This document shows, one piece after another, positions 1 through 64,000 of a stretch of 64,000 bases of DNA. The DNA lies in the NCBI GenBank assembly GCA_965243135.1, contig OZ251539.1:5024001-5088000 (forward strand). The letters are read 5' to 3'. Both the position numbers and the translations under genes were made by a program. This DNA comes from Alphaproteobacteria bacterium (GTDB lineage Bacteria; Pseudomonadota; Alphaproteobacteria; MPNO01; UBA830). Under the pieces are notes generated by a model that had not been told where the DNA came from, searched no databases, and saw only the letters and a program-made list of their open reading frames with translations. Positions within the stretch are counted from its first letter, which is position 1. Every line of letters begins with the position of its first letter.

Positions 1-938
1 GCATGCAAATAGCATGCACGAACTCCGTCATTTTGATCCATACCCGCCAAAGATTTTTGCGCAAACAGGGTGATGCGCGTAAAGTCACCTGGAGTTTCAA
101 ACAATGGCGCGGGCATCTGATGAATTTCGGTTTGAGAAATGACCTTGTCGATACCGCTTCCTCGTTCTTCACATATCCCGAAACGTCGCATGAGCGACGC
201 AAGCGTTTCGTTTCGGGAATTCGGCGGACTGTCAAGAAATCTTTGAGTATCGATCAGCGGCTTTCCAGGATTGGTAACCTCAATGCGGTTCTTGAATATT
301 TCAACCATAGGCCCTGCGCCTGTTACTGAAAAATCTTGATGAATCAGGGCATTGACAACCAATTCACGCACCGCTAGTTCCGGGAATTCCGGCACCGACC
401 GACGAATCGCCTGTTCGACGATTTCGCGAATAGGTAGCTGCGCGTTGATGAGGTTGACAAATTCCTCGAATCCAGAGGCATAGCCTTTTGTTCCTTGTTT
501 TTCTCCGAACGCGTCAAGACGATCATCTCCCTGATATCTGACAATGCGCAGAGATTTCCGGATCAATCCCGGGAAATCTCCAATTTCCTTCGCGAATAGA
601 ATTGCGCCCAAATTCGTAATATCGAAACCGCCTGCGGCATTGGACTTAATCAATCTATCTCGTGCAAGCGCGTCAAGTATTGAAGCTCGGCTGTCAGGTA
701 GTGGCCTATCGAGAAGATTGAAATATTGTGGATAATCGAGCTTGCAAAGAATGTCTTCATCATTCAACCGCTCGGAAGCGATTCCGTCTTCAAATCTGAC
801 TTGATCGAATATGCGCCATAGAGCCCTTTCTTTTTCGGGATAATCCTTCAGTTTTCTTGTGGAAGCGCCGACTCGCATATACTCGACGCCATCGAACGAG
901 ACAGGACGCTGTGCAGTCCGGTCGATTTCCAGAAGCAC
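1..938 (-). pseudogene. 3' part of an IS-disrupted AlbA_2 (Schlafen) / HATPase_c_4 (RecG C-terminal-like) ATP-binding protein; runs off the left edge
   Basis: The minus frame reads EIDRTAQRPVSFDGVEYMRVG...ELAVRELVVNALIHQDF...NPGKPL...SRNETLASLMRRFGICEERGSGIDK. It joins in frame to the 2587-2937 piece once the IS and one TSD copy are removed. Confidence 0.88.
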
Positions 939-2586
939 CAGAAATTCCCGCTAAGGTGGCCGCCCTTTGCGAAAGGCGCGTCGAGATAGCGTCGTTACCG
1001 AGGGATCAGCCGCCGCGACGCACCTTCCCCGCTTCGGCTTGGTGCCGACTTAGCCTTGACCATCCTGTTTCCCCTGAAAAACTTGCTTTAGCACATTCGG
1101 TCACGGTGCCAGGTCAGGAGGTGTCGTAGGGAATTCCCTCTGCTTTCCGGTATCCAAACGCGATCATTCGGTAGAGTGTTTCCCAGTCCTTCAAGAAGTA
1201 TTCGAGAAACAATCCCCGCGCCTTTTCCCAGAAGTAAATGGGCCGCTTGGCCTTCGTTTGTGCCTGTTGGAACAGTTTGCAACATCGCTGTTGAATCTGG
1301 TCAATCAGGAACGCCAGCATCATCAGGAACGCAAAGACCGTCGACAGATTCTTGTTACCGTGACCGAAGTTGTGCTCAAAGCAGTAGCCTTGGTTCTTCA
1401 GGGTGTTGAAAGTTTCGTTCTCGATCTTCCAGCGCGCCCGCCCGGTGCGCATCAACTCCATCAGGTTCCCTTCGTCAATTGGCAGATCCGTGACCCAGGA
1501 GAAACGTTGTTTCTTACCGTTTGGGAGCTTCTCCCAGTATTCGAGAAAGTTCACTTTGAGGTCGAAGTGCGTATCGTTCAGAGGCACTCCGTTGAGATAC
1601 CGGAATTCGTGCCGTATGTTGTCACCGTCCGTGAACTCCCGGCGCTCCACGGACGGCGCGTTGTTGACCCACTCGAACAGGAATTTGTGGTCGCCGGGCT
1701 TCGCCCCCAGTATGAAACGCATGTCTAACTCCTTGAGAAGATTGACATGTGGTCCGTTCGAGGCCAGCCCATCTTCCAACACAACCAGCTTCAGGTGCGG
1801 GTGTTCACGACGCACATCTTCCAGAAGCCGTTTCGCTGCGTTGCGTTCGCAATCGTTCTTTTTTGCGCCGTCTTCCTTCAGGATCGGTTCCGGTGCAAAC
1901 GGAAAAACCTCCTTTTGTTCCGGATGCACCAGAACGGCCCCCAACATCTGGTGGTAGTAGGTAATCGTACCGTCGCGGTGGTGTTTCTCGCAGCAATTTT
2001 TACAGTGCACCTTGTTCGACGAGAAGTATCCCGTTCCATCGATCGAAAGAGCGTAATGCCCGTTCAGACAAGTGTATTGTTCCAACCCCTTGCCTCGTTG
2101 CAAAACCTGGAACATCTTCGTGAAACAACGCCGCAATTGCCGCGGACAGACTTCGTCAAGCCGTTCGCGCATCGCAGTGTCCGACGGCACGCGCTTGACG
2201 CCGTATAAGGTCGCGAGGTTGTGCCGAACCGCTTCGTCGGCGTGCGCGGCTTCGTCGAATTGCAGAAGCGACGCATACTTCATACCGAACACCGCTAGAC
2301 CCGACATCAGACAGTCCGTCTGGTTCAGCCCCCGGCTCGCGATCGGATCTTCAATACGGTCGAAACAAGCTCGCACTTCCTTCAGCAATCCCGGAGCGCT
2401 GAGCGTCTTGCGCATGCCTGGCATTCTGGCCATTTTGGTACAATCCCGCCTCGCCTTCGGACCACTTTCCAGAGAAAAATGCTCCGCTCGAAGGCAAATA
2501 GCCCCGAATCACCTCGAAAAGTCCACGAAAGACTTTTTTCCGGCCCCATATTTTTCAAGGGTTTCGAGCCTTAGCGGGAATTGCTG
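939..2586 (-). mobile_element. Complete insertion sequence (1648 bp), probably ISNCY family ISMae2-like group
   Basis: 18-bp terminal IRs with 1 mismatch: CAGAAATTCCCGCTAAGG (939-956) and the reverse complement CAGCAATTCCCGCTAAGG (2569-2586). 9-bp target duplication CAGAAGCAC at 930-938 and 2587-2595. CAG ends plus a 9-bp DR match my recollection of the ISMae2 group. Confidence 0.93.
1114..2433 (-). CDS. DDE transposase (439 aa)
   Basis: Intact ORF inside the IRs; motifs LSIDGT, LEDGL and RARWKIENETFNTLK (D, D, E). Confidence 0.93.
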   Translation of the reverse strand: MARMPGMRKTLSAPGLLKEVRACFDRIEDPIASRGLNQTDCLMSGLAVFGMKYASLLQFDEAAHADEAVRHNLATLYGVKRVPSDTAMRERLDEVCPRQLRRCFTKMFQVLQRGKGLEQYTCLNGHYALSIDGTGYFSSNKVHCKNCCEKHHRDGTITYYHQMLGAVLVHPEQKEVFPFAPEPILKEDGAKKNDCERNAAKRLLEDVRREHPHLKLVVLEDGLASNGPHVNLLKELDMRFILGAKPGDHKFLFEWVNNAPSVERREFTDGDNIRHEFRYLNGVPLNDTHFDLKVNFLEYWEKLPNGKKQRFSWVTDLPIDEGNLMELMRTGRARWKIENETFNTLKNQGYCFEHNFGHGNKNLSTVFAFLMMLAFLIDQIQQRCCKLFQQAQTKAKRPIYFWEKARGLFLEYFLKDWETLYRMIAFGYRKAEGIPYDTS

Positions 2587-2937
2587 CAGAAGCACTACTC
2601 TTTTCTCGTCGATGATGCATTCGTCAAAACGGAAATCGATCCGAGGATTCAACAGCCGCAACAGCCACGTTTCCAGAGGTTCGTTGCCCTTTTTGGAATC
2701 CGGAGGCGAAAAGACTGTCCCGACGACTTCATGCGTTTTATCCTCTATCCCCCAGAGCATATAGGCATGGGGCCTGCCCTGCAGCGCCGCAGCATTTGCC
2801 AACGCCGATATATACTCTCCGATCACATGCGGTTCACGTTGGCCGACCTTGAATTCAACCCACTCCGTCTCGTGCGGCAAGCTGCGCAATTCGTGAACCC
2901 AGTCACGGATGTAGTCCTGATTCCGATCACCGTTCAT
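2587..2937 (-). pseudogene. 5' part (AlbA_2 domain) of the IS-disrupted gene
   Basis: HETEWVEFK...GEYISALANAA...MLWGIED is typical AlbA_2; the reading is cut at EKRVVLL by the IS. Confidence 0.88.
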
Positions 2938-3658
2938 GGCGCGTGACGACCAAGCGGAGAGCCTGCAGGATGCGGTCGTCGTAGTTGATTGAACAAATAC
3001 GCCTATCCTCTGAAGCTAGTGATTCGAGCGCAAACAAACTTATCAAGGTTATCCAGCTGTGGGCATATGGTCAAGTGTCCAGAACGACGGTGCCACGCCT
3101 ACGCTGTCGACGTGTCGCTTCCCCGGCCTGCCAACCTGCAAGCGCCAACCAGCGGCCCCGCCATGCCGAGCCGGCGAAACGCTTGAACTCCAGGTAGCGG
3201 TTCTATCGAACGAATGCGACCCGCTTGACCCGCTCGTCCGGTCGAGCGAAGCGGATTTTCGCCTCCTCGAGGGGAATCCTTAAGGCAAGGGTCTCGTTCG
3301 AAGCCGCAGCTCGTGGATGACCGAATCGACTTGCGAAAACCGGAGGAAATTCATTTCAACGGCAAAAATTGCGGAAATTCAACGTAAAATCAGCACGGGA
3401 TCGCCCTGACTTCGCCCAACCTATCGTTGCATGTCTACGCTGCCCGGCGGGGTGTTGCTGGTTCTTCATCGAAAACGAAGTGAAGATCCAAACTGCCGTG
3501 CAACCTGTCGGCAGCCCCTGAATCTACCGGCGGTAGGGCGCTCTTTCGGCGTCATGGCAAACCGCAGCGAAGTGCGTCCGTTCCGGGAACTCCGTGCTTC
3601 GCCGCTTCTCGTCGGTTTCCGACAGTCCGTTGAAAAAACCGCAAACCGGAAGATTCGC

Positions 3659-4606
3659 TTACACCCCCGCCGAAGCGGCGGCGAGCGTATCCGTTTCCAT
3701 GTCCTCGTCTCGAACGGCTCCGATCAGATCCGAAACGCGTTCGATCCCGCGGTCGTCGCACCAGGCTTCGAGATCGTCGATGATCATGGTGAGCGCGGTC
3801 GGATTTCTGAACCCGGCATATCCGATTCCCACCGCCGACGCGCCTGCCAGCATGTACTCGACGACGTCCTCGGCCTTGGTGACGCCGCCGATGCCGATGA
3901 TCGGGACGGAAACCTCCTTCGCCACCTGATAGACCATGCGAAGCACGATCGGCTTCAACGCGGGCGACACGAGCCCGCCGAACTTGTTGCCCAGCGCCGG
4001 ACGAAAATTGTCGGTGCGTATCTTGAGGGACAGGAAAGTATTGGCGATGACCAGCGCGTCCGCGCCCGCCTCTTCCGCAGCCAACGCGATGGAAACGATG
4101 TCGCCCGCATTGGGCGAGAGCTTGGCCCAGACGGGCTTTTCGGTCGCCGCCCGGATCGCTCCCATCACCTTCTTCGTGTGATCTTCTTGCAGCGCGAAGT
4201 TGCCCCCGGTCGTGTTCCGCGTCGGACAGGAGATGTTGCATTCGATCACGTCCACGTCGGGCACGCTCAACTCGGCGGCCAATGCGGCGAAATCCTCGAT
4301 CGACTCCGACGAAACGCTGACCACCAGCGGCGGCGCGAACTTCGCGTACTCGGGAACGATGCGATCCAGGAAATAGTCGATGCCCTTGCCTGGAAGTCCG
4401 ATGGACTGAATGATCCCGGCCTCGGTCTCCGCCATTCGCGGCGTCGGATTGCCCACCCGCGGCTCGCGGCAGATGGTCTTCGCCACAAGCGCGCCTAGAC
4501 GGTTAAGGTCGATCACGTCGGCGTATTCCCAGGAAAACGCCCCCGACGCGGGCTGGATCGGATTGGCTAACGTCAGATCGCCGATCCTGACGGAAAGATC
4601 TACCAT
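3659..4606 (-). CDS. pyrD: Dihydroorotate dehydrogenase family 1B-like catalytic subunit (divergent)
   Basis: PASG, GNPTPR, NISCP, KLSPN and IIGIGG motifs; start reassigned to ATG 4606 (MVDLSV), overlapping the upstream stop. Confidence 0.8.
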   Translation of the reverse strand: MVDLSVRIGDLTLANPIQPASGAFSWEYADVIDLNRLGALVAKTICREPRVGNPTPRMAETEAGIIQSIGLPGKGIDYFLDRIVPEYAKFAPPLVVSVSSESIEDFAALAAELSVPDVDVIECNISCPTRNTTGGNFALQEDHTKKVMGAIRAATEKPVWAKLSPNAGDIVSIALAAEEAGADALVIANTFLSLKIRTDNFRPALGNKFGGLVSPALKPIVLRMVYQVAKEVSVPIIGIGGVTKAEDVVEYMLAGASAVGIGYAGFRNPTALTMIIDDLEAWCDDRGIERVSDLIGAVRDEDMETDTLAAASAGV

Positions 4607-5472
4607 CCCACGGCCTCCTGAAGATCGAATACCGGACCCTCGCGGCAAACCCGCCGGAGAACGCGCTGGCCGCCGACCTCGAAAGTACGGACGCAGACGT
4701 AGCATGCGCCGAAGCCGCAGACCATGATTTGCTCCATCGCCACCTGACCGGGCACGCCGTGTTTTCTGCCGAGGCGTTGCATCAGCTTGAGCAGGCGGTT
4801 GGACCCGCAGGTAAAGAATGCGTCGGCCTTCCCGTTCGCTACCAGCTCCTCAAGAATCCGCTCCACGTTGGCGACATCGCTGCTGCCGTCCGTGTCGACC
4901 ACCGTCACGACTTCGGCGCCCAACTCTGCGAACAGTTCCTTGGACATGACGACCTCGGAATTGCGCGCGCTGAGGATTGCGGTCACGCCGAGGTCGTGCT
5001 CCGCCGCCAGTTGCGACAGAGGAGCCAATGTCGCAAGGCCGACGCCGCGCCCGAGAACCACGAGGTTCCGCCAGCCGGGTTCGAGCCGGAAGCCGACCCC
5101 CAGCGGCCCGGTGATGTTGAATTCGTCGCCGGGTTCCAGCAAGCCCATGCCGCGCGTGCCGCGTCCCTCGCATTTGTAAAGGAATTCGAGCCTGCGATCG
5201 TCGCGGTCGACGCGATAGACGCTCATGGGACGGCGCATCCATACCTCGGCGCCGTCGGGCGTCGGGCACAGAAGGTGGAAGAACTGGCCCGCCCGCGCGT
5301 TCATCGCCCGCTCGTGCACGTCGACGACGATATGCCTGTACTCTTCGTTGACCTGATCGTTGGAGACGACCACCGACACGAATTCGGCCACCGGCCGAGC
5401 GGGATGAGGGTCGGCAGCTCCGATGCGGAGCGCGGCGTCCGTATAGTTGAGGTTGGGATCGGGGATCGTCAT
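4600..5472 (-). CDS. pyrK: Dihydroorotate dehydrogenase electron transfer subunit (FAD, 2Fe-2S)
   Basis: AGQF, RRPMS, GPLG, GRGVG, EQIMVCGFGACYVC...VCREGPVF; adjacent to pyrD. Confidence 0.85.
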   Translation of the reverse strand: MTIPDPNLNYTDAALRIGAADPHPARPVAEFVSVVVSNDQVNEEYRHIVVDVHERAMNARAGQFFHLLCPTPDGAEVWMRRPMSVYRVDRDDRRLEFLYKCEGRGTRGMGLLEPGDEFNITGPLGVGFRLEPGWRNLVVLGRGVGLATLAPLSQLAAEHDLGVTAILSARNSEVVMSKELFAELGAEVVTVVDTDGSSDVANVERILEELVANGKADAFFTCGSNRLLKLMQRLGRKHGVPGQVAMEQIMVCGFGACYVCVRTFEVGGQRVLRRVCREGPVFDLQEAVGW

Positions 5473-5529
5473 CGCCCGCAGCCGTATACTGAAGTTCATG
5501 TGAATACTACAGGCGTTCCGCTGCAAACT

Positions 5530-6777
5530 CTACATTCCGCCGAATAGCATGGTGACGTTGATCCGAAGGTTCTCGTATCCGACCGCGAACTCCGGCGCGT
5601 CCGAACCGTGACGCAGGCGGGATCTGAACAACGCCGCCCGGTTCTGACGGTACGGAACGACGATCCCGTTCTCCGTCTCGCATCCGCTTTCTTGCCCGTG
5701 GATCACCATGCCGCCGCGTCCGGGGTTGCGGTTGGCCGCGTCCGGCGTCAACCAGAAATTCAGACTCACCTCCGCGTCGTCGGCATGAAGCTCGATCGGG
5801 AGATCCGGCGCGAGTCCCTTGAAGGCCCAGGCCTGCGAAAGCGGATGGTCTCCGACGATGCCCGGAAACGCCTCGCGAATCTCGTCCGCGATCTGAAGGA
5901 GAAGGGGGCTGGCGAGGCCGTCTTCCAGATAGGCGGCCAAGAATCCGTCTATATGCGCAAAATCGAACCAGATCGCGCTTTCCAGCAGATGCTTCCGCAG
6001 GCGCGCCAACGCCGATGGCGTCAGCAGGCCGTCGAACCACGCCGCGCCGCGCCGCGCGAAGGCCGCCGTAACGCTCCCCTTGTCGATGCCGGGATCGACG
6101 GCCGGTCCGGACGTTTCGGGCGCGTCGACCATATGGTGAGGCGTATTGTAGGTTCCCGACAGCGCTTCAAGTTGCCCGGCGTCGAGCTCGACCACCCCGT
6201 CGCCCAACGTTTCCGCGACCGCGTCGTAGGCGCGGGCCAAACGTTCGAACGGCCGGCGCGAATTCTCGGCGATATAGCGCAACTGCGCCGCGTCGTGCGC
6301 GAGCTTGCCGCGCGTCGCGCGCCTCAAGGATCGAGCCGCAATGCCGGCCCGGTCTTCTCCCCGGCGCAGTTCAAGGGTGCGCGCGAAATGATCGAGCGCG
6401 CGGCCGCGGCGCCCGGCGGCCTGCCAGAGGAATCCGAGCCTGCGGTGCGCTTCGTACGAATCGGGTTCAAGGGCCACGACCCGCATATAGGCGTCGCGCG
6501 CCTCGTCCGTCCGCCGAAGCGCGAAAAGCGCGTTCGCGCGATTGAAGTGGGCCGTCGCATAGCCGGGTTCGCGGGCGAGCACGCGGTCGAAGCAGGCGAT
6601 CGCGTCCGAAGGATCGCCCGCCTCGGCGCGAAGAACGCCAAGGTTGTGCCATATGCGCGGGTCGTCCGGCCTGGAGCGGAGGATCGACCGGTAGGCGGTT
6701 TCCGCCTCGTCGAGGCGGCCTTCCCTGTGCAAGGCGACCGCGGCGCGGATCATTTCGCCAGGATCTTCGAAGCCCAT
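5530..6777 (-). CDS. TPR-repeat protein with C-terminal 2OG-Fe(II) oxygenase-like domain
   Basis: Several TPRs (WHNLG, AHFNRA, AHRRLG); C-terminal HAD...H...R pattern (LHADD, LRHGSD, RINVT). Confidence 0.75.
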   Translation of the reverse strand: MGFEDPGEMIRAAVALHREGRLDEAETAYRSILRSRPDDPRIWHNLGVLRAEAGDPSDAIACFDRVLAREPGYATAHFNRANALFALRRTDEARDAYMRVVALEPDSYEAHRRLGFLWQAAGRRGRALDHFARTLELRRGEDRAGIAARSLRRATRGKLAHDAAQLRYIAENSRRPFERLARAYDAVAETLGDGVVELDAGQLEALSGTYNTPHHMVDAPETSGPAVDPGIDKGSVTAAFARRGAAWFDGLLTPSALARLRKHLLESAIWFDFAHIDGFLAAYLEDGLASPLLLQIADEIREAFPGIVGDHPLSQAWAFKGLAPDLPIELHADDAEVSLNFWLTPDAANRNPGRGGMVIHGQESGCETENGIVVPYRQNRAALFRSRLRHGSDAPEFAVGYENLRINVTMLFGGM

Positions 6778-7093
6778 CGCCGCCGTCCGCTTGCAGACGC
6801 TGCCACTCCGACCGACGGGCCGGGTTGCGCGATACCCGTCGTCCGTTCCGGCCGGTCTTCGGGAGCCGCGCCCATGCGGCCCGATCGCCGCGCTGCCGTT
6901 CGCGGCCTCCCCAAGCCGTAACCGGGCGACCGTACGAGGAAAGAAACGCGGAACGCGCCCGCCTGCACTCCATGAGCGTCGCGCCCGCGTCGTTTCCGCG
7001 CCAACTTCCAAACCGAGCGTTCGACGCCCGGGATCTTCCGGAGGGTCGAATTCTCATGCATTCCGGGCGCGCCGGACTTGAAACATCGAGCTG

Positions 7094-7450
7094 TCATCGT
7101 CCGCGAACTGACCTCTTCATGACGTGACGGCGCAACCTCGATATCGCCCTTACGAGAGGAGGCTCCGGCGACAAAGCGCGACGAAGGATAAATCGTTGCC
7201 TTGAATTCGGTTCTGCATTCGCTTCTTTTGAAAGATAACATCCCATAAAAGCCGTCAAGACCGCGACGGTATAAATGGAGATCCAATCACCCAATCCGTC
7301 GGACCCGGCCCAGCTAAGGGAAATTATCAGGAAAGGAAAATGGGCGCGCTCCAGCGCATCGAGCTTGGGACGGGAAGAATCGATAAACGGATACAGAAAA
7401 TAGAACGCGAGAGCTATTATAGAGACGACGACGGAAGTCTCGATCTGCAT
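7094..7450 (-). CDS. Hypothetical membrane protein
   Basis: AT-richer ORF, ATG 7450 after GAGAGGGA, with hydrophobic segments; no family recognised. Confidence 0.4.
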   Translation of the reverse strand: MQIETSVVVSIIALAFYFLYPFIDSSRPKLDALERAHFPFLIISLSWAGSDGLGDWISIYTVAVLTAFMGCYLSKEANAEPNSRQRFILRRALSPEPPLVRAISRLRRHVMKRSVRGR

Positions 7451-7733
7451 GATTCCCTCTCTCAACGCCTCGTACGGGAACGCGCTGACATCGTCGAATC
7501 AACCATCGCTACGGAAAACCACGCGATCGACAACGCTACCGCCGATAATATGACCAAGATTATAGTGCGTGAAACTCACGAATCCTCCACAGACAGGTTC
7601 AGATTAAGTTGAAAATTCCGAGTTGGCCATTCATATGCCTGCGTACGAATGACGGTTGAACTCTTCGTCCATGAGCACCTCACCGGCATTCGCGGTCTCG
7701 TAATTCAGGGCGCCTCTCAAGTTCCACGGGCCA

Positions 7734-8057
7734 TCAACTCGTAGGTAATTCACAGCCGCCGATATCCTCGAAGTAGACCAGTGCCGGCAGGTTGCGGCGT
7801 TGATGGACGAGTCGCAGGATCACCGGCTCGCTAGCGGCGGCGGTTATCCGCGCAAAGAATATGACGTGCCGTTTGTAGTTCACCGAGCGCAGACCCGCCG
7901 CGAATAAGCTTCGATCACGTCCGCCGATCGGCCGCGATTCCCTCGAAAGCTCGCACCAAACCCCAGTCAACCACTGATCACCGCCCCAAGTCTCGACAGT
8001 ATAGCGCCGGATTTCGTCCAGGTCCCGACGCGCCAGACGGGAGAGTCCGAGCGTCAC
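7734..8057 (-). pseudogene. parE: RelE/ParE-family toxin, damaged
   Basis: LSRLARRDLDEIRRYTVETWG...HVIFF...ILRLVHQRRN. The expected central helix GLVRAFEGIAAD lies in a different frame. Confidence 0.7.
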
Positions 8058-8070
8058 GGCGGAGACCGGA

Positions 8071-8313
8071 TTACCGCAGGCCCGCGTCCGGCTCATAGTC
8101 GCCGGGATCGAATTTGGCGAAGCGCCCGGCCTCCGCCTCGCGCACCGCCTCTTCCAGATCCGCTTTCAGCCTGCAGAACTGACGCGCCCCGTCCCGCTCC
8201 ATCAGCAACCGGATCCCCGCACGCACCACTTCGCTCAAATTGGCGTAGGCGCCGGATTCGATCCGGCCTTGAACATAAGATTCCATCGATTCGGTCAGGC
8301 GTACGTTCGGCAT
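8071..8313 (-). CDS. parD: ParD-family (RHH) antitoxin
   Basis: NVRLT...IESGAYANLSEVVRAGIRLL signature; directly upstream of parE. Confidence 0.85.
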   Translation of the reverse strand: MPNVRLTESMESYVQGRIESGAYANLSEVVRAGIRLLMERDGARQFCRLKADLEEAVREAEAGRFAKFDPGDYEPDAGLR

Positions 8314-8419
8314 CCGAGCTACCCCCATATCCTCAATGGCGTCAGATACTGACCGGCGACGCCATATCGGTCAATTCTCGAACTTTTGCGGACTGCCCTT
8401 CGCCGGATTGCTTTCGTCC

Positions 8420-9000
8420 GGCGGTTCATCGGCAAGGCGACATCGAGGCGGCCACAGCAAGAGCGGCTTGCGATTCCGTAACTTTCCGGGCGAAGCCTTG
8501 CGAGCGCCGCAACGGCAAGGCCGTGCAGATCCTCAAGGTCCGCCTTGCGGAAGTCGGGCGTCTTCGGAAAGCACTGGCGGCCCGGCCCGTTCGCGTGCTC
8601 GTTTAGCCCGCGTTGTCGGCGCGGTCGAGCGAAGAAAAACGACGCCTTCAGAGCTTCCGCGGGCCGCGAACTCCTTGACCGGACGCCGGCATGCGCCCGT
8701 TTCCTCGGCCGGCCTTCAGGCACGGCCAGCAACGTAAACTTGGAGGCGGGGTTCGCCAGCGACAGCACGGCGCGCCCGTGTCGCCGTCCCAGTTCCCGAT
8801 CCGGGACTTCTCGGCCTTCGGACGCATGTCCACCCGACGCGGTCGCGGCGCTTCCCGCCGCTTCGCCAGGAGCGCCGCCGACTTCCTGTCGTCCCGTGTG
8901 TGCCTGTAGATCCGTTAACCGTGAACCCGCCGCGCAGGCGTCCCGGCTCCGGCCTCCACCGCTGCGCCAGCTTGCCGGCCGCTTCGTCCCACCGGGTCAC
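8420..9000 (-). mobile_element. Eroded IS30-family transposase remnant (ends approximate)
   Basis: Fragments in several frames: KLAQRWRPE, IYRHTRDDRK, RPKAEKSRIGNWDGDT, ASKFTLLA and FFFARP..RGLNEHANG..RQCFPK..DF. Confidence 0.7.
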
Positions 9001-9150
9001 CTTCCGCGAAACGCTGCGCTTCGCAGGAACCTGCTACCGGGCAGCCATCAAGGTCGGCGCGACCCAGGGCCACGGCAGCGCCCGGCGCGAACGCGCTCTC
9101 CCGGTCAAGGATGCTGAAATTCCTGCGGCGGGACTGGAAGCGGAAAAATA
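9001..9150 (+). pseudogene. DUF4338 (DruA-like) C-terminal fragment
   Basis: TFRETLRFAGTCYRAAIKVGATQGHG...ALPVKD resembles the DUF4338 consensus F.GTCYRAANW..VG.T.GRG...PVKD. Confidence 0.55.
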
Positions 9151-9226
9151 GACAGTCACTTAACGAGCGAACGCTTGCCGCAATCTTGCAGGATCGTCGA
9201 CAAAAGAATCGGAGGTCGTAACCCTG

Positions 9227-9679
9227 TCAGCCGTTCTTCGTCATTTCGTTCCGACTACGCAACATCGCGCAAAACGCACCTTCATTTCCATAGTTCCACG
9301 GTGCCGCTCGGTGTTGGTACACGCGGTGATTCTGGTTCAACCATACCGGCACCTTCCGGCGCAGAATACCGGTGCCCTTTTGGGGCGACCCTTTGCCTGT
9401 GATGATCAATACGCAGCGGCGGGAATCTGAAGATTGCGATTTCGCAAGAAAGTCGTTTACCGCCGGTTCCGCTTCGTCCACGGTTTTCCCGTGGAGGTCC
9501 ATGCTCCCTTGCGGTGAGTTACAGCATGGGATCGATGGATCGCCGGGCTGGACGGTAAGTTCATCGTGGCTTTTGGAAGGCCCAACCGGTACGCGGTCGC
9601 TTTCTGGTATTGGTTGGATTCCCTTATCCTCCGCATATTCGAAAAACTCCCGTTCTTCGGCATTAGTGACTTTATTCAT
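9227..9679 (-). CDS. Stand-alone Smr/MutS2 C-terminal domain protein
   Basis: DLHGKTVDEA, VLIITGKG, GILRRKVPVWL and GNEGA motifs. Confidence 0.85.
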   Translation of the reverse strand: MNKVTNAEEREFFEYAEDKGIQPIPESDRVPVGPSKSHDELTVQPGDPSIPCCNSPQGSMDLHGKTVDEAEPAVNDFLAKSQSSDSRRCVLIITGKGSPQKGTGILRRKVPVWLNQNHRVYQHRAAPWNYGNEGAFCAMLRSRNEMTKNG

Positions 9680-9829
9680 CCGCCGTTCTCCCATCGTCCA
9701 GCGGATGGATAGCAAATCTCCACCGCTAGCGCACCGCGGAAAAATATGATTGTGAACTCATTAGCGAGCTGTTTGCGCAGCGCCATTTTTTGTCGGCCGC
9801 CGCCCGGCCGGCACCCCGCGGACCGCTCC

Positions 9830-10270
9830 GCCCGCCCGCCGGCAGGGCCGCACGGACATTCAATCCGCAGGTGTCCGAGCGCCCCGCCGTCACAAGGCCG
9901 AGCCGCAGGCGCCCGCAGGCCGCGGACATAGTGCTTCTCCATGCGGTAACGTTGTCGACCCGGCTGTAGATTTGCTCCATGGCGGAGCGGCGGTCCGCGC
10001 TTCCAGGAGTGGCCGCCCCAGGGGATCGGCGTGAAGCCTGTCATGCTTTTCCAGCGCGGACGATGCGGCTGTACTTGCCAGCCTGGGCTCGGCAGCATTC
10101 CTTGCGACCTGCGCAGCCGAAGGCCGCCGCCGGGCAACGGTACTTGAGGGTACCGCACGCCCCGGGGTTCGCCTCGAAGTCCGGGAACGCCATGCGCCGA
10201 TGGACAGGAGATCCTGGACCTCCGCGGGACGGAAGAGGCGCGAGGATCCAGGACGCGCAGGGCGCCCCGG
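9830..10270 (-). mobile_element. Eroded DDE (IS5/IS1182-like) transposase C-terminal remnant (ends approximate)
   Basis: Frameshifted pieces: MAFPDFEA..GTLKYRCPAAAFGCAGRKEC, FTPIPWGGHSWKRG, MEQIYSRVDN and MEKHYVRGL. Confidence 0.55.
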
Positions 10271-10399
10271 GGGATGAATCGCCCGAACCGGCAGCCGGCT
10301 CGGACGAACCTTCCTGCGACGGCCCGAGCCGGAATCCACCTTCGCGAACGGATCGGATATAAGACCTTCATCCTGACTCGGACGAGATTGCGACTTCCG

Positions 10400-11812
10400 T
10401 TGACCACCAACCAGCCCTATACGCCGGATCTGCGCGGCTTCATCGAGTTCCTCGAAACCGAGCACCCTGGCCAGGTTCTCCGCATCTCCAGGGAGGTCGA
10501 CCCGGATTTCGGCGTGTCCGGCATCCTGCACCGCCTGGAAAAGGACGGGCATTTCAAGCTGGTCGTCTTCGAAAACGTGAAGGGATCCGGCATCCCGCTG
10601 GTGTCCAACATGCACGCCAGCTTCGCCCGCCTGCGCCTCGCGCTCGGCATGGAGGACGGCGACGAAAGGGCCTTTCTCGCGGAATACGCGGCGCGGGAGG
10701 AAAACCCGGTCGCGCCCGTGTTCGTCGACGACGCGCCCGTGCAGGAGGTCGTTCGCGCCGGCGAGGACGTCGATCTCGGCCGCTTTCCGATCTGCACCTA
10801 TCACGAACTCGACGCCGGCAAATACGTCACGGCGGGGCTCGGCCTGATGCGCGACCCGGAAACCGGGATCGACAACGTCGGGATCTACCGGCACATGGTG
10901 CACGGGCGCAACGAACTCGGCATCCAGCTCTCGGAAACCGCTCACGGCAACGTCATCTGGAAGAAATACGAGGCGCGGGGCGAACCCTGCCCCATCGCCG
11001 TCGTCGTCGGCCATCACCCGGCGTTCTTCCTGGGGGCCCTGAGCTTCGCGCCGATGGACGCGAACGAGCTGCACGTCGCCGGCGGCGTCCTCCAGCGCCC
11101 GGTCCGGCTCGTCCCTTGCAAGACCATACCGCTGGACGTTCCGGCCGACGCCGAGATCGTTTTCGAGTGCATGATCCGGCCCGGGGAGCGCAGGGCCGAG
11201 GCGCCGTTCGGCGAATATCCCGGAACCTACGGCCCCCGGCGCATGAATCCGGTGCTTGAAGTCCGGGCGATCACCCACCGCCGGGACCCGCTCTACCAGG
11301 ACGCTTTCGTCGGCCATGCGGAACACCTGCTGCTCACGGGCATCGTCCGCGCCTCGTCCATCGAGAAGACGGTGAGGATCGCCTGCGGCACGGTGACCCG
11401 GGTTCGGGTTTCGCGCGCGGGATCCTACCGCTTCGTCTGCTACGTCGCGATCGACCGCAAGATCGAGGGCGAAGCGAAGCAGGCGGCCATGGCCGCCTTC
11501 GTCGCGGATCCGTTCCTCAAGTTCGTGGTCGTCGTCGACAAGGACGTCGACGTCTCGAGCGACACCGAGGTCATGCACGCCATAGGGACGCGGGTGCGCG
11601 GCGACCGCGACATCTTCATGGTCCCTTACGCCAAGGGATCGCCGCTCGATCCGGCCTCGTTCGACCCGGAGGGCGGCTCGCATCTGGTCACCAAGGTCGG
11701 CATCGACGCCACGCGCAAGGACGACTATCCGGCCGAGATCTCCGTGCCCGGGGCCGACGGCATAGACCTCTCCGAGTTCATAGACGGCTACGAGCCGGGA
11801 GGCGCCGCATGA
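10400..11812 (+). CDS. UbiD-family (prFMN-dependent) decarboxylase
   Basis: DLRGFIEFLE, DAGKYVT, NVGIYR, EAPFGEYPGTY, VVVVDKDVD and KVGIDAT motifs; TTG start at 10400 is inferred. Confidence 0.9.
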   Translation: MTTNQPYTPDLRGFIEFLETEHPGQVLRISREVDPDFGVSGILHRLEKDGHFKLVVFENVKGSGIPLVSNMHASFARLRLALGMEDGDERAFLAEYAAREENPVAPVFVDDAPVQEVVRAGEDVDLGRFPICTYHELDAGKYVTAGLGLMRDPETGIDNVGIYRHMVHGRNELGIQLSETAHGNVIWKKYEARGEPCPIAVVVGHHPAFFLGALSFAPMDANELHVAGGVLQRPVRLVPCKTIPLDVPADAEIVFECMIRPGERRAEAPFGEYPGTYGPRRMNPVLEVRAITHRRDPLYQDAFVGHAEHLLLTGIVRASSIEKTVRIACGTVTRVRVSRAGSYRFVCYVAIDRKIEGEAKQAAMAAFVADPFLKFVVVVDKDVDVSSDTEVMHAIGTRVRGDRDIFMVPYAKGSPLDPASFDPEGGSHLVTKVGIDATRKDDYPAEISVPGADGIDLSEFIDGYEPGGAA

Positions 11813-12759
11813 CGCACCGCATCGACGTCCATCATCACATCCTGCCCCCGGACTACGTCGACATCGTCGGCGACGCGCGCATCGGCCCGCTCATCCTGGC
11901 CGGCAAGACGCCCGAATGGACGCCGCAGATGTCGGTCGAGGCGATGGACCGCAACGGCATCGGCACGGCGGTCACTTCGATTTCCGCGCCCGGCCTGTGG
12001 TTCGGAGACACGCGGGAGACGGTCGACCTCTGCCGGACGTGCAACGAATACGCGGCGCGCATCCGCAGCGATCATCCCGGCCGTTTCGGCGTCTTCGCCA
12101 GCCTGCCGCTGCCGGACGTCGACGCCAGCCTCGCGGAAATCGCCTTCGCCATGGACGAGCTCGGCGCCGACGGAATTGGCTTGCTGACGAGCTACGGCGA
12201 CCGATACCCCGGAGATCCGGCCTTCGCGCCGGTATTCGACGAACTGAACCGGCGCCGGGCCGTGGCGTACTTCCACCCGACCAACGCCCCCTGCAGCCAG
12301 TGCCTGCCGGAAATCCCGGCCGCGACCCTCGATTTTCCCTTCGACACGACCCGCGCGGTGGTCAGCCTGCTGTTCGGCGGCACCTTCGCGCGCTGCCGCG
12401 ACATCCGCTTCATCTTTTCCCATGCGGGCGGAACGATCCCGTTCCTCGCGGAACGAATCGGCCGCCTCGCGGGAAGGCCGGGTTTCCGGGAAAGCGTTCC
12501 CGACGGCGTGGTTCCGGAGCTCGAAAGGCTTTATTACGACACCGCGCTTTCGACCAACCGCTTCGCGTTCGCCAGCCTGCTGGAGCTGGTCGATCCCCGA
12601 CGCGTGCTGTTCGGCAGCGACTATCCCTTCGCGCCGGAGGCGACGATGACCGGATCCGTGAAGGCGCTCGCGGAGATGGATCTCGCGCCCGGCGTGCTGC
12701 AGGGAATCGAGCGGGACAACGCGCTGGCGATCCTTCCGAATCTGGAGACGGTCCGATAG
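11809..12759 (+). CDS. Amidohydrolase-2 family protein (ACMSD/6-methylsalicylate decarboxylase-like)
   Basis: IDVHHH, YFHP, SHAGG and LFGSDYPF motifs; ATGA overlap with ubiD. Confidence 0.88.
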   Translation: MTHRIDVHHHILPPDYVDIVGDARIGPLILAGKTPEWTPQMSVEAMDRNGIGTAVTSISAPGLWFGDTRETVDLCRTCNEYAARIRSDHPGRFGVFASLPLPDVDASLAEIAFAMDELGADGIGLLTSYGDRYPGDPAFAPVFDELNRRRAVAYFHPTNAPCSQCLPEIPAATLDFPFDTTRAVVSLLFGGTFARCRDIRFIFSHAGGTIPFLAERIGRLAGRPGFRESVPDGVVPELERLYYDTALSTNRFAFASLLELVDPRRVLFGSDYPFAPEATMTGSVKALAEMDLAPGVLQGIERDNALAILPNLETVR

Positions 12760-13229
12760 AAGAACTGACGCTGCGGATCAACGGCGAGACCCGGACGGTC
12801 GCTTGCGACCCGTCGACGCCGCTGATCTTCGTCCTGCGCAACGGGCTCGGCCTTACCGGCGCGAGATTCGGTTGCGGCCTCGAACAGTGCGGCGCGTGCG
12901 CCGTGCTGGTGGACGGAAAGAGCACGCTGAGCTGCGCCAGACCTGCGGCGGAATTCGCCGGACGGGAAATCGAGACGGCGGAAGCGCTCGAACGCGACCC
13001 GACGGGCGCTCGCGTCCAGAGGGCGTTCGTCGCCGAAGGCGCCGCGCAGTGCGGTTACTGCACGACCGGCATGGTGGTTGCCGCGACCGCGCTGCTCCGG
13101 GAGGATCCCGCGCCCGGCGACGCCGCGGTGCGCGAGGCGCTGCACGGCCACCTCTGCCGCTGCGGCTCGCAGGCGCGCGTCCTCGCGGCCGTCGAACGCG
13201 CTTGCCGCGAGGCCCCCGGTGCCGTCTAG
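12756..13229 (+). CDS. (2Fe-2S)-binding small subunit of a molybdenum hydroxylase (IorA/CoxS-like); non-canonical start
   Basis: FGCGLEQCGAC...SC, QCGYCTTG and HLCRCG motifs. The codon 8 nt after the GGAG RBS is ATA. Confidence 0.88.
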   Translation: MEELTLRINGETRTVACDPSTPLIFVLRNGLGLTGARFGCGLEQCGACAVLVDGKSTLSCARPAAEFAGREIETAEALERDPTGARVQRAFVAEGAAQCGYCTTGMVVAATALLREDPAPGDAAVREALHGHLCRCGSQARVLAAVERACREAPGAV

Positions 13230-15357
13230 CAGCCTCGCCCGCCATCCCCGTCTGGACGAATGGCTGGAGATCGGAACGGACGGGCGCGTCCTCGTCCGCA
13301 CCGGAAAGGTCGACATCGGCCAGCGCATCTCGACCGCGCTGGCGATGATCGCGGCCGAAGAGCTCGACGTTCATCCCGACCGGATCGACGTGTCGCGAAC
13401 CGCGACCGGCGTCGATCCCGACGAGGGCGTCACGGCGGGCAGCGCCTCGATGGAACAGTCGGGCAACGCGATCCGCGCCGCGGCGGCCACGGCGCGGCGC
13501 CGCATGCTGGCGCAGGCAGCCGAAACGCTGGGCGTCGACGCCAAGAGCCTGGAGGTCGAGGACGGACTCGTCCATTCGCGCCGGACCAACCGCAGCGTCA
13601 CCTACGCCGAACTGCAGGGGGGAAAGCCGTTCGGCATCGCGGTCGACCCCGACGCTCCGACGGCGACGCTGCGGCGAATCGTCGGAAGCGCGGCGACGCC
13701 GCGCTTCATGGACGACATCGTCTCGGGTCGATATCGCTTCGTTCACGACCTCGCTCTGCCGGGCATGCTGCACGCCCGCGTCGTGCGGCCGCCGCATTAC
13801 GACGCGGCGCTGGTCGAACTCGACGACGAAGCGGTCGCGGGTCTCGGCGAAACCCGTCTGGTTCGCGACGGCAGTTTTCTCGCCGTGGCGGACGCGGACG
13901 AATACAGGGCCATACGCGCCGCCGAGCGGATCGCAGGCGCATCGGTCTGGAAGCCCGAACGCGGGATCGAGCCGCAGGACGTCTACGAGCGGCTGACAGA
14001 GAACGAACGCGCGAGCCTGCCGGTGATCGACGGCTCCCCGGTCGACGCGCCGCCGCCGGATCTCGGAGATCCGCCGGCGGAGGCGGCCGCGACGCTGGAG
14101 GCGCGCTACGAAAAGCCCTACCTGATGCACGGTTCCATCGGCCCGTCGGCGGCCATGGCGCTGTTCCGGGACGGCCGGCTGGAAATCCGGTCGCACAGCC
14201 AGAGCGTCTACTTCCTGCGCGACAGCATCTCCGAGGCGCTGGAACTGAGGCCCGAAAACGTGCAGGTGATCCACATGCCGGGGGCAGGATGCTACGGCCA
14301 CAACGGCGCGGACGACGCCGCCCTCGACGCCGCGTTGATCGCCTGCGCCTTGCCCGGCGTCCCCGTCCTCCTCAAGTGGACCCGGGAACAGGAACACGCC
14401 TGGGAGCCTTACGGCACCTGCATGGCGATGAAGCTGCGGGCGAGCCTCGACGACCGCGGAACCGTGATCGCCTGGTCCCACGAAAGCTACGGCGACACCT
14501 TCAACATGCGCCCGCGCGCGGGCCCCGGAGGAGCGGGACCTGCGCGCCTGCTGGCGAGCCGGCACCGGGCGCAACCCGCGCCGCGCTTCGTTCCCCGGCC
14601 GGCGATGGACCGCCACATGGGCATCCACCGCAATCTCGATCCGATATACGAATTCGCGGATCGGCGCCTGATCAAGAACCTCGTGCGCGGCCTGCCGCTG
14701 CGCACCTCGGCGCTGCGGACGCTCGGCGCCTTCGCCAACGTATTCGCGATCGAATGCTTCATGGACGAACTCGCGGAAGCGGCGAACGCCGATCCCGTGC
14801 AGTTTCGGCTCCGTCACCTGCGGGATCCGCGAGCGCGCGAGACGTTGAAGGCGGCCGCCGATCTCCTCGCCTCCCGGCCGATGCCGCCGGACAGAGGGCG
14901 CGGCCTCGGTTTCGCGCGTTACAAGAACGCGCAGGCGTATGCGGCCGTGGGAGTCGAGGTCGAAGTCACCGACGCGGCCGAGATCGCGCTGCACAGAATG
15001 GCGATCGCTGCGGACGCCGGCGAGGTCGTGGATCGCGCGGGGCTCGTCGCGCAGATGGAAGGCGGCGCCCTGCAGGCAGCGAGCTGGACGCTGTACGAGG
15101 AGGTGACCTTCGACAGCGGCGGGGTGACCAGCCGGGATTGGGAAACCTATCCCATTCTCCGTTTCGACAACGTGCCCGAGATCGAAACCGTCCTTCTGGA
15201 TCGGCCGGGCGCGCCGTTTCTCGGCGCGGGCGAAGCCTCTTCCGGTCCGGCCGGCGCCGCGATCGGAAACGCGGTCCGCGACGCCGCCGGCCTGCGCCTG
15301 CGGCGCATGCCGTTCACGCCCGACGCGATCCGGGCGGCCGCCATGGCGGACGACTGA
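13219..15357 (+). CDS. Xanthine dehydrogenase-family molybdopterin-binding subunit (IorB/NicB-like)
   Basis: GKVDIGQ, TAGSAS, GAGCYGHNG, AQMEGG and GAGE motifs; GTG start overlapping the small subunit. Confidence 0.9.
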   Translation: MPSSSLARHPRLDEWLEIGTDGRVLVRTGKVDIGQRISTALAMIAAEELDVHPDRIDVSRTATGVDPDEGVTAGSASMEQSGNAIRAAAATARRRMLAQAAETLGVDAKSLEVEDGLVHSRRTNRSVTYAELQGGKPFGIAVDPDAPTATLRRIVGSAATPRFMDDIVSGRYRFVHDLALPGMLHARVVRPPHYDAALVELDDEAVAGLGETRLVRDGSFLAVADADEYRAIRAAERIAGASVWKPERGIEPQDVYERLTENERASLPVIDGSPVDAPPPDLGDPPAEAAATLEARYEKPYLMHGSIGPSAAMALFRDGRLEIRSHSQSVYFLRDSISEALELRPENVQVIHMPGAGCYGHNGADDAALDAALIACALPGVPVLLKWTREQEHAWEPYGTCMAMKLRASLDDRGTVIAWSHESYGDTFNMRPRAGPGGAGPARLLASRHRAQPAPRFVPRPAMDRHMGIHRNLDPIYEFADRRLIKNLVRGLPLRTSALRTLGAFANVFAIECFMDELAEAANADPVQFRLRHLRDPRARETLKAAADLLASRPMPPDRGRGLGFARYKNAQAYAAVGVEVEVTDAAEIALHRMAIAADAGEVVDRAGLVAQMEGGALQAASWTLYEEVTFDSGGVTSRDWETYPILRFDNVPEIETVLLDRPGAPFLGAGEASSGPAGAAIGNAVRDAAGLRLRRMPFTPDAIRAAAMADD

Positions 15358-15388
15358 CGGATCCCGAAATTTGCGCTACGCTCGCGCA

Positions 15389-16207
15389 ATGCTGGACGTC
15401 AAACCGCTTTCGACCGCGCTCGGCGCCGAGGTCTTCGGCCTGGATCTCGCGGCTCCTCTCGACTCCGCGACGGTCGCCGCGTTGCGCGCGGCGTGGCTGG
15501 ACAACCTTGTCCTGGTCTTCAGAGGCCAGACGATGGAAGAAGGGGATCAGGTCCGTTTCGCGTCGCGCTTCGGAAAGCCGGTCGGCTCCAGATCGGCGCC
15601 GCGGCGCGACGACGGCGACCCCCGCGCAATGCTCATCGGCAACGTGCGCGAGAACGGCGAACCGATCGGCGCGTTGCCGGACGGCGAACTGATGTTCCAC
15701 GCGGATTCGACGTTCCTCGAACGGCCGCTGAAGGGAGCTACGCTCTACGGATGTGAGATCCCGTCCACCGGCGGCGACACGCTGTTCGCCAATATGTACC
15801 TCGCCTACGAGTCCCTGCCGGACGACGTCCGGACCCGGATCGAGCCGCTTCGCGCCCTCCATTGCTACGATTACTCCACGCAGGTCCGAACCGGCGCTTT
15901 CGACCGGAAGACCATGCCCCACGCGACGCACCCCGCCGTCCGCGCGCATCCCGAAACCGGTCGCCGTGCGCTGTACGTCAACCGCCTGATGACGGAAGAG
16001 TTGGTCGGCCTGCCTCCCCAGGAAAGCGCCGCGCTGCTCGATGTCTGCTTCGCCCACGCCGAACGGCCGGAAGGCGTATACCGGCATGTCTGGCGCGAGG
16101 GCGATCTCGTTTTGTGGGACAATCGCTGCACGCAGCATGCGCGCACCGATTTTCCGGCGCGCGAGCGTCGGCTTCTGCGCCGCGTCGGGATCGACTGTCC
16201 GGTCTGA
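15389..16207 (+). CDS. TauD/TfdA-family 2OG-dependent dioxygenase
   Basis: FHADST, GGDTLFA, HPAVRAHPETGR and WDNRCTQHAR motifs. Confidence 0.9.
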   Translation: MLDVKPLSTALGAEVFGLDLAAPLDSATVAALRAAWLDNLVLVFRGQTMEEGDQVRFASRFGKPVGSRSAPRRDDGDPRAMLIGNVRENGEPIGALPDGELMFHADSTFLERPLKGATLYGCEIPSTGGDTLFANMYLAYESLPDDVRTRIEPLRALHCYDYSTQVRTGAFDRKTMPHATHPAVRAHPETGRRALYVNRLMTEELVGLPPQESAALLDVCFAHAERPEGVYRHVWREGDLVLWDNRCTQHARTDFPARERRLLRRVGIDCPV

Positions 16208-16463
16208 AACGCCGCTGGTCCGTGCACAGCGAATCGCCCGGGATCCGTCCCGAAGTCTCGTACGAAAGGACACGAGTCGGCCGTTTCGGGCCTTGCGGGC
16301 CGCTCCGCGACGCGAGCCGACGGCGCCTGACGGCCGCTTCGCGGCCGAACCGGCCCTGCCCCGGGCGACGAAATTCTTGCGGAACGCAGTCCTCATCGCG
16401 CATAGTCCGGCCTGTCAGACCGCCTTCCATCTTTCCGGATCCGATGCCGCGCGCAACAGACCG

Positions 16464-18284
16464 ATGAACGGCAACCAGCCCGCACCCGCCAAGAAGCCCG
16501 GTCGCCGCGCCGGGATTTCGCTGACTCTCGCGATGACCGCCAGCGTCGGACTGCTGCTGGCCTTGACCGTGGCCGCCGTTACGGCGTTCGGTCTGTGGAA
16601 CGCCCGGCAGTCGACCGTCGTCCTTCTGAGGGAGCAGGCCCGGCTCGCCGTTTCGACCTCGGTGGCGCGGATCGAACAGCACCTCCGGCCCGCGACCGAT
16701 CAGGTCGCCTTCATCGGCGATCTTCTGGAGTCCGGCGCGCTCGACCCCGCGGATGAAGCGCGGTTCTCCGCCATTCTCACGGGGGCGCTCGCGACCGCGC
16801 CGCAGATAACGACGCTGGTCTTCATCGACCCCGCTCACCGCCTGTTCCGCGTTCAGCGCGTCGAAAGCGCGTTCCGGACATATAAGGCGGACGGGAACAG
16901 GGTTACGCGGCGAGCGATCGCCGCCGTCCAGCGGCCGGGACCGGCCGTCTGGGGGCCGCCGGTCTGGCGCGAAGCGCAGCGGACGACGCTTCTCAACCTG
17001 CGCCGTCCCATCCACCGCGGCGAACGGCTGGTCGGCCTTCTCGTCGCAACGATATCGATCGGAGAACTGTCGGAATATCTGGCGGATCTCGACGGCGAAC
17101 TCGGCGACAACGCCTTCATCCTCTACGACCGGAGGCACGTGCTGGCGCACGCGCTGCTGGCGGACCGGTTCCCGGGCCTTTCGGAAACGAAGCCGCTGCC
17201 GGACGTCGCGAACTTCAGCGATCCCGTGCTGGCGGAAATCTGGCGCGCGCCCCGCGCGCTCGTACAGGGCGACCTGCCCGAAGGAATCGAGAGCTTCTCG
17301 ATCGACGCGTTCAACGATCGGTACATGTTTCTTTATCGGAACGTGACCGGTTTCGGCGACCGGCCATGGCAGGTCGGCGCGTACTTCCGGACCGAGGACC
17401 TGGACGAGTATTTCGACAGGATCAGATGGACTGCGATGGCCGGCGGCAGCGCCTTGATCGTCGCTCTCGCCGCCGCCCTGGTTCTGTCGCGCAGCATCGC
17501 CCGGCCGATCGTCCGGCTCGCGAGAGCGGCGAACAGGGTCGGCCGGCTCGAACTTGCCGACCTGTCCGAGTTGCCGCCGAGCCGGTTCCGCGAACTCAAC
17601 GATCAGGCGAGCGCGTTCAACGCCATGCTGAGCGGGCTGCGCTGGTTCGAAGTCTACGTTCCGAAAGCCCTGGTTCGGCGCTTGATGGAACGCGACGGCG
17701 ACCGGCAACTGGCATCGGCGGAACGCGAGGTCACGGTGATGTTCACCGATATCGCCGGTTTCACGAGCATCGCGGAAGGGACGGACGCCGAAACGCTCGC
17801 CGGATTTCTCAACGATCATTTCGCGGTGATCGCCGGCGCCGTCGAGGCTGCGGGCGGGACGGTCGACAAGTTCATCGGCGACGCCGTCATGGCGTTCTGG
17901 GGAGCGCCCGAAGACCAGCCCGACCACGCCGAGCGGGCGTGCCGCGCCGCGCTGGCGATCCGGAACGCTATCGAAACCGACAACGAACGGCGGTGGACAG
18001 GCGGCGAGACGCGGGTGCGCATGCGCATCGGTTTACATACCGGCCGCGCGGTGGTCGGCAACATCGGTGCACCCGGCCGGATGAACTACACGATCGTGGG
18101 CGATACGGTGAACGTCGCCCAGCGGCTCGAACAACTCGCAAAGGGTACGTCGGACGGCGACGTCGGCATTCTCGTCAGCCAGGCGACCGCCGACAGGCTG
18201 GGCGAGGCTTTCTCCCTCGAGCCGGCGGGCGAACATCAGGTTCCCGGGCGCAACCGGCCGATCGCGGCGTTCCGGCTGGCCTGA
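16464..18284 (+). CDS. Membrane-bound class III adenylate/guanylate cyclase with sensor and HAMP domains
   Basis: Two TM segments; VMFTDIAGFT, DKFIGDAVMA, RIGLHTG and YTIVGDTVNVAQRLE motifs. Confidence 0.9.
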   Translation: MNGNQPAPAKKPGRRAGISLTLAMTASVGLLLALTVAAVTAFGLWNARQSTVVLLREQARLAVSTSVARIEQHLRPATDQVAFIGDLLESGALDPADEARFSAILTGALATAPQITTLVFIDPAHRLFRVQRVESAFRTYKADGNRVTRRAIAAVQRPGPAVWGPPVWREAQRTTLLNLRRPIHRGERLVGLLVATISIGELSEYLADLDGELGDNAFILYDRRHVLAHALLADRFPGLSETKPLPDVANFSDPVLAEIWRAPRALVQGDLPEGIESFSIDAFNDRYMFLYRNVTGFGDRPWQVGAYFRTEDLDEYFDRIRWTAMAGGSALIVALAAALVLSRSIARPIVRLARAANRVGRLELADLSELPPSRFRELNDQASAFNAMLSGLRWFEVYVPKALVRRLMERDGDRQLASAEREVTVMFTDIAGFTSIAEGTDAETLAGFLNDHFAVIAGAVEAAGGTVDKFIGDAVMAFWGAPEDQPDHAERACRAALAIRNAIETDNERRWTGGETRVRMRIGLHTGRAVVGNIGAPGRMNYTIVGDTVNVAQRLEQLAKGTSDGDVGILVSQATADRLGEAFSLEPAGEHQVPGRNRPIAAFRLA

Positions 18285-18511
18285 CCTCCGCCCGGCGTTG
18301 TTGCCGCGAAGACGCCGGGCCGCGCCCGCGGGGGAGACCGCCGCTGCGTCGCCGGAGGCAGGCATGACGCGGCAACCGCCGGGCGGCTCCGTCGGCGACG
18401 AGCGCATTCGTGCGGAGGAAGGCGGCGCGTTGTATATTCCGCCCTCATGGAAAATCCTGGCGCGGACGCGATTGCCGGAATCGCCGCCGCACGCGGACGA
18501 AACGACCGGAC

Positions 18512-19225
18512 ATGATTTGCTCGCGCATCCGCCGCCGCATCGACGACAGGCTTGCCGAAATCGAGCGCGACGAGTCCGTGCGGCTTCCGCGCGCAGTGGA
18601 GTCGGGCAGCCGCGCTTGGGGATTCCCGTCGCCCGACAGCGACTACGACGTGCGCTTTCTTTATGTGCGGCCGCGCGACTGGCATCTTGCGCTCGACAAG
18701 CGTCGCGACGTACATCCGGTCGAGGATCCGCTCGACATCAACGGCATGGCTCTGCGATTGCTTCTCAGGGCCACCTCTCGGAATGGCTGGCGTCGCCTTA
18801 TCGGGAGGACGAGACCTGCGCGCGAAGGCTGCTCGCCGCCCGCACCCGGTTCCGCCGTTCGGCGCGCTACCATTACCTGCCGACGCTCGTCCTACCGGAA
18901 GGAATTGGCCGGACGCGAAACCATTCGTCCGAAGAAATACTTCTACCCGCTCCGTCCGGCATTGGCGTTGCGGTGGCTGCGCAACCGCGCGGCCATGCCG
19001 CCGATGGATCTGCCGACCTTGATGGCCGGACTCGGCCGCGAACTTCGCGAAGCCATCGACGAATTGATCGCCCGCAAGGCGAAACGGAGCGAAACGGGCG
19101 CTCGCGTCGGCGTGCGGTTCGAAGAACTCGCCGCAGCCGAGCGCGGCGGGGAGCCTGCCGGCGTCGGCGATCCCGCGCCGCTGAACGACGCCAACGCTGC
19201 GTTTCGCGACATCGTCGGCCTCTAG
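18512..19225 (+). pseudogene. PF10127 (YcgL/RlaP-like) nucleotidyltransferase, internally frameshifted
   Basis: ESGSRAWGFPSPDSDYDVRF and KKYFYPLRP are in the main frame; the conserved EWLASP..Y...HYL segment is in another frame. Confidence 0.75.
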
Positions 19226-19334
19226 ATATGCCGCGCCGCCGCCCGGACGGGTCGCCATTCAGGCGCCGGAGCGAACCTGACCGCAGACGGCCGGCGGACC
19301 GCGCGGCCTTCCGGCGCGCCGAAACCGCGAAGCC

Positions 19335-21575
19335 GTGAAGGGCGTTGCCGGTCCCGTCGTCAAGGATCTCGTCCTGATCGGCGGCGGCCACAGCCATGTC
19401 GCCGTGCTTCGGAGTTTCGGCATGTCTTCCCTGCCCGGCGTGCGTCTGACGCTCATCTGCCGCGACGCGCATACGCCTTATTCAGGGATGCTGCCGGGCT
19501 ACGTCGCCGGTCATTACGACTACGACGAAGCGCATATCGATCTCGGCGCGTTGTCGCGCTTCGCCGGCGCCCGTTTCTTTCGCGCCGCGGCGACGGGGAT
19601 CGATCTTGGACGGAAGCGGGTGATCTGCGACGGCCGGCCGCCGGTGCCGTTCGATATCCTTTCCATCAACACGGGATCTTCGCCGGGCGCGGTTCCGGGC
19701 GCCGCGGGAGCGGCGATACCGATCAAGCCCATCGATACCTTCCTCGACGGTTGGCAGGCGCTCCGCGAGCGGGCGGCGAGCGGGCCGCTTCGCATCGCCG
19801 TAGTGGGCGCGGGGGCGGGCGGCGTCGAAATCCTCCTCGCTGTCCGGCACCGCCTGGCCGAAACGCGCGCGGCCGCGGGACGCTCGGCCGACGACATCGC
19901 GTTCCGGCTGTTCGGCGATTCCGACGAGCTCCTGCCCACCCACAGCGCATCGATGCGCCGGACCTTTCGCAACTTCCTGCGCCGATGCGGCGTCGCGGCC
20001 CATCTTGGCCATCCGGTCGTCGAAGTTTCGCCCGGCAAGTTGCGCGACGCGACCGGCGCGGCGTTCGAAGCCGACGAGATCATTTGGGCGACCGGCGCCA
20101 GCGCGCCGGAATGGCCGGCGAAGTCGGGGCTTGCGGTCGACGGGCGAGGCTTCGTCAGGGTCAAGGATACGCTGCAGTCGGTTTCTCATCCGGACGTATT
20201 CGCAGCGGGCGACATAGCGTCCATGGACGATCACCCGCGCCCCAAGTCCGGAGTGTTCGCGGTGCGCCAGGGGAAACCGCTCGCCCACAACCTGCGGCAC
20301 CGGCTGCTCGGCAGGCGCCTGCGGCGGTACCGGCCGCAGTCGAATTTCCTGAGCCTGATTTCCGTCGGCGAAAAACGCGCGATCGCGTCCTACGGACCGT
20401 TGTCGTTCGGAGGGGCGGCCGTATGGAAGTGGAAAGACTGGATCGACCGGCGTTTCATGGTCAAATACAACGATCCGCCTTTCGAGGAAGAGGCCGGCTT
20501 CCCGCCGGAAATCGACGGACCCGACGCTCTCGACGCGGTCTCCGACGACGCCATGCGTTGCGGCGGTTGCGGCGGAAAGATCGGCGCGACCATTCTCGAA
20601 CGCGCTCTCGGCAACCTTTCGACCGTGCAGCGCGAGGAGGTCGTGGTCGGCCTGCGCGAGCCGGACGACGCGGCGGTCGTGGCGCCGCCGGCCGGCAAGG
20701 TCATGGTCCACACCGTGGATTCCTTTCGCGCCATGGTCGACGATCCCTACGCGTTCGGGAAAATCGCCGCGAACCACAGTCTGGGCGACATCTACGCCAT
20801 GGGCGCGACGCCGCAGACCGCGCTGGCGATCGCCAATCTGCCTTACGGCGCCGCATCCAAGGTCGAGGACACGCTGACCCAGATGATGTCGGGCGCCGTC
20901 GAGATCCTGAACGACGCCGGCTGCGTCCTCGTGGGCGGACACACCGCCGAGGGCGCGGAGCTGTCGCTCGGCTTCGCGATCAACGGCACGGTCGACAGGG
21001 AAAGAGTCATGCGCAAGGGCGGCCTTCGTCCGGGCGACGCGCTACTGATCACCAAGCCGGTCGGCACGGGCACGCTCTTCGCCGCGGACATGAGGTGCCG
21101 GGCCAAGGGACGATGGATCGCCGCCGCGCTCTCTCACATGGCGCAATCGAACCGGGAAGCGGCCGAGTGCCTGTTCGAACACGGCGCCACCGCGGTCACG
21201 GACGTCACCGGGTTCGGGCTGATCGGCCATCTGATGGAAATGCTGCGGTCGTCGGGCCTGGAGGCGACGATCAGCCTCGGCTCCGTCCCCGTAATGGACG
21301 GCGCCGAAGAAACGGTCGCGGCGGGAATGCTTTCGTCGCTGCAACCGCAGAATGCGCGGCTGCGGGACGCGGTCCGCGGGACGGCGGTCGCCCACCCCCG
21401 ATTCCCGCTCCTGTTCGACCCGCAGACGGCGGGCGGACTGCTGGCCGGCGTGCCGCCGGACCGGACCGCGGACTGCGTCGCGGCGCTGCGGGACCGCGGC
21501 TACGCGCGCGCTTCGATCATCGGCGACGTCGGAAAACCGTCGGGCCGTCCGGAGCCGATCGCCGTCGAACCGTGA
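19335..21575 (+). CDS. selD: Selenide, water dikinase fused to an N-terminal pyridine nucleotide-disulfide oxidoreductase
   Basis: GGGHSH, VGAGAGG and FAAGD, followed by RCGGCGGK, DDAAVV, NHSLGDIYAMG, TDVTGFGL and DPQTAGGLL. Confidence 0.9.
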   Translation: MKGVAGPVVKDLVLIGGGHSHVAVLRSFGMSSLPGVRLTLICRDAHTPYSGMLPGYVAGHYDYDEAHIDLGALSRFAGARFFRAAATGIDLGRKRVICDGRPPVPFDILSINTGSSPGAVPGAAGAAIPIKPIDTFLDGWQALRERAASGPLRIAVVGAGAGGVEILLAVRHRLAETRAAAGRSADDIAFRLFGDSDELLPTHSASMRRTFRNFLRRCGVAAHLGHPVVEVSPGKLRDATGAAFEADEIIWATGASAPEWPAKSGLAVDGRGFVRVKDTLQSVSHPDVFAAGDIASMDDHPRPKSGVFAVRQGKPLAHNLRHRLLGRRLRRYRPQSNFLSLISVGEKRAIASYGPLSFGGAAVWKWKDWIDRRFMVKYNDPPFEEEAGFPPEIDGPDALDAVSDDAMRCGGCGGKIGATILERALGNLSTVQREEVVVGLREPDDAAVVAPPAGKVMVHTVDSFRAMVDDPYAFGKIAANHSLGDIYAMGATPQTALAIANLPYGAASKVEDTLTQMMSGAVEILNDAGCVLVGGHTAEGAELSLGFAINGTVDRERVMRKGGLRPGDALLITKPVGTGTLFAADMRCRAKGRWIAAALSHMAQSNREAAECLFEHGATAVTDVTGFGLIGHLMEMLRSSGLEATISLGSVPVMDGAEETVAAGMLSSLQPQNARLRDAVRGTAVAHPRFPLLFDPQTAGGLLAGVPPDRTADCVAALRDRGYARASIIGDVGKPSGRPEPIAVEP

Positions 21576-21645
21576 AGCTCCATGCCTTGACGGCGACGCG
21601 GAGCGTGGGGCAGGTTCCGGGCGCTGCAGCAAGGAGCGAACCGTC

Positions 21646-22947
21646 ATGCGCGGATGGGTGCAGGAAGATTACGGACAACTGGTCGAACCCGGCCGGGTTC
21701 ACCGCCGGGTCTACACGGATCCCGACATCTTCGAGATGGAGATGGAGCGCATCTTCGGTCGCGCATGGATCTTCGTCGGCCACGACAGCATGATCCCCGA
21801 ACCGGGCGACTACGTAACCGCGGAAATCGGTCGGCAGCCGGTTATCCTGGTCCGCAACAAGGACGGCATGCCGCGGGTGCTGCTGAACCGCTGCGCCCAT
21901 CGAGGCGCCAAGGTCTGCAACGAGCTCCGGGGCAACGCGCGGCAATTCACCTGCCTGTATCACGGCTGGAGCTACGACACCGACGGCAGGCTCGTCGGCG
22001 TGACCATGCCGGAAGGAAGCGCGGGGGATTTCAAGCCCAACCGGTTCGGCCTCGCCCAGGCTCCGGGAGTCGGCCATTATCGCGGCTTCATCTTCGCCAG
22101 CCTCGCGCCCAAAGGATCCGGGTTCGACGAGTTTCTCGGATTGATGAAAGCCAATATCGACGATCTCGTCGACCGGGCGCCCGACGGCGAAATCCTGCTC
22201 GACGCAGGAAGGCATCGTTACAGCTATCGCGGCAACTGGAAGCTGCAGATCGAGAACGTTCTCGACTCCTATCACGTGCCTTTCAGCCACGCATCGACCG
22301 TCAACAGCAAAGGCGAGCAGTTCTCCCGGCGCGAGGGCGACGCGAAGGGCGCCGCCGTGATCGACCGGACGAAGGACAAGACCGCGGATTCCTGGAAGGG
22401 ACGGCGCTCCTACGCCGTCAGCTTCGGACACGGCTGGACCAGCAAGACCGACCTCGACGACAAGGGCCGGTCGAGCCCCGCCTACGACGCCTACAAGGCG
22501 GCGCTCGCCGCCAAGGCCGGGCAAGAACGGATGGAGGAGATCCTCACGCCGCGGTTCCACAACTCGCTGATCTATCCGAGCTGCTCGGTGATGGGCCTCA
22601 ACATCCACGTGCGCGTCGTCAGGCCGGTGGCGGTCGACCGCACCGAGGTGATCGTCTATCCGATCCGCCTCAAGGGCGCGCCGGACGAGATGAATACCCG
22701 AAACGTCCGGCTGCTCAACGTCACGCATTCCGCCGCCTCCTTCGTGCAGACCGACGATCTCGAGTCCTTTCGCCGAACGCAGGAAGGGCTGCGCAGCCTG
22801 CAGTCCGACTGGGTGGACATCTCGCGCGGCCTCGGTGAGGAAAAACAGGATCCGCGATGCAACGCGACCACTGAGTCGGCGATGCACGAAATGACGGTCC
22901 GCGCCCAGTACGCAGCCTGGCGATATTACATGTCGGGCGGCGCTTGA
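21646..22947 (+). CDS. Rieske aromatic ring-hydroxylating oxygenase, alpha subunit
   Basis: NRCAHRG...CLYHGW Rieske motif and ENVLDSYHVPFSH iron site. Confidence 0.92.
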   Translation: MRGWVQEDYGQLVEPGRVHRRVYTDPDIFEMEMERIFGRAWIFVGHDSMIPEPGDYVTAEIGRQPVILVRNKDGMPRVLLNRCAHRGAKVCNELRGNARQFTCLYHGWSYDTDGRLVGVTMPEGSAGDFKPNRFGLAQAPGVGHYRGFIFASLAPKGSGFDEFLGLMKANIDDLVDRAPDGEILLDAGRHRYSYRGNWKLQIENVLDSYHVPFSHASTVNSKGEQFSRREGDAKGAAVIDRTKDKTADSWKGRRSYAVSFGHGWTSKTDLDDKGRSSPAYDAYKAALAAKAGQERMEEILTPRFHNSLIYPSCSVMGLNIHVRVVRPVAVDRTEVIVYPIRLKGAPDEMNTRNVRLLNVTHSAASFVQTDDLESFRRTQEGLRSLQSDWVDISRGLGEEKQDPRCNATTESAMHEMTVRAQYAAWRYYMSGGA

Positions 22948-23459
22948 TGGACGTTTTCGCTCTCTCCGACGGTTCGGGGAGCGTTCCGGGCGTCGATCGG
23001 GAGCCGTTCGAGCTGTTTCTGATTCACGAGGCGCGGCTTCTGGACGACCGGCGGTTCGAAGACTGGATGGCGCTGTTTACCGAGGACGGGCTGTATTGGG
23101 TGCCGGCCTCGCCCGACCAGGCGGATCCGCATGGCAGCGCCTCGCTGTTCTTCGACGACCGGGAATTGATGAAGACGCGCATCGAACGCCTCCGGCATCC
23201 TCTGATCCACGTCCAGACTCCGCCGTCCCGCACCAATCACATGTTGGGCAATATCGTGGTCGAAGAGGCGACACCGGACGGGTATCTGGTCAGTTCTTCC
23301 GTATGGGTGGCCGAATACAGGCTGGATGCGCAACGCGTCTTTGCCGGGCGCCAGTTCCACCGCCTGCGGGAGGACGGGGAAGGTTTCAGGATCGCTCTCA
23401 AGCGCGTCCACCTCGTGAACTGCGATTCGGCCTTCGAGGCGCTGGCCGTTCCGATATAG
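22947..23459 (+). CDS. Ring-hydroxylating oxygenase, beta subunit
   Basis: EARLLDDRRFEDW...YWVP...PPSRTNH; TGATG coupling to the alpha subunit. Confidence 0.9.
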   Translation: MDVFALSDGSGSVPGVDREPFELFLIHEARLLDDRRFEDWMALFTEDGLYWVPASPDQADPHGSASLFFDDRELMKTRIERLRHPLIHVQTPPSRTNHMLGNIVVEEATPDGYLVSSSVWVAEYRLDAQRVFAGRQFHRLREDGEGFRIALKRVHLVNCDSAFEALAVPI

Positions 23460-23727
23460 CTTGCTGCGGGCAGCTATCGTGCGCGCGGCGCGGTGCGGAA
23501 ATCGGCGGTCACACTGGACTTATGCAAGAGCATCCAGGCCACGCGACCGGGCTGGCGCTTCTTTCCGTCACCAGTCAGCGCGGCTCGGTCAAGCTTGTGA
23601 TCGCTCGGATAGCGTGCGCATCCTGGATCGCACGCCAGGCTTTCGCCGACGACGTGCCGTTTCCGCAAGGGCTTCGTCGCTACGAACGATTCCAGCGGCG
23701 TCGGTCCAAGCAGGGGTGGTTTCCCGT

Positions 23728-24213
23728 TCATTGGCTCAATGTCTTCCGCAAGTCCTTCATGAGCAAGAACAGGTGATGGGGAACCGTGGGACTCGGCTCG
23801 AATTCCAAGGCTTCGTACCATGCCCGCGCCTCTTCGTCCTTGGCATGGACGAGGAGCGACGCCGACGATGTCGGCGGCCGTGGCGGTTCTGAGCAGAGCA
23901 TCCTCGACGAGCGCCTTGCCCAAGCCGCGCCCTTGACAGGTTCGGTCGATCGCGAGACGAGCGAGGGGCAACACCGGAACCGCATGCTTGGCCAACCCTT
24001 TGCCGATAGGCGCAGAGGCATGCTCCACCGCTCCCGTCGCGAGGCTGTAGTAACCAAGCACTGCGGATTCCCGGCAGACGACATAAGTCCGGGCGCTTTC
24101 GGCCTTCCGACTCGCCAGCGCGAACCGCTTCAGAAAACGGTTGAGCGGTTCCTTCCCGCAATCATCTCGCGTTGCCTCGAGTTTCTCGACCGATCCCCAT
24201 GCTCCGATATCAC
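23728..24213 (-). pseudogene. GNAT acetyltransferase toxin (TacT/AtaT-like), at least two frameshifts
   Basis: The pieces DCGKEPLNRFLKRFA...LGYYSL...LARLAID..QGRGLG and LLVHAKDEEARAWYE...LFLL lie in different frames from each other and from the GTG start at 24213. Confidence 0.85.
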
Positions 24214-24485
24214 TCCAGTACGCTCTTCTCAGCGAGCAATCGGGCCAAGCGCGGCTTGCCGACGACCGGGCGGTCGAGAATATCCCGGAAGGTTCGCCAC
24301 CGCCGTTCGTCGAGGCGGAACATCCGACGGTCGATCAGGGCGTCCTCGGCAGCGTTGATTCCTGCCTCGAGCAGAAACTCCGCAACGCTCTTGCGCGACG
24401 ATGCCGCAGCTTGCTGCAGCAACGCCTTTGTGCCCGGGGTGGCCCGAACCTCTATGTGCTCCGACTTGTTTTCGGCGATGGCCAC
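24210..24485 (-). CDS. DUF1778 (TacA/AtaR-like) antitoxin
   Basis: KSEHIEVRAT..KALLQQAA...F...LD.P...PRLARLL; GGAGG RBS and GTG start; GTGA overlap with the toxin. Confidence 0.85.
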   Translation of the reverse strand: MAIAENKSEHIEVRATPGTKALLQQAAASSRKSVAEFLLEAGINAAEDALIDRRMFRLDERRWRTFRDILDRPVVGKPRLARLLAEKSVLE

Positions 24486-24636
24486 GAACGTTCCTCCAAT
24501 CGGCTCGGTCGGCATTCTACAATACGGATACTGTACGGACAATAGCTCGTCGACTCGATTTCGATTCACCTTCCTCCTTCCTCTAACCGTTCAGTGTTCG
24601 AATCTGAAACTGACGGCTCGGTACAAAATAATGACT

Positions 24637-25701
24637 TTATTGATCAGTAAGATGTTCTAGATGCAAAACTCTCTCCCTAATTTCAATATTCTCTTGGCGC
24701 AACTTTTCATTTTCTCGTACAAGCTCGTTAATTTTATCATACATTACCTTCGAGGTTGCGTCCATTTTTTCTGTGTTGGTGATTGTTTTTTCTGTAACTA
24801 ACTCTATTTTCTTCCTAATCTCTGGAACTAGGGAATTGTATATTCCAGTTACGTTGCTATAAAATCCTCGAAAAAGAACAAAAACAGCGACTAAAAATGC
24901 CGCTATAGCAACTATACTATATCCTTGAATCTTCTTGACAGTTTTCGCAAATTTCTCCGCCTTTTCCTCAGATTTTCTTGCGCTTTTTTCGGCACTACTT
25001 GCCACTAATGGAATAGAGCTTCGAATTGGGACTTCAGCCTTATTTTCGTCAAACTGTCTGGCGGCCTTATTTATATAGTCACGAATATCGTCCCAAAATT
25101 TCTTGTCTTCTTTATAAAGAGCTTTTTGGCCGAGTTTCCCGGAGCTAGACGTCTTTGTCAATTCTACCCAAATGAGGCCTTCGTTTCTCGGTATAGCGTA
25201 GTCTTCATCCGTTAAATTGTGGAGGGGAATGCATAATTTCCCCCAAAATCCCGGGTCAACTAATGGTCCAGTCCCCAATAAAATACCTCGGTGCACATGC
25301 CGGATTTGAAGATTGAACCTCATCGCAATGAAGTTAGGAAGACGAAAATCTAGATCACATTCTACAAAGACTATAGAATTAGCTTTGACTATGAGATCCT
25401 TATCTCCTAATACTCTTTCTAACTTACCTTTGTCATTATATTTGTAGGCGTGACGGCCGATACGCCCTTCGTAAGATGCCTTCTTTAATCGCGATTTTTC
25501 CCTACCACCACAATAGAATGGTGAAATTGCTCCCGTTTTGTCTACATACTTCATTATTTCATCAGCAGAAAGAAGTGCAGGTTCGACATCCGGAAAAGGA
25601 TCTACTTGACCAGAATTTATAAAATCATTCGCCCGTCGTTCTCCGTCACTCCTGTCCAGTATTTTTTGATCCCTACTATTCTTGGTATTCATATCAGACA
25701 T
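24637..25701 (-). CDS. dCTP deaminase/dUTPase-fold protein (degenerate active site) with C-terminal TM helix and coiled coil
   Basis: LLS..EI, ASYEGRIG, RLP..IA, VDPGFWG and HNLT motifs; hydrophobic YSIVAIAAFLVAVFVLF; heptad-rich C-terminus. Confidence 0.8.
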   Translation of the reverse strand: MSDMNTKNSRDQKILDRSDGERRANDFINSGQVDPFPDVEPALLSADEIMKYVDKTGAISPFYCGGREKSRLKKASYEGRIGRHAYKYNDKGKLERVLGDKDLIVKANSIVFVECDLDFRLPNFIAMRFNLQIRHVHRGILLGTGPLVDPGFWGKLCIPLHNLTDEDYAIPRNEGLIWVELTKTSSSGKLGQKALYKEDKKFWDDIRDYINKAARQFDENKAEVPIRSSIPLVASSAEKSARKSEEKAEKFAKTVKKIQGYSIVAIAAFLVAVFVLFRGFYSNVTGIYNSLVPEIRKKIELVTEKTITNTEKMDATSKVMYDKINELVRENEKLRQENIEIRERVLHLEHLTDQ

Positions 25702-26732
25702 ATCTCCGATTCGATGATTCTAGATCCAGAAAATCCGCACCAATCAACTTTTTTACCAATATCTAATTCAATTCGATCAATGAATTTTCTAAGACCGCTG
25801 TTCGGATTCTTAATGTCTTGCTCCACGCCAACATAATCGAGATGATTCAAAACCAGTCGATTCGGCGTGTTGACATCAAGAGCGCGTTTTACGATTTCGG
25901 AATTAAAATAGCCAACCCTGCGCAATTTTCCGGTAACGGTCGTATATTCGCGCAAATCACTTTGGCATTCGATTTTACTGGCGATTTCTTCCCATGTCGT
26001 TTCCTCGGGAAGAGGACCGGAATCCCCGGCAACCCGGATCGGATAAGAGCGAATGACCATTGTGATATCATCGACATCCATGGGGCTCAATCCGGCTTCC
26101 GACAGAGCGCCGGCGGCTGTAGTAGATCGAGAAGTTGCTTTAGGCCAGTAACCGCCTTCGAGCAAAGAAAGCCCGAAACCCTGCGTGCCTTCTATGACGA
26201 CGCGGTTCCCGCTCTCGATTCGCTCGCGAAGATAACTCGATGTATCTTTGACATAACTCTCCAATCGAGCGTGATCTTCTGCAAACGCCGAGCGCAAAGG
26301 GAAATTCGCCGCTTCGCGAGCGACGGAAGCCATGACCGCGGCGCCCACGCCCGATCCGGTGGAGCCGATCGTTTCCGTCAATCCTGCTGCCTTCTCCCAT
26401 TCCCGATGTTCCGCCCTGATGATATGGGCGTAAGCGCTGACATGAATGCGATCCCGCGGATAATCGAGCTTTTCGATCTCGGTCAGCAGCACATCGACAT
26501 CGATATAAGATCCCGCCGGCAGCACCACATCAACATTCCCGTCGACGCAAGCGGCCGGAAGCTGGCGCAAAACGTGCTTCGTTCCCGATCTATCGTAAGC
26601 CGTATGCCCGGAATTAGGCCCCCCGACGCGCACCGCGACAGCCGGGGCTCTTGAGCGCCTCACTATTTCCAAGGCTACCTTTCCCTTGCCCTCCGAGCCG
26701 AACTGACCCCCGATCACGATCGAAACAGGCAT
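25689..26732 (-). CDS. Short-form adenylosuccinate synthetase homologue, PurZ/PurZ0-like (347 aa)
   Basis: GGQFGSEGKG, GGPNSGHT, IGSTGSGVG, IEGTQGFGLS, PIRVAG.SGPL, TTVTGKLRRVG and NHLDY motifs. Confidence 0.85.
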   Translation of the reverse strand: MPVSIVIGGQFGSEGKGKVALEIVRRSRAPAVAVRVGGPNSGHTAYDRSGTKHVLRQLPAACVDGNVDVVLPAGSYIDVDVLLTEIEKLDYPRDRIHVSAYAHIIRAEHREWEKAAGLTETIGSTGSGVGAAVMASVAREAANFPLRSAFAEDHARLESYVKDTSSYLRERIESGNRVVIEGTQGFGLSLLEGGYWPKATSRSTTAAGALSEAGLSPMDVDDITMVIRSYPIRVAGDSGPLPEETTWEEIASKIECQSDLREYTTVTGKLRRVGYFNSEIVKRALDVNTPNRLVLNHLDYVGVEQDIKNPNSGLRKFIDRIELDIGKKVDWCGFSGSRIIESEICLI

Positions 26733-28636
26733 GGTTCCGTTCCCTTGTCCTGAATGCGCCCAGCATATCGTTCGATATCCGACATGTCGCCATCATTGAC
26801 GAAAATATCATGCGCAGATGACATCAGCTCGCCGACCCTTCTTTCGACTTCCGCGTTCGATGTCTTGTCGAAGCCGACATCGCCGTCGCGCAGGTCGAAT
26901 CTCATGCGCCGCGTCTTTTCCGGCGCGTCAATGTACACATGAAAAAAGCGAACCCCGAACCGCTCGACCATAAAAGCGTTGTCGTCCGGAAACCGCAAGC
27001 CGTCGACAACGATCTTCTCGGCGGCGCCTGCCAGCTTGATCGTCTGTTCGTTCAACCAACGCTGACGCCCGGAGGCATTGATTTCCTCGCCGAGCGTCTG
27101 CCGATTGGATCGGGTAAGCGGACGATTTTCTGCCTTCAGCATGTCGTCCAGAACCAGACTGAACCGCGTATATGAGAATCCCTTGCGCTCCAGTATGCGT
27201 GCAAGGGTGGTTTTGCCGGCGGCGATAGGTCCGCTGACGCCGACCACTACAGCCGTTGGTTCCCTTTCGAGCCGCGGAATGATGAGGGGCGGTTCTTCTT
27301 CGGTTCCAAGCGCCTCCGACATGCCGGCCATATGAAACGTGCCGACGAGAGCCGACGTGATCGCGTCGAGTTCGTCATGGGTTACCTTCTGTGTTTCGAA
27401 AGCGCCGGTTATTCCGAATTCCCGCAACCCCGCTTTCAGCCACTCCTCTCCGGCGCCTTTGCGCGGAATGCGCATGATGTCCTGGGCAGCGCCGGGATAG
27501 CTTTCGATCACCGGTATGCCGCGTTCGCGGAACGTCCGCGCGAGCCGCATGCCCCTCGCCGTCAACTTCTGCATGCTTTGAATGAGACAGGGATAGACGT
27601 TCACCCCGCGTCGCTTGAGCACGCGTTCGGATTGGCGCATGATTCCAAATTCCGCCCGCCCCGGATCGTCGTCCTCCACCGAAATGCGTCCCGCGGGAAG
27701 ACACAGGGGAGAATCGATCGAGACGATGTGCGGAAGGGCGCGACTCGTCTTTTCGATCAGGTCTTCGTCCGAGGACACCAAGGCCACGCAGGCCTCGCGT
27801 CCGTGAAGCAGACACCAGCCGCTGGGTCGTTCCTCTGCGCCTGTAAGATCGATGCCGACGACCCGCAGATCCGCGAATGCGTCATCGAACAGATCTTTGA
27901 AGTGCGAACGCTTCGCGGTGAACGCGGCGGGCGGCGGCGACGCCTTTGGCAAATTTCTCCAGCCCGAAGGGGCCGACCAATCGACAAAGCATGTATTTTC
28001 AACGAACATATCCGATTGTCCGCCTATGCGGGACACGGCCTCGTCGAAAATCGCCCCCATTGCCGCGATGTCGATTCGATTGTAGTGAATCAGTTTATGT
28101 AATGCGTTCCGATCTCCACGAACGTATTTGTGCCACAACAAAACCGCTTCAGCCCCGTCCATTTCCGGCAGTTCGTCCCGCAAATCGACGCCGATCTCCT
28201 TTTCGATAGCTTTCTGGCCTCCTGTCAGACCAACTCGCCTGCAAAGATACATGAGATCGACATGCGTTTCCGGAAATACGACTTCTGGGTATTCCTTCTT
28301 GATGAATTTTGCGTCGAAGCGGATCCCGTTAAAGGTCACCAGCGCCTTTGCGCGGCTCGCATCTTCATGTAACGGGGTAGGATCTTGTCCTTTGATGATC
28401 GTCTTGGCGGTTCCTTCAAAAGACCATCCGATGACGGTAATTTCGTCGTAGTAATGGCTGAGGCCTGTCGTCTCTATATCCAAGAATAGAACGAGTTCTG
28501 GGAATGAAGCGCAAACGCCGAGCTGACGACGCAACTTCCGTGGGATCGTCTTCTTCCCTTTTCCGGTTTTGCGCTCCGTTATCGGGCTGCGTGAATCTCG
28601 GGGGTCTGCAATTGCGGTGCCGCTCATCCTCTTCAT
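26714..28636 (-). CDS. Fusion: RNase_H_2/DEDD 3'-5' exonuclease + DUF429 RNase H-fold nuclease + P-loop nucleotide kinase
   Basis: FLDIETTG / FNGIRFD / YNRID; VGIDL / SIDSPL / IESYP / DELDAI; GPIAAGKTT / VVDGLR / IDAP. Confidence 0.82.
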   Translation of the reverse strand: MKRMSGTAIADPRDSRSPITERKTGKGKKTIPRKLRRQLGVCASFPELVLFLDIETTGLSHYYDEITVIGWSFEGTAKTIIKGQDPTPLHEDASRAKALVTFNGIRFDAKFIKKEYPEVVFPETHVDLMYLCRRVGLTGGQKAIEKEIGVDLRDELPEMDGAEAVLLWHKYVRGDRNALHKLIHYNRIDIAAMGAIFDEAVSRIGGQSDMFVENTCFVDWSAPSGWRNLPKASPPPAAFTAKRSHFKDLFDDAFADLRVVGIDLTGAEERPSGWCLLHGREACVALVSSDEDLIEKTSRALPHIVSIDSPLCLPAGRISVEDDDPGRAEFGIMRQSERVLKRRGVNVYPCLIQSMQKLTARGMRLARTFRERGIPVIESYPGAAQDIMRIPRKGAGEEWLKAGLREFGITGAFETQKVTHDELDAITSALVGTFHMAGMSEALGTEEEPPLIIPRLEREPTAVVVGVSGPIAAGKTTLARILERKGFSYTRFSLVLDDMLKAENRPLTRSNRQTLGEEINASGRQRWLNEQTIKLAGAAEKIVVDGLRFPDDNAFMVERFGVRFFHVYIDAPEKTRRMRFDLRDGDVGFDKTSNAEVERRVGELMSSAHDIFVNDGDMSDIERYAGRIQDKGTEPCLFRS

Positions 28637-28989
28637 GCCGTCACCTTCCGAGCGATCCGTGCGCCTGACGGCTTCCGTTCACCGATTTCCTCATTCGCAT
28701 GCCAAGTCTGCTGACAAATCCAGACTCGCCGGAAGATTCCGCCTTGTGCCGACGAACGTCATCAGGCCGCCGACTCGATGCTCCGCCTCGCCCCGGTTGT
28801 CCAGCATGTCATTATTAGCCTTCGCCGTTCCGATGCAAACCGTTTCCGGCCGTTTCCCCTCGGTATCTTGATCCGGGGAACGCCTCGGTCGCCCAGCCTC
28901 TTGCTTCCAGTCTACCAACTGTCGAGAATGACGGGTATGCTTGAACTTGTAAAACGGTATCCACAGCCAGCTTTGAGGAACGACCTACA

Positions 28990-31900
28990 TTGACGCAGCT
29001 TGCTCAGACATGGACGCAAGGAACATCTCCCCTGCCGACGTCGGGGAACCGGGACGCGCTGGAAGTTCACAGGGAACGTTGGCTGGAAGCGGGCCAGCGC
29101 CGCGACGATGCGTTCGCTCAGGACGCTTTGGAGGCGGCGGGCGAGCTGCTCGACGCTGTATTCGGCAACAGCCCGTATCTCAGCCATAGCCTGATCACCG
29201 ATCTTCCGTTCGCTCGGCTGTTGATCGAGAGCGGCCCGGACGCCGCCTATGAGGCGGCCCTTGGCGCGGTGCGCGACGGTGGCGATCCGGGAAACGAATC
29301 CGGGCGGGACTTGATGAAGCGCCTCCGGGTCGCCAAGCGTCAAGCCGCTCTTGCGATCGGTATGGCCGACATCGCTTCGGTCTGGCCGCTGGAACGGGTG
29401 ACCGGAGCGTTGGCGGACTTCGCGTCTGCGGCCCTGAGCGCGAGTTGCCGCCATCTGCTGCGCGAATTGCATAGAAGAGGCCGCTTCGCCCTGCCCGATC
29501 CCGACGACCCGGAAAAGGAGTCCGGCCTGATCGTCCTCGGCATGGGCAAGTTGGGCGCGCGCGAACTCAACTATTCCAGCGATATCGACCTGATCCTGCT
29601 CTTCGACCCGGAGACGACCCCGTATACGGGAGACGGCGATCTGCAGCAGACGTTCACGCGGCTTGCCCGCAACCTGGTGTCCCTGATGGACGAACGCACG
29701 GCGGACGGATACGTGTTCCGCACCGACCTCCGGCTCCGGCCCGATCCGGGGTCGACTGCGCCCGCGATCTCGACCCATGCGGCCGAAATGTATTACGAGA
29801 GCGCCGGGCAGAACTGGGAGCGCGCCGCCATGATCAAGGCGCGCCCGGTCGCCGGCGACGTCCCGCGGGGCGAGGCGTTTCTCGAAGTGCTTCAGCCGTT
29901 CATGTGGCGACGGCATCTCGATTTCGCCGCCATTCAGGACATCCAGTCGATCAAGCGGCAGATCAACGCGCACCGGGGCGGCGGCCAGATCGCCATCGAA
30001 GGACACAACGTCAAGCTGGGACGAGGCGGCATCCGCGAAATCGAGTTTTTCGCGCAGACGCAGCAACTGATCTGGGGCGGCCGCGACAGAGCGCTGCGAA
30101 CGAGAGGAACTCTGGAGGCGATCGACAAGCTCGTCGCCGCCGGGCACGTGGCGCGGTCGACCGCGAACGAGCTGGCGGCGGCCTACGACTTCCACCGCAG
30201 GCTCGAGCACAGGCTGCAGATGATCGACGACCGCCAGACCCACAGCCTGCCGGAGGACGAAACCGAACTGGCGGGCGTCGCGGCGTTTTCGGGGTTCGAC
30301 TCTACACAGGCCTTTCGCGACGCGGTTCTCGAACAGCTCAGGACCGTTGAGCGGCACTACGCGGCATTGTTCGAAGACGAGCCGGATCTGTCAGGGCCGG
30401 GCAATCTGGTTTTCACCGGCGGCGAGCACGATCCGGATACACTGACGACCCTCTCGGAAATGGGCTACGCCGAACCCGAACGGGTTTCGACGATGATACG
30501 AGCCTGGCATACCGGCCGGTATCGCGCCATGCAAAACACCCGTGCGCGGGAAATGCTGACCGAGCTCACTCCGGCGATCCTGGAGGCGTTCTCCGACTCG
30601 CCCGATCCCGATTCGGCGCTGCTGCGGCTCGACCGGCTCCTCTTGCGCTTGCCCGCCGGAATCCAGCTTTTTTCGCTTTTCACGGCCCATCCGGGGCTGT
30701 TCGAACTCGTCGCGGAGATCATGGGATCCGCTCCCCGTCTGGCCAACACTCTGAGCCGCCATCCGGCATTGCTCGACAGCGTATTGAGCCGCAATTTCAC
30801 CGACCTGCAAATTCCCGATGCCGAAGAACTGGGAGAAGAACTCGCGGACGCCGCTCGCCGAGGACTGATTCGGCTGTTTTACTCTCGGGAATACGGCATC
30901 GAGGAGATGAAGGCCGAGCTTTCGAACGCAGCCCGCGACGCCCGGGACTTCCAGGACTTCCTCGAAATCGAAAGGCGCTGGGCGAGCGACAGAATATTCC
31001 AGATCGGCGTGCACATGCTCAGGGGCCTCTTCTCGCCGACGGAAGCGGGGCGCCCGCTCTCGGATATCGCCGACGTCTGCCTCGGCGCTCTTCTGCCCGT
31101 CATCGAAAACGAGTTCGCGGCGACCTACGGACGCGTGCTAGGCGGCAAGGTCGCGCTCGTCGCCTTCGGCAAGCTGGGCAGCCGTGAAATGACGGTGAGT
31201 TCCGACCTGGACCTCATGTTCGTATACGATCACGATGCCGAAGCCACTGGCTCGGACGGAAAAAAATCCCTTTCTCCCGGCCAATATTACGCGCAGCTGT
31301 GCCGTCGCTTCATCGGCGCGGTTACCGCGCAGACGGCGGACGGCAAGCTGTACGAGGTGGACATGCGTCTCCGCCCGACCGGCAATGCCGGCCCCATCGC
31401 CACGTCGTTCGAAGCCTTCGAGAAATACCAGCGTTCGGAAGCATGGACCTGGGAACATCAGGCCCTGACCCGGGCGCGCGTGGTCTACGCCGAGAGCGAC
31501 CTCGAAGAGCGGATCGACGCCATGACCAGATCCGTTCTGGCGCTCCCCCGAAACCGCGAAGAGCTTGCGGGCGAGGTCGCCGGAATGCGCGAACGCATCC
31601 AGCGGGAACATGGCACCGACGACATCTGGTCGACCAAGCACGTTCGAGGCGGGCTTGTGGACGCCGAGTTCATCGCCCAATTCCTGCAGCTGACGCATGC
31701 GGCGGAGATTCCCGAAATTCTCGCAGGCGATCCCATCTCCGTGTTCGAAATCGCGCGGAAGCGCGAACTGATGGATGCCGAAACGGCGCGCAAGCTTACG
31801 GACGCCGTAACCCTCTGGCGCAATCTCCAGGGCATCCTGCGCCTGACGGTGGAAGGCGACTTCGTCGAAGAGAAGGCGCCGCATGGCCTGAAGAGGGTCG

Positions 31901-32046
31901 TCATGCGGTCTTGCGGCGTCAAGGAATTCGATCAGCTGAAACAGATGGCCCAACAGGCGGCAAAGGACACCGCTGCGCAGTTCGAGGCGCTGATCGGAAC
32001 CCCCGACGATTCCCCGGGCGACGCCGCTTCCGCGAACGGCGCATAA
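28990..32046 (+). CDS. glnE: Bifunctional glutamine synthetase adenylyltransferase/removing enzyme
   Basis: Two NTase halves (GMGKLGARELNYSSDIDL; FGKLGSREMTVSSDLDL), DLRLRP, WERAAMIKAR and GGIREIEF. Confidence 0.95.
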   Translation: MTQLAQTWTQGTSPLPTSGNRDALEVHRERWLEAGQRRDDAFAQDALEAAGELLDAVFGNSPYLSHSLITDLPFARLLIESGPDAAYEAALGAVRDGGDPGNESGRDLMKRLRVAKRQAALAIGMADIASVWPLERVTGALADFASAALSASCRHLLRELHRRGRFALPDPDDPEKESGLIVLGMGKLGARELNYSSDIDLILLFDPETTPYTGDGDLQQTFTRLARNLVSLMDERTADGYVFRTDLRLRPDPGSTAPAISTHAAEMYYESAGQNWERAAMIKARPVAGDVPRGEAFLEVLQPFMWRRHLDFAAIQDIQSIKRQINAHRGGGQIAIEGHNVKLGRGGIREIEFFAQTQQLIWGGRDRALRTRGTLEAIDKLVAAGHVARSTANELAAAYDFHRRLEHRLQMIDDRQTHSLPEDETELAGVAAFSGFDSTQAFRDAVLEQLRTVERHYAALFEDEPDLSGPGNLVFTGGEHDPDTLTTLSEMGYAEPERVSTMIRAWHTGRYRAMQNTRAREMLTELTPAILEAFSDSPDPDSALLRLDRLLLRLPAGIQLFSLFTAHPGLFELVAEIMGSAPRLANTLSRHPALLDSVLSRNFTDLQIPDAEELGEELADAARRGLIRLFYSREYGIEEMKAELSNAARDARDFQDFLEIERRWASDRIFQIGVHMLRGLFSPTEAGRPLSDIADVCLGALLPVIENEFAATYGRVLGGKVALVAFGKLGSREMTVSSDLDLMFVYDHDAEATGSDGKKSLSPGQYYAQLCRRFIGAVTAQTADGKLYEVDMRLRPTGNAGPIATSFEAFEKYQRSEAWTWEHQALTRARVVYAESDLEERIDAMTRSVLALPRNREELAGEVAGMRERIQREHGTDDIWSTKHVRGGLVDAEFIAQFLQLTHAAEIPEILAGDPISVFEIARKRELMDAETARKLTDAVTLWRNLQGILRLTVEGDFVEEKAPHGLKRVVMRSCGVKEFDQLKQMAQQAAKDTAAQFEALIGTPDDSPGDAASANGA

Positions 32047-32499
32047 TCGCGGCCTCCCGGAATGCGTCGGGCTCCTCGGTGCAACGCAAGCGCCCTTCGG
32101 GGAGTCGCCGTGCGAAGAAGTCGGCTTGAGTCGGCGCCGACGCCTCCACCTAGGTCCGCGTGGCTTCTGCGGCGAAATTAGGGCATCCAAGGTTTCGAAA
32201 AGGGATGATTTGCGCGTTGCGATATGCCATAGTCGCGTCGCTGCGACGTTAAAGAATGGAGCAGGACGGACCTTTGACAGCCGTTTCGAAGGGTGCGCGC
32301 CGCAGTCCGCGGGACGGAATGCCTGTCCCTTGGCGAGCAACGGCATTTTCCGGAGGAGAGGAATGAGCTTTCCCGCCTCGCGCCATTCCGCGCCTTCGTC
32401 GAAAGAACGGGCTGGAGCCGCCGCGCCCGTCTTCGCGATCCGCCTTGCCGGTCGGAAACCGCGATCGAACCGCCGTTCGGCTTGCGAAGAGGCCGGCCT

Positions 32500-32922
32500 A
32501 TGAGCGGAAATCTCTCCCTGCGGGTTCGGACGGAGATCGAGGAACTGCGCCGGATCGACGAGGCGGTGGAAAAATTCGGAGCGGGGGAAGACTGGCCTCC
32601 CAATCTGCTTTTTCAGGTCAAGCTCGCCCTCGAGGAGTTGGCGATCAACGTCATGAACCACGGGCACGACGACGACGGCGAGCACGAGATGGAAATCACG
32701 CTGACTTCGGAGACGGACAAGCTGACCATCGAGTTGAGCGACGACGGCCGCGCCTTCAATCCGCTGGACGACGCTCCCGAGCCGGATCTCGATGCGGCGC
32801 TCGAAGACCGCCCTATCGGCGGGTTGGGCGTTCACATGGTGCGCACCTTCATGGACGAGATGAGCTACCGGCGCGACGAAGGCAAAAATCATCTGACGCT
32901 GATCAAGCGACGGGACGGCTGA
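32500..32922 (+). CDS. Anti-sigma factor RsbW-like ATP-binding protein (HATPase_c_2)
   Basis: LALEELAINVMNHG, SDDGRAFNP and RPIGGLGVHMV motifs. Confidence 0.88.
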   Translation: MSGNLSLRVRTEIEELRRIDEAVEKFGAGEDWPPNLLFQVKLALEELAINVMNHGHDDDGEHEMEITLTSETDKLTIELSDDGRAFNPLDDAPEPDLDAALEDRPIGGLGVHMVRTFMDEMSYRRDEGKNHLTLIKRRDG

Positions 32923-33086
32923 AAAACCCGGTCCGGCGCGACAGCCCGACTTTGGCGAACGCCGGAGCCTTGCACGGGGAGCCTCTCGTGGACACGCGTC
33001 GCCTCGGACGCGGGAAGGCGAATTGAAACCCGGGCGCCGCCGGGCTACGCTCGACCGCGTTCGAACATCCGGAAAAGGAGAATGAA

Positions 33087-33536
33087 ATGACCAAGCGGTA
33101 CCTGGGGGCGGTGCTGGCGACGCTGCTGATTTCCCTGCCGGCATCCGTACAGGCCCATTGCCAAATTCCGTGCGGCATCTACGACGACAACGCCCGGGTC
33201 GCGTCGATGCTCGAAGACGTCGCGACGATCCAGAAGGCCGTTTCGCAGATCGCGAACCTCGCCGGCAAGACCGATGCGCAATCGCAGAACCAGCTCGTCA
33301 GATGGGTCGTGAACAAGGAGCAGCATGCCCAGCGGATCATCGCCACGATCAGCGACTACTTCTTGACCCAAAGGGTCAAGGCGTCGCAGGCGGACTATGC
33401 CGAGCGCCTCCGGAAGCACCATGCGGTGATCGTCGCCGCCATGCGCGCGAAACAGAACGCGGGCGCGAAAATGGTGGCGGAATTGAAAACCGCCGTCCAG
33501 GCGCTCGAGCCGTACTACCCCGGACACAAACATTAG
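33087..33536 (+). CDS. sodN: Nickel superoxide dismutase
   Basis: Ni-hook HCQIPCGIYD right after a signal peptide ending in VQA; AGGAG RBS. Confidence 0.92.
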   Translation: MTKRYLGAVLATLLISLPASVQAHCQIPCGIYDDNARVASMLEDVATIQKAVSQIANLAGKTDAQSQNQLVRWVVNKEQHAQRIIATISDYFLTQRVKASQADYAERLRKHHAVIVAAMRAKQNAGAKMVAELKTAVQALEPYYPGHKH

Positions 33537-33721
33537 GAGCCGCGCCTCCTCGCTGCCTTCTGCAATTTCGAGCCTCCGGCGTCGTATGCAAAATCGTTCT
33601 TGCAAACGACGCCGGAGCGCCGCAGGCAGCGGGCGATCATCCTCGAAAAACAGAGGCTTTGAGTGACTTTTTCGCCGCAACGGACGGAGCCTGAGCCGTC
33701 CTCCCCGACGCCAAGCTCCCC

Positions 33722-34117
33722 ATGAAGGACTTGCGCCCGCCGCTTCGAGGCGGCCTGCCCGCATTCCAGACAATTGGTGACGAAGGGACCGCTTCTCTCG
33801 TTGAAGCAACAGATGTTGTGGAAATTCACGAAAACTGGATCGAAATGAGAAAATTCGAGTTCGACGACAACCTATATATTGCCGACCCTCCATTGCATTT
33901 TCGGGTGAAATTTGATTTGGAAAGTAAACTGTACGATCTTCGAGGCGAATTCGGAATTATTTTGGGTTCTCGGTCGCGGATTGAATTAATGAAGGACTTG
34001 AACGATACGCTTCGCGTGCTGTGGAATGAATATGCCAAGGAAAACCCTGAAAGATTGTCCGGAGATGCTCGGGATTTGCGAGACGAAATAAATAATAGAT
34101 TTCGAAAATGGTCTTGA
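33722..34117 (+). CDS. Hypothetical protein, possible HicB-like antitoxin (start uncertain)
   Basis: AT-rich ORF ending ...LRVLWNEYAKENPERLSGDA; overlaps the start of the downstream toxin-like frame. Confidence 0.45.
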   Translation: MKDLRPPLRGGLPAFQTIGDEGTASLVEATDVVEIHENWIEMRKFEFDDNLYIADPPLHFRVKFDLESKLYDLRGEFGIILGSRSRIELMKDLNDTLRVLWNEYAKENPERLSGDARDLRDEINNRFRKWS

Positions 34118-35080
34118 AACGTAGAATGGTTCAATCTTCAATCACCGATTGAACGAAAAGAATTTGTAAAGGAAGACGACGGACACAAATACTTCATACA
34201 CAATAAATTTGACGAGATAATTACGTCGGCACGAACCATGATATCTCAGTGTGCCGTGGCAAGGCGCTTTCGTGGGTGCGAATCCCACCCAACAACTGTC
34301 GTTCCGGTCAGCTAGGGCGGTTTACGGAGGTAACGATGTAGATTGAAGCACTCTGGAAAAAAGGGCGGCGAAGGCCGCCCAGTGAACATGCGGGCCGAAA
34401 CGAGCAGTGAACCAGGCCTCGAAACGGGTAATGTGGGAGCTGACCCTCCTGAGATTAGGGGAATGACGGTCGGGAAGAGAACGACGGAAGCACCGACCGT
34501 TTCCGCCGGGGTAGTGATGTCGGCACGCATGGAAGATGAAGGAAGCAGCAACACAGGAAACTCTGCCGGTGACGCGCACGAGTCAACCGGAACCCCGCGA
34601 GGGGCAGGCCGGGCCGGCGGGGTGGCGGAGAGGCCCGTAGTGTAAGGCCGGCGGAGGAAAAGGGCGCGAGGAAGGGCACCGCAGGGGAGAAGGGGCTATG
34701 CCTAACAACCGACTACATGTCAGAGATCCCGGAAGCGCCGCAAGCGAAGAAACCCGGTCGAGAGGCCGGGGCCGTCGAGGCGTAAACAAGCTTGGCGACG
34801 GAAAGCGGGAACAGGCGTAAATGGGAGACGGTGCGACTCCCGGGTCTGGAAGACCGGCCGTTCCGGGAACGCTGCCAATTCATCCGTGGGCGAGACGCAT
34901 GGCTGGAGGCGCGGGAAACCCGCACGTCCGGTTCGGAGAGCGGGGACTGGAAACGTGGCCACGGAAGCCGGACTGAGGCCCGGAGCGAAAACGACGGAAC
35001 CCGGACCCTAACGCTAACGCGCTAGTCCTCGACTCTACCGGAAGAGGGAACGCAGATATCGGTGATGGTCGGATGGTAAT
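34108..35080 (+). pseudogene. HicA-like small toxin gene, frameshifted and split by a group II intron (3' end uncertain)
   Basis: MVLKRRMVQSS / IERKEFVKEDDGHKYFIH...TSARTMIS then HGRGNADIGDG after intron removal (CA+C gives a His codon). Confidence 0.55.
34249..35038 (+). mobile_element. ORF-less (IEP-deleted) group II intron, 790 nt
   Basis: 5' GTGTGCC; domain V-like GGCTGGA..GCGGGAAACCCGCACGTCCGGTTC (about 34900-34934); 3' CTCGACTCTAC. EBS1 TGAGAT (34450-34455, in a CCCT/AGGG hairpin loop) is complementary to the exon end ATCTCA (34243-34248). Confidence 0.88.
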
Positions 35081-35133
35081 ATTGGAACCAGAAAGATATT
35101 TGAATGCAAAAATAGACGAGGATTTAGATTTGC

Positions 35134-37650
35134 CTATATCATTCTGTACAACAGATTAGGATCGGCTTCTTCGCCACGGTATATCGCAAGAATTTCATCC
35201 GATATTTTTGCCATTGTCTTCATTTTACCTTTTTCCCATGTGCCGTTACTTTTGCAATGATCTAATCTCTTTATTATCTCTTGAGTGATTTCCGAATCGT
35301 CGTCCAGAGCAATATTTCCCATCGATTTCACTCGGGCCAACCCGCCAAGCAAGAGAAGAGCATACCGCATTTGTAGATGCGCTTCCATTTTCCATCTGTC
35401 CGGCATAATTGGATCATCCTTTATTTCCGATATCTTTTTCCACGCTATCTCCGCGAGCTTCTCGATCCAATCCGTGCGCCGGTTCAGAAGCTCTCCCGCT
35501 GTTCGTCGGCGAGCAAGAAGGTGGCTAAGGCACGCGAGCGCGTCGCACTCGAACGGTTTGTCCTCGTCGTCAAGAGCACCCCGGATCGCTCGCCGCATTC
35601 TTTCTTCATCAACAACTGCTCGCCCTAGACCATGCAGAATCGCCCTGTGTGCCGCTTCGTGCGTATATTCCACCGTGCGCCGAGCGCTCTCGATTCCCCA
35701 AACCGCATCAAGCAATAGATCCAGAAGCTCACCGGGACATTTCGCAAAAGTCCAGCTCGGAACGGTGTGCAACCGGTTTCGGGCCTTTATTCCAATATCT
35801 TGATCAAATCCCTGCCTGTACCACCTCAACAAAGTGCGCACCCCTACTATCATCACCTCATTCAGATCCCGTTCCGCTAGCACCCGCTGTTCGGCGGTCC
35901 ACCCTGACGATTCGTTCGCTGGCGGGAGATCACCATCCGTTCCCACAGCATACCGTTGGTTTACAGGAGGTTTCCCACGCGGCTTGCACAACCATTTGTA
36001 CAAGTAGTCCCGTTCTTGATCGGTAATCGCATCTTGCCCGCTCTTTCTGCAACGGTTTGCAGCATCCTTAAGCATCGTGGCATGAGCCGTTAATTCTCCA
36101 TTTTCCCACCACGCTTCTTCCGCAGCTCTATAGTGCACAAGGTGAGGAACAACGGACATGATATCTTTCGCCTTTGGACGGAACACTATTTTTTTCGGTT
36201 CTTCACTCCATGGCCTGTAGGTTCGCGAGGTGATCTCTATTCTCGCGTATCCGGTAGCGGGCTGTTGCACGGCGACGATCATAACATCGTGATCACGTTC
36301 GGTCGTCTCGATCTCGATCCGCTCACTGTACCTAGTCGCACCTTTTCGGAGCGGAACCATAAGTTCCGATTTCCCTTTCTCTAATTTGAGACCTTCACTC
36401 ACTTTCTTCGCTCTGTCAGCTGGTGTTCGGTAAGGTTCGCCCGCCCGTACAACTTCATTCTCACAAATAAGAGACAATTGTTTTTTCCGCCTTTTCTTTC
36501 CTTGAATGACCGTAAGGGAAAGCCCTTCCAAGTGATCAAACCACGGTGTTTCACCCTGTTCAATCGACCTTGCGGCAAGGAGCGCACCCCGGCTTCCCGC
36601 ATAGGGGGGCGCATTCAGCGGCTCTCGTCCATCTTTCCTCAAACTCTTCTCTAGCGCCTCCGTAACGCTCTTCCCAATGGGGCTCCATACAATTACCGTA
36701 TTCACATCCTCTAGGTTTTCGGCAGCATCTGTTGGCTCCTGCGCGTTATCCACGGTCCCCGGTGCAACCATTTTAATCCACTTTCCGCCTTCGTTGCGGA
36801 TCCACGCGTCCTCCGACCCGCCGCTTGCCCAGTGTTCGATCGCCCGGGTTTGTTGCTCCACCTTGTCCGCGTCGCGCCATGGAGTGATTTGCATCCGAAT
36901 CGTCTCGCATATCCAGTTCCACCCAGTCAGCCATGGGCGGATATCCTGGGGGCCTTTCCTTACTGGCAAGATGCGTCCTGTTTTCTCGTCTTTTTTCAGA
37001 CGAAATACATGCGTTCTGATCTCATTTCCGTAGCTAACGATGACGCCTACGCTCTCCTTTTCCATCAATGCCGGCATTCTTTCGAGCATTGCCAACGCTA
37101 CGCTCACCGAATCCCACACCAAATGAACTTTCGTCCCTCCAAGCGCTCTCCTGCCAAGCGCTTCTAACACCCTCGCTTGAACGACCTCGGTCATCTCTAA
37201 ATCGTCTGGAATGCAAAATCCCGCATTTCTCGTGATGCTTCGCGCTCCCTCCCTGCAACCGATAGCGCTTTGCACGCCCGCAAGGAGCACATCGCTAGCG
37301 GAAATTTTTTGCTCTTCGTCCTCTCCTGTGTCCTTTATCAGTAGATGATCCGACTCGTTGGCAACTTCTTCGCTCTCGACCTTCCTGATCTCGCGCCAAG
37401 CGTCCGCCGTTTCACGCCGTCTCGCCAGATTTCCTTTCTCTCCAAATTCTGATCCCCGTCCAAAAATGGTGGAGATCGCCCCTAAGCCGGCAACTAGCTT
37501 TGTCTTTCCGTCTTTCGCTCTGTCGGCCCGTACAGTGACACTTCGGGGACCCTCGTTACGTTCCCTACGTTGTGCGTCCATGGCGTCGCCTTCCGTCGCC
37601 ACGTAGTCCCATAACCCATTAAGGTCTATTCCCGCGATTTCGCGGCTCAT
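35134..37650 (-). CDS. Large protein with divergent Hsp70/actin-like N-terminal ATPase fold (838 aa)
   Basis: IAGIDLNG; AGFCIPDD...VQARVLEAL...VHLVWDSVSVALA parallels Hsp70 AVITVP...Q...LINEPTAAALA; ATGA-coupled to the upstream gene. Confidence 0.6.
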   Translation of the reverse strand: MSREIAGIDLNGLWDYVATEGDAMDAQRRERNEGPRSVTVRADRAKDGKTKLVAGLGAISTIFGRGSEFGEKGNLARRRETADAWREIRKVESEEVANESDHLLIKDTGEDEEQKISASDVLLAGVQSAIGCREGARSITRNAGFCIPDDLEMTEVVQARVLEALGRRALGGTKVHLVWDSVSVALAMLERMPALMEKESVGVIVSYGNEIRTHVFRLKKDEKTGRILPVRKGPQDIRPWLTGWNWICETIRMQITPWRDADKVEQQTRAIEHWASGGSEDAWIRNEGGKWIKMVAPGTVDNAQEPTDAAENLEDVNTVIVWSPIGKSVTEALEKSLRKDGREPLNAPPYAGSRGALLAARSIEQGETPWFDHLEGLSLTVIQGKKRRKKQLSLICENEVVRAGEPYRTPADRAKKVSEGLKLEKGKSELMVPLRKGATRYSERIEIETTERDHDVMIVAVQQPATGYARIEITSRTYRPWSEEPKKIVFRPKAKDIMSVVPHLVHYRAAEEAWWENGELTAHATMLKDAANRCRKSGQDAITDQERDYLYKWLCKPRGKPPVNQRYAVGTDGDLPPANESSGWTAEQRVLAERDLNEVMIVGVRTLLRWYRQGFDQDIGIKARNRLHTVPSWTFAKCPGELLDLLLDAVWGIESARRTVEYTHEAAHRAILHGLGRAVVDEERMRRAIRGALDDEDKPFECDALACLSHLLARRRTAGELLNRRTDWIEKLAEIAWKKISEIKDDPIMPDRWKMEAHLQMRYALLLLGGLARVKSMGNIALDDDSEITQEIIKRLDHCKSNGTWEKGKMKTMAKISDEILAIYRGEEADPNLLYRMI

Positions 37651-39197
37651 CGTTTCCCCGCCCGGGCTTGGAGGTGATCGACAGCCTTCTGGATCGAATT
37701 CAGAACGCACCCCAGACCGCTCTCAGGTCTCATTCGTTCCGCAAAGACGCGACATTCGTGCCGTTTCCCACCAGTGCTCATTCTCCGGGGATTTTCTTGC
37801 GGCATCCTTTCCTGCACAGTGAGAACCCCAATGTCATACGGTATCTCTTCACGTTCATTTCTGCTAGCGAGTTCCTCCATTCGATCAAGGTATCGAAGCT
37901 CTCCCTGCCCCGTTCCCAAAACATAGAATGCTAACTTTGCTTCCTTTTTGGACGCATTTTCAATCATACCCAGCGTGATCGCACAACAAGAGCCAGATGG
38001 CGCTTCGCTGTTCGGCTCTACCCCGCTGGCTTGTATCTCCATCCACCATCCCGTGTCGGGCTGGATAAGCAAACAGAACGGTTTCTGTTCCAACGCAAGC
38101 CAGCGTCCTTTTTCCTGTCCTGTCCGAAGAACCACTGGCGGCTTCACCACGGGCGTCCAACTTTCAAAGTTCATCACCGCGACGCTCACGGCTAGCAACC
38201 CCAACTCGTTCCATGCCTCCGCTTGCCAGCTCCAAAGCTCATCTTCGAGATCCATTCTCTGAATCAGTTGTTCCCTAGCTGTCCAGATCCGTCGGTAGTC
38301 AGGGTTCATCCTCAGAACTTGATTGGGTTCCGCTCCCGCCTCAAGCTTTCTGACCCCCGCTTCCCTCAACGCCGCCGCAACGTTTGTGCACTCTCTCCCC
38401 CACTGAATGAGCTGTGCATCTATGCTCCATCCTTGCGAGAGCCGCTGGACTTCCCGCGCGGTCATCTCCGCGAAATCTCGCACCACTCGGTTTTCGCGGG
38501 TGTTGTGGTTCGTTATCCGCATTTCCGTGAGAATGCCCCGCTTGGCGCGCTCCTCTATTGTGCGGCCGGGTTTCCCTGCTAGCCATTTGATGCTTTTTCG
38601 GCTGGTTCGTTCCACGCGCTCTGGAGCTACGATCCGTTCCTCCCGCGCAAGCACTGTTTTCGGATTTCGCCCGATTCGGCGAAGCACCAGCGGCAGTTCC
38701 CGTGCATGCTGTTTCAGTACTTCCGTCCTTGGCTCATAATCACCAGAGAGTTCGCGTTCAAACGCCGCCTTAGCCTGCGCCCATTCTCTACCCGCTCCCC
38801 AAGCCCTCGTTTCCTCAATCTGGCGAATCCGCGCCGCCACGTCGATATGTGCTCCTCTTTTACAACCTGCATCGTTGAAGTCGTCTTCGCTCCACCTGAT
38901 CGTGTCAACGGAGCCGTTCGCGCTCACATGCTGCACAGGGGGCGTTCTTGGCCGGGGAAGCGGAATCCGCCAAGCCGTTCGTTCTTCGTCATCACTCGTC
39001 GCAACCCATTCGGGTTGGAGCGCTCGGAATCCGTTCAGCCGAGGTTTTGCGTCTGCAGCCGTAACCGCGAATACTCCAGTAAGCGCACTGTTTTCTGACC
39101 CGTCGGCCTCTGTTTCCGGCCCCGCGTTCGCCGGCCTACCCGCGAGTGCACGTGTGAGGTTTCGCAGTCCCCTCGTAACCTGAATATCTTGGGGCAT
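37647..39197 (-). CDS. DUF2357 (McrC N-terminal-like) protein
   Basis: NHNTRENRVVRDF and PNQVLRMNPDYRRIW motifs; directly follows the McrB-like gene. Confidence 0.72.
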   Translation of the reverse strand: MPQDIQVTRGLRNLTRALAGRPANAGPETEADGSENSALTGVFAVTAADAKPRLNGFRALQPEWVATSDDEERTAWRIPLPRPRTPPVQHVSANGSVDTIRWSEDDFNDAGCKRGAHIDVAARIRQIEETRAWGAGREWAQAKAAFERELSGDYEPRTEVLKQHARELPLVLRRIGRNPKTVLAREERIVAPERVERTSRKSIKWLAGKPGRTIEERAKRGILTEMRITNHNTRENRVVRDFAEMTAREVQRLSQGWSIDAQLIQWGRECTNVAAALREAGVRKLEAGAEPNQVLRMNPDYRRIWTAREQLIQRMDLEDELWSWQAEAWNELGLLAVSVAVMNFESWTPVVKPPVVLRTGQEKGRWLALEQKPFCLLIQPDTGWWMEIQASGVEPNSEAPSGSCCAITLGMIENASKKEAKLAFYVLGTGQGELRYLDRMEELASRNEREEIPYDIGVLTVQERMPQENPRRMSTGGKRHECRVFAERMRPESGLGCVLNSIQKAVDHLQARAGKR

Positions 39198-41099
39198 CTA
39201 TCCGATCTGCCGTCCAGTCCAGGCGAACGTACCCACGCTGTGCATCGTGTTCGTCGCGTTCGAAACCGCGTTTGCCAGATCCTGATCATCGAGATTCTGA
39301 TCGCAGATCTTGCTCAGCCGGTCCAATGCGTCCGCCGCTCCTTGATTGGCACCGTCGATTCCGGTGAGCTTCGGTAGCACCCTCATCTCGACTTGGTCCA
39401 CAAGGGCATTCCTCCAGTCCTTTGAAGGATAGCGCTCAATGTATCGCGCCATCGCCTGTCCCATCCGGTGACCGAAGGGCCGACCAACTCTTTCCATCAC
39501 TTCTTCGTTAATCAAAGTGATTGTCTGCCGAGCTTCACTTTCCATTTCCCGCCCTTCGCACCATCTCCGCCAATTCTCATCTTTGAGGGCTTTCTCTCCT
39601 CCCTCTCGTCCGTTCTTATCCAAGCCAGTCCCCATAGCTGTAAATTGGATCTCCTGCGGCCTGGGAAATCGGATAACGTTTGAGCGGTCAATCACCTTGT
39701 CCGAAAGCGTCTGCGTGCTTTCGTCCTCATTCATCGTGCCCACCCACAGGATTCGCTCCGAGGGATAGATTCTTTCCGCTTCTTCACCTTCTCCATGCGG
39801 CACGTCGAGCTCGATCATCGTCTCTGGACGTGGTCCGCCTTCTTTAAATTCTTCTCGCGCCTGCCTCAGCTCCAAGCGACTCAAGAAGTCTGAAAAATAG
39901 TACTCGGTACGAGCTAAGTTCATTTCGTCTAGCAATACCATCGCCATACGGCCGTCTTCTTGCTCGTTCTTCCGTCCTTGGTCGAAGTTCCACAAGAGGC
40001 GCGCAAGCTCTGTAGCCTGATACCTTCCATGCATGTAATCATACGAACCAACCAAGTCGATCGGGCTATCCCACCGCGGTTGCACAGGCACAACCAATAA
40101 ATACATTCCCATCGCCTCGGCATACGCCCGCGGTAGCTGCGTCTTCCCCGTGCCGCTAATTCCAGCAAGAACGGTAAGCGGCGACACCTCCGCTATTTTG
40201 AGCGAGGTATGCAACCTCCACACCATTCTTTGGTTGAACTTGAGGCCCCATTGACGAATGAGGCTTATCGCCTCGTCTAGCGCTTCGTTTTCGTCTTGAA
40301 TTGGTTTGTCTGATCTATAGCCTCCTACACAACCCGGTTGTCTGGTAAGGTTTCCTAGGCGGGTTTTACCTTGTTTATTTTCACCTAATTTTCCGCCCAT
40401 CTCTCCTTTCATCTTCTCCACCTCTCTTTCGTAACTTTCTTTTCTGACTTCCGCAGACCGGGCTCTATCTTCCGCTTCATTGGCTCTTTTTTCCGCAGAT
40501 TCTGCTACTTCCTTTTTCCGTTCCAATTCCGATTCAATAGAAGCCAATTCTTTGCTTTTTTCTGCTATTTCTTTTGCAAATTTATTGATTTCATCTTCTA
40601 GAATCTTCTTTTCTTCCTGAGCCGATTTCTTCCATTCGATAAACTGTTCTTTTTTGGGATCGAATTCTTCCACATACTTTTGAAGTCTATTCTTCTTTTC
40701 TTCCATCTCGGCCATCTCCTTTTCCATTCGGTCCCGCTGTTCCTGAACCATTTCACCCTTCCTTGCGATCTCCCGAATCTTCAATTCTTCTTCTTTCGCA
40801 AATTGGTCGAGCGCTTTGCGCTGTTCGCCCAGACCAGAATATTCTTCCTCGATCTCTTTTATTTCCCGGGTAAGTTCTTCAATTTTTTTTGCCAAATTTT
40901 CGCTTGTCTCGGCCTTTCCTCGAACTTCCTCGTACTTCTTTTCGGCCTCGTTAATGCGTCTCGCCGCCTGATCGTATCGATCCTCCATTGACGAACCATT
41001 TCCACTTCGTCTGTGGAAGGTGAGCCATGCTACGGTCCAGCCTCCTGCCAATGCGGCCCCTACGACACTCGCCACAGTCCACGGGATTTCCCAGATCAT
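39198..41099 (-). CDS. McrB-like AAA+ GTPase (NxD type) with N-terminal TM helix and long coiled coil
   Basis: LAGISGTGKT, VPVQPRWDSP.DLVG, LLDEMNLARTEYYFSDFLS, GTMNEDEST and DKVIDRS motifs. Confidence 0.88.
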   Translation of the reverse strand: MIWEIPWTVASVVGAALAGGWTVAWLTFHRRSGNGSSMEDRYDQAARRINEAEKKYEEVRGKAETSENLAKKIEELTREIKEIEEEYSGLGEQRKALDQFAKEEELKIREIARKGEMVQEQRDRMEKEMAEMEEKKNRLQKYVEEFDPKKEQFIEWKKSAQEEKKILEDEINKFAKEIAEKSKELASIESELERKKEVAESAEKRANEAEDRARSAEVRKESYEREVEKMKGEMGGKLGENKQGKTRLGNLTRQPGCVGGYRSDKPIQDENEALDEAISLIRQWGLKFNQRMVWRLHTSLKIAEVSPLTVLAGISGTGKTQLPRAYAEAMGMYLLVVPVQPRWDSPIDLVGSYDYMHGRYQATELARLLWNFDQGRKNEQEDGRMAMVLLDEMNLARTEYYFSDFLSRLELRQAREEFKEGGPRPETMIELDVPHGEGEEAERIYPSERILWVGTMNEDESTQTLSDKVIDRSNVIRFPRPQEIQFTAMGTGLDKNGREGGEKALKDENWRRWCEGREMESEARQTITLINEEVMERVGRPFGHRMGQAMARYIERYPSKDWRNALVDQVEMRVLPKLTGIDGANQGAADALDRLSKICDQNLDDQDLANAVSNATNTMHSVGTFAWTGRQIG

Positions 41100-42241
41100 T
41101 GCTCCGTTCCCCCGCTAGGCACACTCGTTCGCTTGTCTTCCAAACGCTTGAGCGTTATCTCTAATTTTGTACTCGCCTCTGAAAGTTCTTCCATTATCTT
41201 CATGTATTCGCGTTCCAGACGTTCGACATCGTCCTTCGCAGCCCGGCCGATTCCTTGTAGACGTTTCAATTTCGACTCGATCTCCCGCCTTTCACTTTCG
41301 AGGCGCGCAACCTCTTCGCGAACCGCTCGTAACTCTCCTTTGGCATCGTCCAACTCACGCTCAGTTATGTCGAGATCCGCCCTTGCACGCTGGTTTTGTT
41401 TCACAAGACGTTCCCGTTTCAATTCCAGACGTTTGACGTCACCTGCTTTAGTTTGCGCTTCCTGTTCTGCGTTCTGTATTCGAGTTCGCAATTCTTTCTC
41501 GCGCACCGACAGATCGTTGACGCGCGCATTCCGCGTGTTCTCCTCTGTCTTGAGGTCTTCCACCGACCTCAAGAGGCGTTCTTTCCGTTCGTCTAGCACC
41601 TTCGCATCGTCAATCGTCTTGCGCGCTGTTTCGGCCCGTATTCTCAGGTCTTCTTCCTCTTGCCGCAGCGACGGTAAAACTTCTTCAAATCTCCGTTTTT
41701 CCGAATTGAGATCTTCAATTTGTCCTCTAACACGTTTTTGCTCCAATTTTAGACGTATGACGTCATCTGCTCTGGTTTGCGCTTCCTGTTCTGCGTTCTG
41801 TACTTGAGTTTGTATTTCTCGTTCGCGCGCTATTAGGTCGTTGATACGCGCATTCCGCGTGTTCTCCTCTGTCTTGAGGTCTTCCACCGACCTCAAGAGG
41901 CGTTCTTTCCGTTCGTCTAGCACCTTCGCATCGTCAATCGTCTTGAGCGCTGTTTCGGCCCGTATTCTCAGGTCTTCTTCCTCTTGCCGCAGCAATGGTA
42001 AAACTTCTTCAAGTTTTCCCCTATCTGATTTCAGCCCTTCTACCTGGGTCAGCAGCTCGCTGCGCTGAACCTCAAGCGCATCAATCGCAGCACGCTGCCG
42101 GGCAGCGTCGATACTCTCGCTTACGACAATGGTTGCGGGGATGCCCACGAGCAGCAATCCCAATGCGGCACCCAATCCAACCCTGACTCGGACTTTCTTC
42201 ATGTCCTGGCTGACGTGCTTGAATATGTCTGCGTCACTCAT
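41096..42241 (-). CDS. Membrane-anchored coiled-coil protein with internal 108-aa duplication
   Basis: TM segment VGLGAALGLLLVGIPATIVV followed by continuous heptads; GGAGG RBS; overlaps both neighbours. Confidence 0.8.
   Translation of the reverse strand: MSDADIFKHVSQDMKKVRVRVGLGAALGLLLVGIPATIVVSESIDAARQRAAIDALEVQRSELLTQVEGLKSDRGKLEEVLPLLRQEEEDLRIRAETALKTIDDAKVLDERKERLLRSVEDLKTEENTRNARINDLIAREREIQTQVQNAEQEAQTRADDVIRLKLEQKRVRGQIEDLNSEKRRFEEVLPSLRQEEEDLRIRAETARKTIDDAKVLDERKERLLRSVEDLKTEENTRNARVNDLSVREKELRTRIQNAEQEAQTKAGDVKRLELKRERLVKQNQRARADLDITERELDDAKGELRAVREEVARLESERREIESKLKRLQGIGRAAKDDVERLEREYMKIMEELSEASTKLEITLKRLEDKRTSVPSGGTEQ
41410..42012. repeat. Direct duplication with 324-bp period inside the coiled-coil gene
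   Basis: GGTAAAACTTCTTCAA at 41673 and 41997; near-identical cores at about 41523-41620 and 41847-41944. Confidence 0.9.
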
Positions 42242-43037
42242 CAAGTGCCTCCTTGATTTTCATTATGCATCCTGCGGGATCCTTTCGAATTTCGTGATCC
42301 CAGAATCGCAGCGTCTTCCATCCGGCGGCTGCCAAGCAATCGTCACGCCAGCTATCCCGATCTACCCGCTTACCTTCTTCGTCCGTGTGCCATATTTTCC
42401 CATCGGCTTCAACGCAGAGCTGGCGTTCTCCCTTCGTCAGTGCGAAATCTATCCGGTAACGTCCGACCTGCATCTGCCGTTCAGCGTGGAGGCCGGCTTG
42501 TTCCATGGCTTCGCTGAGCTCGTCCTCCAGTCCAGATTCCGTGACCGGTCCGCTCCTTCCTTTGAGAGCGTCCAAGAAAGCGCGGCTTCGCCAATCCGCC
42601 GGCTTCTGGAAGAGGCTCGGGTTTCCAACGCAAATGAGAGCATGGGTTGTAGCCCGCCTCGCGTCCCACATCCGTTTGGCGAACTCGCGAGGATCCGTGA
42701 TTACATCAGGAAGGGCTATATACCGAACGCCGACAACATTTCGCGCCATCGCCGTCCCGACAGTTCCGATATATCCGGCCCACTCCCGTCGGCGCTTCTC
42801 GCGCTCGCTATCGTGTTCTTCCCGATCTACGAAGTAGAGTAGTGGTTTACGCACCCACGGAACTACCTCCTCTGCCGTCCATGCCTCGTTTTGCCGCCAG
42901 CGCCCAGTCGGGCCATAGCGCACCGGGCCTTGGCCAGTTGCCGGCTCCAGTCCTTCATACCACGGCCTCTGCGGCGCCTGCCGCTGACGTCTACGCCGGA
43001 GTTCACTCGTCCTTATTCCAAGCGGCGTGAGTTTCAT
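42234..43037 (-). CDS. DUF559/Vsr-like PD-(D/E)XK endonuclease domain protein
   Basis: ESGLE...QMQVGRYRIDFAL...CVEADGKIWH...DSWRDDCLAAAGWKTLRFW; start set to 43037, downstream of the neighbouring gene's stop. Confidence 0.85.
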   Translation of the reverse strand: MKLTPLGIRTSELRRRRQRQAPQRPWYEGLEPATGQGPVRYGPTGRWRQNEAWTAEEVVPWVRKPLLYFVDREEHDSEREKRRREWAGYIGTVGTAMARNVVGVRYIALPDVITDPREFAKRMWDARRATTHALICVGNPSLFQKPADWRSRAFLDALKGRSGPVTESGLEDELSEAMEQAGLHAERQMQVGRYRIDFALTKGERQLCVEADGKIWHTDEEGKRVDRDSWRDDCLAAAGWKTLRFWDHEIRKDPAGCIMKIKEALDE

Positions 43038-43059
43038 TTGATTGCTGAATTCAAGCGCG

Positions 43060-43446
43060 TCAGGCTTGACGGCCGCCCTTGGCGAGCCAGTCGAGTCTGA
43101 GGTCGAGCCTGTCGCCGAGCCACAACGGATACCAGGCATGATCCTTCCATGCGTCCCCCGCTTCGGGGTGAACGAGAATCACGAGCCCGTCGCGATTGAA
43201 CATTAACCAGGGAACGATCTCGGAAAACAGATCCTGATCGAACTCGATCTGGTACATGTCCACCGGATGCGGACCGACGGGCCGGTCGCGAAAACGTCCC
43301 ATGCGCACCCGTTCCGGCCACTTGCTCCATACCTTTTCCCGAAGCCGCGCCGCCTTCTCCCGCAAGGCGTCGTCGTCCCCGTAATAGACATGCGCATGGT
43401 AGCCCCGAATTTTCGTCTCGTCGCCATTTTCGAACCGTTCCGTCAT
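43060..43446 (-). CDS. DOPA 4,5-dioxygenase family protein
   Basis: YHAHVYY, PVGPHP, WLMFNRDGL.ILVHP and DH...LWLG motifs. Confidence 0.88.
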   Translation of the reverse strand: MTERFENGDETKIRGYHAHVYYGDDDALREKAARLREKVWSKWPERVRMGRFRDRPVGPHPVDMYQIEFDQDLFSEIVPWLMFNRDGLVILVHPEAGDAWKDHAWYPLWLGDRLDLRLDWLAKGGRQA

Positions 43447-43510
43447 CTTCGCGTTCCCCGCCGTCGTTCGCGGATGGACAGGCCGGCGGCTCCCATGCCT
43501 GACCGCTTCC

Positions 43511-44932
43511 CTACAGGACGCGCTCGTCCCGCACCCTTTTCGCCTTGAACTCGGTCTTTGGCAACGTGCCCGGCGCAAGCACCTCGACGCCGGCCCGCAC
43601 CTCGCAACGCGCCCGGATTTCTCCCGCAACGGCTTCGGCGACGGTCTCGCCTTCGTTCCCGTGCTCGACCCGAACCGTCATTACGTGCAGTCCGTCGGCG
43701 CCGGTCGTCAGCAGAATCTCGAACTCGTCGCCGATGCCGTCGACGGCGCGCACCGCCTGCTCCACCTGGCTCGGAAAGAACTTGATCCCGCGCAGGTTGA
43801 TCAGGTCGTCGGCGCGTCCGGTGAACGAACCCATCGCGCGCACGTGGTTGCGCCCGCAGTCGCAGGTCGCGGTGTTGAAGACCGTATAGTCGCCCACCAG
43901 AAACCTGAGCTGCGGCGAGCTTTCCGAATTCAGCGAGGTGCAGACCGTCAACCCGCGCTCGCCTTCGGGAACGACCTCTCCGGTATCCGGATCGACCAAC
44001 TCCCAGATCTGGATGTCCTCGGTCAGATGCGTAAAGACCTGTTCGCCTGCGGTCGAGTAGGGACAGGTGAATCCTCCGGCGTGGGGCGAGACTTCCGTGC
44101 AGCCGTAGAACTCGGCGGTGCGGCAACCCCATAGCTCCTCGATCCGTCGGCGCGTACGATCGATGCCCATCGCCGGTTCGCCGCCCGTGAACAGCGCATG
44201 AACCGAGCTTGCAGCCGGATCCAGCCCGGCTTCCTGCATGACGCGCCCGAGGTAAAGCGCGTAGGAAGGCGTACAGGCGATAACCGTAGGCTTGAAACGG
44301 TCGATGACGTTGGCCCGCGCCCGAGCGTCCATCCCGCCGCCCGGGATGACGGCGATTCCGAGCCGGTCGGCGGCGACCGTCACGCCCCAGATCCATACGT
44401 GCGGCCCGAATCCGACCATCGGGAACAGCACCTCGCCCGGCCGGATGTCCATGGACCACATCGCGCGCGCGTTCGCCCACTCCCAGTATTCCCGGTCCAG
44501 ATGCGTGTAGCGGAATACGCGAGGCGCGCCGGTGGATCCCGAAGAAGAGAACAACATCCAGCCCCGGTTTGCCCAATCCTCGTCGTCGATGGCGCAATAG
44601 GTGCCGTAGGGCGGATTGGCGGCCGCGTCCTCCATCATCTCCGATTTGCGGATTACCGGCCATTTCGAGAGATCTTCCACCGATGCGATATCGGTCGGCG
44701 CAAGGCCGAGCCGATCGAACCGCGCCCGGTAGAAGGCGCTGTTCTCGTAGAGATACGGCGTGACCGCCGCGAGTTTCTCGTTCTGAATGGCGGTAAGTTC
44801 GTCGCGCGACGCCGCGTCGAGCGACGGCGACCAGTATCGCTCGTTCGCCGGCGCGTCGAAATCGCGCCGGTATTTTGCCAGAGTCTCAAGCCACTCCTTG
44901 CGCGTCCGAACCTTGCGATCGTTTCCCGCCAT
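43511..44932 (-). CDS. Phenylacetate-CoA ligase family protein
   Basis: SSSGSTGAP, CTPSYAL, YGCTE, RFLVGD and GRADD...RG motifs. Confidence 0.88.
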   Translation of the reverse strand: MAGNDRKVRTRKEWLETLAKYRRDFDAPANERYWSPSLDAASRDELTAIQNEKLAAVTPYLYENSAFYRARFDRLGLAPTDIASVEDLSKWPVIRKSEMMEDAAANPPYGTYCAIDDEDWANRGWMLFSSSGSTGAPRVFRYTHLDREYWEWANARAMWSMDIRPGEVLFPMVGFGPHVWIWGVTVAADRLGIAVIPGGGMDARARANVIDRFKPTVIACTPSYALYLGRVMQEAGLDPAASSVHALFTGGEPAMGIDRTRRRIEELWGCRTAEFYGCTEVSPHAGGFTCPYSTAGEQVFTHLTEDIQIWELVDPDTGEVVPEGERGLTVCTSLNSESSPQLRFLVGDYTVFNTATCDCGRNHVRAMGSFTGRADDLINLRGIKFFPSQVEQAVRAVDGIGDEFEILLTTGADGLHVMTVRVEHGNEGETVAEAVAGEIRARCEVRAGVEVLAPGTLPKTEFKAKRVRDERVL

Positions 44933-45117
44933 GGATGCTTCCCCTTGCTTCGCGTTCGGGATCTCCTCCCGCGCATGCGCCCGATATTCCGGGGATCCGC
45001 GCATCGGCACAACCCCCCTCGCGTCGAGCGCGGGCTGCCGGCCGCCCGAAGCGGGATGCGCAACCCCGCATATTCGGTTAGGTTAACCCGAACGAAAACC
45101 GGAAACGGAGTTCGCGG

Positions 45118-46224
45118 ATGCCCGGCGGCCCGCCATTTCATGCCGAACATATCGGGAGCCTGCTGCGGCCGAAATGGCTCATCGACGCCTTCCGCGAGCG
45201 CAAGGCCGGCAAGATCGGCGACGGGGACTTCGAACGGATCCGCGAGGACGCGATTCGCGACGCGGTCCGACTGCAGGAAGGCGCGGGGCTGCAGGTCGTG
45301 ACCGACGGCGAGTTTCGCCGCACCACCTACATCTCGCATTTCGTCGAGTCGTGCGACGGCCTGGATTTCCGCCCTTCCTCGTTCAGGTTCTACGATTCGG
45401 AGGGCGGAGACCACGAATTCCTGGCGCCTCGCTGCGTCGGCAAGGTCAGGCGGACGCGCGCCCTCTCGGCGGAAGAATTCGGATTTCTGGAAACGGTCAC
45501 CGACCGGACGATCAAATATACCTACCCGTCGCCCGCGACCATGCACTTTCTCGGCGGCGCGCCCGACCCGGATCCGGAGTTTTACGTCACCGAGGACGAG
45601 CTCTTCGCCGACATCGCGGCCGCCTACGATGCCGATATATCCGACCTCGCAAGCCGGGGAGCGCGTTACGTTACCCTGGACGACGTGCCGTTCCCGATGC
45701 TTTGCGACCCCGCCATCCGGGCGCGGGTGGAAAGAAGCGGCAAGGACCCCGAGCGGTTGATCGACCGGTACATCGACCTCACCAATGCGAGTTTCGCGAG
45801 CGCGCCGAAGGATATGACGGTCGGATTTCACATGTGCCGCGGCAACCTGAAGGGGACATGGCTTTCGGAAGGCAGCTACCAGGCGGTGTCGGAAAAGCTG
45901 TTCGGCCGCCTGAAGGTGGACGCGTTCTTTCTCGAATACGACACCGAACGGGCGGGCGGCTTCGAACCGCTTGCCGCCTTGCCCGAGGACAAGATGGCCG
46001 TTCTCGGCCTCGTCAGTTCGAAAGTTCCCGAACTGGAATCGAAGGATGCGCTCAAGTCGCGCATCCGCCAGGCCGCCGAGTACGTCGATCTCGACCGGCT
46101 CGCGCTGAGCCCCCAATGCGGATTTTCTTCGGCCGTGGTCGGCAATCCCGTGACGGTCGAGGATCAGATCGCCAAGCTCGGGCTCGTCGTCGAGACGGCG
46201 GCCGAAACGTGGGGCGAGGGGTAG
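45118..46224 (+). CDS. Cobalamin-independent methionine synthase II family (C-terminal MetE-like) protein
   Basis: HIGSLLRP, TDGEFRR, HMCRGN, LEYD and SPQCGF (Zn ligands). Confidence 0.88.
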   Translation: MPGGPPFHAEHIGSLLRPKWLIDAFRERKAGKIGDGDFERIREDAIRDAVRLQEGAGLQVVTDGEFRRTTYISHFVESCDGLDFRPSSFRFYDSEGGDHEFLAPRCVGKVRRTRALSAEEFGFLETVTDRTIKYTYPSPATMHFLGGAPDPDPEFYVTEDELFADIAAAYDADISDLASRGARYVTLDDVPFPMLCDPAIRARVERSGKDPERLIDRYIDLTNASFASAPKDMTVGFHMCRGNLKGTWLSEGSYQAVSEKLFGRLKVDAFFLEYDTERAGGFEPLAALPEDKMAVLGLVSSKVPELESKDALKSRIRQAAEYVDLDRLALSPQCGFSSAVVGNPVTVEDQIAKLGLVVETAAETWGEG

Positions 46225-46595
46225 GAGACGCCCGAAGGCGATGGAATCGACCGGTCTCGATTCGGCCGATGGGTGGACGCCTGCGGATTTTCGTCCTTCT
46301 CTCGCTTCCCGTCCCGCTCGGGACGCGGTTCGCCGAACGGAACCGTTCGGCGTTCCGCCGCCAGTCGGAGCGTTTCGAGCGGAAGCGGCGTCGCATTTGT
46401 CCCGACGACCGGACATGTGCTTGAAAAGTCTGCAAACGCGTCGCAAAGACACCCGCTCGGAGAAAGCGGCGACCGTAGACCTACAGGAGGCGGTCAGCTT
46501 GCGGCGCAGCGGTCTCGGCGACGAGGGTATAAAATGCTCTGGACGGCGAAACGCAGGCTCTCCGTGCCTCGGACGCTCGTGAGGAAGGCACCGGA

Positions 46596-48179
46596 ATGGC
46601 GCAAGGACGACCAGCGCACACGGACCCGGACAACGGCGGCTCCGCGACCGAGGCTCAGCTTTGGAAAATGTCCGACGCGCTGCGCGGCCCCATGGATGCC
46701 GCCGAATACAAGCATGTCGTTCTCGGTTTGATTTTTCTGAGGTGCATTTCCGCTGCCTTCGAAGAAATTCGCGCACGCTTGAAAAACGAACGAGCGCAGG
46801 GAACGGATCCGGAAGACCCGGACGAATATCGCGCAGAGAACGTATTCCGGGTTCCCGAGGAGGCCCGCTGGACCCACCTGCAGTCGCAAGCGCGACAACC
46901 CGACATCGGACAAATTGTCGACGCCGCCATGGCAAGCGTCGAACGCGATAACCCGGGGCTCAGGGACGCGTTGCCCAAGGGCTACGCCAGACCTGCGCTC
47001 GACAGGCAGCGCTTGGGGCAACTCATCGATCTTGTCGGGACGATAAGGGCAGGAAACGAAGAGGCGCGTTCCGAAGACGCGCTCGGTCGCGTCTACGAGT
47101 ATTTTCTCTCGCGCTTCGCGAGCGCAGAAGGAAAGAAAGGCGGAGAGTTCTACACTCCCCGGTGCGTCGTCAAGCTACTGGTCGAGATGCTGGAACCGCA
47201 TCAAGGCCGTGTGTACGATCCTTGCTGCGGATCGTCGGGCATGTTCGTGCGGTCGATTGAATTCATGCGCGCGCGCGCCGTCGACAACAGGGCAACGCCT
47301 TCGGCCGGAACCGACATCTCAATCTATGGTCAGGAGCTGGATCATGCGACATGGCGCCTGGCCCTGATGAACCTCGCCATCCGCGGCATTGCCGGGCGGA
47401 TCGAACGCGGCGACAGCTTTCACGATGATCGGCACCCCGACCTGAAAGCGGATTTCATCATTGCCGCTCCCCCGTTCAACGTCTCGGACTGGGGCGGCGA
47501 GCGCCTTGCGGACGACCGGAGATGGCGATACGGCGTGCCGCCTGGGGGGAATGCCAACTTCGCTTGGGTTCAGCATATAGTTCACCATCTGGCGCCCGGC
47601 GGAGCGGCGGGTTTCGTGCTCGCCAACGGCTCGATGTCCTCAAGTCAGGCGGCGGAGAGCCTGATCCGCAAAAACCTGATCGAGGCGGATATCGTGGACT
47701 GCATGGTCGCGTTGCCCGGCCAGCTATTCTACTCGACGCGGATTCCCGTATGCTTATGGTTTCTGCGGCGCGGACGAGGCGACGATGGGCGCGGTAGCCG
47801 AACGAGGCGAATCCTGTTCATCGACGCTCGCAAGCTCGGCCGCATGGTAAATGGCGCGAACTTCACCCGCCGCGAGTTGACGGACGAGGACATCGCCCGC
47901 ATCGCCGACACCTACCATGATTGGGCCAAAGCCTCGTCGACGGACTACGCCGACGTGCCCGGGTTCTGCAAAAGCGCGGATTTGAGCGAAGTGCGCGAGC
48001 GCGATTATTCGCTCGCGCCCGGACATTACGTCGATACGGACCCTGAAGAGCGAGACGGAGATCCTTTTGACGGCAAGATGAAACGATTGGTGGTTCAGCT
48101 CCGTGAACAACGGGCCGAGGCCAAGAAGCTGGATGCAATCATCGAGGGCAACCTGAAAGCCATGGGGTTCCGCCTCTGA
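46596..48179 (+). CDS. hsdM: Type I restriction-modification DNA methyltransferase subunit (motif IV altered)
   Basis: [35 protein letters not shown] and NFAWVQH; the expected NPPF reads APPF. Confidence 0.9.
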
Positions 48180-48825
48180 AGAATTCCCGACGAATTTTCA
48201 GAGGTATGGAACGGCGAAATGCGTGTATGGAAGATTTGAGATAACGCTTGGGCATCGGCGAGAACGTCATGATAATTTTTGGACGATCGACGCCGGCATG
48301 CCGAAAACCCTCCAAGAAGCCGTCGCCGAATCCGGCGTCCGCCGTTTCGGAAAGGAGGCGACGGGAATGGCGGAAGTCGTCGCCTTCGCTTCGCATGCGG
48401 GTGCGCGGGACCGGCCAACGTTCCGTCGGGACCGCATTGCCGACGCCCCGACAGACATGCCGCCGACATGTCGTCGCTCAACCGTCAAGGCAGTGCGGCG
48501 TCCCGGATTTCCTCTTCGCGCCGGCCGCGATGACCGTCGTTGATCGCAACTCTCTGCGCGCGCCCCGCGACCATGAACGCCGGGGACTGTGCAGCCGGCG
48601 TTGCGCAAACCGACGCCGGCCGGTCAAGGGATGGCGCAGGGTCGAGACCTACGACGTAAATCGTTTCCGCGACTTGACCTCAGACATGTTTTTGCCCTAT
48701 TTTGCTGTCTTGTGCACGGAGTAAGGCGGCGTCGGTTCGGCAAAGGACGGAATTTTCTTGGGCTCGCCCATCAAGAGTCAGGAACCGTCCGGCTGAAAAT
48801 GCGAATCTCAGGGAACTCTTCGAAA

Positions 48826-49254
48826 ATGAACCTCGATTACTCGTCTCTCGAAAAAGCCGTATCCCAGTTAAGGAAGAGTTTCGAATACGTCCATTCGGAC
48901 CTAGCCAGGAATGATTCCGATCTGCGAGATCAATTCCGCGGCGCCACCGTTCAAGCGTTCGAGTGTAGTTACGAATTGGCGATCAAGATGATCCGGCGCC
49001 AGCTCGCGGGAATCGTCGCCAATCCCGATGAGCTGCGCGCATCGGATTTCGCCGACGTGATGCGGCAGGCGGCGGACGCGAAGATTATCCGGGACGCTCC
49101 GTCCTTCATGCGCTATCGCGAGCTGCGAAACCTGACTTCCCATACTTACAATGCCGATCAGGCCGAAGCGACGGTCGCCGCCGTGAATGATTTCCTGTCC
49201 GATATGGCTTTCCTTCTGGAGAATCTGGAGAAAAGAAATCGTGAGGCCTGTTGA
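48826..49254 (+). CDS. HEPN-domain protein, HI0074 nucleotidyltransferase substrate-binding family (toxin)
   Basis: QAFECSYEL and RNLTSHTY (R-x4-H) motifs. Confidence 0.85.
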   Translation: MNLDYSSLEKAVSQLRKSFEYVHSDLARNDSDLRDQFRGATVQAFECSYELAIKMIRRQLAGIVANPDELRASDFADVMRQAADAKIIRDAPSFMRYRELRNLTSHTYNADQAEATVAAVNDFLSDMAFLLENLEKRNREAC

Positions 49255-50338
49255 TATCGCCCCTGGAGATCTTGAAACGGTTCAACTCATTCTTCGCAAA
49301 CATGTGCCGGATTTCGAGGTGCGGGCATTTGGATCGCGCGTTTCCTGGACCGCTCGCGATACTTCGGATCTGGATCTGGCGATAATTTCCGACGAACCGT
49401 TGGAAATTGCGGCTTTGGCCGAAATAAGGGAAGATTTTATACAATCGAACCTCCCGTTTCCTGTAGATGTCGTGGATTGGTCCACCGCGTCCGACGGTTT
49501 CCGGAAAATCATTGAAAGCGATTCCGAAATTCTTCGCCCGGGCTGCAATGACAAAACCTTTATTGCAGAAACGTGCGCTTCTCTTAAGCGCAAGCTGGTA
49601 TTGAACCTACGGATGAACGGAACGCTCGAAGCGATATTGCGCACGGCGTTCAGCGACTGGTTTGTCGATTACGGCCCGGTCCGCGCAAAATCAAACGGCG
49701 AGTCGGCATATCTTCCCGCGCGGCTCTGGTCGCTTTTCCCGGATCGCTTTGAGGACTCTGAAATCGGAGAGGCGCCGGAGGAATGGCGGCTGAAGTCTAT
49801 AGCGACCGTTGCCGATTGCATTGACGGCATCGTCGATTCAAGCGAAGTCGACGAAGGTCTCCCGTATATTGGGCTTGAACATATGCCTCGCGATTCGATG
49901 TTTATCTCGGAATGGAAAAGCGCGGGAGAAGCGACAGGAACGAGATTGAAATGCAATGCCGGAGATTTTCTTTTTGGAAACCGGGAACCCGGTTTTCGTA
50001 ACTTTGGAATAGTTCTAGTCGATGGAACTTGTTCGGCGGATTTAGCAATTGTCGCGCCAAAAACGAATTATTTTGATGGAATGATGTCATCCCTCTTTTT
50101 GGCTCACAAATTGATCGAATTTACAGACGGAGAAGTCGCGATGGCGAAGGATTTGCGTGCAAATTGGGAATCGTTCTCTCGACGAGAAATTGCTGTCCCT
50201 ACGTCGTCTTTGATGGCCGAATTCGGCAAATTTGCGCAGCCAATACTAGACCTGATCGTTGCGAACGTTAGGGAATGCCATTTGTTGAATGAAGTTCTCC
50301 GCACGAGGACTTTTGAAATGCGAAGCGCCCTTTCTTGA
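49241..50338 (+). CDS. Minimal nucleotidyltransferase (MNT) fused to a partial type I specificity subunit HsdS
   Basis: AFGSRV...SDLDLAI...VDVVDW, then MNGTLEAI...FSDWFVDYGPVRAK...FPDRFEDSEIGEAPEEW...YIGLEHMP (HsdS linker plus one TRD). Confidence 0.8.
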   Translation: MRPVDIAPGDLETVQLILRKHVPDFEVRAFGSRVSWTARDTSDLDLAIISDEPLEIAALAEIREDFIQSNLPFPVDVVDWSTASDGFRKIIESDSEILRPGCNDKTFIAETCASLKRKLVLNLRMNGTLEAILRTAFSDWFVDYGPVRAKSNGESAYLPARLWSLFPDRFEDSEIGEAPEEWRLKSIATVADCIDGIVDSSEVDEGLPYIGLEHMPRDSMFISEWKSAGEATGTRLKCNAGDFLFGNREPGFRNFGIVLVDGTCSADLAIVAPKTNYFDGMMSSLFLAHKLIEFTDGEVAMAKDLRANWESFSRREIAVPTSSLMAEFGKFAQPILDLIVANVRECHLLNEVLRTRTFEMRSALS

Positions 50339-50682
50339 TTCCGCTTGGAGCGGCGTATTTTTTGCGTATCGGCGAGAGCCAAGTCGGCGTGCCCGCCGAC
50401 TCTGAAAGCCCGGCGCGCCTCTGCGGCAAACGGCGGGCGCGGAGTCTCCCAACTCACCGACCGCCGCCGGCCGTCCGCCTGCGCCCGCCTACGAGTTTGA
50501 CACGCCGGCCGGGTTCGGGAAATCTCTTCGTGAACTCGTCACGGCTTCCCGTCACGAATATGCCTGTCAGTGCGCCTTGGCGCGGGCGTCGAGAACGCGG
50601 CCGTTCAGCGCGCGACTGCGCTGGGGCCGGTCCCGAAGCGCGGCGGAGACCGCGAGCCTGCCGCGTTGCGCCGCGGCGAATC

Positions 50683-51672
50683 CTATTCCATCAGCAAAAC
50701 CGACTTGCCGACGATCTTTCGGTCCTCGAGCGTCCGGATGCCGTCCATGTACCGGTCGAAAGGCAGCCGGTTCGTCACGTTGGGGTCGATCTTGCCGGCG
50801 CGGAGAAGGTCGTACAGCGCCTCCTGCGCTTCGCCCACCAGAGGCGACGCGCCCTTGATGTAATAGTTCACGGTCGAACCCATGATCGAAATGTTCTTGA
50901 GCAGCAGATAGTTGGTCCTGACCGATGGGATGACGCCCGAAGTGAACCCGGAAACCACCACGCGCCCTTCGCTGGCGATGGCGCGAAGCGTCGCGTCGAA
51001 CACCGCGCCGCCGACCAGATCGAAAGCGAGGTCGACGCCGTGGCCGTCCGTGGCCGCCATCGCCTGCGCGCGCAGGCCGTCCTTGAGATCCTCGACCGAC
51101 AGGTCGATCACCGCATCCGCGCCCGCCTTCGTTACCGCGCCGGCCTTGGACGGCGTGGTGAGCCCGGCGAGGACGATGCGCGCGCCGAGCGCGCGGGCGA
51201 CGTTGATCGAGGCGAGCCCGACGCCGCCCGACGCGCCGTTGACCAGAACCACGTCGCCGGCTGTCATGCCGCCGCGCCGGGTCAACGAAAGGTAAGCCGT
51301 AAGATAGGCGAGGCCCATGCCCGCAGCCGCGTCGAAGCCGACGTCGTCCGGAACCGGGAAGGCCAGCGCGGCCGGACACGCGACCTTTTCGGCCATGGCG
51401 CCGTGGATCACGTGCGCGATGACACGGTCGCCGACCCGGTGCCGGGTCACGCCGTCTCCGACCGCCGAGACGACGCCGGCCGCGTCCTTCCCCGGGGTGA
51501 ACGGCGCCGGCGGGTTGTTCTGGTACTTGCCGTCGAGCGACAGCAGGTCGGTGAAATTGACGCCGCAGGCCCGCACGTCTACGATGACCTCTCCTTCCCT
51601 CGCCACGGGGTCCGGAACTTCGTCGATCCCGACATCCCGGTTTTCGGTGTTTCTTATGACGACGGCACGCAT
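50683..51672 (-). CDS. NADPH:quinone oxidoreductase (zeta-crystallin/MDR family)
   Basis: GVNFTD...GKYQ..P..PFTPG, GASGGVG and GKSVL motifs. Confidence 0.9.
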   Translation of the reverse strand: MRAVVIRNTENRDVGIDEVPDPVAREGEVIVDVRACGVNFTDLLSLDGKYQNNPPAPFTPGKDAAGVVSAVGDGVTRHRVGDRVIAHVIHGAMAEKVACPAALAFPVPDDVGFDAAAGMGLAYLTAYLSLTRRGGMTAGDVVLVNGASGGVGLASINVARALGARIVLAGLTTPSKAGAVTKAGADAVIDLSVEDLKDGLRAQAMAATDGHGVDLAFDLVGGAVFDATLRAIASEGRVVVSGFTSGVIPSVRTNYLLLKNISIMGSTVNYYIKGASPLVGEAQEALYDLLRAGKIDPNVTNRLPFDRYMDGIRTLEDRKIVGKSVLLME

Positions 51673-51851
51673 CTTTTCTCCTTCCGCTTCGTCAAGGCCC
51701 GCTCGGGGAATCCGCGGGCGCTGCTGGGCCTCGACGCCCAGCGGCGACGGCCGGCGGCAGGATAGGGCATGAACGGCGCGGCGACTATCCCCGGCCGGCG
51801 CGGCGAAGTTCCCGTCGCGGCGGCGGCGCGCCGATTGCGGAAACGGACGGC

Positions 51852-52733
51852 GTGAGCGGCGTCGTCGGCGATATCGTCTGGCGCCGGGTCGTCGAATCGG
51901 AAGGCCCGGAATTCGAGGTCGGCTTCCTGTTGCCCGACGCGGTCCCGGCCGCGGTGGACCCGCATCGCGAATGGATGGAGCCGCACTTCCTCGAACCCGG
52001 CACCGGCCGCCTGGTCATGGCGATCCAGTCCTACGTTCTGAAGACGCGGCATCACACGATCCTGATCGACTCCTGCGTCGGCAACGACAAGGAGCGCCGT
52101 TTCTACCCGCCATGGTCGGGGCGCACGGGCGGCGGATACCTTGAAGGGCTCGCGGCCGTCGGGGTCGTCCCGGAAGACGTGGATTTCGTCATGTGCACGC
52201 ATCTGCACGCCGACCACGTGGGCTGGAACACGCGGCTGGTGGACGGACGCTGGACGCCGACCTTTCCCAATGCGCGATACGTCTTCGCGAAGCCCGAGTT
52301 CGACTTCTGGTCCGATCTCAACAGGAAAGGCAAGAAATACTCCGACGGTTGCATCGACGACAGCGTGCTGCCGGTGGTGGAAGCCGGCCAAGCGGAAATC
52401 GTCCCGGAAAACTACGCGTTCAACGACGAGATCTGGTTCGAACCGAGTCCCGGACATACGCCCGGCCACGTGTGCATCCGGCTTCGCTCGCGCGGCGCCG
52501 AGGCGGTGATTTCCGGCGATGTCGTCCATACCCCGTTGCAGTGCCGCGAACCCGGGTGGAGCGCCGTCGGCTGCGCGGACCGCGTCCGGTCGGCCGCGAC
52601 CCGAAAGTCGTTCCTCGATCGCTATTGCGAAACCGGCACGCTCGTGATGACGGGGCATTTCCCGTCTCCTTCGGTCGGTTTCGTGCGGCGCCGCGAGGAC
52701 GCGTTCGACTTCGCGTTGGCGGCCCCGTCGTGA
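51852..52733 (+). CDS. MBL-fold metallo-hydrolase
   Basis: THLHADHVGWN, PGHTPGH, SGDVVH and GHF motifs. Confidence 0.9.
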   Translation: MSGVVGDIVWRRVVESEGPEFEVGFLLPDAVPAAVDPHREWMEPHFLEPGTGRLVMAIQSYVLKTRHHTILIDSCVGNDKERRFYPPWSGRTGGGYLEGLAAVGVVPEDVDFVMCTHLHADHVGWNTRLVDGRWTPTFPNARYVFAKPEFDFWSDLNRKGKKYSDGCIDDSVLPVVEAGQAEIVPENYAFNDEIWFEPSPGHTPGHVCIRLRSRGAEAVISGDVVHTPLQCREPGWSAVGCADRVRSAATRKSFLDRYCETGTLVMTGHFPSPSVGFVRRREDAFDFALAAPS

Positions 52734-52845
52734 ACCGGTCGCCCGAAAACGGCGCGTGGAGGGGCGGCGCCGACCGTCCGCCGTCGTCGCGGCGGCCCGT
52801 CGTCGCCCTTCGGCGCGCGATGCCCGCCGGACGCGAGCCCGCGCC

Positions 52846-53595
52846 GTGACGGCGGTCTTCGAACCGGGGAGCTACCGCTACGCGCCGGGTCCCTTCCAGT
52901 ACTCGGCCGGCGTCGCCGCCGAGCCGGGTTTCACGATCGAGCGCGCGCGGTTCTCCGAGCCGGTCCCTCTCGAAGAAGGCTTCCGGGCCGTCGAACGCCT
53001 GCTGGCCGCGGCCGGACGGCCGCTGACGGCGTTCTGCGCCTGCGAGCTTCGCTCGCCCGCGCCGTTCACGGAACGGGGTTTCGCCGAATTCAACCGCGTC
53101 TATGCGGAAACCCTGGCGCGCTGGGGCCTCCTCGCGGACGGGAACAATCCCGTCGCAAGGTCCAACGTCTGTCCGGAGATCGACCCTCCGCCGACCCCCA
53201 GCTTTCATGCGTTTTGCTACACGGTTCCGGCTTCCGGCGGCGTCCCGGGGTTCGTCGTGGCGGGCTCGGCGGAAGCGCCGGAAGGCCGCGGCAACTACCG
53301 CGACCACATCGTCCGCCGCGGCGAGACCGCGCCCGGCGCCCTGCGCGAGAAGGCGCGTTTCGTCCTGAACGCGATGGAGACGCGCATGGAGGCGCTGAAG
53401 GTCGGCTGGCGGCACGCGACGGCGACCCAAGTCTATACCGTGCACGACGTTTATCCGTTCCTCGCCGACGATATCCTCGCCCGCGGCGCGGCGGTCGGCG
53501 GCCTCGTCTGGCATTACGCCCGTCCGCCGGTCGAAGGCCTCGAATACGAAATGGACGTCCGCGGCGTGCCGGTCGAACGGGTCGTCCGCCCGTAG
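52846..53595 (+). CDS. CnbZ-like (2-amino-5-chloromuconate deaminase family) protein
   Basis: [32 protein letters not shown] and [14 protein letters not shown] motifs; GTG start inferred. Confidence 0.7.
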
Positions 53596-53743
53596 GCGTT
53601 TCCCCGCTCCGCCGGCCGCCGCTCCTTGCAATCGTTCCTCCTCTCCCCATATCTGCCGCGGGCGCCGCGACGCGGGCCCGCGGAAGGAGCCTGCCGGTCG
53701 TCGGGGGCGAAGGTCGCAATGTCTGAATAGGGAGTTGCGGACG

Positions 53744-56323
53744 ATGGATTTCGACTCGTACACAGAGAGAACTCTCGGGTTCATCCAGGCGGCGCGAGCG
53801 GCGGCTGCCGCGAACGGTCACCAGCACATTCGCCCCGAGCACCTTCTCAAGGTTCTTCTCGACGACGAGGAAGGCCTCGCTGCGGGCCTCGTTTCCGCCG
53901 CGGGCGGCCACCCCGGGACAGCGCGCGCTCGGATCGACGCTTCCGTCGCCGGCCTGCCGAAAGTCGAGGGCGGAACGCAGGGGCAGTTCGCGCCCGAGAC
54001 GGCGCGTTTGTTCGAAAGCGCCGAAGAAATTTCCCGCAAGGCCGGAGACCGGTACGTGACCGTGGAACGCCTGTTGCTGGCGCTGGCGATGGCCGCCGGC
54101 ACGCCGGCCGCGGAGGCGCTGTCCGCCGCTGGCGTGACGCCGCAGTCCCTGAACCGGGCCATAGACGACATGCGCAAGGGACGCAGCGCGGACAGCGCCA
54201 CCGCGGAGAATTCTTACGACGCGCTGAAAAAATACGCCGTCGACCTCACCGAAAGGGCCGCCGGCGCCAAGGTCGATCCGGTGATCGGACGCGACGAGGA
54301 AATCCGTAGGACCGTGCAGGTTCTGTCCCGCCGCACCAAGAACAACCCGGTGTTGATCGGGGAGCCCGGCGTCGGCAAGACCGCCATCGCGGAAGGCTTG
54401 GCGCAGCGCATCGTGAACGGCGACGTGCCGGAGAGCCTGCGCCGCAAGCGGTTGATGGCGCTCGATCTGGGCGCGCTCCTGGCGGGCGCCAAGTTCCGCG
54501 GGGACTTCGAGGAGCGGCTCAAGGCGGTTCTGCAGGAAATCCAGGCCGAAGAGGGCCGGATCGTCCTATTCATCGACGAATTGCATACGCTCGTCGGCGC
54601 GGGGGCGACGAGCGGAACGATGGACGCCTCGAACATGCTCAAGCCGGCTCTGGCGCGAGGCGAACTGCACTGCATCGGCGCGACCACGCTCGACGAGTAT
54701 CGCAACCACGTCGAAGCGGACGCCGCCCTCGCCCGGCGGTTTCAGCCGGTGTTCGTGTCCGAGCCGACGGTGGAGGAAACGATCTCGATTCTGCGCGGCC
54801 TGAAGGAGAAATACGAGGTCCATCACGGCGTGCGAATCACCGACGGCGCGATCGTGGGAGCGGCGACGCTGTCCGACCGCTACATCTCCGACCGCTTCCT
54901 TCCCGACAAGGCGATCGATCTGGTGGACGAGGCGTCCGCGCGCCTGCGCATGGAAATCGATTCCAAACCCGAGGAAATCGACGAGCTCGACCGCCGGATC
55001 ATCCAGATCAAGATCGAACGCGAAGCGCTGAAGAAGGAAACCGACGCGGCGTCGCGGGACCGGCTGGAGCGGCAGGAGAAGGAACTCGCGGAACTGGAGG
55101 CGAAGGCGGCGGATCTGACGCGCGTCTGGAAAGAGGAAAAGGAGCAGATCTCCGACGCGCGGCAACTCAAGGAAAAACTGGAAGAGGCGCGCATCGAGCT
55201 GGGGCAATCCCAGCGCGAGGGAAATCTGGCGCGCGCCGGGGAACTCGCCTACAGCATCATCCCCGAACTGGAGAAAAAGCTGGAAAGCGCGGCCGGAAGC
55301 CAGGGGCGCATGCTCGACGAGGAGGTCTCGGACAGCGATATCGCCGCCGTCGTTTCCCGATGGACCGGCGTCCCGGTCGAAAGAATGCTGCAAGGAGAAC
55401 GCGAGAAACTGCTGCGCATGGAAAGCGTTCTCGGCCGGCGCGTGATCGGTCAGGACGAGGCGATCCGGGCGGTCAGCAACGCGGTGCGCCGTTCCCGGGC
55501 CGGCCTGCAGGACCCCGGTCGCCCGCTCGGCTCCTTCCTGTTCCTCGGTCCCACCGGTGTCGGCAAGACCGAGTTGTCGAGAGCGCTCGCGTCTTTCCTG
55601 TTCGACGACGAAGCGGCGATGTTCCGGCTCGACATGTCCGAGTACATGGAGCGGCACGCCGTCTCGAGGATGATCGGGGCGCCGCCCGGCTACGTCGGTC
55701 ACGACGAGGGCGGAGCGCTTGCCGAGGCGGTGCGGCGCCGCCCCTACCAGGTGATCCTGTTCGACGAAATCGAAAAGGCCCATCCGGACGTCCTGAACAT
55801 CCTCCTTCAAGTCCTCGACGACGGACGCCTCACCGACAGCCACGGACGCGTCGTGGACTTCCGCAACGCGCTGATCGTCATGACCTCCAATCTCGGAAGC
55901 GAAATACTGGCGGCCCGCCCCGACGGCGCGGACGAGGTCAGGGACGCGGTGATGGAAGCCGTGCGCGCTTCCTTCCGTCCGGAATTCCTTAACCGGCTCG
56001 ACGAGATTTTGCTGTTCCGCCGTCTCGAGCGCGAGCACATGTCCGGCATCGTGGAAGTCCAGCTCGCGCGCCTGCGCCGGACGCTGGCCGACCGCGAGAT
56101 TGCGCTGGAGGTCGACGGGTCGGCGGTGGAATGGCTGGCGGACCGGGGCTACGATCCGGCCTACGGAGCGCGGCCGCTCAAACGCGTGATCCAGAACGAA
56201 CTTCAGGACGCGCTCGCGACGATGCTGCTCGAAGGCCGAATCGAGGGCGGCGACGCCGTGCGGGCGACCGCCGGTGCCGGCGGACTCGTCATCTCCGGAC
56301 CCGCGGCGCGGGCCGCGGCGTAG
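53744..56323 (+). CDS. clpB: ATP-dependent disaggregase ClpB
   Basis: Two AAA+ modules (GEPGVGKT; GPTGVGKT), a coiled-coil middle domain and YGARPLKR. Confidence 0.95.
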
Positions 56324-56378
56324 CCGGCGGGAGAAGCGGAACGCCGGGGAGGAAAACGGAGGCGCGGTCCGGGGACGC

Positions 56379-57743
56379 TCAGCGGGGCGCGGCCGCCGCC
56401 CCCGCGACCATGCCGTCGATCCTTTCGCGCTCCCTCTGGAAGCGAGCGAGCTCGTCGCCCGCCAGCACCTTCCCGGAGGGCATCTTTACCGACAACGGGT
56501 TGATTTGCCTGCCGTTCCTGTGAATTTCGTAGTGAAGATGGGGCCCGGTCGACAGTCCGCTGCTGCCGACGAAACCGATCACCTGCCCCTGGCGAACCCG
56601 GCTGCTTTTCGTGACGCCGCGCTTGAAGCTGCTCAGGTGAGCGTAGGCCGTCGAGTACCGCGAGTTGTGCCGGACGAGGATGTATCTGCCGTACCCGCCC
56701 TTGTTTCCGCGATAGACCACCACGCCGTCGCCGGCGGCCATGATCGGCGTTCCCGCAGGCGCCGCGAAGTCGACGCCGCGATGCAGTCTGGTGAATCCGA
56801 GAATCGGATGCTTCCGCTTTCCGAAGGCGGAGCTCAGGCGGGCGCCGTCGACCGGCGTGCGCAACAGGGCGCGGCGCGCGCTCCGCCCGGAGGCGTCGAA
56901 GTAGTCGGCGCCCGACGGCGTCTCGAAGCGATAGAGTGGTTTTTCGTCGCCCGACAACGTCAACCGCGCGAAGACGATATCGCCGTGCCGCAGCGCCTCG
57001 CCGTCGGCGCCGAGGAATTTTTCGTAAGCCAGATGAAAACGGTCTCCCGGCTGGATCTCGCGCTGGAAGTCCACCTCCCAGCTGTACAGGCGGATCAGCT
57101 CGGCGACGACCGGCGCCGGCACGCCGCCGCGGGCGGCCGCCTCGTACAGGCTCGACCGGATTTCCCCCTTCGCGGACGCCATCCGGGCCACGACAGGCTT
57201 CTCCTTGCGGAACGCCCGGTAGCGTCCGTCCTGCCCGCGCCGCACTCCGACGTTCCGAAGGCCGAGGTCGAGATCCATCGCCTCCAGGTCGTTTTCCTTC
57301 GACAACGTCACGTCGATGCGCTGCCCGATCTGGAGGTTTCGCGGATCGAAGACCTTCTTCAACGCGGCGGCGGCGTCGTGCGCCTGTCGGCGCGATACGT
57401 TGGCGGTCGCCAGGACGGCGGCGAGAGTGTTGCCCTTGCGCACGGTGAAAGTGCGCCGTTCCGGATCGACGCCCTTCGCGGCCGCTGTCTCGTCCGTCCG
57501 AACGGGCGGATGCTCTCCCGCCAAGGGCGGGCGCGGTTCGGGAAGCGCCGCGACCTCTTCTCGTTCTTGCGCCTGTTCGGCGTTGCGTCCGGCCTTGCCG
57601 AACTCTCCCGCCATATACGCCGCCAACAGCAGGAGCGCGCCGAGCGCGGCGCAAAGCGCGAACCTTGCGTCGAGCGCGCGCCGGAACCGGCCCGGTCCAG
57701 CCAGCCCCTTCGAAGAGAAACGCGGAACGATGCGAGCTGACAC
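56379..57743 (-). CDS. M23-family peptidoglycan DD-endopeptidase (MepM-like)
   Basis: N-terminal TM segment; HRGVDFAA, YAHL and STGPHLHYE motifs. Confidence 0.9.
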   Translation of the reverse strand: MSARIVPRFSSKGLAGPGRFRRALDARFALCAALGALLLLAAYMAGEFGKAGRNAEQAQEREEVAALPEPRPPLAGEHPPVRTDETAAAKGVDPERRTFTVRKGNTLAAVLATANVSRRQAHDAAAALKKVFDPRNLQIGQRIDVTLSKENDLEAMDLDLGLRNVGVRRGQDGRYRAFRKEKPVVARMASAKGEIRSSLYEAAARGGVPAPVVAELIRLYSWEVDFQREIQPGDRFHLAYEKFLGADGEALRHGDIVFARLTLSGDEKPLYRFETPSGADYFDASGRSARRALLRTPVDGARLSSAFGKRKHPILGFTRLHRGVDFAAPAGTPIMAAGDGVVVYRGNKGGYGRYILVRHNSRYSTAYAHLSSFKRGVTKSSRVRQGQVIGFVGSSGLSTGPHLHYEIHRNGRQINPLSVKMPSGKVLAGDELARFQRERERIDGMVAGAAAAPR

Positions 57744-57884
57744 CCTCGCCCTCCGATACGAGTATGAGCGTTCTTATCAGGCGCCGGCGGAAATGTCCAT
57801 GCCTTTTCCGGTTCGAGGTCCTTTGCGCCGCGCCGCGGCAATTCCCGTCGAAACGTCAGGACGGAACGTCGAACCCGCCCGGCA

Positions 57885-59426
57885 TCAGGCGGTTTCGAAC
57901 TCGAACCCGACGATGTTGCGCTCCTCCCGGCCGAACTCCATGCCGATCAACCGGATCGGCACCCCGAGATGCCGGTACTTGTCCGCGTAGCCGCGCTGCC
58001 GCATTTGCGCCAGCGCCCGGCCCTCCTGCCCCGGACCCACGACCTTGAACTCGTACAGATGCACGCATCCCGGACTCAGCACAGCCATGTCCAGGCGTCC
58101 GCGGGCGGTCGCTTCCTCGACCCGAACGTCCAGCCCCGCCGCCGCGAAGTGCGAGTAGACGAGGGCCGCCCAATAGCCCTCGTAGAGGTCGTTCTTCCGG
58201 TGCCAGTCGTGAGGAACGCTCGCGAAGAACGCCTCGAACAGCGTCCTCACCTTCTCCGGATCGTCCTCCGCCGTCAGCCTGGCAAGCTCCGCCTGCCGCA
58301 TCGCCTCCCCTCCCGTTGCCGGAGACATCGCGCGCAGCAGCCGCCCGTTCAGGCTGCACTTCACCTCGTAGTTCGGATAGTCCAGCCGGTACAGGCTCCG
58401 GACGCCGACGGCTTCTTCCCCGACGATGGTCAGATAGCCGGTCTGGAACAAAAGCGCTTCGATCGAGATGTCGTCGACGTCGAAGGCCGACAGCAACGAA
58501 TCGTCCGCGACCATGCTCTCCAGGGCCGGAGGCGCGACCCGCCGCCGCGACAGAAGATCGACGAGAAAGCGCGGCGTCCCGGTCTCGAACCAGTGCGCCT
58601 TGAATTCGCGCGTTTCGAAAAGAAGCAGGATGTCGAACGGGTTGTAGACCTTCTCCGCGCCGCGCCAGTTGTAGCCGTTGTACCAGCGGCGGATTTCGTT
58701 TCGGTCCAGGCCCTCGAGTTCCGGGGCGAAGACCGCGTCCAGCTCTTCGTCCGTGTAGCCGCAAAGGGCGCCGAAACGCGGATCGAGGGTGATGTCGGTC
58801 AGGTTGTTCAGGCCCGAGAACAGGCCCGCTTTCGAGAACTTGCTCACCCCCGTCAGGAAAACGAAACGGAGATGCTCGTCGCAGTCCTTGATCGCCCCGT
58901 ACAGGTCGCTCAGAAAATCGCGATTGGCTAGCGCTCGTTCCTGGTCTCCGAGCGCGTCCAGGATCGGCTTGTCGTATTCGTCCACCAGAACGACCGCCTG
59001 CTGTCCGGTGCGCTCGTGCAGGGCCTCGATCAATTCTCCGAAACGGTTCGACGCCTCGACAGGGCAAGGTTCGAGGCCGGCGCGCCTCTCTGCGGCCGCC
59101 AACTGCCTTTCCACGGTTACCCGAACCCCGTCCGGCGTACGGAAACTGCCCCTGCCGAAGCCGAGCCGCACGACCGGATGGCGCGCCGACCAGTCCCACC
59201 CGTCGTGTATGGCGAGGCCCCGGAACAGCTCCTCGCTTCCCTCGAACAGCTTCTGCAGCGTGTTCACCAGGAGGCTCTTGCCGAACCGGCGCGGGCGCGA
59301 CAGGAAGTTGTATTTGCCCCTCTCGACGAGGCGGCGCACATGCTCCGTCTTGTCGACGTAGTAGCAGTCCATCTCCCGGATCTCCCGGAGGGAGGTCATG
59401 CCGGTCGGAAGCATGCGTTTTACCAT
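57885..59426 (-). CDS. AAA-ATPase-like (PF09820) + PD-(D/E)XK nuclease (PDDEXK_9) protein
   Basis: YYVDKT, RPRRFGKSL, LVDEYDKP, VYNPF, LFQTGYLTI and GRLDM...YEFK motifs. Confidence 0.9.
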   Translation of the reverse strand: MVKRMLPTGMTSLREIREMDCYYVDKTEHVRRLVERGKYNFLSRPRRFGKSLLVNTLQKLFEGSEELFRGLAIHDGWDWSARHPVVRLGFGRGSFRTPDGVRVTVERQLAAAERRAGLEPCPVEASNRFGELIEALHERTGQQAVVLVDEYDKPILDALGDQERALANRDFLSDLYGAIKDCDEHLRFVFLTGVSKFSKAGLFSGLNNLTDITLDPRFGALCGYTDEELDAVFAPELEGLDRNEIRRWYNGYNWRGAEKVYNPFDILLLFETREFKAHWFETGTPRFLVDLLSRRRVAPPALESMVADDSLLSAFDVDDISIEALLFQTGYLTIVGEEAVGVRSLYRLDYPNYEVKCSLNGRLLRAMSPATGGEAMRQAELARLTAEDDPEKVRTLFEAFFASVPHDWHRKNDLYEGYWAALVYSHFAAAGLDVRVEEATARGRLDMAVLSPGCVHLYEFKVVGPGQEGRALAQMRQRGYADKYRHLGVPIRLIGMEFGREERNIVGFEFETA

Positions 59427-59739
59427 CCGAAGAGAGTAGGCCGCCGTGCCGGAGCCGTCAACGAGCGGCTCCAAGCCGGGCAATCAGGCGACCCGGGCAA
59501 AGACCGTTCCGCCGCCGCCCCGTTGTGGATTTCGGCGGCGGAGCGACGGGAAGGCGCCCGTCGAAAGGCGGCGTCCGGGCGGGCGGCCCGGGTTTCGAAA
59601 CCGGCCGCCTCGGCGCGGCGAATTCGCAGTTTTCCGAAACCGAAGCGGGGTAACGTTGTCTCCCCCTTGAAACTTGTCCGCAGGGGGCGCGGACAGCGCA
59701 GGCGGCCCGGTTCGCCGACCGGGCGAGCCGGCGGGAAGC

Positions 59740-60162
59740 CTAACCGACGATGTCGATCTCGCTGAAGAAGAAAGCGATTTCCCGCTGCGCAGTTTCCGGC
59801 CCGTCCGATCCGTGCACCGAGTTGGCCTCGACGGACTGGCCGAAGTCGCTGCGGATCGTTCCCTTTCCGGCATTCGCGGGATTGGTCGCCCCCATCACCT
59901 CGCGGTTTTTCGAGATCGCGTCATCGCCTTCCAGCACCTGAACGACGACGGGGCCGGACGTCATGAACTCGCACAGGTCGTCGAAGAACGCCCGATCCCT
60001 GTGCACGTGATAAAGTTTTTTCGCAAGGTCGGGGGTCAGCTGAATGCGGCGCTGGGCGACGACGCGAAGGCCAGCGTCTTCGAGCCGCGCGACGATCGCG
60101 CCGGTCAGGTTGCGCTGCGTCGCGTCGGGCTTGATGATGGAAAGCGTTCGTTCGACCGCCAT
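59740..60162 (-). CDS. ndk: Nucleoside diphosphate kinase
   Basis: [23 protein letters not shown] and NSVHGSD motifs. Confidence 0.96.
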
Positions 60163-60253
60163 GAGTGACAGGCTCCTTTTGCGGAAATCGGCGCGCCTTA
60201 TAGACGCTCGCGGCCGACGGGGCAACTTGACGCGCGGCGGCCCGACGGGCGGC

Positions 60254-60703
60254 CTACGCCTTTTTCTCCCAGCCGCCGCCCGGAGTCTGCCGCCAATAGA
60301 CCGGCGCGTGCCCCTCCGACTTGCACCGCTTCCAGCGTTCGCGCGCGGCCGCCAAGGCGGCCGCGTCGCGGCCGTCGAACATGTCGAGGCAGCGTTCGAA
60401 CTCCGCCATGTCCGGCGCCGCGGCGCCGTCCGTCAGCACGAGAATGCCGGCACCGTTGGGATTGTCGCGATCCGGCGTGATCCATATGGGCTGCCGGTCG
60501 CCGCGGCCGTCGCGCGCCGTGCCGTGCGGAAGGAACGAGCCGGGATCGTACGTCCAGAGGACGCCGCCGAGGAACTCGGCCCGTTCCTCCGAGCCCGCGC
60601 GGACCACCGCCCGCGCGCCGCTGCGGTGGACTTTCTCCATCAACCGCGGCAGCGCCCGCTCGAGCGGCGTGTGGAGCAAATGATAGAAACTGACGTCGAC
60701 CAC
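60254..60703 (-). CDS. holC: DNA polymerase III chi subunit
   Basis: VSFYHL...[13 protein letters not shown]...ARERWK; downstream of pepA. Confidence 0.9.
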
Positions 60704-60705
60704 GC

Positions 60706-62199
60706 TCAGCCTTCGTAGTGCTCCGCCACCAGACGGTCGAGGAGCCGCACGCCGAACCCCGTGCCTCCCTTCGGCACGGTCGGAGCGTCCTTGCTCGACC
60801 ACGTCACGCCGGCTATGTCGAGATGCGCCCATTTGACGCCGTCCCTGACGAAGCGCTTCAGGAACTGCGCCGCGGTGATCGACCCGGCCCAGCGGCCGCC
60901 GACGTTCTTCATGTCGGCGATATCGGATTTGAGCAGCTTGTCGTAAGCGTCGCCGAGCGGCAGGCGCCACACGGGCTCTCCGACCGCCTGACCCGCGGCG
61001 AGGAGCCTGTCCGCGACTTCGTCGTCGTTGGCGAACAGGCCGGCGTTCTCGTGTCCGAGCGACACGATCACGGCGCCCGTCAGCGTCGCCAGATCGATCA
61101 TGGTGTGCGGCTTGAACTTGTCCTGGCAGTACCACATGGCGTCGGCCAGAACGAGCCTGCCCTCCGCGTCCGTGTTGATCACCTCGACCGTTTGTCCCGA
61201 CATCGTGCGCACGACGTCGCCCGGCCGCTGCGCCGTGCCGGACGGCATGTTCTCGACCAGGCCCGCGATCCCGACCGCGTTGACCTTCGCCCTGCGGCCG
61301 GCGAGCGCCTTCATCAGCCCGAGGACGACGCCGGCGCCGCCCATGTCCCATTTCATGTCTTCCATGTTGCTCGCCGGCTTGATCGAAATCCCGCCGGTAT
61401 CGAACGTGACGCCCTTGCCCACGAAAGCGATCGGACTTCGGTCCCGCGCCGCGCCGTTCCAGCGCGCGACGACGAGCCGCGGGCTTCGAGCCGACCCTTG
61501 GGCGACGCCGAGCAGCGCGCCCATCCCGAGCGCCGCCATCCGCTTTTCGTCGAGCACCTGCAGCCGAACGCCGAGCTCGCGAAGCGCCTCCGCCCGCTTC
61601 GCCAGCGTTTCCGGATAGATCACGTTCGCCGGTTCGGACACCAGATCGCGCGTGAAAAAAACCGCGTCCGCGACCCTGTCCAGCGCGGCGAACGCCTTCT
61701 CCGCGTCCGCTTCGTCCCGCGACGACACGACGAGGCTTTCGAGCGCGGGCAGGGACTCGGCCTTTTCCGCGGTCCTGTACCTGTCGAAGCGATAGGAAGC
61801 CAGACGCGCGCCGTACGCCGCGTTCGCCGCGATGTCCGAAGCCCGGAGGCCCGAACCCTTGACCGAATCGGCGGCGACCAGAGCGGATTTGTCGCGGCCT
61901 TCGCAAATCGCCTTGTACGCAAGTCCGCCGTACGCCTGCGCGGCGAGAGCGTCGAAGGAATCCTCGTCTCCCACCCCGACGATCGCGACGCGGCTCGCGC
62001 CGATTCCGGCCGGCGCCGGAATGGCGAGGGACTGGCCGCGCTTGCCCTCGAAGCGACTCGTCTCGATCGCCCGCGAGAGGGCGCCGTCCATCGCCTTGTC
62101 CACGCGGCGCGCCGTCGCCAGCAAGGTCCGATCCGCCGACGCGGCGGCGACGAGGGTTCCCGCGCGGGGAAGAGCGGGAGAGGAAAAAGCGATCTTCAT
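60706..62199 (-). CDS. pepA: Leucyl aminopeptidase
   Basis: VGKGVTFDTGG, MKWDMGG, NTDAEGRL and HLDIAG motifs. Confidence 0.95.
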   Translation of the reverse strand: MKIAFSSPALPRAGTLVAAASADRTLLATARRVDKAMDGALSRAIETSRFEGKRGQSLAIPAPAGIGASRVAIVGVGDEDSFDALAAQAYGGLAYKAICEGRDKSALVAADSVKGSGLRASDIAANAAYGARLASYRFDRYRTAEKAESLPALESLVVSSRDEADAEKAFAALDRVADAVFFTRDLVSEPANVIYPETLAKRAEALRELGVRLQVLDEKRMAALGMGALLGVAQGSARSPRLVVARWNGAARDRSPIAFVGKGVTFDTGGISIKPASNMEDMKWDMGGAGVVLGLMKALAGRRAKVNAVGIAGLVENMPSGTAQRPGDVVRTMSGQTVEVINTDAEGRLVLADAMWYCQDKFKPHTMIDLATLTGAVIVSLGHENAGLFANDDEVADRLLAAGQAVGEPVWRLPLGDAYDKLLKSDIADMKNVGGRWAGSITAAQFLKRFVRDGVKWAHLDIAGVTWSSKDAPTVPKGGTGFGVRLLDRLVAEHYEG

Positions 62200-62428
62200 T
62201 CAACGACTCCACCGGATGGGTTCTGCCGACCTCGCGTCGGAAGATACACGGCGAAGCCCGGGCTTCGCAATCCCTCGCCTGCCTTCCGGCGCCGCGACGG
62301 GGGCCTCCGTCCGGGCGGAGCGCGGCCCGCGAACGCGCTCCCGGCGCCGCGCGCCTTCCCGGCGAAAACGACGCACGATCGATCGATCCGCTTGTGACAG
62401 CTAAGCTGCAAGCGACTATATTGCAGCC

Positions 62429-63526
62429 ATGGGCACTCTCCAAACCTACATGCTGCGGCAGTTAATTTGGGCGACGCTATTGGTTGCGGCGGTGCTGACG
62501 TGCGTCGTCTGGCTCAGCCAGTCGCTGCGCTTCGTCGACCTGATGGTCAATCGCGGCCTGTCGATCACCGCCTTCGTCGGCTTCACGCTGCTTCTTCTTC
62601 CGACCTTTCTCTCTCTGATCGGTCCGATCGCGTTGTTCGTCGCGACCCTGTTCACCTACAACAGGATGACGACCGACAGCGAGATCGTCATCATGCGCGC
62701 AAGCGGCCTGGGGCCGCTGTTCATCGCGAGGCCGGTCGTCGTGCTGGCGCTGGCGCTGACGATCCTCGGCTACGTCAACACCCTGTACCTGATGCCGTCG
62801 GCCTTCCGGTCCTTCAAGGATCTGCAGCACAGGTTCCGTTCGGAACTCTCGCATCTGTTCCTGCAGCAGGGCGCGTTCAACTCGGCGCTCGGCGGGGTCA
62901 CGATATTCGTGCGGGAACGCGACGACCGGGATCAGCTGTACGGCATTCTGGTGCACGACGAGCGCGAACCGGACAAGGCCGCCACCATGACCGCCCAGCG
63001 AGGCGCGATCGTGGCGGATCCGCCCCGCCTCGTGCTGGTCAACGGCAGCCGCCAGGAAATAGGCGGCAAGAGCGGTCGTCTGTCCGTATTCTATTTCGAC
63101 AAATACACCTTCGATCTCGGCCTGCTCGAAGGCGTGAAGGAGCGGCTCTGGCGCGAGCCGCGCGAACGCTACCTGAACGAACTGCTGTACCCGCCCGACC
63201 AGGCGAACGGCGTTCACCAATACCGGAAACTGCGAATGGAGGGCCTCTTCAGGCTGAGTTCGCCCCTTCTCTACCTTTGCTTCGGCCTTGCGGCGCTCGG
63301 ATTCCTGCTGAGCGGCGACTTTCGCCGACGCGGCCAGTTGTACAGGGTTCTTTCCGCCGTCGCCGTGGTCGCGGCCGTCGAGATCGCCGTCATGGGCGTC
63401 AAGAACCTGGGCGAGAGAATTCCGCAGATGGAAGCGCTGATCTACGTCGTCCCGATCGCCGTCACCGTCTTCTTCGCGGTCATGCTGACGGCGACGCGGC
63501 GGCGTCTCGCGGACGCGTCGCCATGA
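62429..63526 (+). CDS. lptF: LPS export ABC transporter permease LptF
   Basis: WLSQSLR, DSEIVIMRASG and a 3+3 TM layout; divergent from pepA. Confidence 0.9.
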   Translation: MGTLQTYMLRQLIWATLLVAAVLTCVVWLSQSLRFVDLMVNRGLSITAFVGFTLLLLPTFLSLIGPIALFVATLFTYNRMTTDSEIVIMRASGLGPLFIARPVVVLALALTILGYVNTLYLMPSAFRSFKDLQHRFRSELSHLFLQQGAFNSALGGVTIFVRERDDRDQLYGILVHDEREPDKAATMTAQRGAIVADPPRLVLVNGSRQEIGGKSGRLSVFYFDKYTFDLGLLEGVKERLWREPRERYLNELLYPPDQANGVHQYRKLRMEGLFRLSSPLLYLCFGLAALGFLLSGDFRRRGQLYRVLSAVAVVAAVEIAVMGVKNLGERIPQMEALIYVVPIAVTVFFAVMLTATRRRLADASP

Positions 63527-64000
63527 CGCCGTCCAGGACGCTGTCCTTCTATATCGGTCGCCGGTACCTCTTCTGGCTAACCAGCGTCTCGGCCGCGCTG
63601 ATCGCGATAATCATGCTGGCGGACGTCCTCGAACTGCTCCGGCGCGCCTCCGGACGCGACGACTACGAAGGAATATCGATCGTCATACGGATGACGTTGC
63701 TGAAGCTGCCGGCAATGTTCGAAAAGATCCTTCCGATCGCTGCGCTGCTCGGCGCCGTCTTCGCGTTCTGGAGCCTGAACCGCCACCACGAGTTCGTCGT
63801 CATCCGCGCGGCGGGCGTTTCGATCTGGCAGTTTCTGGCCCCGGCGATCCTGCTCGCGATCGCCGTCGGGGTGCTCAAGGTCGCCGTGTTCAATCCGTTC
63901 TCGTCGGCGATGCTTCTTCAGTACGAGATCCTCGAAGCCAAGCACCTTCGCGGCAAGGACAGCCTCGCCGCCGTCGCCAATCGCGGGCTATGGTTCAGGC
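63523..64000 (+). CDS. lptG: LPS export ABC transporter permease LptG (partial, runs off the right edge)
   Basis: ATGA overlap with lptF; MTPSRTLSFYIGRRY...HEFVVIRAAGVSIWQFLAP...GLWFR. Confidence 0.88.
   Translation, partial: MTPSRTLSFYIGRRYLFWLTSVSAALIAIIMLADVLELLRRASGRDDYEGISIVIRMTLLKLPAMFEKILPIAALLGAVFAFWSLNRHHEFVVIRAAGVSIWQFLAPAILLAIAVGVLKVAVFNPFSSAMLLQYEILEAKHLRGKDSLAAVANRGLWFR

Follow-up and report, generated by a model that had tools for sequence, protein, structure and literature searches.

What do three overlapping minus-strand genes do on a small, AT-rich island of an alphaproteobacterial chromosome, and is the nucleotide chemistry that they seem to encode directed against phage? 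The window, that is, the whole stretch of DNA analysed, is 64,000 nucleotides long. A preliminary description had reported overlaps of 19 and 13 bp between the genes, and the open reading frames bear this out to the base (A/B, 26714-26732; B/C, 25689-25701). The order along the minus strand is A, B, C, and the features of the locus are as follows.

23461..28989, no strand: inserted island of about 5.5 kb, flanked by glnE and by the gene for the beta subunit of a Rieske dioxygenase
24210..24569, minus: TacA-type antitoxin gene (PF08681, E 2.9e-20), in the island, 67 nt downstream of C
24637..25701, minus: gene C, 354 aa; Dcd/dUTPase-fold domain, coiled-coil stalk and one TM helix
24637..24861, minus: C residues 281-354 and stop; predicted coiled-coil tail beyond the membrane
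24862..24918, minus: C residues 262-280; predicted single TM helix, continuous with a helical stalk (residues ~232-261)
25009..25701, minus: C residues 1-231; nucleotide-binding domain of the Dcd/dUTPase fold, with an invariant pocket specific to the family and the motif 'IRSSIP' in its C-terminal arm
25689..26732, minus: gene B, 347 aa; short adenylosuccinate-synthetase homologue of the PurZ group (Ser13)
26714..28636, minus: gene A, 640 aa; fusion of exonuclease, DUF429 nuclease and NMP-kinase-like domains
26744..27259, minus: A residues 460-631; P-loop nucleoside-monophosphate-kinase-like domain (AAA_18, E 2.4e-8)
27317..27874, minus: A residues 255-440; DUF429 RuvC-clade RNase H-like domain
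28040..28489, minus: A residues 50-199; DEDDy 3'-5' exonuclease domain (PF13482, RNase_H_2, E 2.5e-30)
28811..28839, minus: promoter-like site upstream of A in the A-glnE intergenic region, a 9/12 consensus match only
28990..32046, plus: glnE, flanking the island

The island was shown directly to be an insertion, since the matches to its two flanks lie only 220 bp apart in a genome of the same genus (G003), against a dioxygenase-glnE gap of 5694 bp in the window. Across gene C and the 3' end of B (24500-25999) the GC content was 0.39-0.41; it rose to 0.50-0.61 between 26000 and 28999 and to 0.62-0.71 in the flanks, confirming the AT-richness noted earlier. The genes had been placed between a toxin-antitoxin relic and glnE; the insertion and the antitoxin gene were recovered, but no toxin partner was recognisable in the five ORFs tested (23461-24358), so that the label of a relic is plausible only. 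The ORFs neighbouring the antitoxin gene matched nothing in Pfam or PADLOC. The island carried neither an integrase gene nor genes for transfer or replication, and no phage genes were found around the operon. Phage queries for DpoZ, DutZ, DatZ and MazZ, two of which were N-terminal pieces only, gave no match in the window; the preliminary description had noted the absence of datZ, mazZ and dpoZ. The window also holds an McrBC-like island, 6.5 kb from the operon.

The domains first assigned to A, B and C all held. The full-length A fusion was present in 36 of 37 genome loci. Its exonuclease residues D53, E55, D108, Y185 and D189 were invariant across 37 sequences, and the profile of this domain matched the MrfB exonuclease (E 1.2e-4). 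The middle domain matched DUF429 weakly (16.1 bits, E 0.0097; the Pfam cut-off is 23) and PADLOC model PDC-S44 with an E value of 1.8e-5; D263, D308, H420, D421, E422 and D424 were invariant, and the DUF429 family has been classed as likely nucleases (PMC3985635). In the kinase-like domain the motifs G474-K475-T476 and D545-G546-x-R548 were invariant, and the closest structure was an AdkA-like protein of S. solfataricus with AMP (3LW7; profile E 8.4e-6; Foldseek E 2.2e-6, TM 0.82). Judged from its sequence, A combines two intact nuclease active sites with an NMP-kinase-like domain. There was no match to A in 50,697 phage records.

Protein B matched the Pfam family Adenylsucc_synt (E 2.3e-50). 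Ser13, which takes the place of the catalytic Asp of PurA, was invariant in all 36 homologues, and the best PDB match was PurZ0 (7VF6, E 4.9e-51), with archaeal PurA and PurZ ranking below; both results fit the PurZ0-like identity first proposed. Among solved structures, the nearest relative of B is thus the PurZ0 of Gordonia phage Archimedes. Against the NCBI PurZ model B scored 243 bits, below the cut-off of 300, its identity to phage proteins was at most 40%, and the bacterial B proteins formed a separate clade in the tree (support 99/99). A canonical purA (502 bits) was present elsewhere in the same genome, and B is, by its sequence, a PurZ-group enzyme distinct from the cell's own PurA. 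On balance, B probably makes a 2-aminoadenine-type nucleotide.

Protein C matched the dCTP_deam model TIGR02274 at E 6e-6, far under the cut-off of the model, and its fold matched dUTPase and Dcd-DUT enzymes (best 8Y1W, E 6.6e-10). The deaminase Glu and the phosphate-binding Ser-Ser motif are replaced by family-specific invariant residues. C had been called degenerate, and the loss of the Glu stands, but this does not make the protein inactive: the closest solved structure is that of an active archaeal dUTPase which likewise lacks the Glu, and the motif-III Asp (D149; the general base of dUTPase) is invariant even in an outlier of 23% identity. Since D149 is kept, while KomB of the Kongming system has lost its catalytic Asp, C may still hydrolyse nucleotides. 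Of 133 full-length family members, 131 have a hydrophobic 19-mer corresponding to the TM helix, its median start being residue 262, followed by a tail with a median length of 66 aa and a poorly conserved sequence; the predicted model is helical through residue 353. A homotrimer was predicted with a score of 0.87 (best control 0.00), a level that was attained for 20 of 30 proteins with structures solved as pairs and for 1 of 23 solved as single chains, with at least 87% contact agreement between runs, partner pLDDT of at least 81 and heptad-spaced contacts from residue 230 to 284. For the N-terminal domain the score may merely echo known structures, because dUTPase trimers have been solved. In the predicted trimer the invariant residues line inter-subunit pockets, and the C-terminal arm leads directly into a trimeric helical stalk, the membrane helix and a short outer coiled coil. 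The family comprises 592 representatives at E<=1e-30; C itself had no match in 50,697 phage records and none in IMG/VR. BLASTP against DutZ gave E 0.02, a likeness at the superfamily level at most, and at six loci the DutZ of Wayne gave a weak match to gene C (E 2e-4 to 1e-2). C may be a receptor-effector rather than an enzyme, at somewhat less than even odds.

Loci were collected by means of C. All three genes occurred together in 36 of 37 genome loci, in keeping with the three-gene unit proposed earlier, and were collinear as A-B-C in 35; L029 is rearranged. The outlier L037, 26% identical, pairs a C-like protein with a ThyX-like enzyme and has no kinase. Among 26 metagenome loci of the family, several of them duplicates of genome loci, 25 had B next to C and 18 also showed A; of the eight others, seven were ended by a contig edge and one, L059, has a truncated B. 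The genes are intact and their catalytic motifs invariant across at least 34 diverged loci (45-73% identity), and decay was seen at two loci, L014 and L022, both of which have a stop in A, while B of L014 is also frameshifted. The distribution is patchy: C was absent from all 60 relatives searched, and the B tree conflicts with taxonomy, with an Acidobacteriota MAG and two Gammaproteobacteria falling among Alphaproteobacteria. A-B-C is almost certainly a real functional module.

The preliminary description had pointed to a defence-island context, and defence genes were indeed frequent neighbours. Type I restriction-modification genes were found in 10 loci, RmrA-like genes in four, SoFic in three and HipA in three, together covering 16 of 36 loci, counts that carry no background control. 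In the other 20 loci, 114 flank ORFs included matches to Lamassu, MADS, type II restriction-modification and several PDC candidates. A gene for an RlmJ-type methyltransferase adjoins the operon in nine loci. Neither B nor C is covered by a PADLOC model. We found no published description of the three-gene system in the literature searched, in agreement with what had been surmised. The operon is likely a defence or conflict system, and is a strong candidate for bench work.

How might such a system act? We tentatively favour a horizontally mobile, three-gene conflict system, most likely anti-phage, which works through a base-modified deoxynucleotide in Kongming-like signalling, with C damaging the membrane. 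Upon infection, the DEDDy exonuclease of A, aided by the RuvC-like domain, would free 5'-dNMPs from free-ended DNA. B would then join dGMP and aspartate into N6-succino-2-amino-dAMP, which host PurB would turn into dZMP, and the kinase domain of A followed by host Ndk would yield the di- and triphosphate of the product. This nucleotide, foreign to normal metabolism, would occupy the pockets of C and the 'IRSSIP' arms would close; the stalk would relay the movement to the membrane helices, leading to membrane damage and aborted infection. A sensor of dITP is known in KomB, a HAM1 pyrophosphatase without catalytic activity (bioRxiv 10.1101/2024.12.20.629578), and production of Z nucleotides is toxic to E. 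coli (PMC8342488). On the other side, a single membrane helix per subunit is a thin effector, an infection-specific trigger is not evident when the kinase is self-encoded, and some dGMP is always present in cells. The interpretation given in the preliminary description is thus partly supported: its signalling idea has a precedent in KomB, where an inactive NTP pyrophosphatase binds a dNTP with a modified base, but an enzymatic role of C had not been weighed.

Such a role is central to a serious rival, which we consider somewhat unlikely, in which the operon converts or poisons the nucleotide pool much as phages do. Here C would correspond to DutZ or MazZ and, as an active pyrophosphatase, take dGTP and perhaps dATP to the monophosphate; B would make the succinylated dZMP precursor from dGMP, and A would degrade DNA to dNMPs with its nucleases and re-phosphorylate the modified nucleotide with its kinase. 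Loss of dGTP and dATP, DNA breakdown and Z incorporation would then harm phage and cell without any signal. This is a simpler reading of B and C, given that PurZ0 is paired with the Dut-fold dATP/dGTP pyrophosphatase DutZ in 98 of 98 PurZ0 phage genomes (PMC12884076). PurZ receives its dGMP from MazZ, and the datZ-mazZ-purZ cluster is toxic and turns A into Z in E. coli DNA (PMC8342488); defence by nucleotide depletion has likewise been reported (bioRxiv 10.1101/2021.04.26.441389). The active dUTPase as top structural match, the invariant D149 and the weak Wayne DutZ matches at six loci point the same way, as does L037, where the partner of the C-like protein is a ThyX-like enzyme that uses dUMP; a pyrophosphatase that feeds an enzyme modifying dNMPs would account for this pair no less well than signalling would. 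However, pool conversion leaves without a role the membrane helix and the coiled coil beyond it, both retained by 131 of 133 members, the Ser-Ser motif is replaced, the likeness to DutZ is at superfamily level (E 0.02), and the phage queries revealed no DatZ-, MazZ- or DpoZ-like gene with the operon. Constitutive conversion would also poison the host, so a trigger would still be needed.

It is improbable that the module instead serves the mobile element or its host, either as a salvage-modification cassette that places some 2-aminoadenine in carrier DNA against restriction or by recycling DNA. The operon does sit on a small inserted island, with an RlmJ-type methyltransferase gene beside it at nine loci, and phage Z is known to shield DNA, 53% of 147 restriction enzymes being reportedly blocked or hindered on dZ-DNA (PMC12944874). 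Yet the island lacks integrase, transfer and replication genes, the Z-specific polymerase and dATPase are absent, and the surroundings consist of defence and toxin-antitoxin genes, not of the backbone of an element; moreover, the membrane anchor of C is left unexplained and two nuclease domains with intact active sites would be risky salvage cargo. Very improbable is a decaying Z-genome prophage remnant, or a redundant paralogue from purine biosynthesis that forms no system with its neighbours, as the identity of B to phage PurZ0 (up to 40%) and the decay at L014 and L022 might suggest. Operon conservation brings this close to refuted, with three intact genes and invariant motifs at the diverged loci; in addition, the C family is large, A and C have no phage relatives, the B clade is bacterial and well supported, and the genome has its canonical purA.

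Compared with known systems, the favoured signalling system has the same architecture as CBASS, Pycsar, Thoeris II and the type III CRISPR effectors Cam1/Csx23, in which one or more nucleotide-making enzymes accompany a ligand-binding domain fused to membrane helices, and which are carried in mobile defence islands. It differs from them in its dUTPase-like trimeric sensor fold and its proposed linear, base-modified signal, and Pfam and PADLOC found no CD-NTase, cyclase, TIR or Cas10 in the operon. Defensive nucleotide-depletion enzymes (dCTP deaminase with a kinase domain, dGTPase) likewise target the deoxynucleotide pool, and the A kinase domain weakly matched the kinase part of the PADLOC dCTPase model (E 3.6e-6). 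The dCTP deaminase used in defence, however, is one polypeptide whose catalytic domain is of the zinc cytidine-deaminase type; the Dcd/dUTPase fold of C is unrelated to it, and C has lost the deaminase Glu. The PurZ0 branch of the phage Z pathway (PurZ0, DutZ/DmtZ and DpoZ) also sets a Ser-for-Asp PurA homologue beside a gene for a dUTPase-superfamily protein, and DNA breakdown and dNMP phosphorylation are classic steps of phage pool reprogramming. Unlike that branch, the operon is chromosomal, lies in defence islands and lacks DpoZ, DatZ, MazZ and DmtZ; B is at most 40% identical to phage proteins, in its own bacterial clade, and C is membrane-anchored and of the Dcd rather than the Dut type. 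In PUA-Calcineurin-HAD (bioRxiv 10.64898/2026.01.15.699771), a non-canonical deoxynucleotide released by DNA degradation, m6-dAMP, is the danger signal, much as is proposed here; the available part of that text names no dUTPase-fold, DUF429 or kinase partner, and the operon has no PUA, calcineurin or HAD domain. As to Kongming (KomABC), no component is homologous: it consists of an adenosine deaminase (PF00962), HAM1 (PF01725) and SIR2, where this operon has the nuclease-kinase fusion A, the PurZ-type synthetase B and the Dcd/dUTPase-fold protein C. The modified base would also be a different one. The trigger of Kongming is a borrowed phage kinase while this operon encodes its own, its effector depletes NAD+ while the candidates here are only the membrane helix of C or the nucleases of A, and KomB lost the catalytic Asp where C retains the motif-III Asp. 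What the two have in common is a three-gene operon in defence neighbourhoods, an enzyme that modifies a deoxynucleoside monophosphate at its base, the need for a nucleotide kinase to arrive at the triphosphate and a receptor, putative in the case of C, with the fold of a house-cleaning NTP pyrophosphatase.

The three genes under study are a fusion of an exonuclease, a DUF429 domain and an NMP-kinase-like domain (gene A), a synthetase of the PurZ group (gene B) and a membrane protein with a Dcd/dUTPase fold (gene C), and they form a module that is conserved, mobile and situated among defence genes, and that is undescribed in the literature searched. The three open reading frames lie on the minus strand where the preliminary description had placed them, with the overlaps of 19 bp (A and B) and 13 bp (B and C) that it reported. 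The features of the window are as follows.

24210..24569, minus strand: TacA-type antitoxin gene (PF08681, E 2.9e-20), 67 nt downstream of C and on the same strand
24637..25701, minus strand: gene C, ORF of 354 aa
25689..26732, minus strand: gene B, ORF of 347 aa
26714..28636, minus strand: gene A, ORF of 640 aa
35134-42244, minus strand: second low-GC island (GC 0.46-0.58) with four large ORFs

The greater AT-richness of the operon was likewise borne out, with GC values of 0.39-0.41 and 0.50-0.61 against 0.62-0.71 in the flanks. The change within the operon is sharp, from 0.39-0.41 over C and the final ~300 nt of B to 0.57-0.61 over the remainder of B and over A, and this break (24500-26000 versus 26000-28640) suggests that the cassette acquired its present C end by exchange with a donor of lower GC. 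Upstream of the operon lies glnE, in divergent orientation, and beyond the TacA-type gene lie the alpha and beta genes of a Rieske dioxygenase. In a genome of the same genus that lacks the insertion (G003), the end of the dioxygenase match and the start of the glnE match are 220 bp apart, compared with 5694 bp in the window, so that the island spans ~23461-28989 and includes the TacA-type gene. No toxin partner for this antitoxin was recognisable in the neighbouring ORFs; those in the ~750 bp beyond it (23461-24200) had no match to any family, and a decayed GNAT toxin gene possibly lies there. No tRNA genes were found in the window, and no convincing flanking or terminal repeats at the island ends. 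The locus is chromosomal, and a prophage context was rejected because no phage genes were seen in the operon flanks. The second low-GC island lies at a distance of 6.5 kb from the first genes described and probably encodes a restriction module of the McrBC type; it contains a 633-aa ORF with an AAA_5 McrB-like domain (PADLOC PDC-M26A, E 7.6e-37) and, adjoining it, a 516-aa DUF2357 ORF.

A search of 185,579 species genomes with C produced 37 loci. A, B and C occur together in 36 of these, as expected if the three genes form a unit, and are collinear in 35, the exception being the rearranged locus L029; the 37th (L037) carries a 26%-identical C outlier and has neither A nor B. Of 27 metagenome loci, several of which duplicate genome loci so that they are not independent, 26 belong to the C family. 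B adjoins C in 25 of the 26, the remaining contig starting inside C, while 18 showed A; among the eight that did not, contig ends cut seven, and the last (L059) has a truncated B. Decay is rare: B is frameshifted at L014, and A is interrupted by a stop there and at L022. C was not found in any of the 60 relatives searched (4 of the same genus, 21 of the same family and 35 of the same order). Phage records gave no match to A or C and IMG/VR none to C, and the matches to C in plasmids consisted of three partial ones from Sinorhizobium.

B is homologous to the short (archaeal-type) adenylosuccinate synthetases (PF00709, E 2.3e-50) and scores below every curated cut-off, with 244.8 of the 368 bits set for archaeal-type PurA (NF003295), 197.8 of 395.6 for bacterial PurA and 243.4 of 300 for the NCBIfam PurZ model NF038379. 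Its best solved relative is 7VF6 (E 4.9e-51) of Gordonia phage Archimedes, identified as PurZ0 in PMC12884076, followed by P. horikoshii PurA (6.5e-46), phiVC8 PurZ (5e-32), S-2L PurZ (8e-30) and E. coli PurA (8e-28). Members of the PurZ group are marked by a serine that replaces the catalytic aspartate of PurA, and PMC12884076 reports it for 147 of 147 phage sequences. B reads GSEGKG against the GDEGKG of PurA, and S13 is invariant in all 36 aligned sequences (the frameshifted L014 was omitted); the same change was found in the eight phage PurZ and PurZ0 proteins fetched, out of eight. The genome's own PurA, encoded elsewhere on the chromosome (502 bits), keeps the aspartate, and since this canonical purA exists, B as the housekeeping enzyme was rejected.

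Relatives of B were present in 213 phage records, mostly of Arthrobacter PurZ0 phages, at an identity of at most 40%. In a maximum-likelihood tree the bacterial B sequences form a clade (99/99) beside PurZ0 (100/99) and PurZ (99/98) and outside both, although with a long outgroup branch and archaeal PurA not among the sequences, the branching order of the three Ser-type clades was supported only at 88/55. The tree cuts across taxonomy, with an Acidobacteriota MAG and two Gammaproteobacteria among the Alphaproteobacteria. Locus L001 comes from a Bryobacterales MAG (Acidobacteriota). The earlier designation of B as PurZ0-like therefore holds for the serine and the best match to 7VF6, and fails for the PurZ cut-off and the placement relative to the phage clades; on these sequence grounds we name B a bacterial PurZ-type clade and not PurZ0. 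The GenBank depositors' note on the PurZ of Vibrio phage phiVC8 (phiVC8_p27; L048) reads 'similar to Solibacter usitatus [YP_827486]', so that annotation has long pointed to relatives of PurZ in bacteria. PurZ-group enzymes join dGMP and aspartate to a succinyl precursor of dZMP (Z being 2-aminoadenine), and host PurB and kinases complete dZTP, as described in PMC8342488. The reaction that defines PurZ and PurZ0 converts dGMP, Asp and NTP to N6-succino-2-amino-dAMP. With the queries used, no DpoZ-, DatZ- or MazZ-like gene was matched in the window or in the 37 loci, which agrees with the reported lack of dpoZ, datZ and mazZ.

The domains of A (all on the minus strand) are listed by residue.

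Residues 50-199: exonuclease domain (PF13482, E 2.5e-30)
Residues ~255-440: DUF429-like RNase H-fold domain (PF04250, E 0.0097, 16.1 bits and thus below the Pfam gathering cut-off of 23; PADLOC PDC-S44, E 1.8e-5)
Residues ~460-631: P-loop kinase domain, from the domain search

Across 37 aligned sequences the DEDDy set of the exonuclease (D53, E55, D108, Y185, D189), the RuvC-like acidic residues of the middle domain (D263, D308, D421, E422 and D424, with H420), and the GKT P-loop and DGxR motif of the kinase are all invariant. The profile of A matches the B. subtilis exonuclease MrfB (E 1.2e-4), and the kinase part resembles 3LW7, an AMP-bound, adenylate-kinase-related protein of Sulfolobus (profile E 8.4e-6; Foldseek E 2.2e-6, TM 0.82). 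The structural search used the whole A model (mean pLDDT 83, pTM 0.79), and kinase-domain matches dominated its listing. Residues 258-443 form an alpha/beta core in this model; the profile search of the PDB with A yielded no match for the DUF429 part. DUF429 has been assigned to the RuvC/resolvase clade of RNase H-like proteins, with nuclease activity predicted for it (PMC3985635).

C is, by its modelled fold, a member of the trimeric dUTPase/Dcd superfamily. The AlphaFold model (20 homologues, pLDDT 74.8) has a beta-rich domain to about residue 200 and a single long helix at 230-353, and with this domain the top Foldseek match was 8Y1W, the dUTPase of Thermococcus pacificus (E 6.6e-10), followed by many chains of bifunctional Dcd-DUT enzymes and of Dut. 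C scores 26.1 bits against the dCTP deaminase model TIGR02274, whose cut-off is 92.8. The catalytic glutamate of dCTP deaminase we take to lie in the (I/L)TLE(L/I) strand, and on that basis the matching strand of C, LCIPLHN, has a proline at its position; a true dCTP deaminase was thus rejected on the missing glutamate and the score far under the cut-off. The HMMER alignment to 8Y1W shows the motif-III aspartate retained as D149, in VDPGFWG, and all of 27 sequences compared have it, a 23%-identical outlier included. In that alignment QIRHVH occupies the position of the Arg-Ser-Ser phosphate motif (motif II), and an R-S-S triplet reappears in the C-terminal arm (I226-R227-S228-S229). The proline, the QIRHVH residues and some thirty others are invariant in the family, as is the IRSSIP segment (226-231) that directly precedes the long helix. 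A membrane-type hydrophobic 19-mer is present in 131 of 133 stored full-length members, with a median start at residue 262 and ~66 residues after it.

Folding three copies of C (residues 1-300) gave a score of 0.87 and a best control of 0.00; of proteins whose structures were solved as pairs, 20 of 30 attained the mark, as did 1 of 23 whose structures are single chains. Contacts agreed between the runs to at least 87%, with a partner pLDDT of at least 81. In the trimer model invariant residues of different subunits come into contact (71-75 with 149-150; 135-139 with 157-161), the arm at 224-233 lies packed against a neighbouring subunit, and contacts at heptad spacing continue through the membrane helix, over residues 230-284. 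Memory of solved dUTPase trimers may explain the result for the N-terminal domain; the predicted stalk has no such template. The number of family representatives is 4263 at E<=1e-3, 1711 at E<=1e-10, where more distant C-like proteins are included, and 592 at E<=1e-30; almost all of the best 150 are 300-450 aa long with the domain N-terminal, and no fusions to other effector domains were seen among them. Three loci carry two diverged copies of C (L008:5687-6748, L011:5726-6787 and L029:10594-11892(-)), 40-52% identical to that of the window, and mixed trimers are a possibility there. The C-like protein of L037 (6878-7741(+), 287 aa) shares with C the Dcd-like domain, the membrane helix and the coiled coil. 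Its gene overlaps a ThyX-like gene (7738-8502(+)) by 4 bp, a tyrosine-integrase-like ORF adjoins, and the same sequence recurs in L077. From this pair, which comes from one organism, it would seem that the dNMP-modifying enzyme coupled to a membrane-anchored Dcd-like protein can vary.

Around the 36 loci, flank ORFs were called greedily, the longest first and with a GC3 weight, and not by a gene finder; they were then clustered, and the scan took a single representative from every recurrent cluster. Ten loci have type I restriction-modification genes, four have RmrA-like HTH-peptidase genes, and SoFic and HipA are found in three each, jointly covering 16 of the 36; these counts, which have no background rate, serve as context and not as a statistic, and to that extent the defence-gene surroundings hold. 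Among the 114 flank ORFs of the other 20 loci, matches at E<=1e-10 included Lamassu (LmuA, LmuB, LmuC), MADS, type II restriction-modification, DpdH and several PADLOC candidates. A recurrent fourth gene of ~250 aa (gene D), absent from the window, accompanies the operon in 13 of 36 genome loci and in 10 of the 26 from metagenomes, directly next to it or within it, in some between B and C. It has the conserved motifs GDxGDYxK, GDGRH, FDPDNG and RRGSCRH, no Pfam match at E<=1, and unnamed clusters as its nearest in the ESM Atlas. Immediately upstream of A, nine loci have an N6-adenine methyltransferase gene of the RlmJ type (PF04378, E 1e-64), to which D has no profile likeness (hhalign probability 0.5%), and eight have a 97-121-aa ORF of no known family. 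The loci with either are mostly from Rhizobiales; both genes may be part of a longer version of the island, with GC below that of the surrounding genome.

L008:8154-8861(+), L019:5077-5832(-), L029:8070-8834(+), L067:5164-5949(+) and others: gene D
L008:1385-2239(+) and 2250-2540(-): RlmJ-type gene and small ORF, at matching positions in L005, L010, L011, L015, L018, L025, L027 and L032

The mechanism we prefer, at somewhat less than an even chance, is one of signalling, in which a base-modified deoxynucleotide is sensed by C. A would release dNMPs, B would modify dGMP, and the kinase of A would raise the product; C would read it in its remodelled pockets, and closure of the arms would be transmitted along the stalk as far as the membrane helices. 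Since every part is thereby given a role, the retention of the membrane helix in nearly all members is explained. Kongming offers a parallel, in which a dAMP deaminase and a nucleotide kinase produce dITP, whose receptor KomB is an NTP pyrophosphatase of the HAM1 type that is no longer catalytic (bioRxiv 10.1101/2024.12.20.629578). That bacteria domesticated phage Z-base chemistry as an alarm, with a PurZ-type enzyme, a nuclease-kinase supply and a dUTPase-fold trimer as sensor and killer, is a bolder proposal and less likely than not. The messenger would be a 2-aminoadenine or succinyl-2-aminoadenine deoxynucleotide, foreign to normal metabolism, which the fused A would supply and phosphorylate and which the membrane-anchored C trimer would sense, killing the infected cell.

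The invariant motif-III aspartate of C and the fact that its closest solved structure is an active dUTPase speak for another account, in which C is a pyrophosphatase, the counterpart of DutZ or MazZ, and feeds B, the harm coming from loss of dGTP and dATP, DNA breakdown and incorporation of Z. The C-like and ThyX-like pair of L037 also favours it, in that it resembles an arrangement in which a dUTPase feeds thymidylate synthase. DutZ, a Dut-fold enzyme that converts dATP and dGTP to monophosphates, is encoded in 98 of 98 PurZ0 phage genomes (PMC12884076), and expression of the phage Z cluster is toxic in E. coli (PMC8342488). Such conversion of the pool leaves the membrane anchor of C unexplained, and we give it a somewhat lower chance than signalling; neither it nor signalling points to an infection trigger.

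To our knowledge, phages alone have until now been known to use PurZ chemistry, as a route to restriction-proof Z-DNA, whereas here a distinct bacterial clade of the enzyme group is tied into a conserved, horizontally spread operon amid defence genes. If the operon is an immune system, bacterial immunity may thereby gain a further non-canonical deoxynucleotide as messenger and a sensor-effector design of a new kind, or alternatively hosts may be turning the phages' own pool-reprogramming pathway against them. Were the alarm reading true, it would be a second independent case of immune signalling by a base-modified deoxynucleotide, with a new messenger, sensor fold and effector type. The operon also gives a function-bearing context to DUF429, the PF13482 exonucleases and the Dcd-like family of C, all poorly understood.

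In PADLOC-DB v2.0.0 (2023), B and C match no family and A has weak partial matches, to the dCTPase kinase part (3.6e-6, the best), PDC-S44, DEDDh (3.8e-5) and VakA (1e-4). Nor did the literature searched describe a defence role for a PurA/PurZ-type enzyme accompanied by a DUF429 fusion or by a membrane protein of dUTPase fold, in keeping with the preliminary description, to whose author the architecture was not known; the supplement of 10.64898/2026.01.15.699771 may show a related adenylosuccinate-synthetase operon. Kongming consists of an adenosine deaminase (KomA, PF00962), a HAM1 protein (KomB, PF01725) and a SIR2 protein (KomC, PF13289), none of which is found in A, B or C, and its likeness to the operon is one of logic only. 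Phage PurZ and PurZ0 are encoded beside DpoZ and enzymes that remove dATP or dGTP, whereas the operon is chromosomal and, with the queries used, has no DpoZ-, DatZ- or MazZ-like match. In CBASS, Pycsar and Thoeris the signal synthase is a CD-NTase, a cyclase or a TIR protein, and none was matched in the operon. By no component, then, is it Kongming, CBASS, Pycsar or Thoeris, and by analogy we rate it a putative nucleotide-based conflict system with all components new to defence, whose closest relatives are Kongming and the phage Z pathway.

Follow-up and report, generated by a model that had tools for sequence, protein, structure and literature searches.

The question raised by the gene at 24637..25701 on the minus strand of the window (viz. 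the whole stretch of 64,000 nucleotides that was analysed) is whether a protein built like a dCTP deaminase (Dcd) and anchored in the membrane still acts as an enzyme, or whether it binds a nucleotide for some other purpose. The ORF is real, with a length of 354 aa, or 351 aa if counted from Met4, as in the form present in the public protein collection (P0001), and its product is a three-part membrane-anchored protein that has the shape of a dCTP deaminase without its catalytic residues. The gene and the parts of its product are as follows:

24637..25701 (-): Dcd-like membrane protein gene, 354 aa ORF, the subject of this work
25102..25596 (-): cytoplasmic Dcd/dUTPase-fold head, residues 36-200, based on AF2 strands, Foldseek and the trimer-model interface
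25153..25320 (-): motif block, residues 128-183 (RFNLQIRHVHRG...DPGFWGKLCIPLHNLT...LIWVELTK), with invariant columns, which takes the place of the RSS and catalytic-Glu motifs
25009..25026 (-): IRSSIP segment, residues 226-231, conserved, and packing in the trimer model on the HVHRG and NLT motifs of the neighbouring subunit
24919..25017 (-): charged helical stalk, residues 229-261, within the continuous AF2 helix 229-308, with heptad-spaced inter-chain contacts
24862..24918 (-): single transmembrane (TM) helix, residues 262-280 (SIVAIAAFLVAVFVLFRGF), Kyte-Doolittle 2.43
24643..24759 (-): extracytoplasmic heptad-repeat (coiled-coil) tail, residues 315-353, an AF2 helix over the same residues with an a/d pattern

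In the AF2 model of this protein (mean pLDDT 79.3, pTM 0.63), residues 62-183 form a beta barrel. A preliminary description of the locus had proposed a dCTP deaminase fold, and this proposal is borne out by Foldseek, where ranks 1-35 for the barrel in the PDB are taken solely by dCTP deaminases, bifunctional DCD-DUT enzymes and Dcd-like archaeal dUTPases (best match 4dhk, E 4.4e-8; probability 1.00 to Dcd/DCD-DUT; TM by target 0.56-0.74 for single-domain entries). By sequence, the closest PDB entries, viz. 8y1w and 9ln0, are weak matches (E about 1e-3), and the score of 26.1 bits against TIGR02274 (dCTP deaminase Dcd, EC 3.5.4.13) misses the family threshold of 92.8. For PF22769 (DCD, dCTP deaminase-like), whose gathering threshold is 27 bits, no match at E<=0.1 was obtained with the protein from the window, while 41.6 and 33.8 bits were obtained with its relatives L045 and L060 and 25.8 bits with a Mesorhizobium paralogue; in the nearest ESM Atlas clusters this domain is assigned to 54-62% of the members. 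When the family profile was compared by hhalign with E. coli Dcd as a single sequence, significance was not reached (E 0.032, probability 1.6%), and due to this the motif map described below relies on MAFFT with intermediate sequences together with the fold match. The family is large (1584 matches; 441 clusters of 50% identity at E<=1e-30) and patchily distributed over more than 10 phyla, and the only annotations given to its members are "hypothetical protein" and "deoxycytidine triphosphate deaminase". As the family is large, spread over many phyla and poorly labelled, a function for it would lead to the re-annotation of many genomes.

The landmarks of the fold that had been listed earlier are all there, viz. 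LLSADEI, ASY, LP, DPGFWG and N162. When the protein is aligned by MAFFT with the E. coli Dcd sequence of NC_000913, R110, S111, S112 and R115 of the latter correspond to Q132, I133, R134 and H137, D128 is retained as D149, and the catalytic E138 corresponds to P159. The RSSxxR motif, which serves in nucleotide binding in dCTP deaminase, is replaced by QIRHVHR (Q132 to H137-R), and the catalytic Glu is replaced within GKLCIP, both as the preliminary description had read them. Its further reading that a conserved Gln is represented by LIWVE is based on a weak alignment (E 1.3), in which RVAQL of motif IV in the yeast dUTPase 3p48 is placed opposite LIWVE; E. coli Dcd itself reads LIGALS at this place, likewise without Gln. 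In 49 sequences whose overall identity is 43-70%, the pattern RFNLQIRHVHRGLLLGTGPLVDPGyWGKLCIPLHNLT..Y...GLIW.EFTK is invariant or nearly so, the block is also kept in 76 Dcd-like sequences derived from the loci, and Pro is found at the catalytic-Glu position in at least 95% of 76 relatives. The alignments place this conservation far beyond what would be expected by chance. As these replacement motifs hardly vary within so large a family, they support the view that the base pocket has been rebuilt rather than decayed, in keeping with the remodelled pocket suggested earlier, and they also support the absence of Dcd-type deaminase chemistry. The invariant D149, with F or Y at position 152, provides the Asp and aromatic residue of dUTPase-type motif III, and the corresponding Asp activates water in dUTPases; motif II of trimeric dUTPases, (R/K)S(S/G), is replaced. 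Due to this Asp, the several basic residues and histidines around the pocket, and the existence of active dUTPase relatives lacking the Glu (8y1w, 9ln0), some catalysis may remain. A metal site of the type His/His/Cys/His was also considered, and this idea is weakened by Cys157 and Lys155, which are invariant in the 49 close sequences, but not in the set of 76.

The remainder of the protein corresponds to the charged helical linker, single TM helix and coiled-coil tail that had been noted earlier. Of 237 homologues, 233 have a single hydrophobic 19-mer beyond residue 190, in the corresponding position, and in 210 of these 233 Lys and Arg are richer before this segment than after it, a bias which indicates that the N-terminus is inside and the C-terminus outside. 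The AF2 model has helices at 229-308 and then at 315-353, and the outside tail of the homologues has a median length of 67 aa. Direct reading of the tail gives I324/L327, N331/L334, N338/I341 and V345/L348 at the a/d positions, and for 230 tails the mean heptad a/d score is 6.2 of 8, in comparison to 4.2 for shuffled tails. The tail sequence varies between homologues, whereas the cytoplasmic pocket is the most conserved part. A trimer model, which the preliminary description had put forward as a check, gave an ipSAE of 0.78 versus 0.00 for the best of three controls (among proteins of solved structure, 20 of 30 pairs reach the ipSAE mark, as does 1 of 23 single chains), although the head part of this score may stem from likeness to solved Dcd trimers. 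The contacts in its different runs agree to at least 77%, with a partner pLDDT of at least 71, and the protein is predicted to be a homotrimer. The interface residues in the head are 39-48, 102-112, 123-151 and 157-187, and it is at this interface that the replacement-motif residues meet in the model, with 130-139 of one chain facing 157, 159 and 161 of the next. Residues 224-233 pack against 134-138 and 164-166 (226 with 137 and 138, 228 with 164, and 227 and 229 with 165), and I226, S228, S229 and I230 are conserved at 90-100%; by analogy, the IRSSIP segment may correspond to the C-terminal lid of Dcd and dUTPases. Heptad contacts extend in the model from residue 230 to 352, which is also as far as the three-helix contacts reach.

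The Dcd-like gene is the last in a translationally coupled operon, in which it is preceded by the genes for a fusion protein (DEDDy exonuclease, DUF429 and NMP kinase) and for a synthetase related to PurZ and PurZ0:

28811..28839 (-): promoter-like site upstream of the operon, weak (consensus scan, 9/12 positions)
26714..28636 (-): three-domain fusion protein, 640 aa (PF13482 E 2.5e-30, AAA_18, weak DUF429 match)
27992-28504 (-): DEDDy 3'-5' exonuclease domain of the fusion protein
27302-27874 (-): DUF429-like RNase-H-fold domain of the fusion protein
26762-27259 (-): NMP-kinase-like P-loop domain of the fusion protein
25689..26732 (-): PurZ/PurZ0-like adenylosuccinate-synthetase homologue, 347 aa (PF00709 E 2.3e-50), overlapping both adjoining genes

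The best PDB match of the synthetase homologue is 7vf6, PurZ0 of Gordonia phage Archimedes (E 4.9e-51), and it scores 243 bits with the PurZ model NF038379 (cut-off 300) and 245 bits with the archaeal PurA model NF003295 (cut-off 368). Its P-loop, GGQFGSEGKGK, has Ser at the position of PurA Asp13, this Ser13 is at least 90% conserved, and the alignments to 7vf6 and 2d7u show both hallmarks of PurZ, viz. Ser13 and Lys268. The same Asp-to-Ser change is recorded for 147 of 147 phage PurZ proteins in PMC12884076. For the fusion protein, the AF2 model has a mean pLDDT of 87.6, the motifs are conserved in 66 sequences, and those of both nuclease-type domains are intact. Its kinase domain resembles 3lw7, dephospho-CoA kinases and UMP-CMP kinase in Foldseek and its exonuclease domain resembles family B polymerases, with the DUF429 domain not placed among the top matches; a phmmer search of the PDB with the 640-aa protein gave no match, and the PADLOC matches are at the domain level only, viz. 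PDC-S44 and the kinase part of the dCTPase model.

The association of these genes is widely conserved. The PurZ-like gene adjoins the Dcd-like gene in 74 of 77 genomic loci, in which DUF429, the kinase and the exonuclease are found nearby in 70, 69 and 68 cases respectively, and the spacing between the PurZ-like and the Dcd-like gene is <=60 nt in 60 of 71 loci. When the PurZ-like gene was used as an independent starting point, 52 of the 58 metagenomic loci that extend far enough had a Dcd-like gene downstream of it. However, in four loci (L114, L122, L127 and L130) the Dcd-like gene is missing, and the PurZ-like gene is followed by a dNK kinase and an AAA+ protein of 734-836 aa, a replacement which, although limited to these loci, fits an exchangeable output module. 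The dNK is present in 46 of 157 loci and, outside the AAA+ loci, occurs together with the Dcd-like gene. Eleven of the 157 loci are of the architecture "-PD-X", consisting of PurZ-like, Dcd-like and a 250-aa protein without the fusion protein. For this accessory protein no match was found in Pfam, NCBIfam or PADLOC, and nothing meaningful in a profile search of the PDB. The sole lead on it is a structural match in the ESM Atlas to RlmJ (TM 0.62), and an hhalign comparison with an RlmJ-like ORF gave nothing.

The trimer could also be a sensor or anchor rather than the killing component, in which case it would lie in the inner membrane with its coiled coil in the periplasm, sense events at the envelope, e.g. 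the entry of phage DNA, and recruit or activate the nucleases together with the PurZ-like enzyme; nuclease action or the modified nucleotide would then be the toxic output. The N-in/C-out topology with its outside tail agrees with such a role, the variability of this tail is what would be expected of a surface in an arms race, and the fusion protein, with its two intact nuclease-type domains, could be the effector itself. However, conservation peaks in the cytoplasmic pocket and not in the outside tail, and the "-PD-X" loci do without the fusion protein; this explanation is considered quite improbable.

The main rival to a receptor function is that the Dcd-like protein is a membrane-tethered dNTP pyrophosphatase similar to DutZ, which converts dGTP to dGMP and dATP to dAMP, thereby feeding the PurZ-like enzyme and draining dATP, so that the cassette rewrites or depletes the deoxynucleotide pool during infection. 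Nucleotide-depletion defences exist, the cassette is rich in deoxynucleotide enzymes (the NMP kinase domain and, in part of the loci, dNK), D149 and the aromatic residue of DPGF/Y are retained, and the closest PDB relatives by sequence are dUTPases lacking the Glu. Further, the PurZ-like enzyme is closest to PurZ0, and, as stated in PMC12884076, 98 of 98 PurZ0 phage genomes carry a DutZ of dUTPase fold that makes dAMP and dGMP. However, the RSS phosphate-binding motif, which is common to Dcd and to Dcd-like dUTPases, has been replaced in this protein, it is not evident why a pool enzyme should need the TM helix and outside coiled coil that nearly all homologues retain, and the AAA+ swap is unlike a step that supplies a substrate. 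Based on these considerations, the hydrolase explanation is regarded as unlikely, although it has to be taken seriously.

The setting of the operon in the genome is that of an insertion:

23460..28990 (.): inserted island, about 5.5 kb long and lower in G+C (0.41-0.60) than its flanks (0.63-0.70)
24210..24569 (-): TacA-type antitoxin gene, part of the same insertion (PF08681 E 2.9e-20)
23474..24061 (-): GNAT-like ORF, a possible TacT-type toxin, part of the same insertion (GNAT matches weak and below cut-offs, E 1.5e-3 to 0.024)

In the congener G003 the site is empty, with the flanking dioxygenase and GlnE genes 586 nt apart, and the Dcd-like gene is present in 0 of the 60 nearest genomes. 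The cassette is thus a horizontally inserted accessory element. Contigs of runs X1, X4 and X5 contain the same sequence, and a joint across the island was not found in them. Viral copies of the Dcd-like protein were not detected in 2.9 million viral contigs (pattern scan) or in 50,697 phage records, and a plasmid search gave three distant Sinorhizobium matches only. No PADLOC system model is matched by the cassette, and neither its Dcd-like nor its PurZ-like protein is represented by a model there. However, of 20 genomic cassette loci, 13 have PADLOC matches in their flanks at E<=1e-8 (type I R-M in 7), and of 21 metagenomic loci, 10 have them at E<=1e-12 (pAgo in three, BREX, DRT2, RosmerTA and R-M), so that defence neighbours, which include pAgo, BREX, DRT2, RosmerTA, MADS and many R-M systems, occur at 23 of the 41 sampled loci, with flanks of about 3-4.5 kb each and counts that stand without matched control loci. 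As in nucleotide-signalling defence, a TM-bearing gene here lies beside a nucleotide-making enzyme in defence islands. The same observations could be read differently, viz. that the cassette has no part in immunity and is a mobile module for deoxynucleotide salvage or modification (e.g. making 2-aminoadenine nucleotides for another purpose), or addiction cargo that lands in variable islands. Variable islands gather many kinds of cargo, the TacA/GNAT pair is in the same island, and 18 of the 41 sampled loci have no PADLOC neighbour. However, the defence neighbours at the other loci were found despite the short flanks, the distribution is patchy, with the gene absent from the 60 nearest genomes, and neither phage copies nor DpoZ, DatZ and MazZ partners of the cassette were found, and this explanation is held to be very improbable.

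The reading that is preferred here, with a probability of about 0.45, is that the Dcd-like protein is a nucleotide-gated membrane effector, or a membrane-bound reader, of a deoxynucleotide made by the PurZ-like enzyme. The terms "receptor rather than enzyme" and "effector", already used in the preliminary description, are inferences, as are the ligand, the gating, the membrane damage and the anti-phage role. According to this proposal, the homotrimer in the membrane would be the output module of a three-gene cassette of defence islands, in which the fusion protein, with its two nuclease-type domains and NMP kinase, and the PurZ-like synthetase would use deoxyguanylate set free from DNA to make a base-modified deoxynucleotide. 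The product would be N6-succino-2-amino-dAMP, from which host PurB and kinases could form 2-aminoadenine nucleotides. The modified deoxynucleotide would be bound by the trimeric head, the IRSSIP segment would close over the pocket in the manner of the C-terminal arm of Dcd and dUTPases, and the movement would be transmitted along the continuous three-helix bundle of stalk, TM helix and tail, leading to a disturbance of the membrane by which the infected cell is stopped. However, one TM helix per chain is a slender basis for a pore, and the pairing of PurZ0 with DutZ in phages offers by analogy a possible, purely metabolic reason for the pairing seen here. The proposal in its most specific form, viz. 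that this is a host-immune PurZ which turns exonuclease-freed deoxyguanylate into a succino- or 2-aminoadenine alarm deoxynucleotide, and that a dead dCTP-deaminase trimer in the inner membrane reads it and collapses the membrane, is tentative and somewhat doubtful.

To our knowledge, work on PurZ-type enzymes has so far been confined to their role as a phage route to 2-aminoadenine DNA. The three-gene cassette around a PurZ relative is widespread and apparently undescribed; no description of it was found in the main texts of the full-text literature, and related operons could be shown in supplementary figures to the papers on Kongming and PurZ0. Should the cassette prove to be a defence system, it would join Kongming as the second known case in which a base-modified linear deoxynucleotide serves immune signalling or the manipulation of the nucleotide pool, the first PurZ-type enzyme on the side of the host, and the first Dcd/dUTPase fold serving as a membrane-bound output module. 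If the alarm-nucleotide reading is true, it would bring in an immune messenger of a new class and a receptor fold that is likewise new, with the receptor swapped in some lineages for an AAA+ protein. A function for the family comes down to a testable question, viz. which nucleotide suits the rebuilt pocket.

Of the known systems, Dcd (E. coli 1xs1/1xs4/2v9x) and DCD-DUT (M. jannaschii 1ogh, M. tuberculosis 2qlp) have the same beta-barrel fold as the head of the Dcd-like protein, and they share with it the DPGF/W.G motif including the Asp, ASY, LP, N162 and the predicted homotrimer. However, their catalytic Glu (E138 in E. coli and E145 in M. jannaschii, the mutated residues in PDB titles) is Pro159 here, and about 150 residues have been added, comprising the stalk, TM helix and coiled coil. 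The archaeal Dcd-like trimeric dUTPases (Thermococcus pacificus 8y1w; P45 9ln0) are also without the deaminase Glu, reading LTLMLFN, but they keep the RSS (klRSSlaReg) that is lost in the Dcd-like protein, and they are soluble housekeeping enzymes of 155 aa with no membrane part. The phage Z clusters, consisting of PurZ0 with DutZ (PMC12884076) or of PurZ with DatZ and MazZ (PMC8342488), have in common with the cassette a Ser-type synthetase of the PurZ family paired with a protein of the dUTPase superfamily, whereas the cassette is cellular rather than viral, is without DpoZ, DatZ and MazZ, and has a Dut-fold partner that is membrane-anchored and lacks RSS.

In its proposed logic only, the cassette can be likened to Kongming, in which, according to the report (10.1101/2024.12.20.629578), KomB is a dead HAM1 pyrophosphatase, viz. 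a housekeeping nucleotide-hydrolase fold with a replaced catalytic residue, that acts as an immune sensor and reads a base-modified, non-cyclic deoxynucleotide formed by a neighbouring base-modifying enzyme and a nucleotide kinase. As described there, however, the fold is HAM1 and not Dcd, the modifying enzyme is an adenosine deaminase and not PurZ-like, KomB partners a SIR2 NADase whereas the Dcd-like protein carries its own TM helix, and Kongming borrows a phage kinase whereas the cassette encodes its own. The domains of KomA (adenosine deaminase), KomB (dead HAM1) and KomC (SIR2) were not found in the three proteins of the cassette. In Cap15 and other CBASS TM effectors, PycTM and Cam1, a soluble ligand-binding domain is joined to one or more TM helices in an oligomeric protein, the gene of which lies in defence islands next to that of an enzyme that makes a nucleotide. 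The Dcd-like protein resembles these effectors in its architecture, although it is unrelated to them in sequence and fold, and it differs from them in having a Dcd trimer as the putative ligand domain, each chain contributing one TM helix and a coiled coil on the outside. Further, the signals of CBASS, PycTM and Cam1 are cyclic, whereas the putative signal of the cassette would be a linear, base-modified deoxynucleotide.

The gene for the Dcd-like protein is the last of three minus-strand ORFs forming the cassette, which overlap head to tail. These ORFs, and two others lying downstream of the cassette, are as follows.

28636-26714, minus strand: ORF of the fusion protein, 640 aa, first of the three overlapping ORFs
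26732-25689, minus strand: PurZ-like ORF, 347 aa, middle of the three
24637-25701, minus strand: Dcd-like ORF, 354 aa, last of the three
24569-24210, minus strand: TacA antitoxin gene (PF08681, E 2.9e-20)
24061-23474, minus strand: weakly GNAT-like ORF

The G+C content is 0.41-0.60 across 24-29 kb of the window, as against 0.63-0.70 on either side. The congener G003 has 586 nt between the dioxygenase alpha gene and glnE that flank this region, as against 6.0 kb in the window; the segment from about 23460 to 28990, in which both the TacA/GNAT pair and the cassette lie, is therefore an insertion. The TacA antitoxin gene and the weakly GNAT-like ORF (23474-24569, minus strand) thus lie with the cassette inside one 5.5-kb insertion. 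A second stretch of low G+C (0.46-0.58), at 35134-43139 on the minus strand, shows a strongly negative GC skew and five co-directional large ORFs; the PADLOC candidate PDC-M26A has a match among them at 39198-41099 (E 7.6e-37) and PDC-S37/Hhe a weak one at 42234-43139, and this stretch may be another defence island.

The sequence likeness of the Dcd-like protein to dCTP deaminase (Dcd) is faint: it scores 26.1 bits on TIGR02274 (cut-off 92.8), matches nothing in Pfam at E<=0.1 beyond coiled-coil noise, and reaches the PDB entries 8y1w and 9ln0 at E about 1e-3. The predicted fold is nevertheless clear. In an AF2 model built with 49 homologues as input (pLDDT 79.3, pTM 0.63), residues 62-183 form a beta barrel, and ranks 1-35 of its Foldseek search of the PDB, all with probability 1.00 and headed by 4dhk (E 4.4e-8), are dCTP deaminases, bifunctional DCD-DUT enzymes or Dcd-like dUTPases; a viral structure library returned the same families. 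The RSS motif and the Arg residue are known functional positions of Dcd. When the protein is aligned to E. coli Dcd (NC_000913) via intermediate relatives, R110 corresponds to Q132, S111 to I133, S112 to R134, R115 to H137, D128 to D149 and E138 to P159, where E138, the equivalent of E145 in M. jannaschii, is the position changed in those structures that the Foldseek listing names 'E138A/E138D' and 'E145A/E145Q'. The preliminary description had stated that the catalytic motifs of the deaminase were lost, and this residue map bears it out, as the RSS/Arg positions and E138 are all replaced; its reading of the conserved Gln as LIWVE is matched only by a weak dUTPase alignment (3p48, E 1.3). The protein is a candidate Dcd-fold trimer that has neither the catalytic Glu nor the RSS motif of Dcd. 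Since Asp149 is kept, pyrophosphatase activity is possible, and the main alternative to an effector or reader function is that the protein is a membrane-tethered pyrophosphatase, supplying dGMP or draining dATP. However, the RSS motif that is lost here is present in the active relatives, and we regard this alternative as less probable than an effector or reader function.

The loss of these motifs does not amount to decay of the pocket. Among 49 sequences with 43-70% identity to the Dcd-like protein of the window, 48 columns are invariant, including R128, N130, H135, V136, H137, R138, G139, D149, P150, G151, G154, K155, C157, I158, P159, L160, H161, N162, L163, T164, Y168, W178, E180, K183 and S229. 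The block RFNL.I.hVhRGlLLGTGPLvDPGf.G.l.IPlHNLT...Y...lIW.EFTK is kept in a wider set of 76 locus-translated sequences, in which Pro159 and His161 are conserved at >=95%. The pocket has been rebuilt, with a new invariant pocket at the subunit interface. Lys155 and Cys157 fall below 95% in the 76 sequences, and the idea of a His/His/Cys/His metal site is weakened because of this. The family is large. A word-indexed search recovered 1584 proteins at E<=0.001, and in an exhaustive search 1329 clusters of 50% identity passed E<=0.001, of which 866 also passed <=1e-10 and 441 <=1e-30; the sources annotate the proteins as 'hypothetical protein' or 'deoxycytidine triphosphate deaminase'.

The genome of the window also encodes a second, shorter Dcd-like protein (224 aa, with a C-terminal TM helix; G000:C1:4184303-4184977, i.e. 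L078 1498-2172, plus strand), which is related to the same family (hhalign probability 97.6%). It scores 106 bits on TIGR02274, above the cut-off, and still lacks the catalytic Glu (RLIIGLTN); it is probably mis-annotated as a dCTP deaminase. Its gene stands alone beside a DruA-like fragment, an IS66 transposase and an MT-A70 gene. In some other genomes two Dcd-like membrane paralogues occur in or beside one cassette: they are in tandem in two Mesorhizobium species (L008 5687-6751 and 7001-8089; L010 likewise), and in L029 (10591-11940) and L041 (3854-5320) the extra paralogue is longer (448-488 aa) and on the opposite strand.

Beyond the barrel, the AF2 model places a short helix (207-214), the conserved IRSSIP (226-231), a continuous helix (229-308) that includes a hydrophobic stretch (262-280), and a further helix (315-353), whose heptad a/d positions can be read directly as I324/L327, N331/L334, N338/I341 and V345/L348. 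Modelled as a trimer, residues 36-354 passed our test: the median ipSAE over three runs was 0.78, and the highest of 3 controls scored 0.00. Of proteins solved as pairs 20/30 reach this mark, and of those solved as single chains 1/23; the runs agreed in >=77% of contacts, and partner pLDDT was >=71. Because Dcd trimers are already solved, the pass of the head may stem from similarity to them, and it is evidence of resemblance, not of binding. In this model residues 130-139 of one chain contact 157/159/161 of its neighbour, 224-233 (IRSSIP) pack on the neighbour's 134-138 and 164-166, and heptad-spaced contacts from 230 to 352 make a three-helix bundle spanning stalk, membrane and tail. Among 237 homologues with a length of 300 aa or more, a hydrophobic 19-mer occurs beyond residue 190 in 233 (a single one in 230/233), with an excess of K/R before it in 210/233 and after it in 6, and the tails (median 67 aa) have a heptad score of 6.2 of 8 versus 4.2 when shuffled. 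From this 19-mer and its charge bias, the head is predicted to lie in the cytoplasm, with the coiled coil on the outer side. The protein thus possesses the TM helix and coiled coil noted in the preliminary description, and the near-universal TM helix is a further point against a pyrophosphatase.

In species-representative genomes encoding a relative of the Dcd-like protein (77 loci), tblastn detected a PurZ-like gene at 74 and, for the domains of the fusion protein, DUF429 at 70, the kinase at 69 and the exonuclease at 68, several of the misses being cut contigs. The PurZ-like and Dcd-like genes overlap or are separated by <=60 nt in 60/71 same-strand pairs, and the gap between the fusion and PurZ-like genes is <=60 nt in 61/67. 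By record titles the hosts are mostly Alphaproteobacteria, the others being Gamma-, Beta- and Zetaproteobacteria, Acidobacteriota, Cyanobacteria, NC10, Nitrospirota, Desulfobacterota, Verrucomicrobia, Bacteroidetes, Peptococcaceae, Binatia and Dehalococcoidia. In an independent sample of 80 metagenomic loci found from the PurZ-like gene, the Dcd-like gene lies downstream of it in 52/58 loci with room of >=1100 nt, and the DUF429 domain upstream in 38/46 with room of >=2000 nt.

Architectures in 157 pooled loci, many of them cut (E, fusion gene; P, PurZ-like; D, Dcd-like; K, dNK-family kinase; X, 250-aa protein)
EPD: 48 loci
EPDK: 34 loci
EPDX: 30 loci
PDX: 11 loci
P alone: 10 loci
PD: 7 loci
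PDK: 3 loci
EP-K: 3 loci
Rarer forms: remainder

A dNK gene (PF01712) stands behind the Dcd-like gene in 46/157 loci. In four loci the Dcd-like gene is absent and dNK comes after the PurZ-like gene:

L122 5268-8408: variant cassette; dNK, then a protein with a C-terminal AAA domain (AAA+) and an N-terminal part assigned to no family
L114 1183-4079: variant cassette of the same form (the AAA+ proteins of L114 and L122 are 734-836 aa)
L127 5228-5836: variant cassette; the locus ends or changes after dNK
L130 2093-2677: variant cassette; likewise

Because an AAA+ protein is found where the Dcd-like gene is absent, the two look like alternative last modules, with dNK co-occurring with either, and this replacement also speaks against the pyrophosphatase alternative. 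An accessory 250-aa protein (MQNRY.GD.GD..K ... FLDPDNG ... YHHLNR ... RRGS.RHFW) is encoded next to the cassette in 27/77 genomic loci (L045 4055-4807, L060 8002-8769, L029 8070-8831, L065 6216-6965 and others) and is absent from the window; some loci carry it with the PurZ-like and Dcd-like genes and without the exonuclease-DUF429-kinase gene. It matched no family, the only lead being an RlmJ-like fold in the ESM Atlas (TM 0.62).

Flanking ORFs of >=150 aa were compared with PADLOC. A known defence gene was present within about 4.5 kb in 13/20 genomic loci (106 ORFs, E<=1e-8) and within about 3 kb of flank in 10/21 metagenomic loci (82 ORFs, E<=1e-12). By a rough estimate, not a matched control, a genome with a few R-M loci would have about 1% of random genes at such a distance from an R-M locus. 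The genomic neighbours were type I R-M (in 7), RosmerTA, MADS components, type IIG or type II R-M, Argonaute-associated genes and PDC-S12; the metagenomic ones were prokaryotic Argonaute (in 3), BrxA/BrxB, DRT2, RosmerTA, RhuM/PDC-S05 and R-M. No relative of the Dcd-like protein was found in a pattern scan of a viral contig collection or in 50,697 phage records, and plasmids gave 3 distant matches, on Sinorhizobium conjugative plasmids. The gene occurs in 0 of the 60 nearest genomes (genus 0/4, further family 0/21, order 0/35), and the best genomic match for all three cassette genes is a Bryobacterales MAG. In Nostoc linckia (L049 11119-14153) the cassette may be transposon cargo: the TniQ, TnsC and TnsB genes of a type V-K CRISPR-associated transposon are found about 3 kb away, and a type I methyltransferase gene flanks it on the opposite side. 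Taken together, the Dcd-like protein is an obligate partner of a PurZ-type enzyme and of nucleases and nucleotide kinases, and the set lies in mobile defence islands. A non-immune role is the least probable of the readings considered.

The product of the middle gene is homologous to adenylosuccinate synthetases and belongs to their short archaeal/PurZ type (PF00709, E 2.3e-50); it scores 243-245 bits on the PurZ and archaeal PurA models, under both cut-offs. Its best PDB match is 7vf6 (177 bits), reported as PurZ0 of Gordonia phage Archimedes (PMC12884076), followed by Pyrococcus PurA (160), phiVC8 PurZ (115) and S-2L PurZ (107). Its P-loop (GGQFGSEGKGK) has Ser at the site of the catalytic Asp of PurA, and this Ser is >=90% conserved in 36 relatives; the same change is reported for 147/147 phage PurZ sequences (PMC12884076), and S23 is listed as PurZ-specific and substrate-contacting (PMC8342488). 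Its motif TGKLRRVG, at the site where PMC8342488 puts the Arg of PurA reading the ribose 2'-OH, is nearer to PurZ0 (TNKIRRVG) than to Pyrococcus PurA (TGRRRRVG), and the remaining catalytic motifs are all intact. Judged from these residues, the substrate would be of the dGMP type. The first gene is a fusion of three domains, viz. a DEDDy 3'-5' exonuclease (PF13482, E 2.5e-30; motifs FLDiETTGLS, TFNG..FD and YN..D conserved) whose fold resembles the exonuclease domains of family B polymerases; a DUF429-like domain (GIDLtGSe, SIDSPL, HDELDA), which is better conserved than any other part of the cassette (56-80% identity between phyla), with a weak match to the PADLOC candidate PDC-S44; and a P-loop kinase, nearest in fold to 3lw7 (an AMP-bound adenylate-kinase-related protein, TM by target 0.76-0.81), dephospho-CoA kinases and UMP-CMP kinase.

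We favour, with a probability somewhat below one half (about 0.45), an effector or reader function for the Dcd-like protein. The nuclease domains would release dNMPs, or dNK would produce them from deoxynucleosides; the PurZ-like enzyme would convert dGMP to the succino-2-amino intermediate. From there host PurB and kinases, which are reported to act in this way for Z phages (PMC12884076), would lead on to the di- and triphosphates of 2-aminoadenine, aided by the NMP kinase that the cassette encodes. The Dcd-like trimer, being descended from dNTP-binding proteins, might then bind one product of this route, upon which the IRSSIP arm would close and the bundle of stalk, TM helix and tail would pass the change to the membrane. 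The pyrophosphatase alternative draws on DutZ, a dUTPase-fold protein making dAMP and dGMP, which is reported in 98/98 PurZ0 genomes (PMC12884076). A function of the Dcd-like protein as a sensor or anchor is clearly less probable than this alternative and only slightly more probable than a non-immune role.

Neither the literature (supplements aside) nor PADLOC yielded an account of this cassette or of a Dcd-like protein bound to the membrane. The closest precedent, in its logic, for an effector or reader is Kongming, in which dITP, reported to be the joint product of an adenosine deaminase and a nucleotide kinase (10.1101/2024.12.20.629578), is sensed by KomB, a HAM1 pyrophosphatase that has His in place of the catalytic Asp. 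The general plan, a nucleotide-making enzyme joined to a membrane output module, is already known, and the new parts are the host-side PurZ relative and the output module of Dcd fold.
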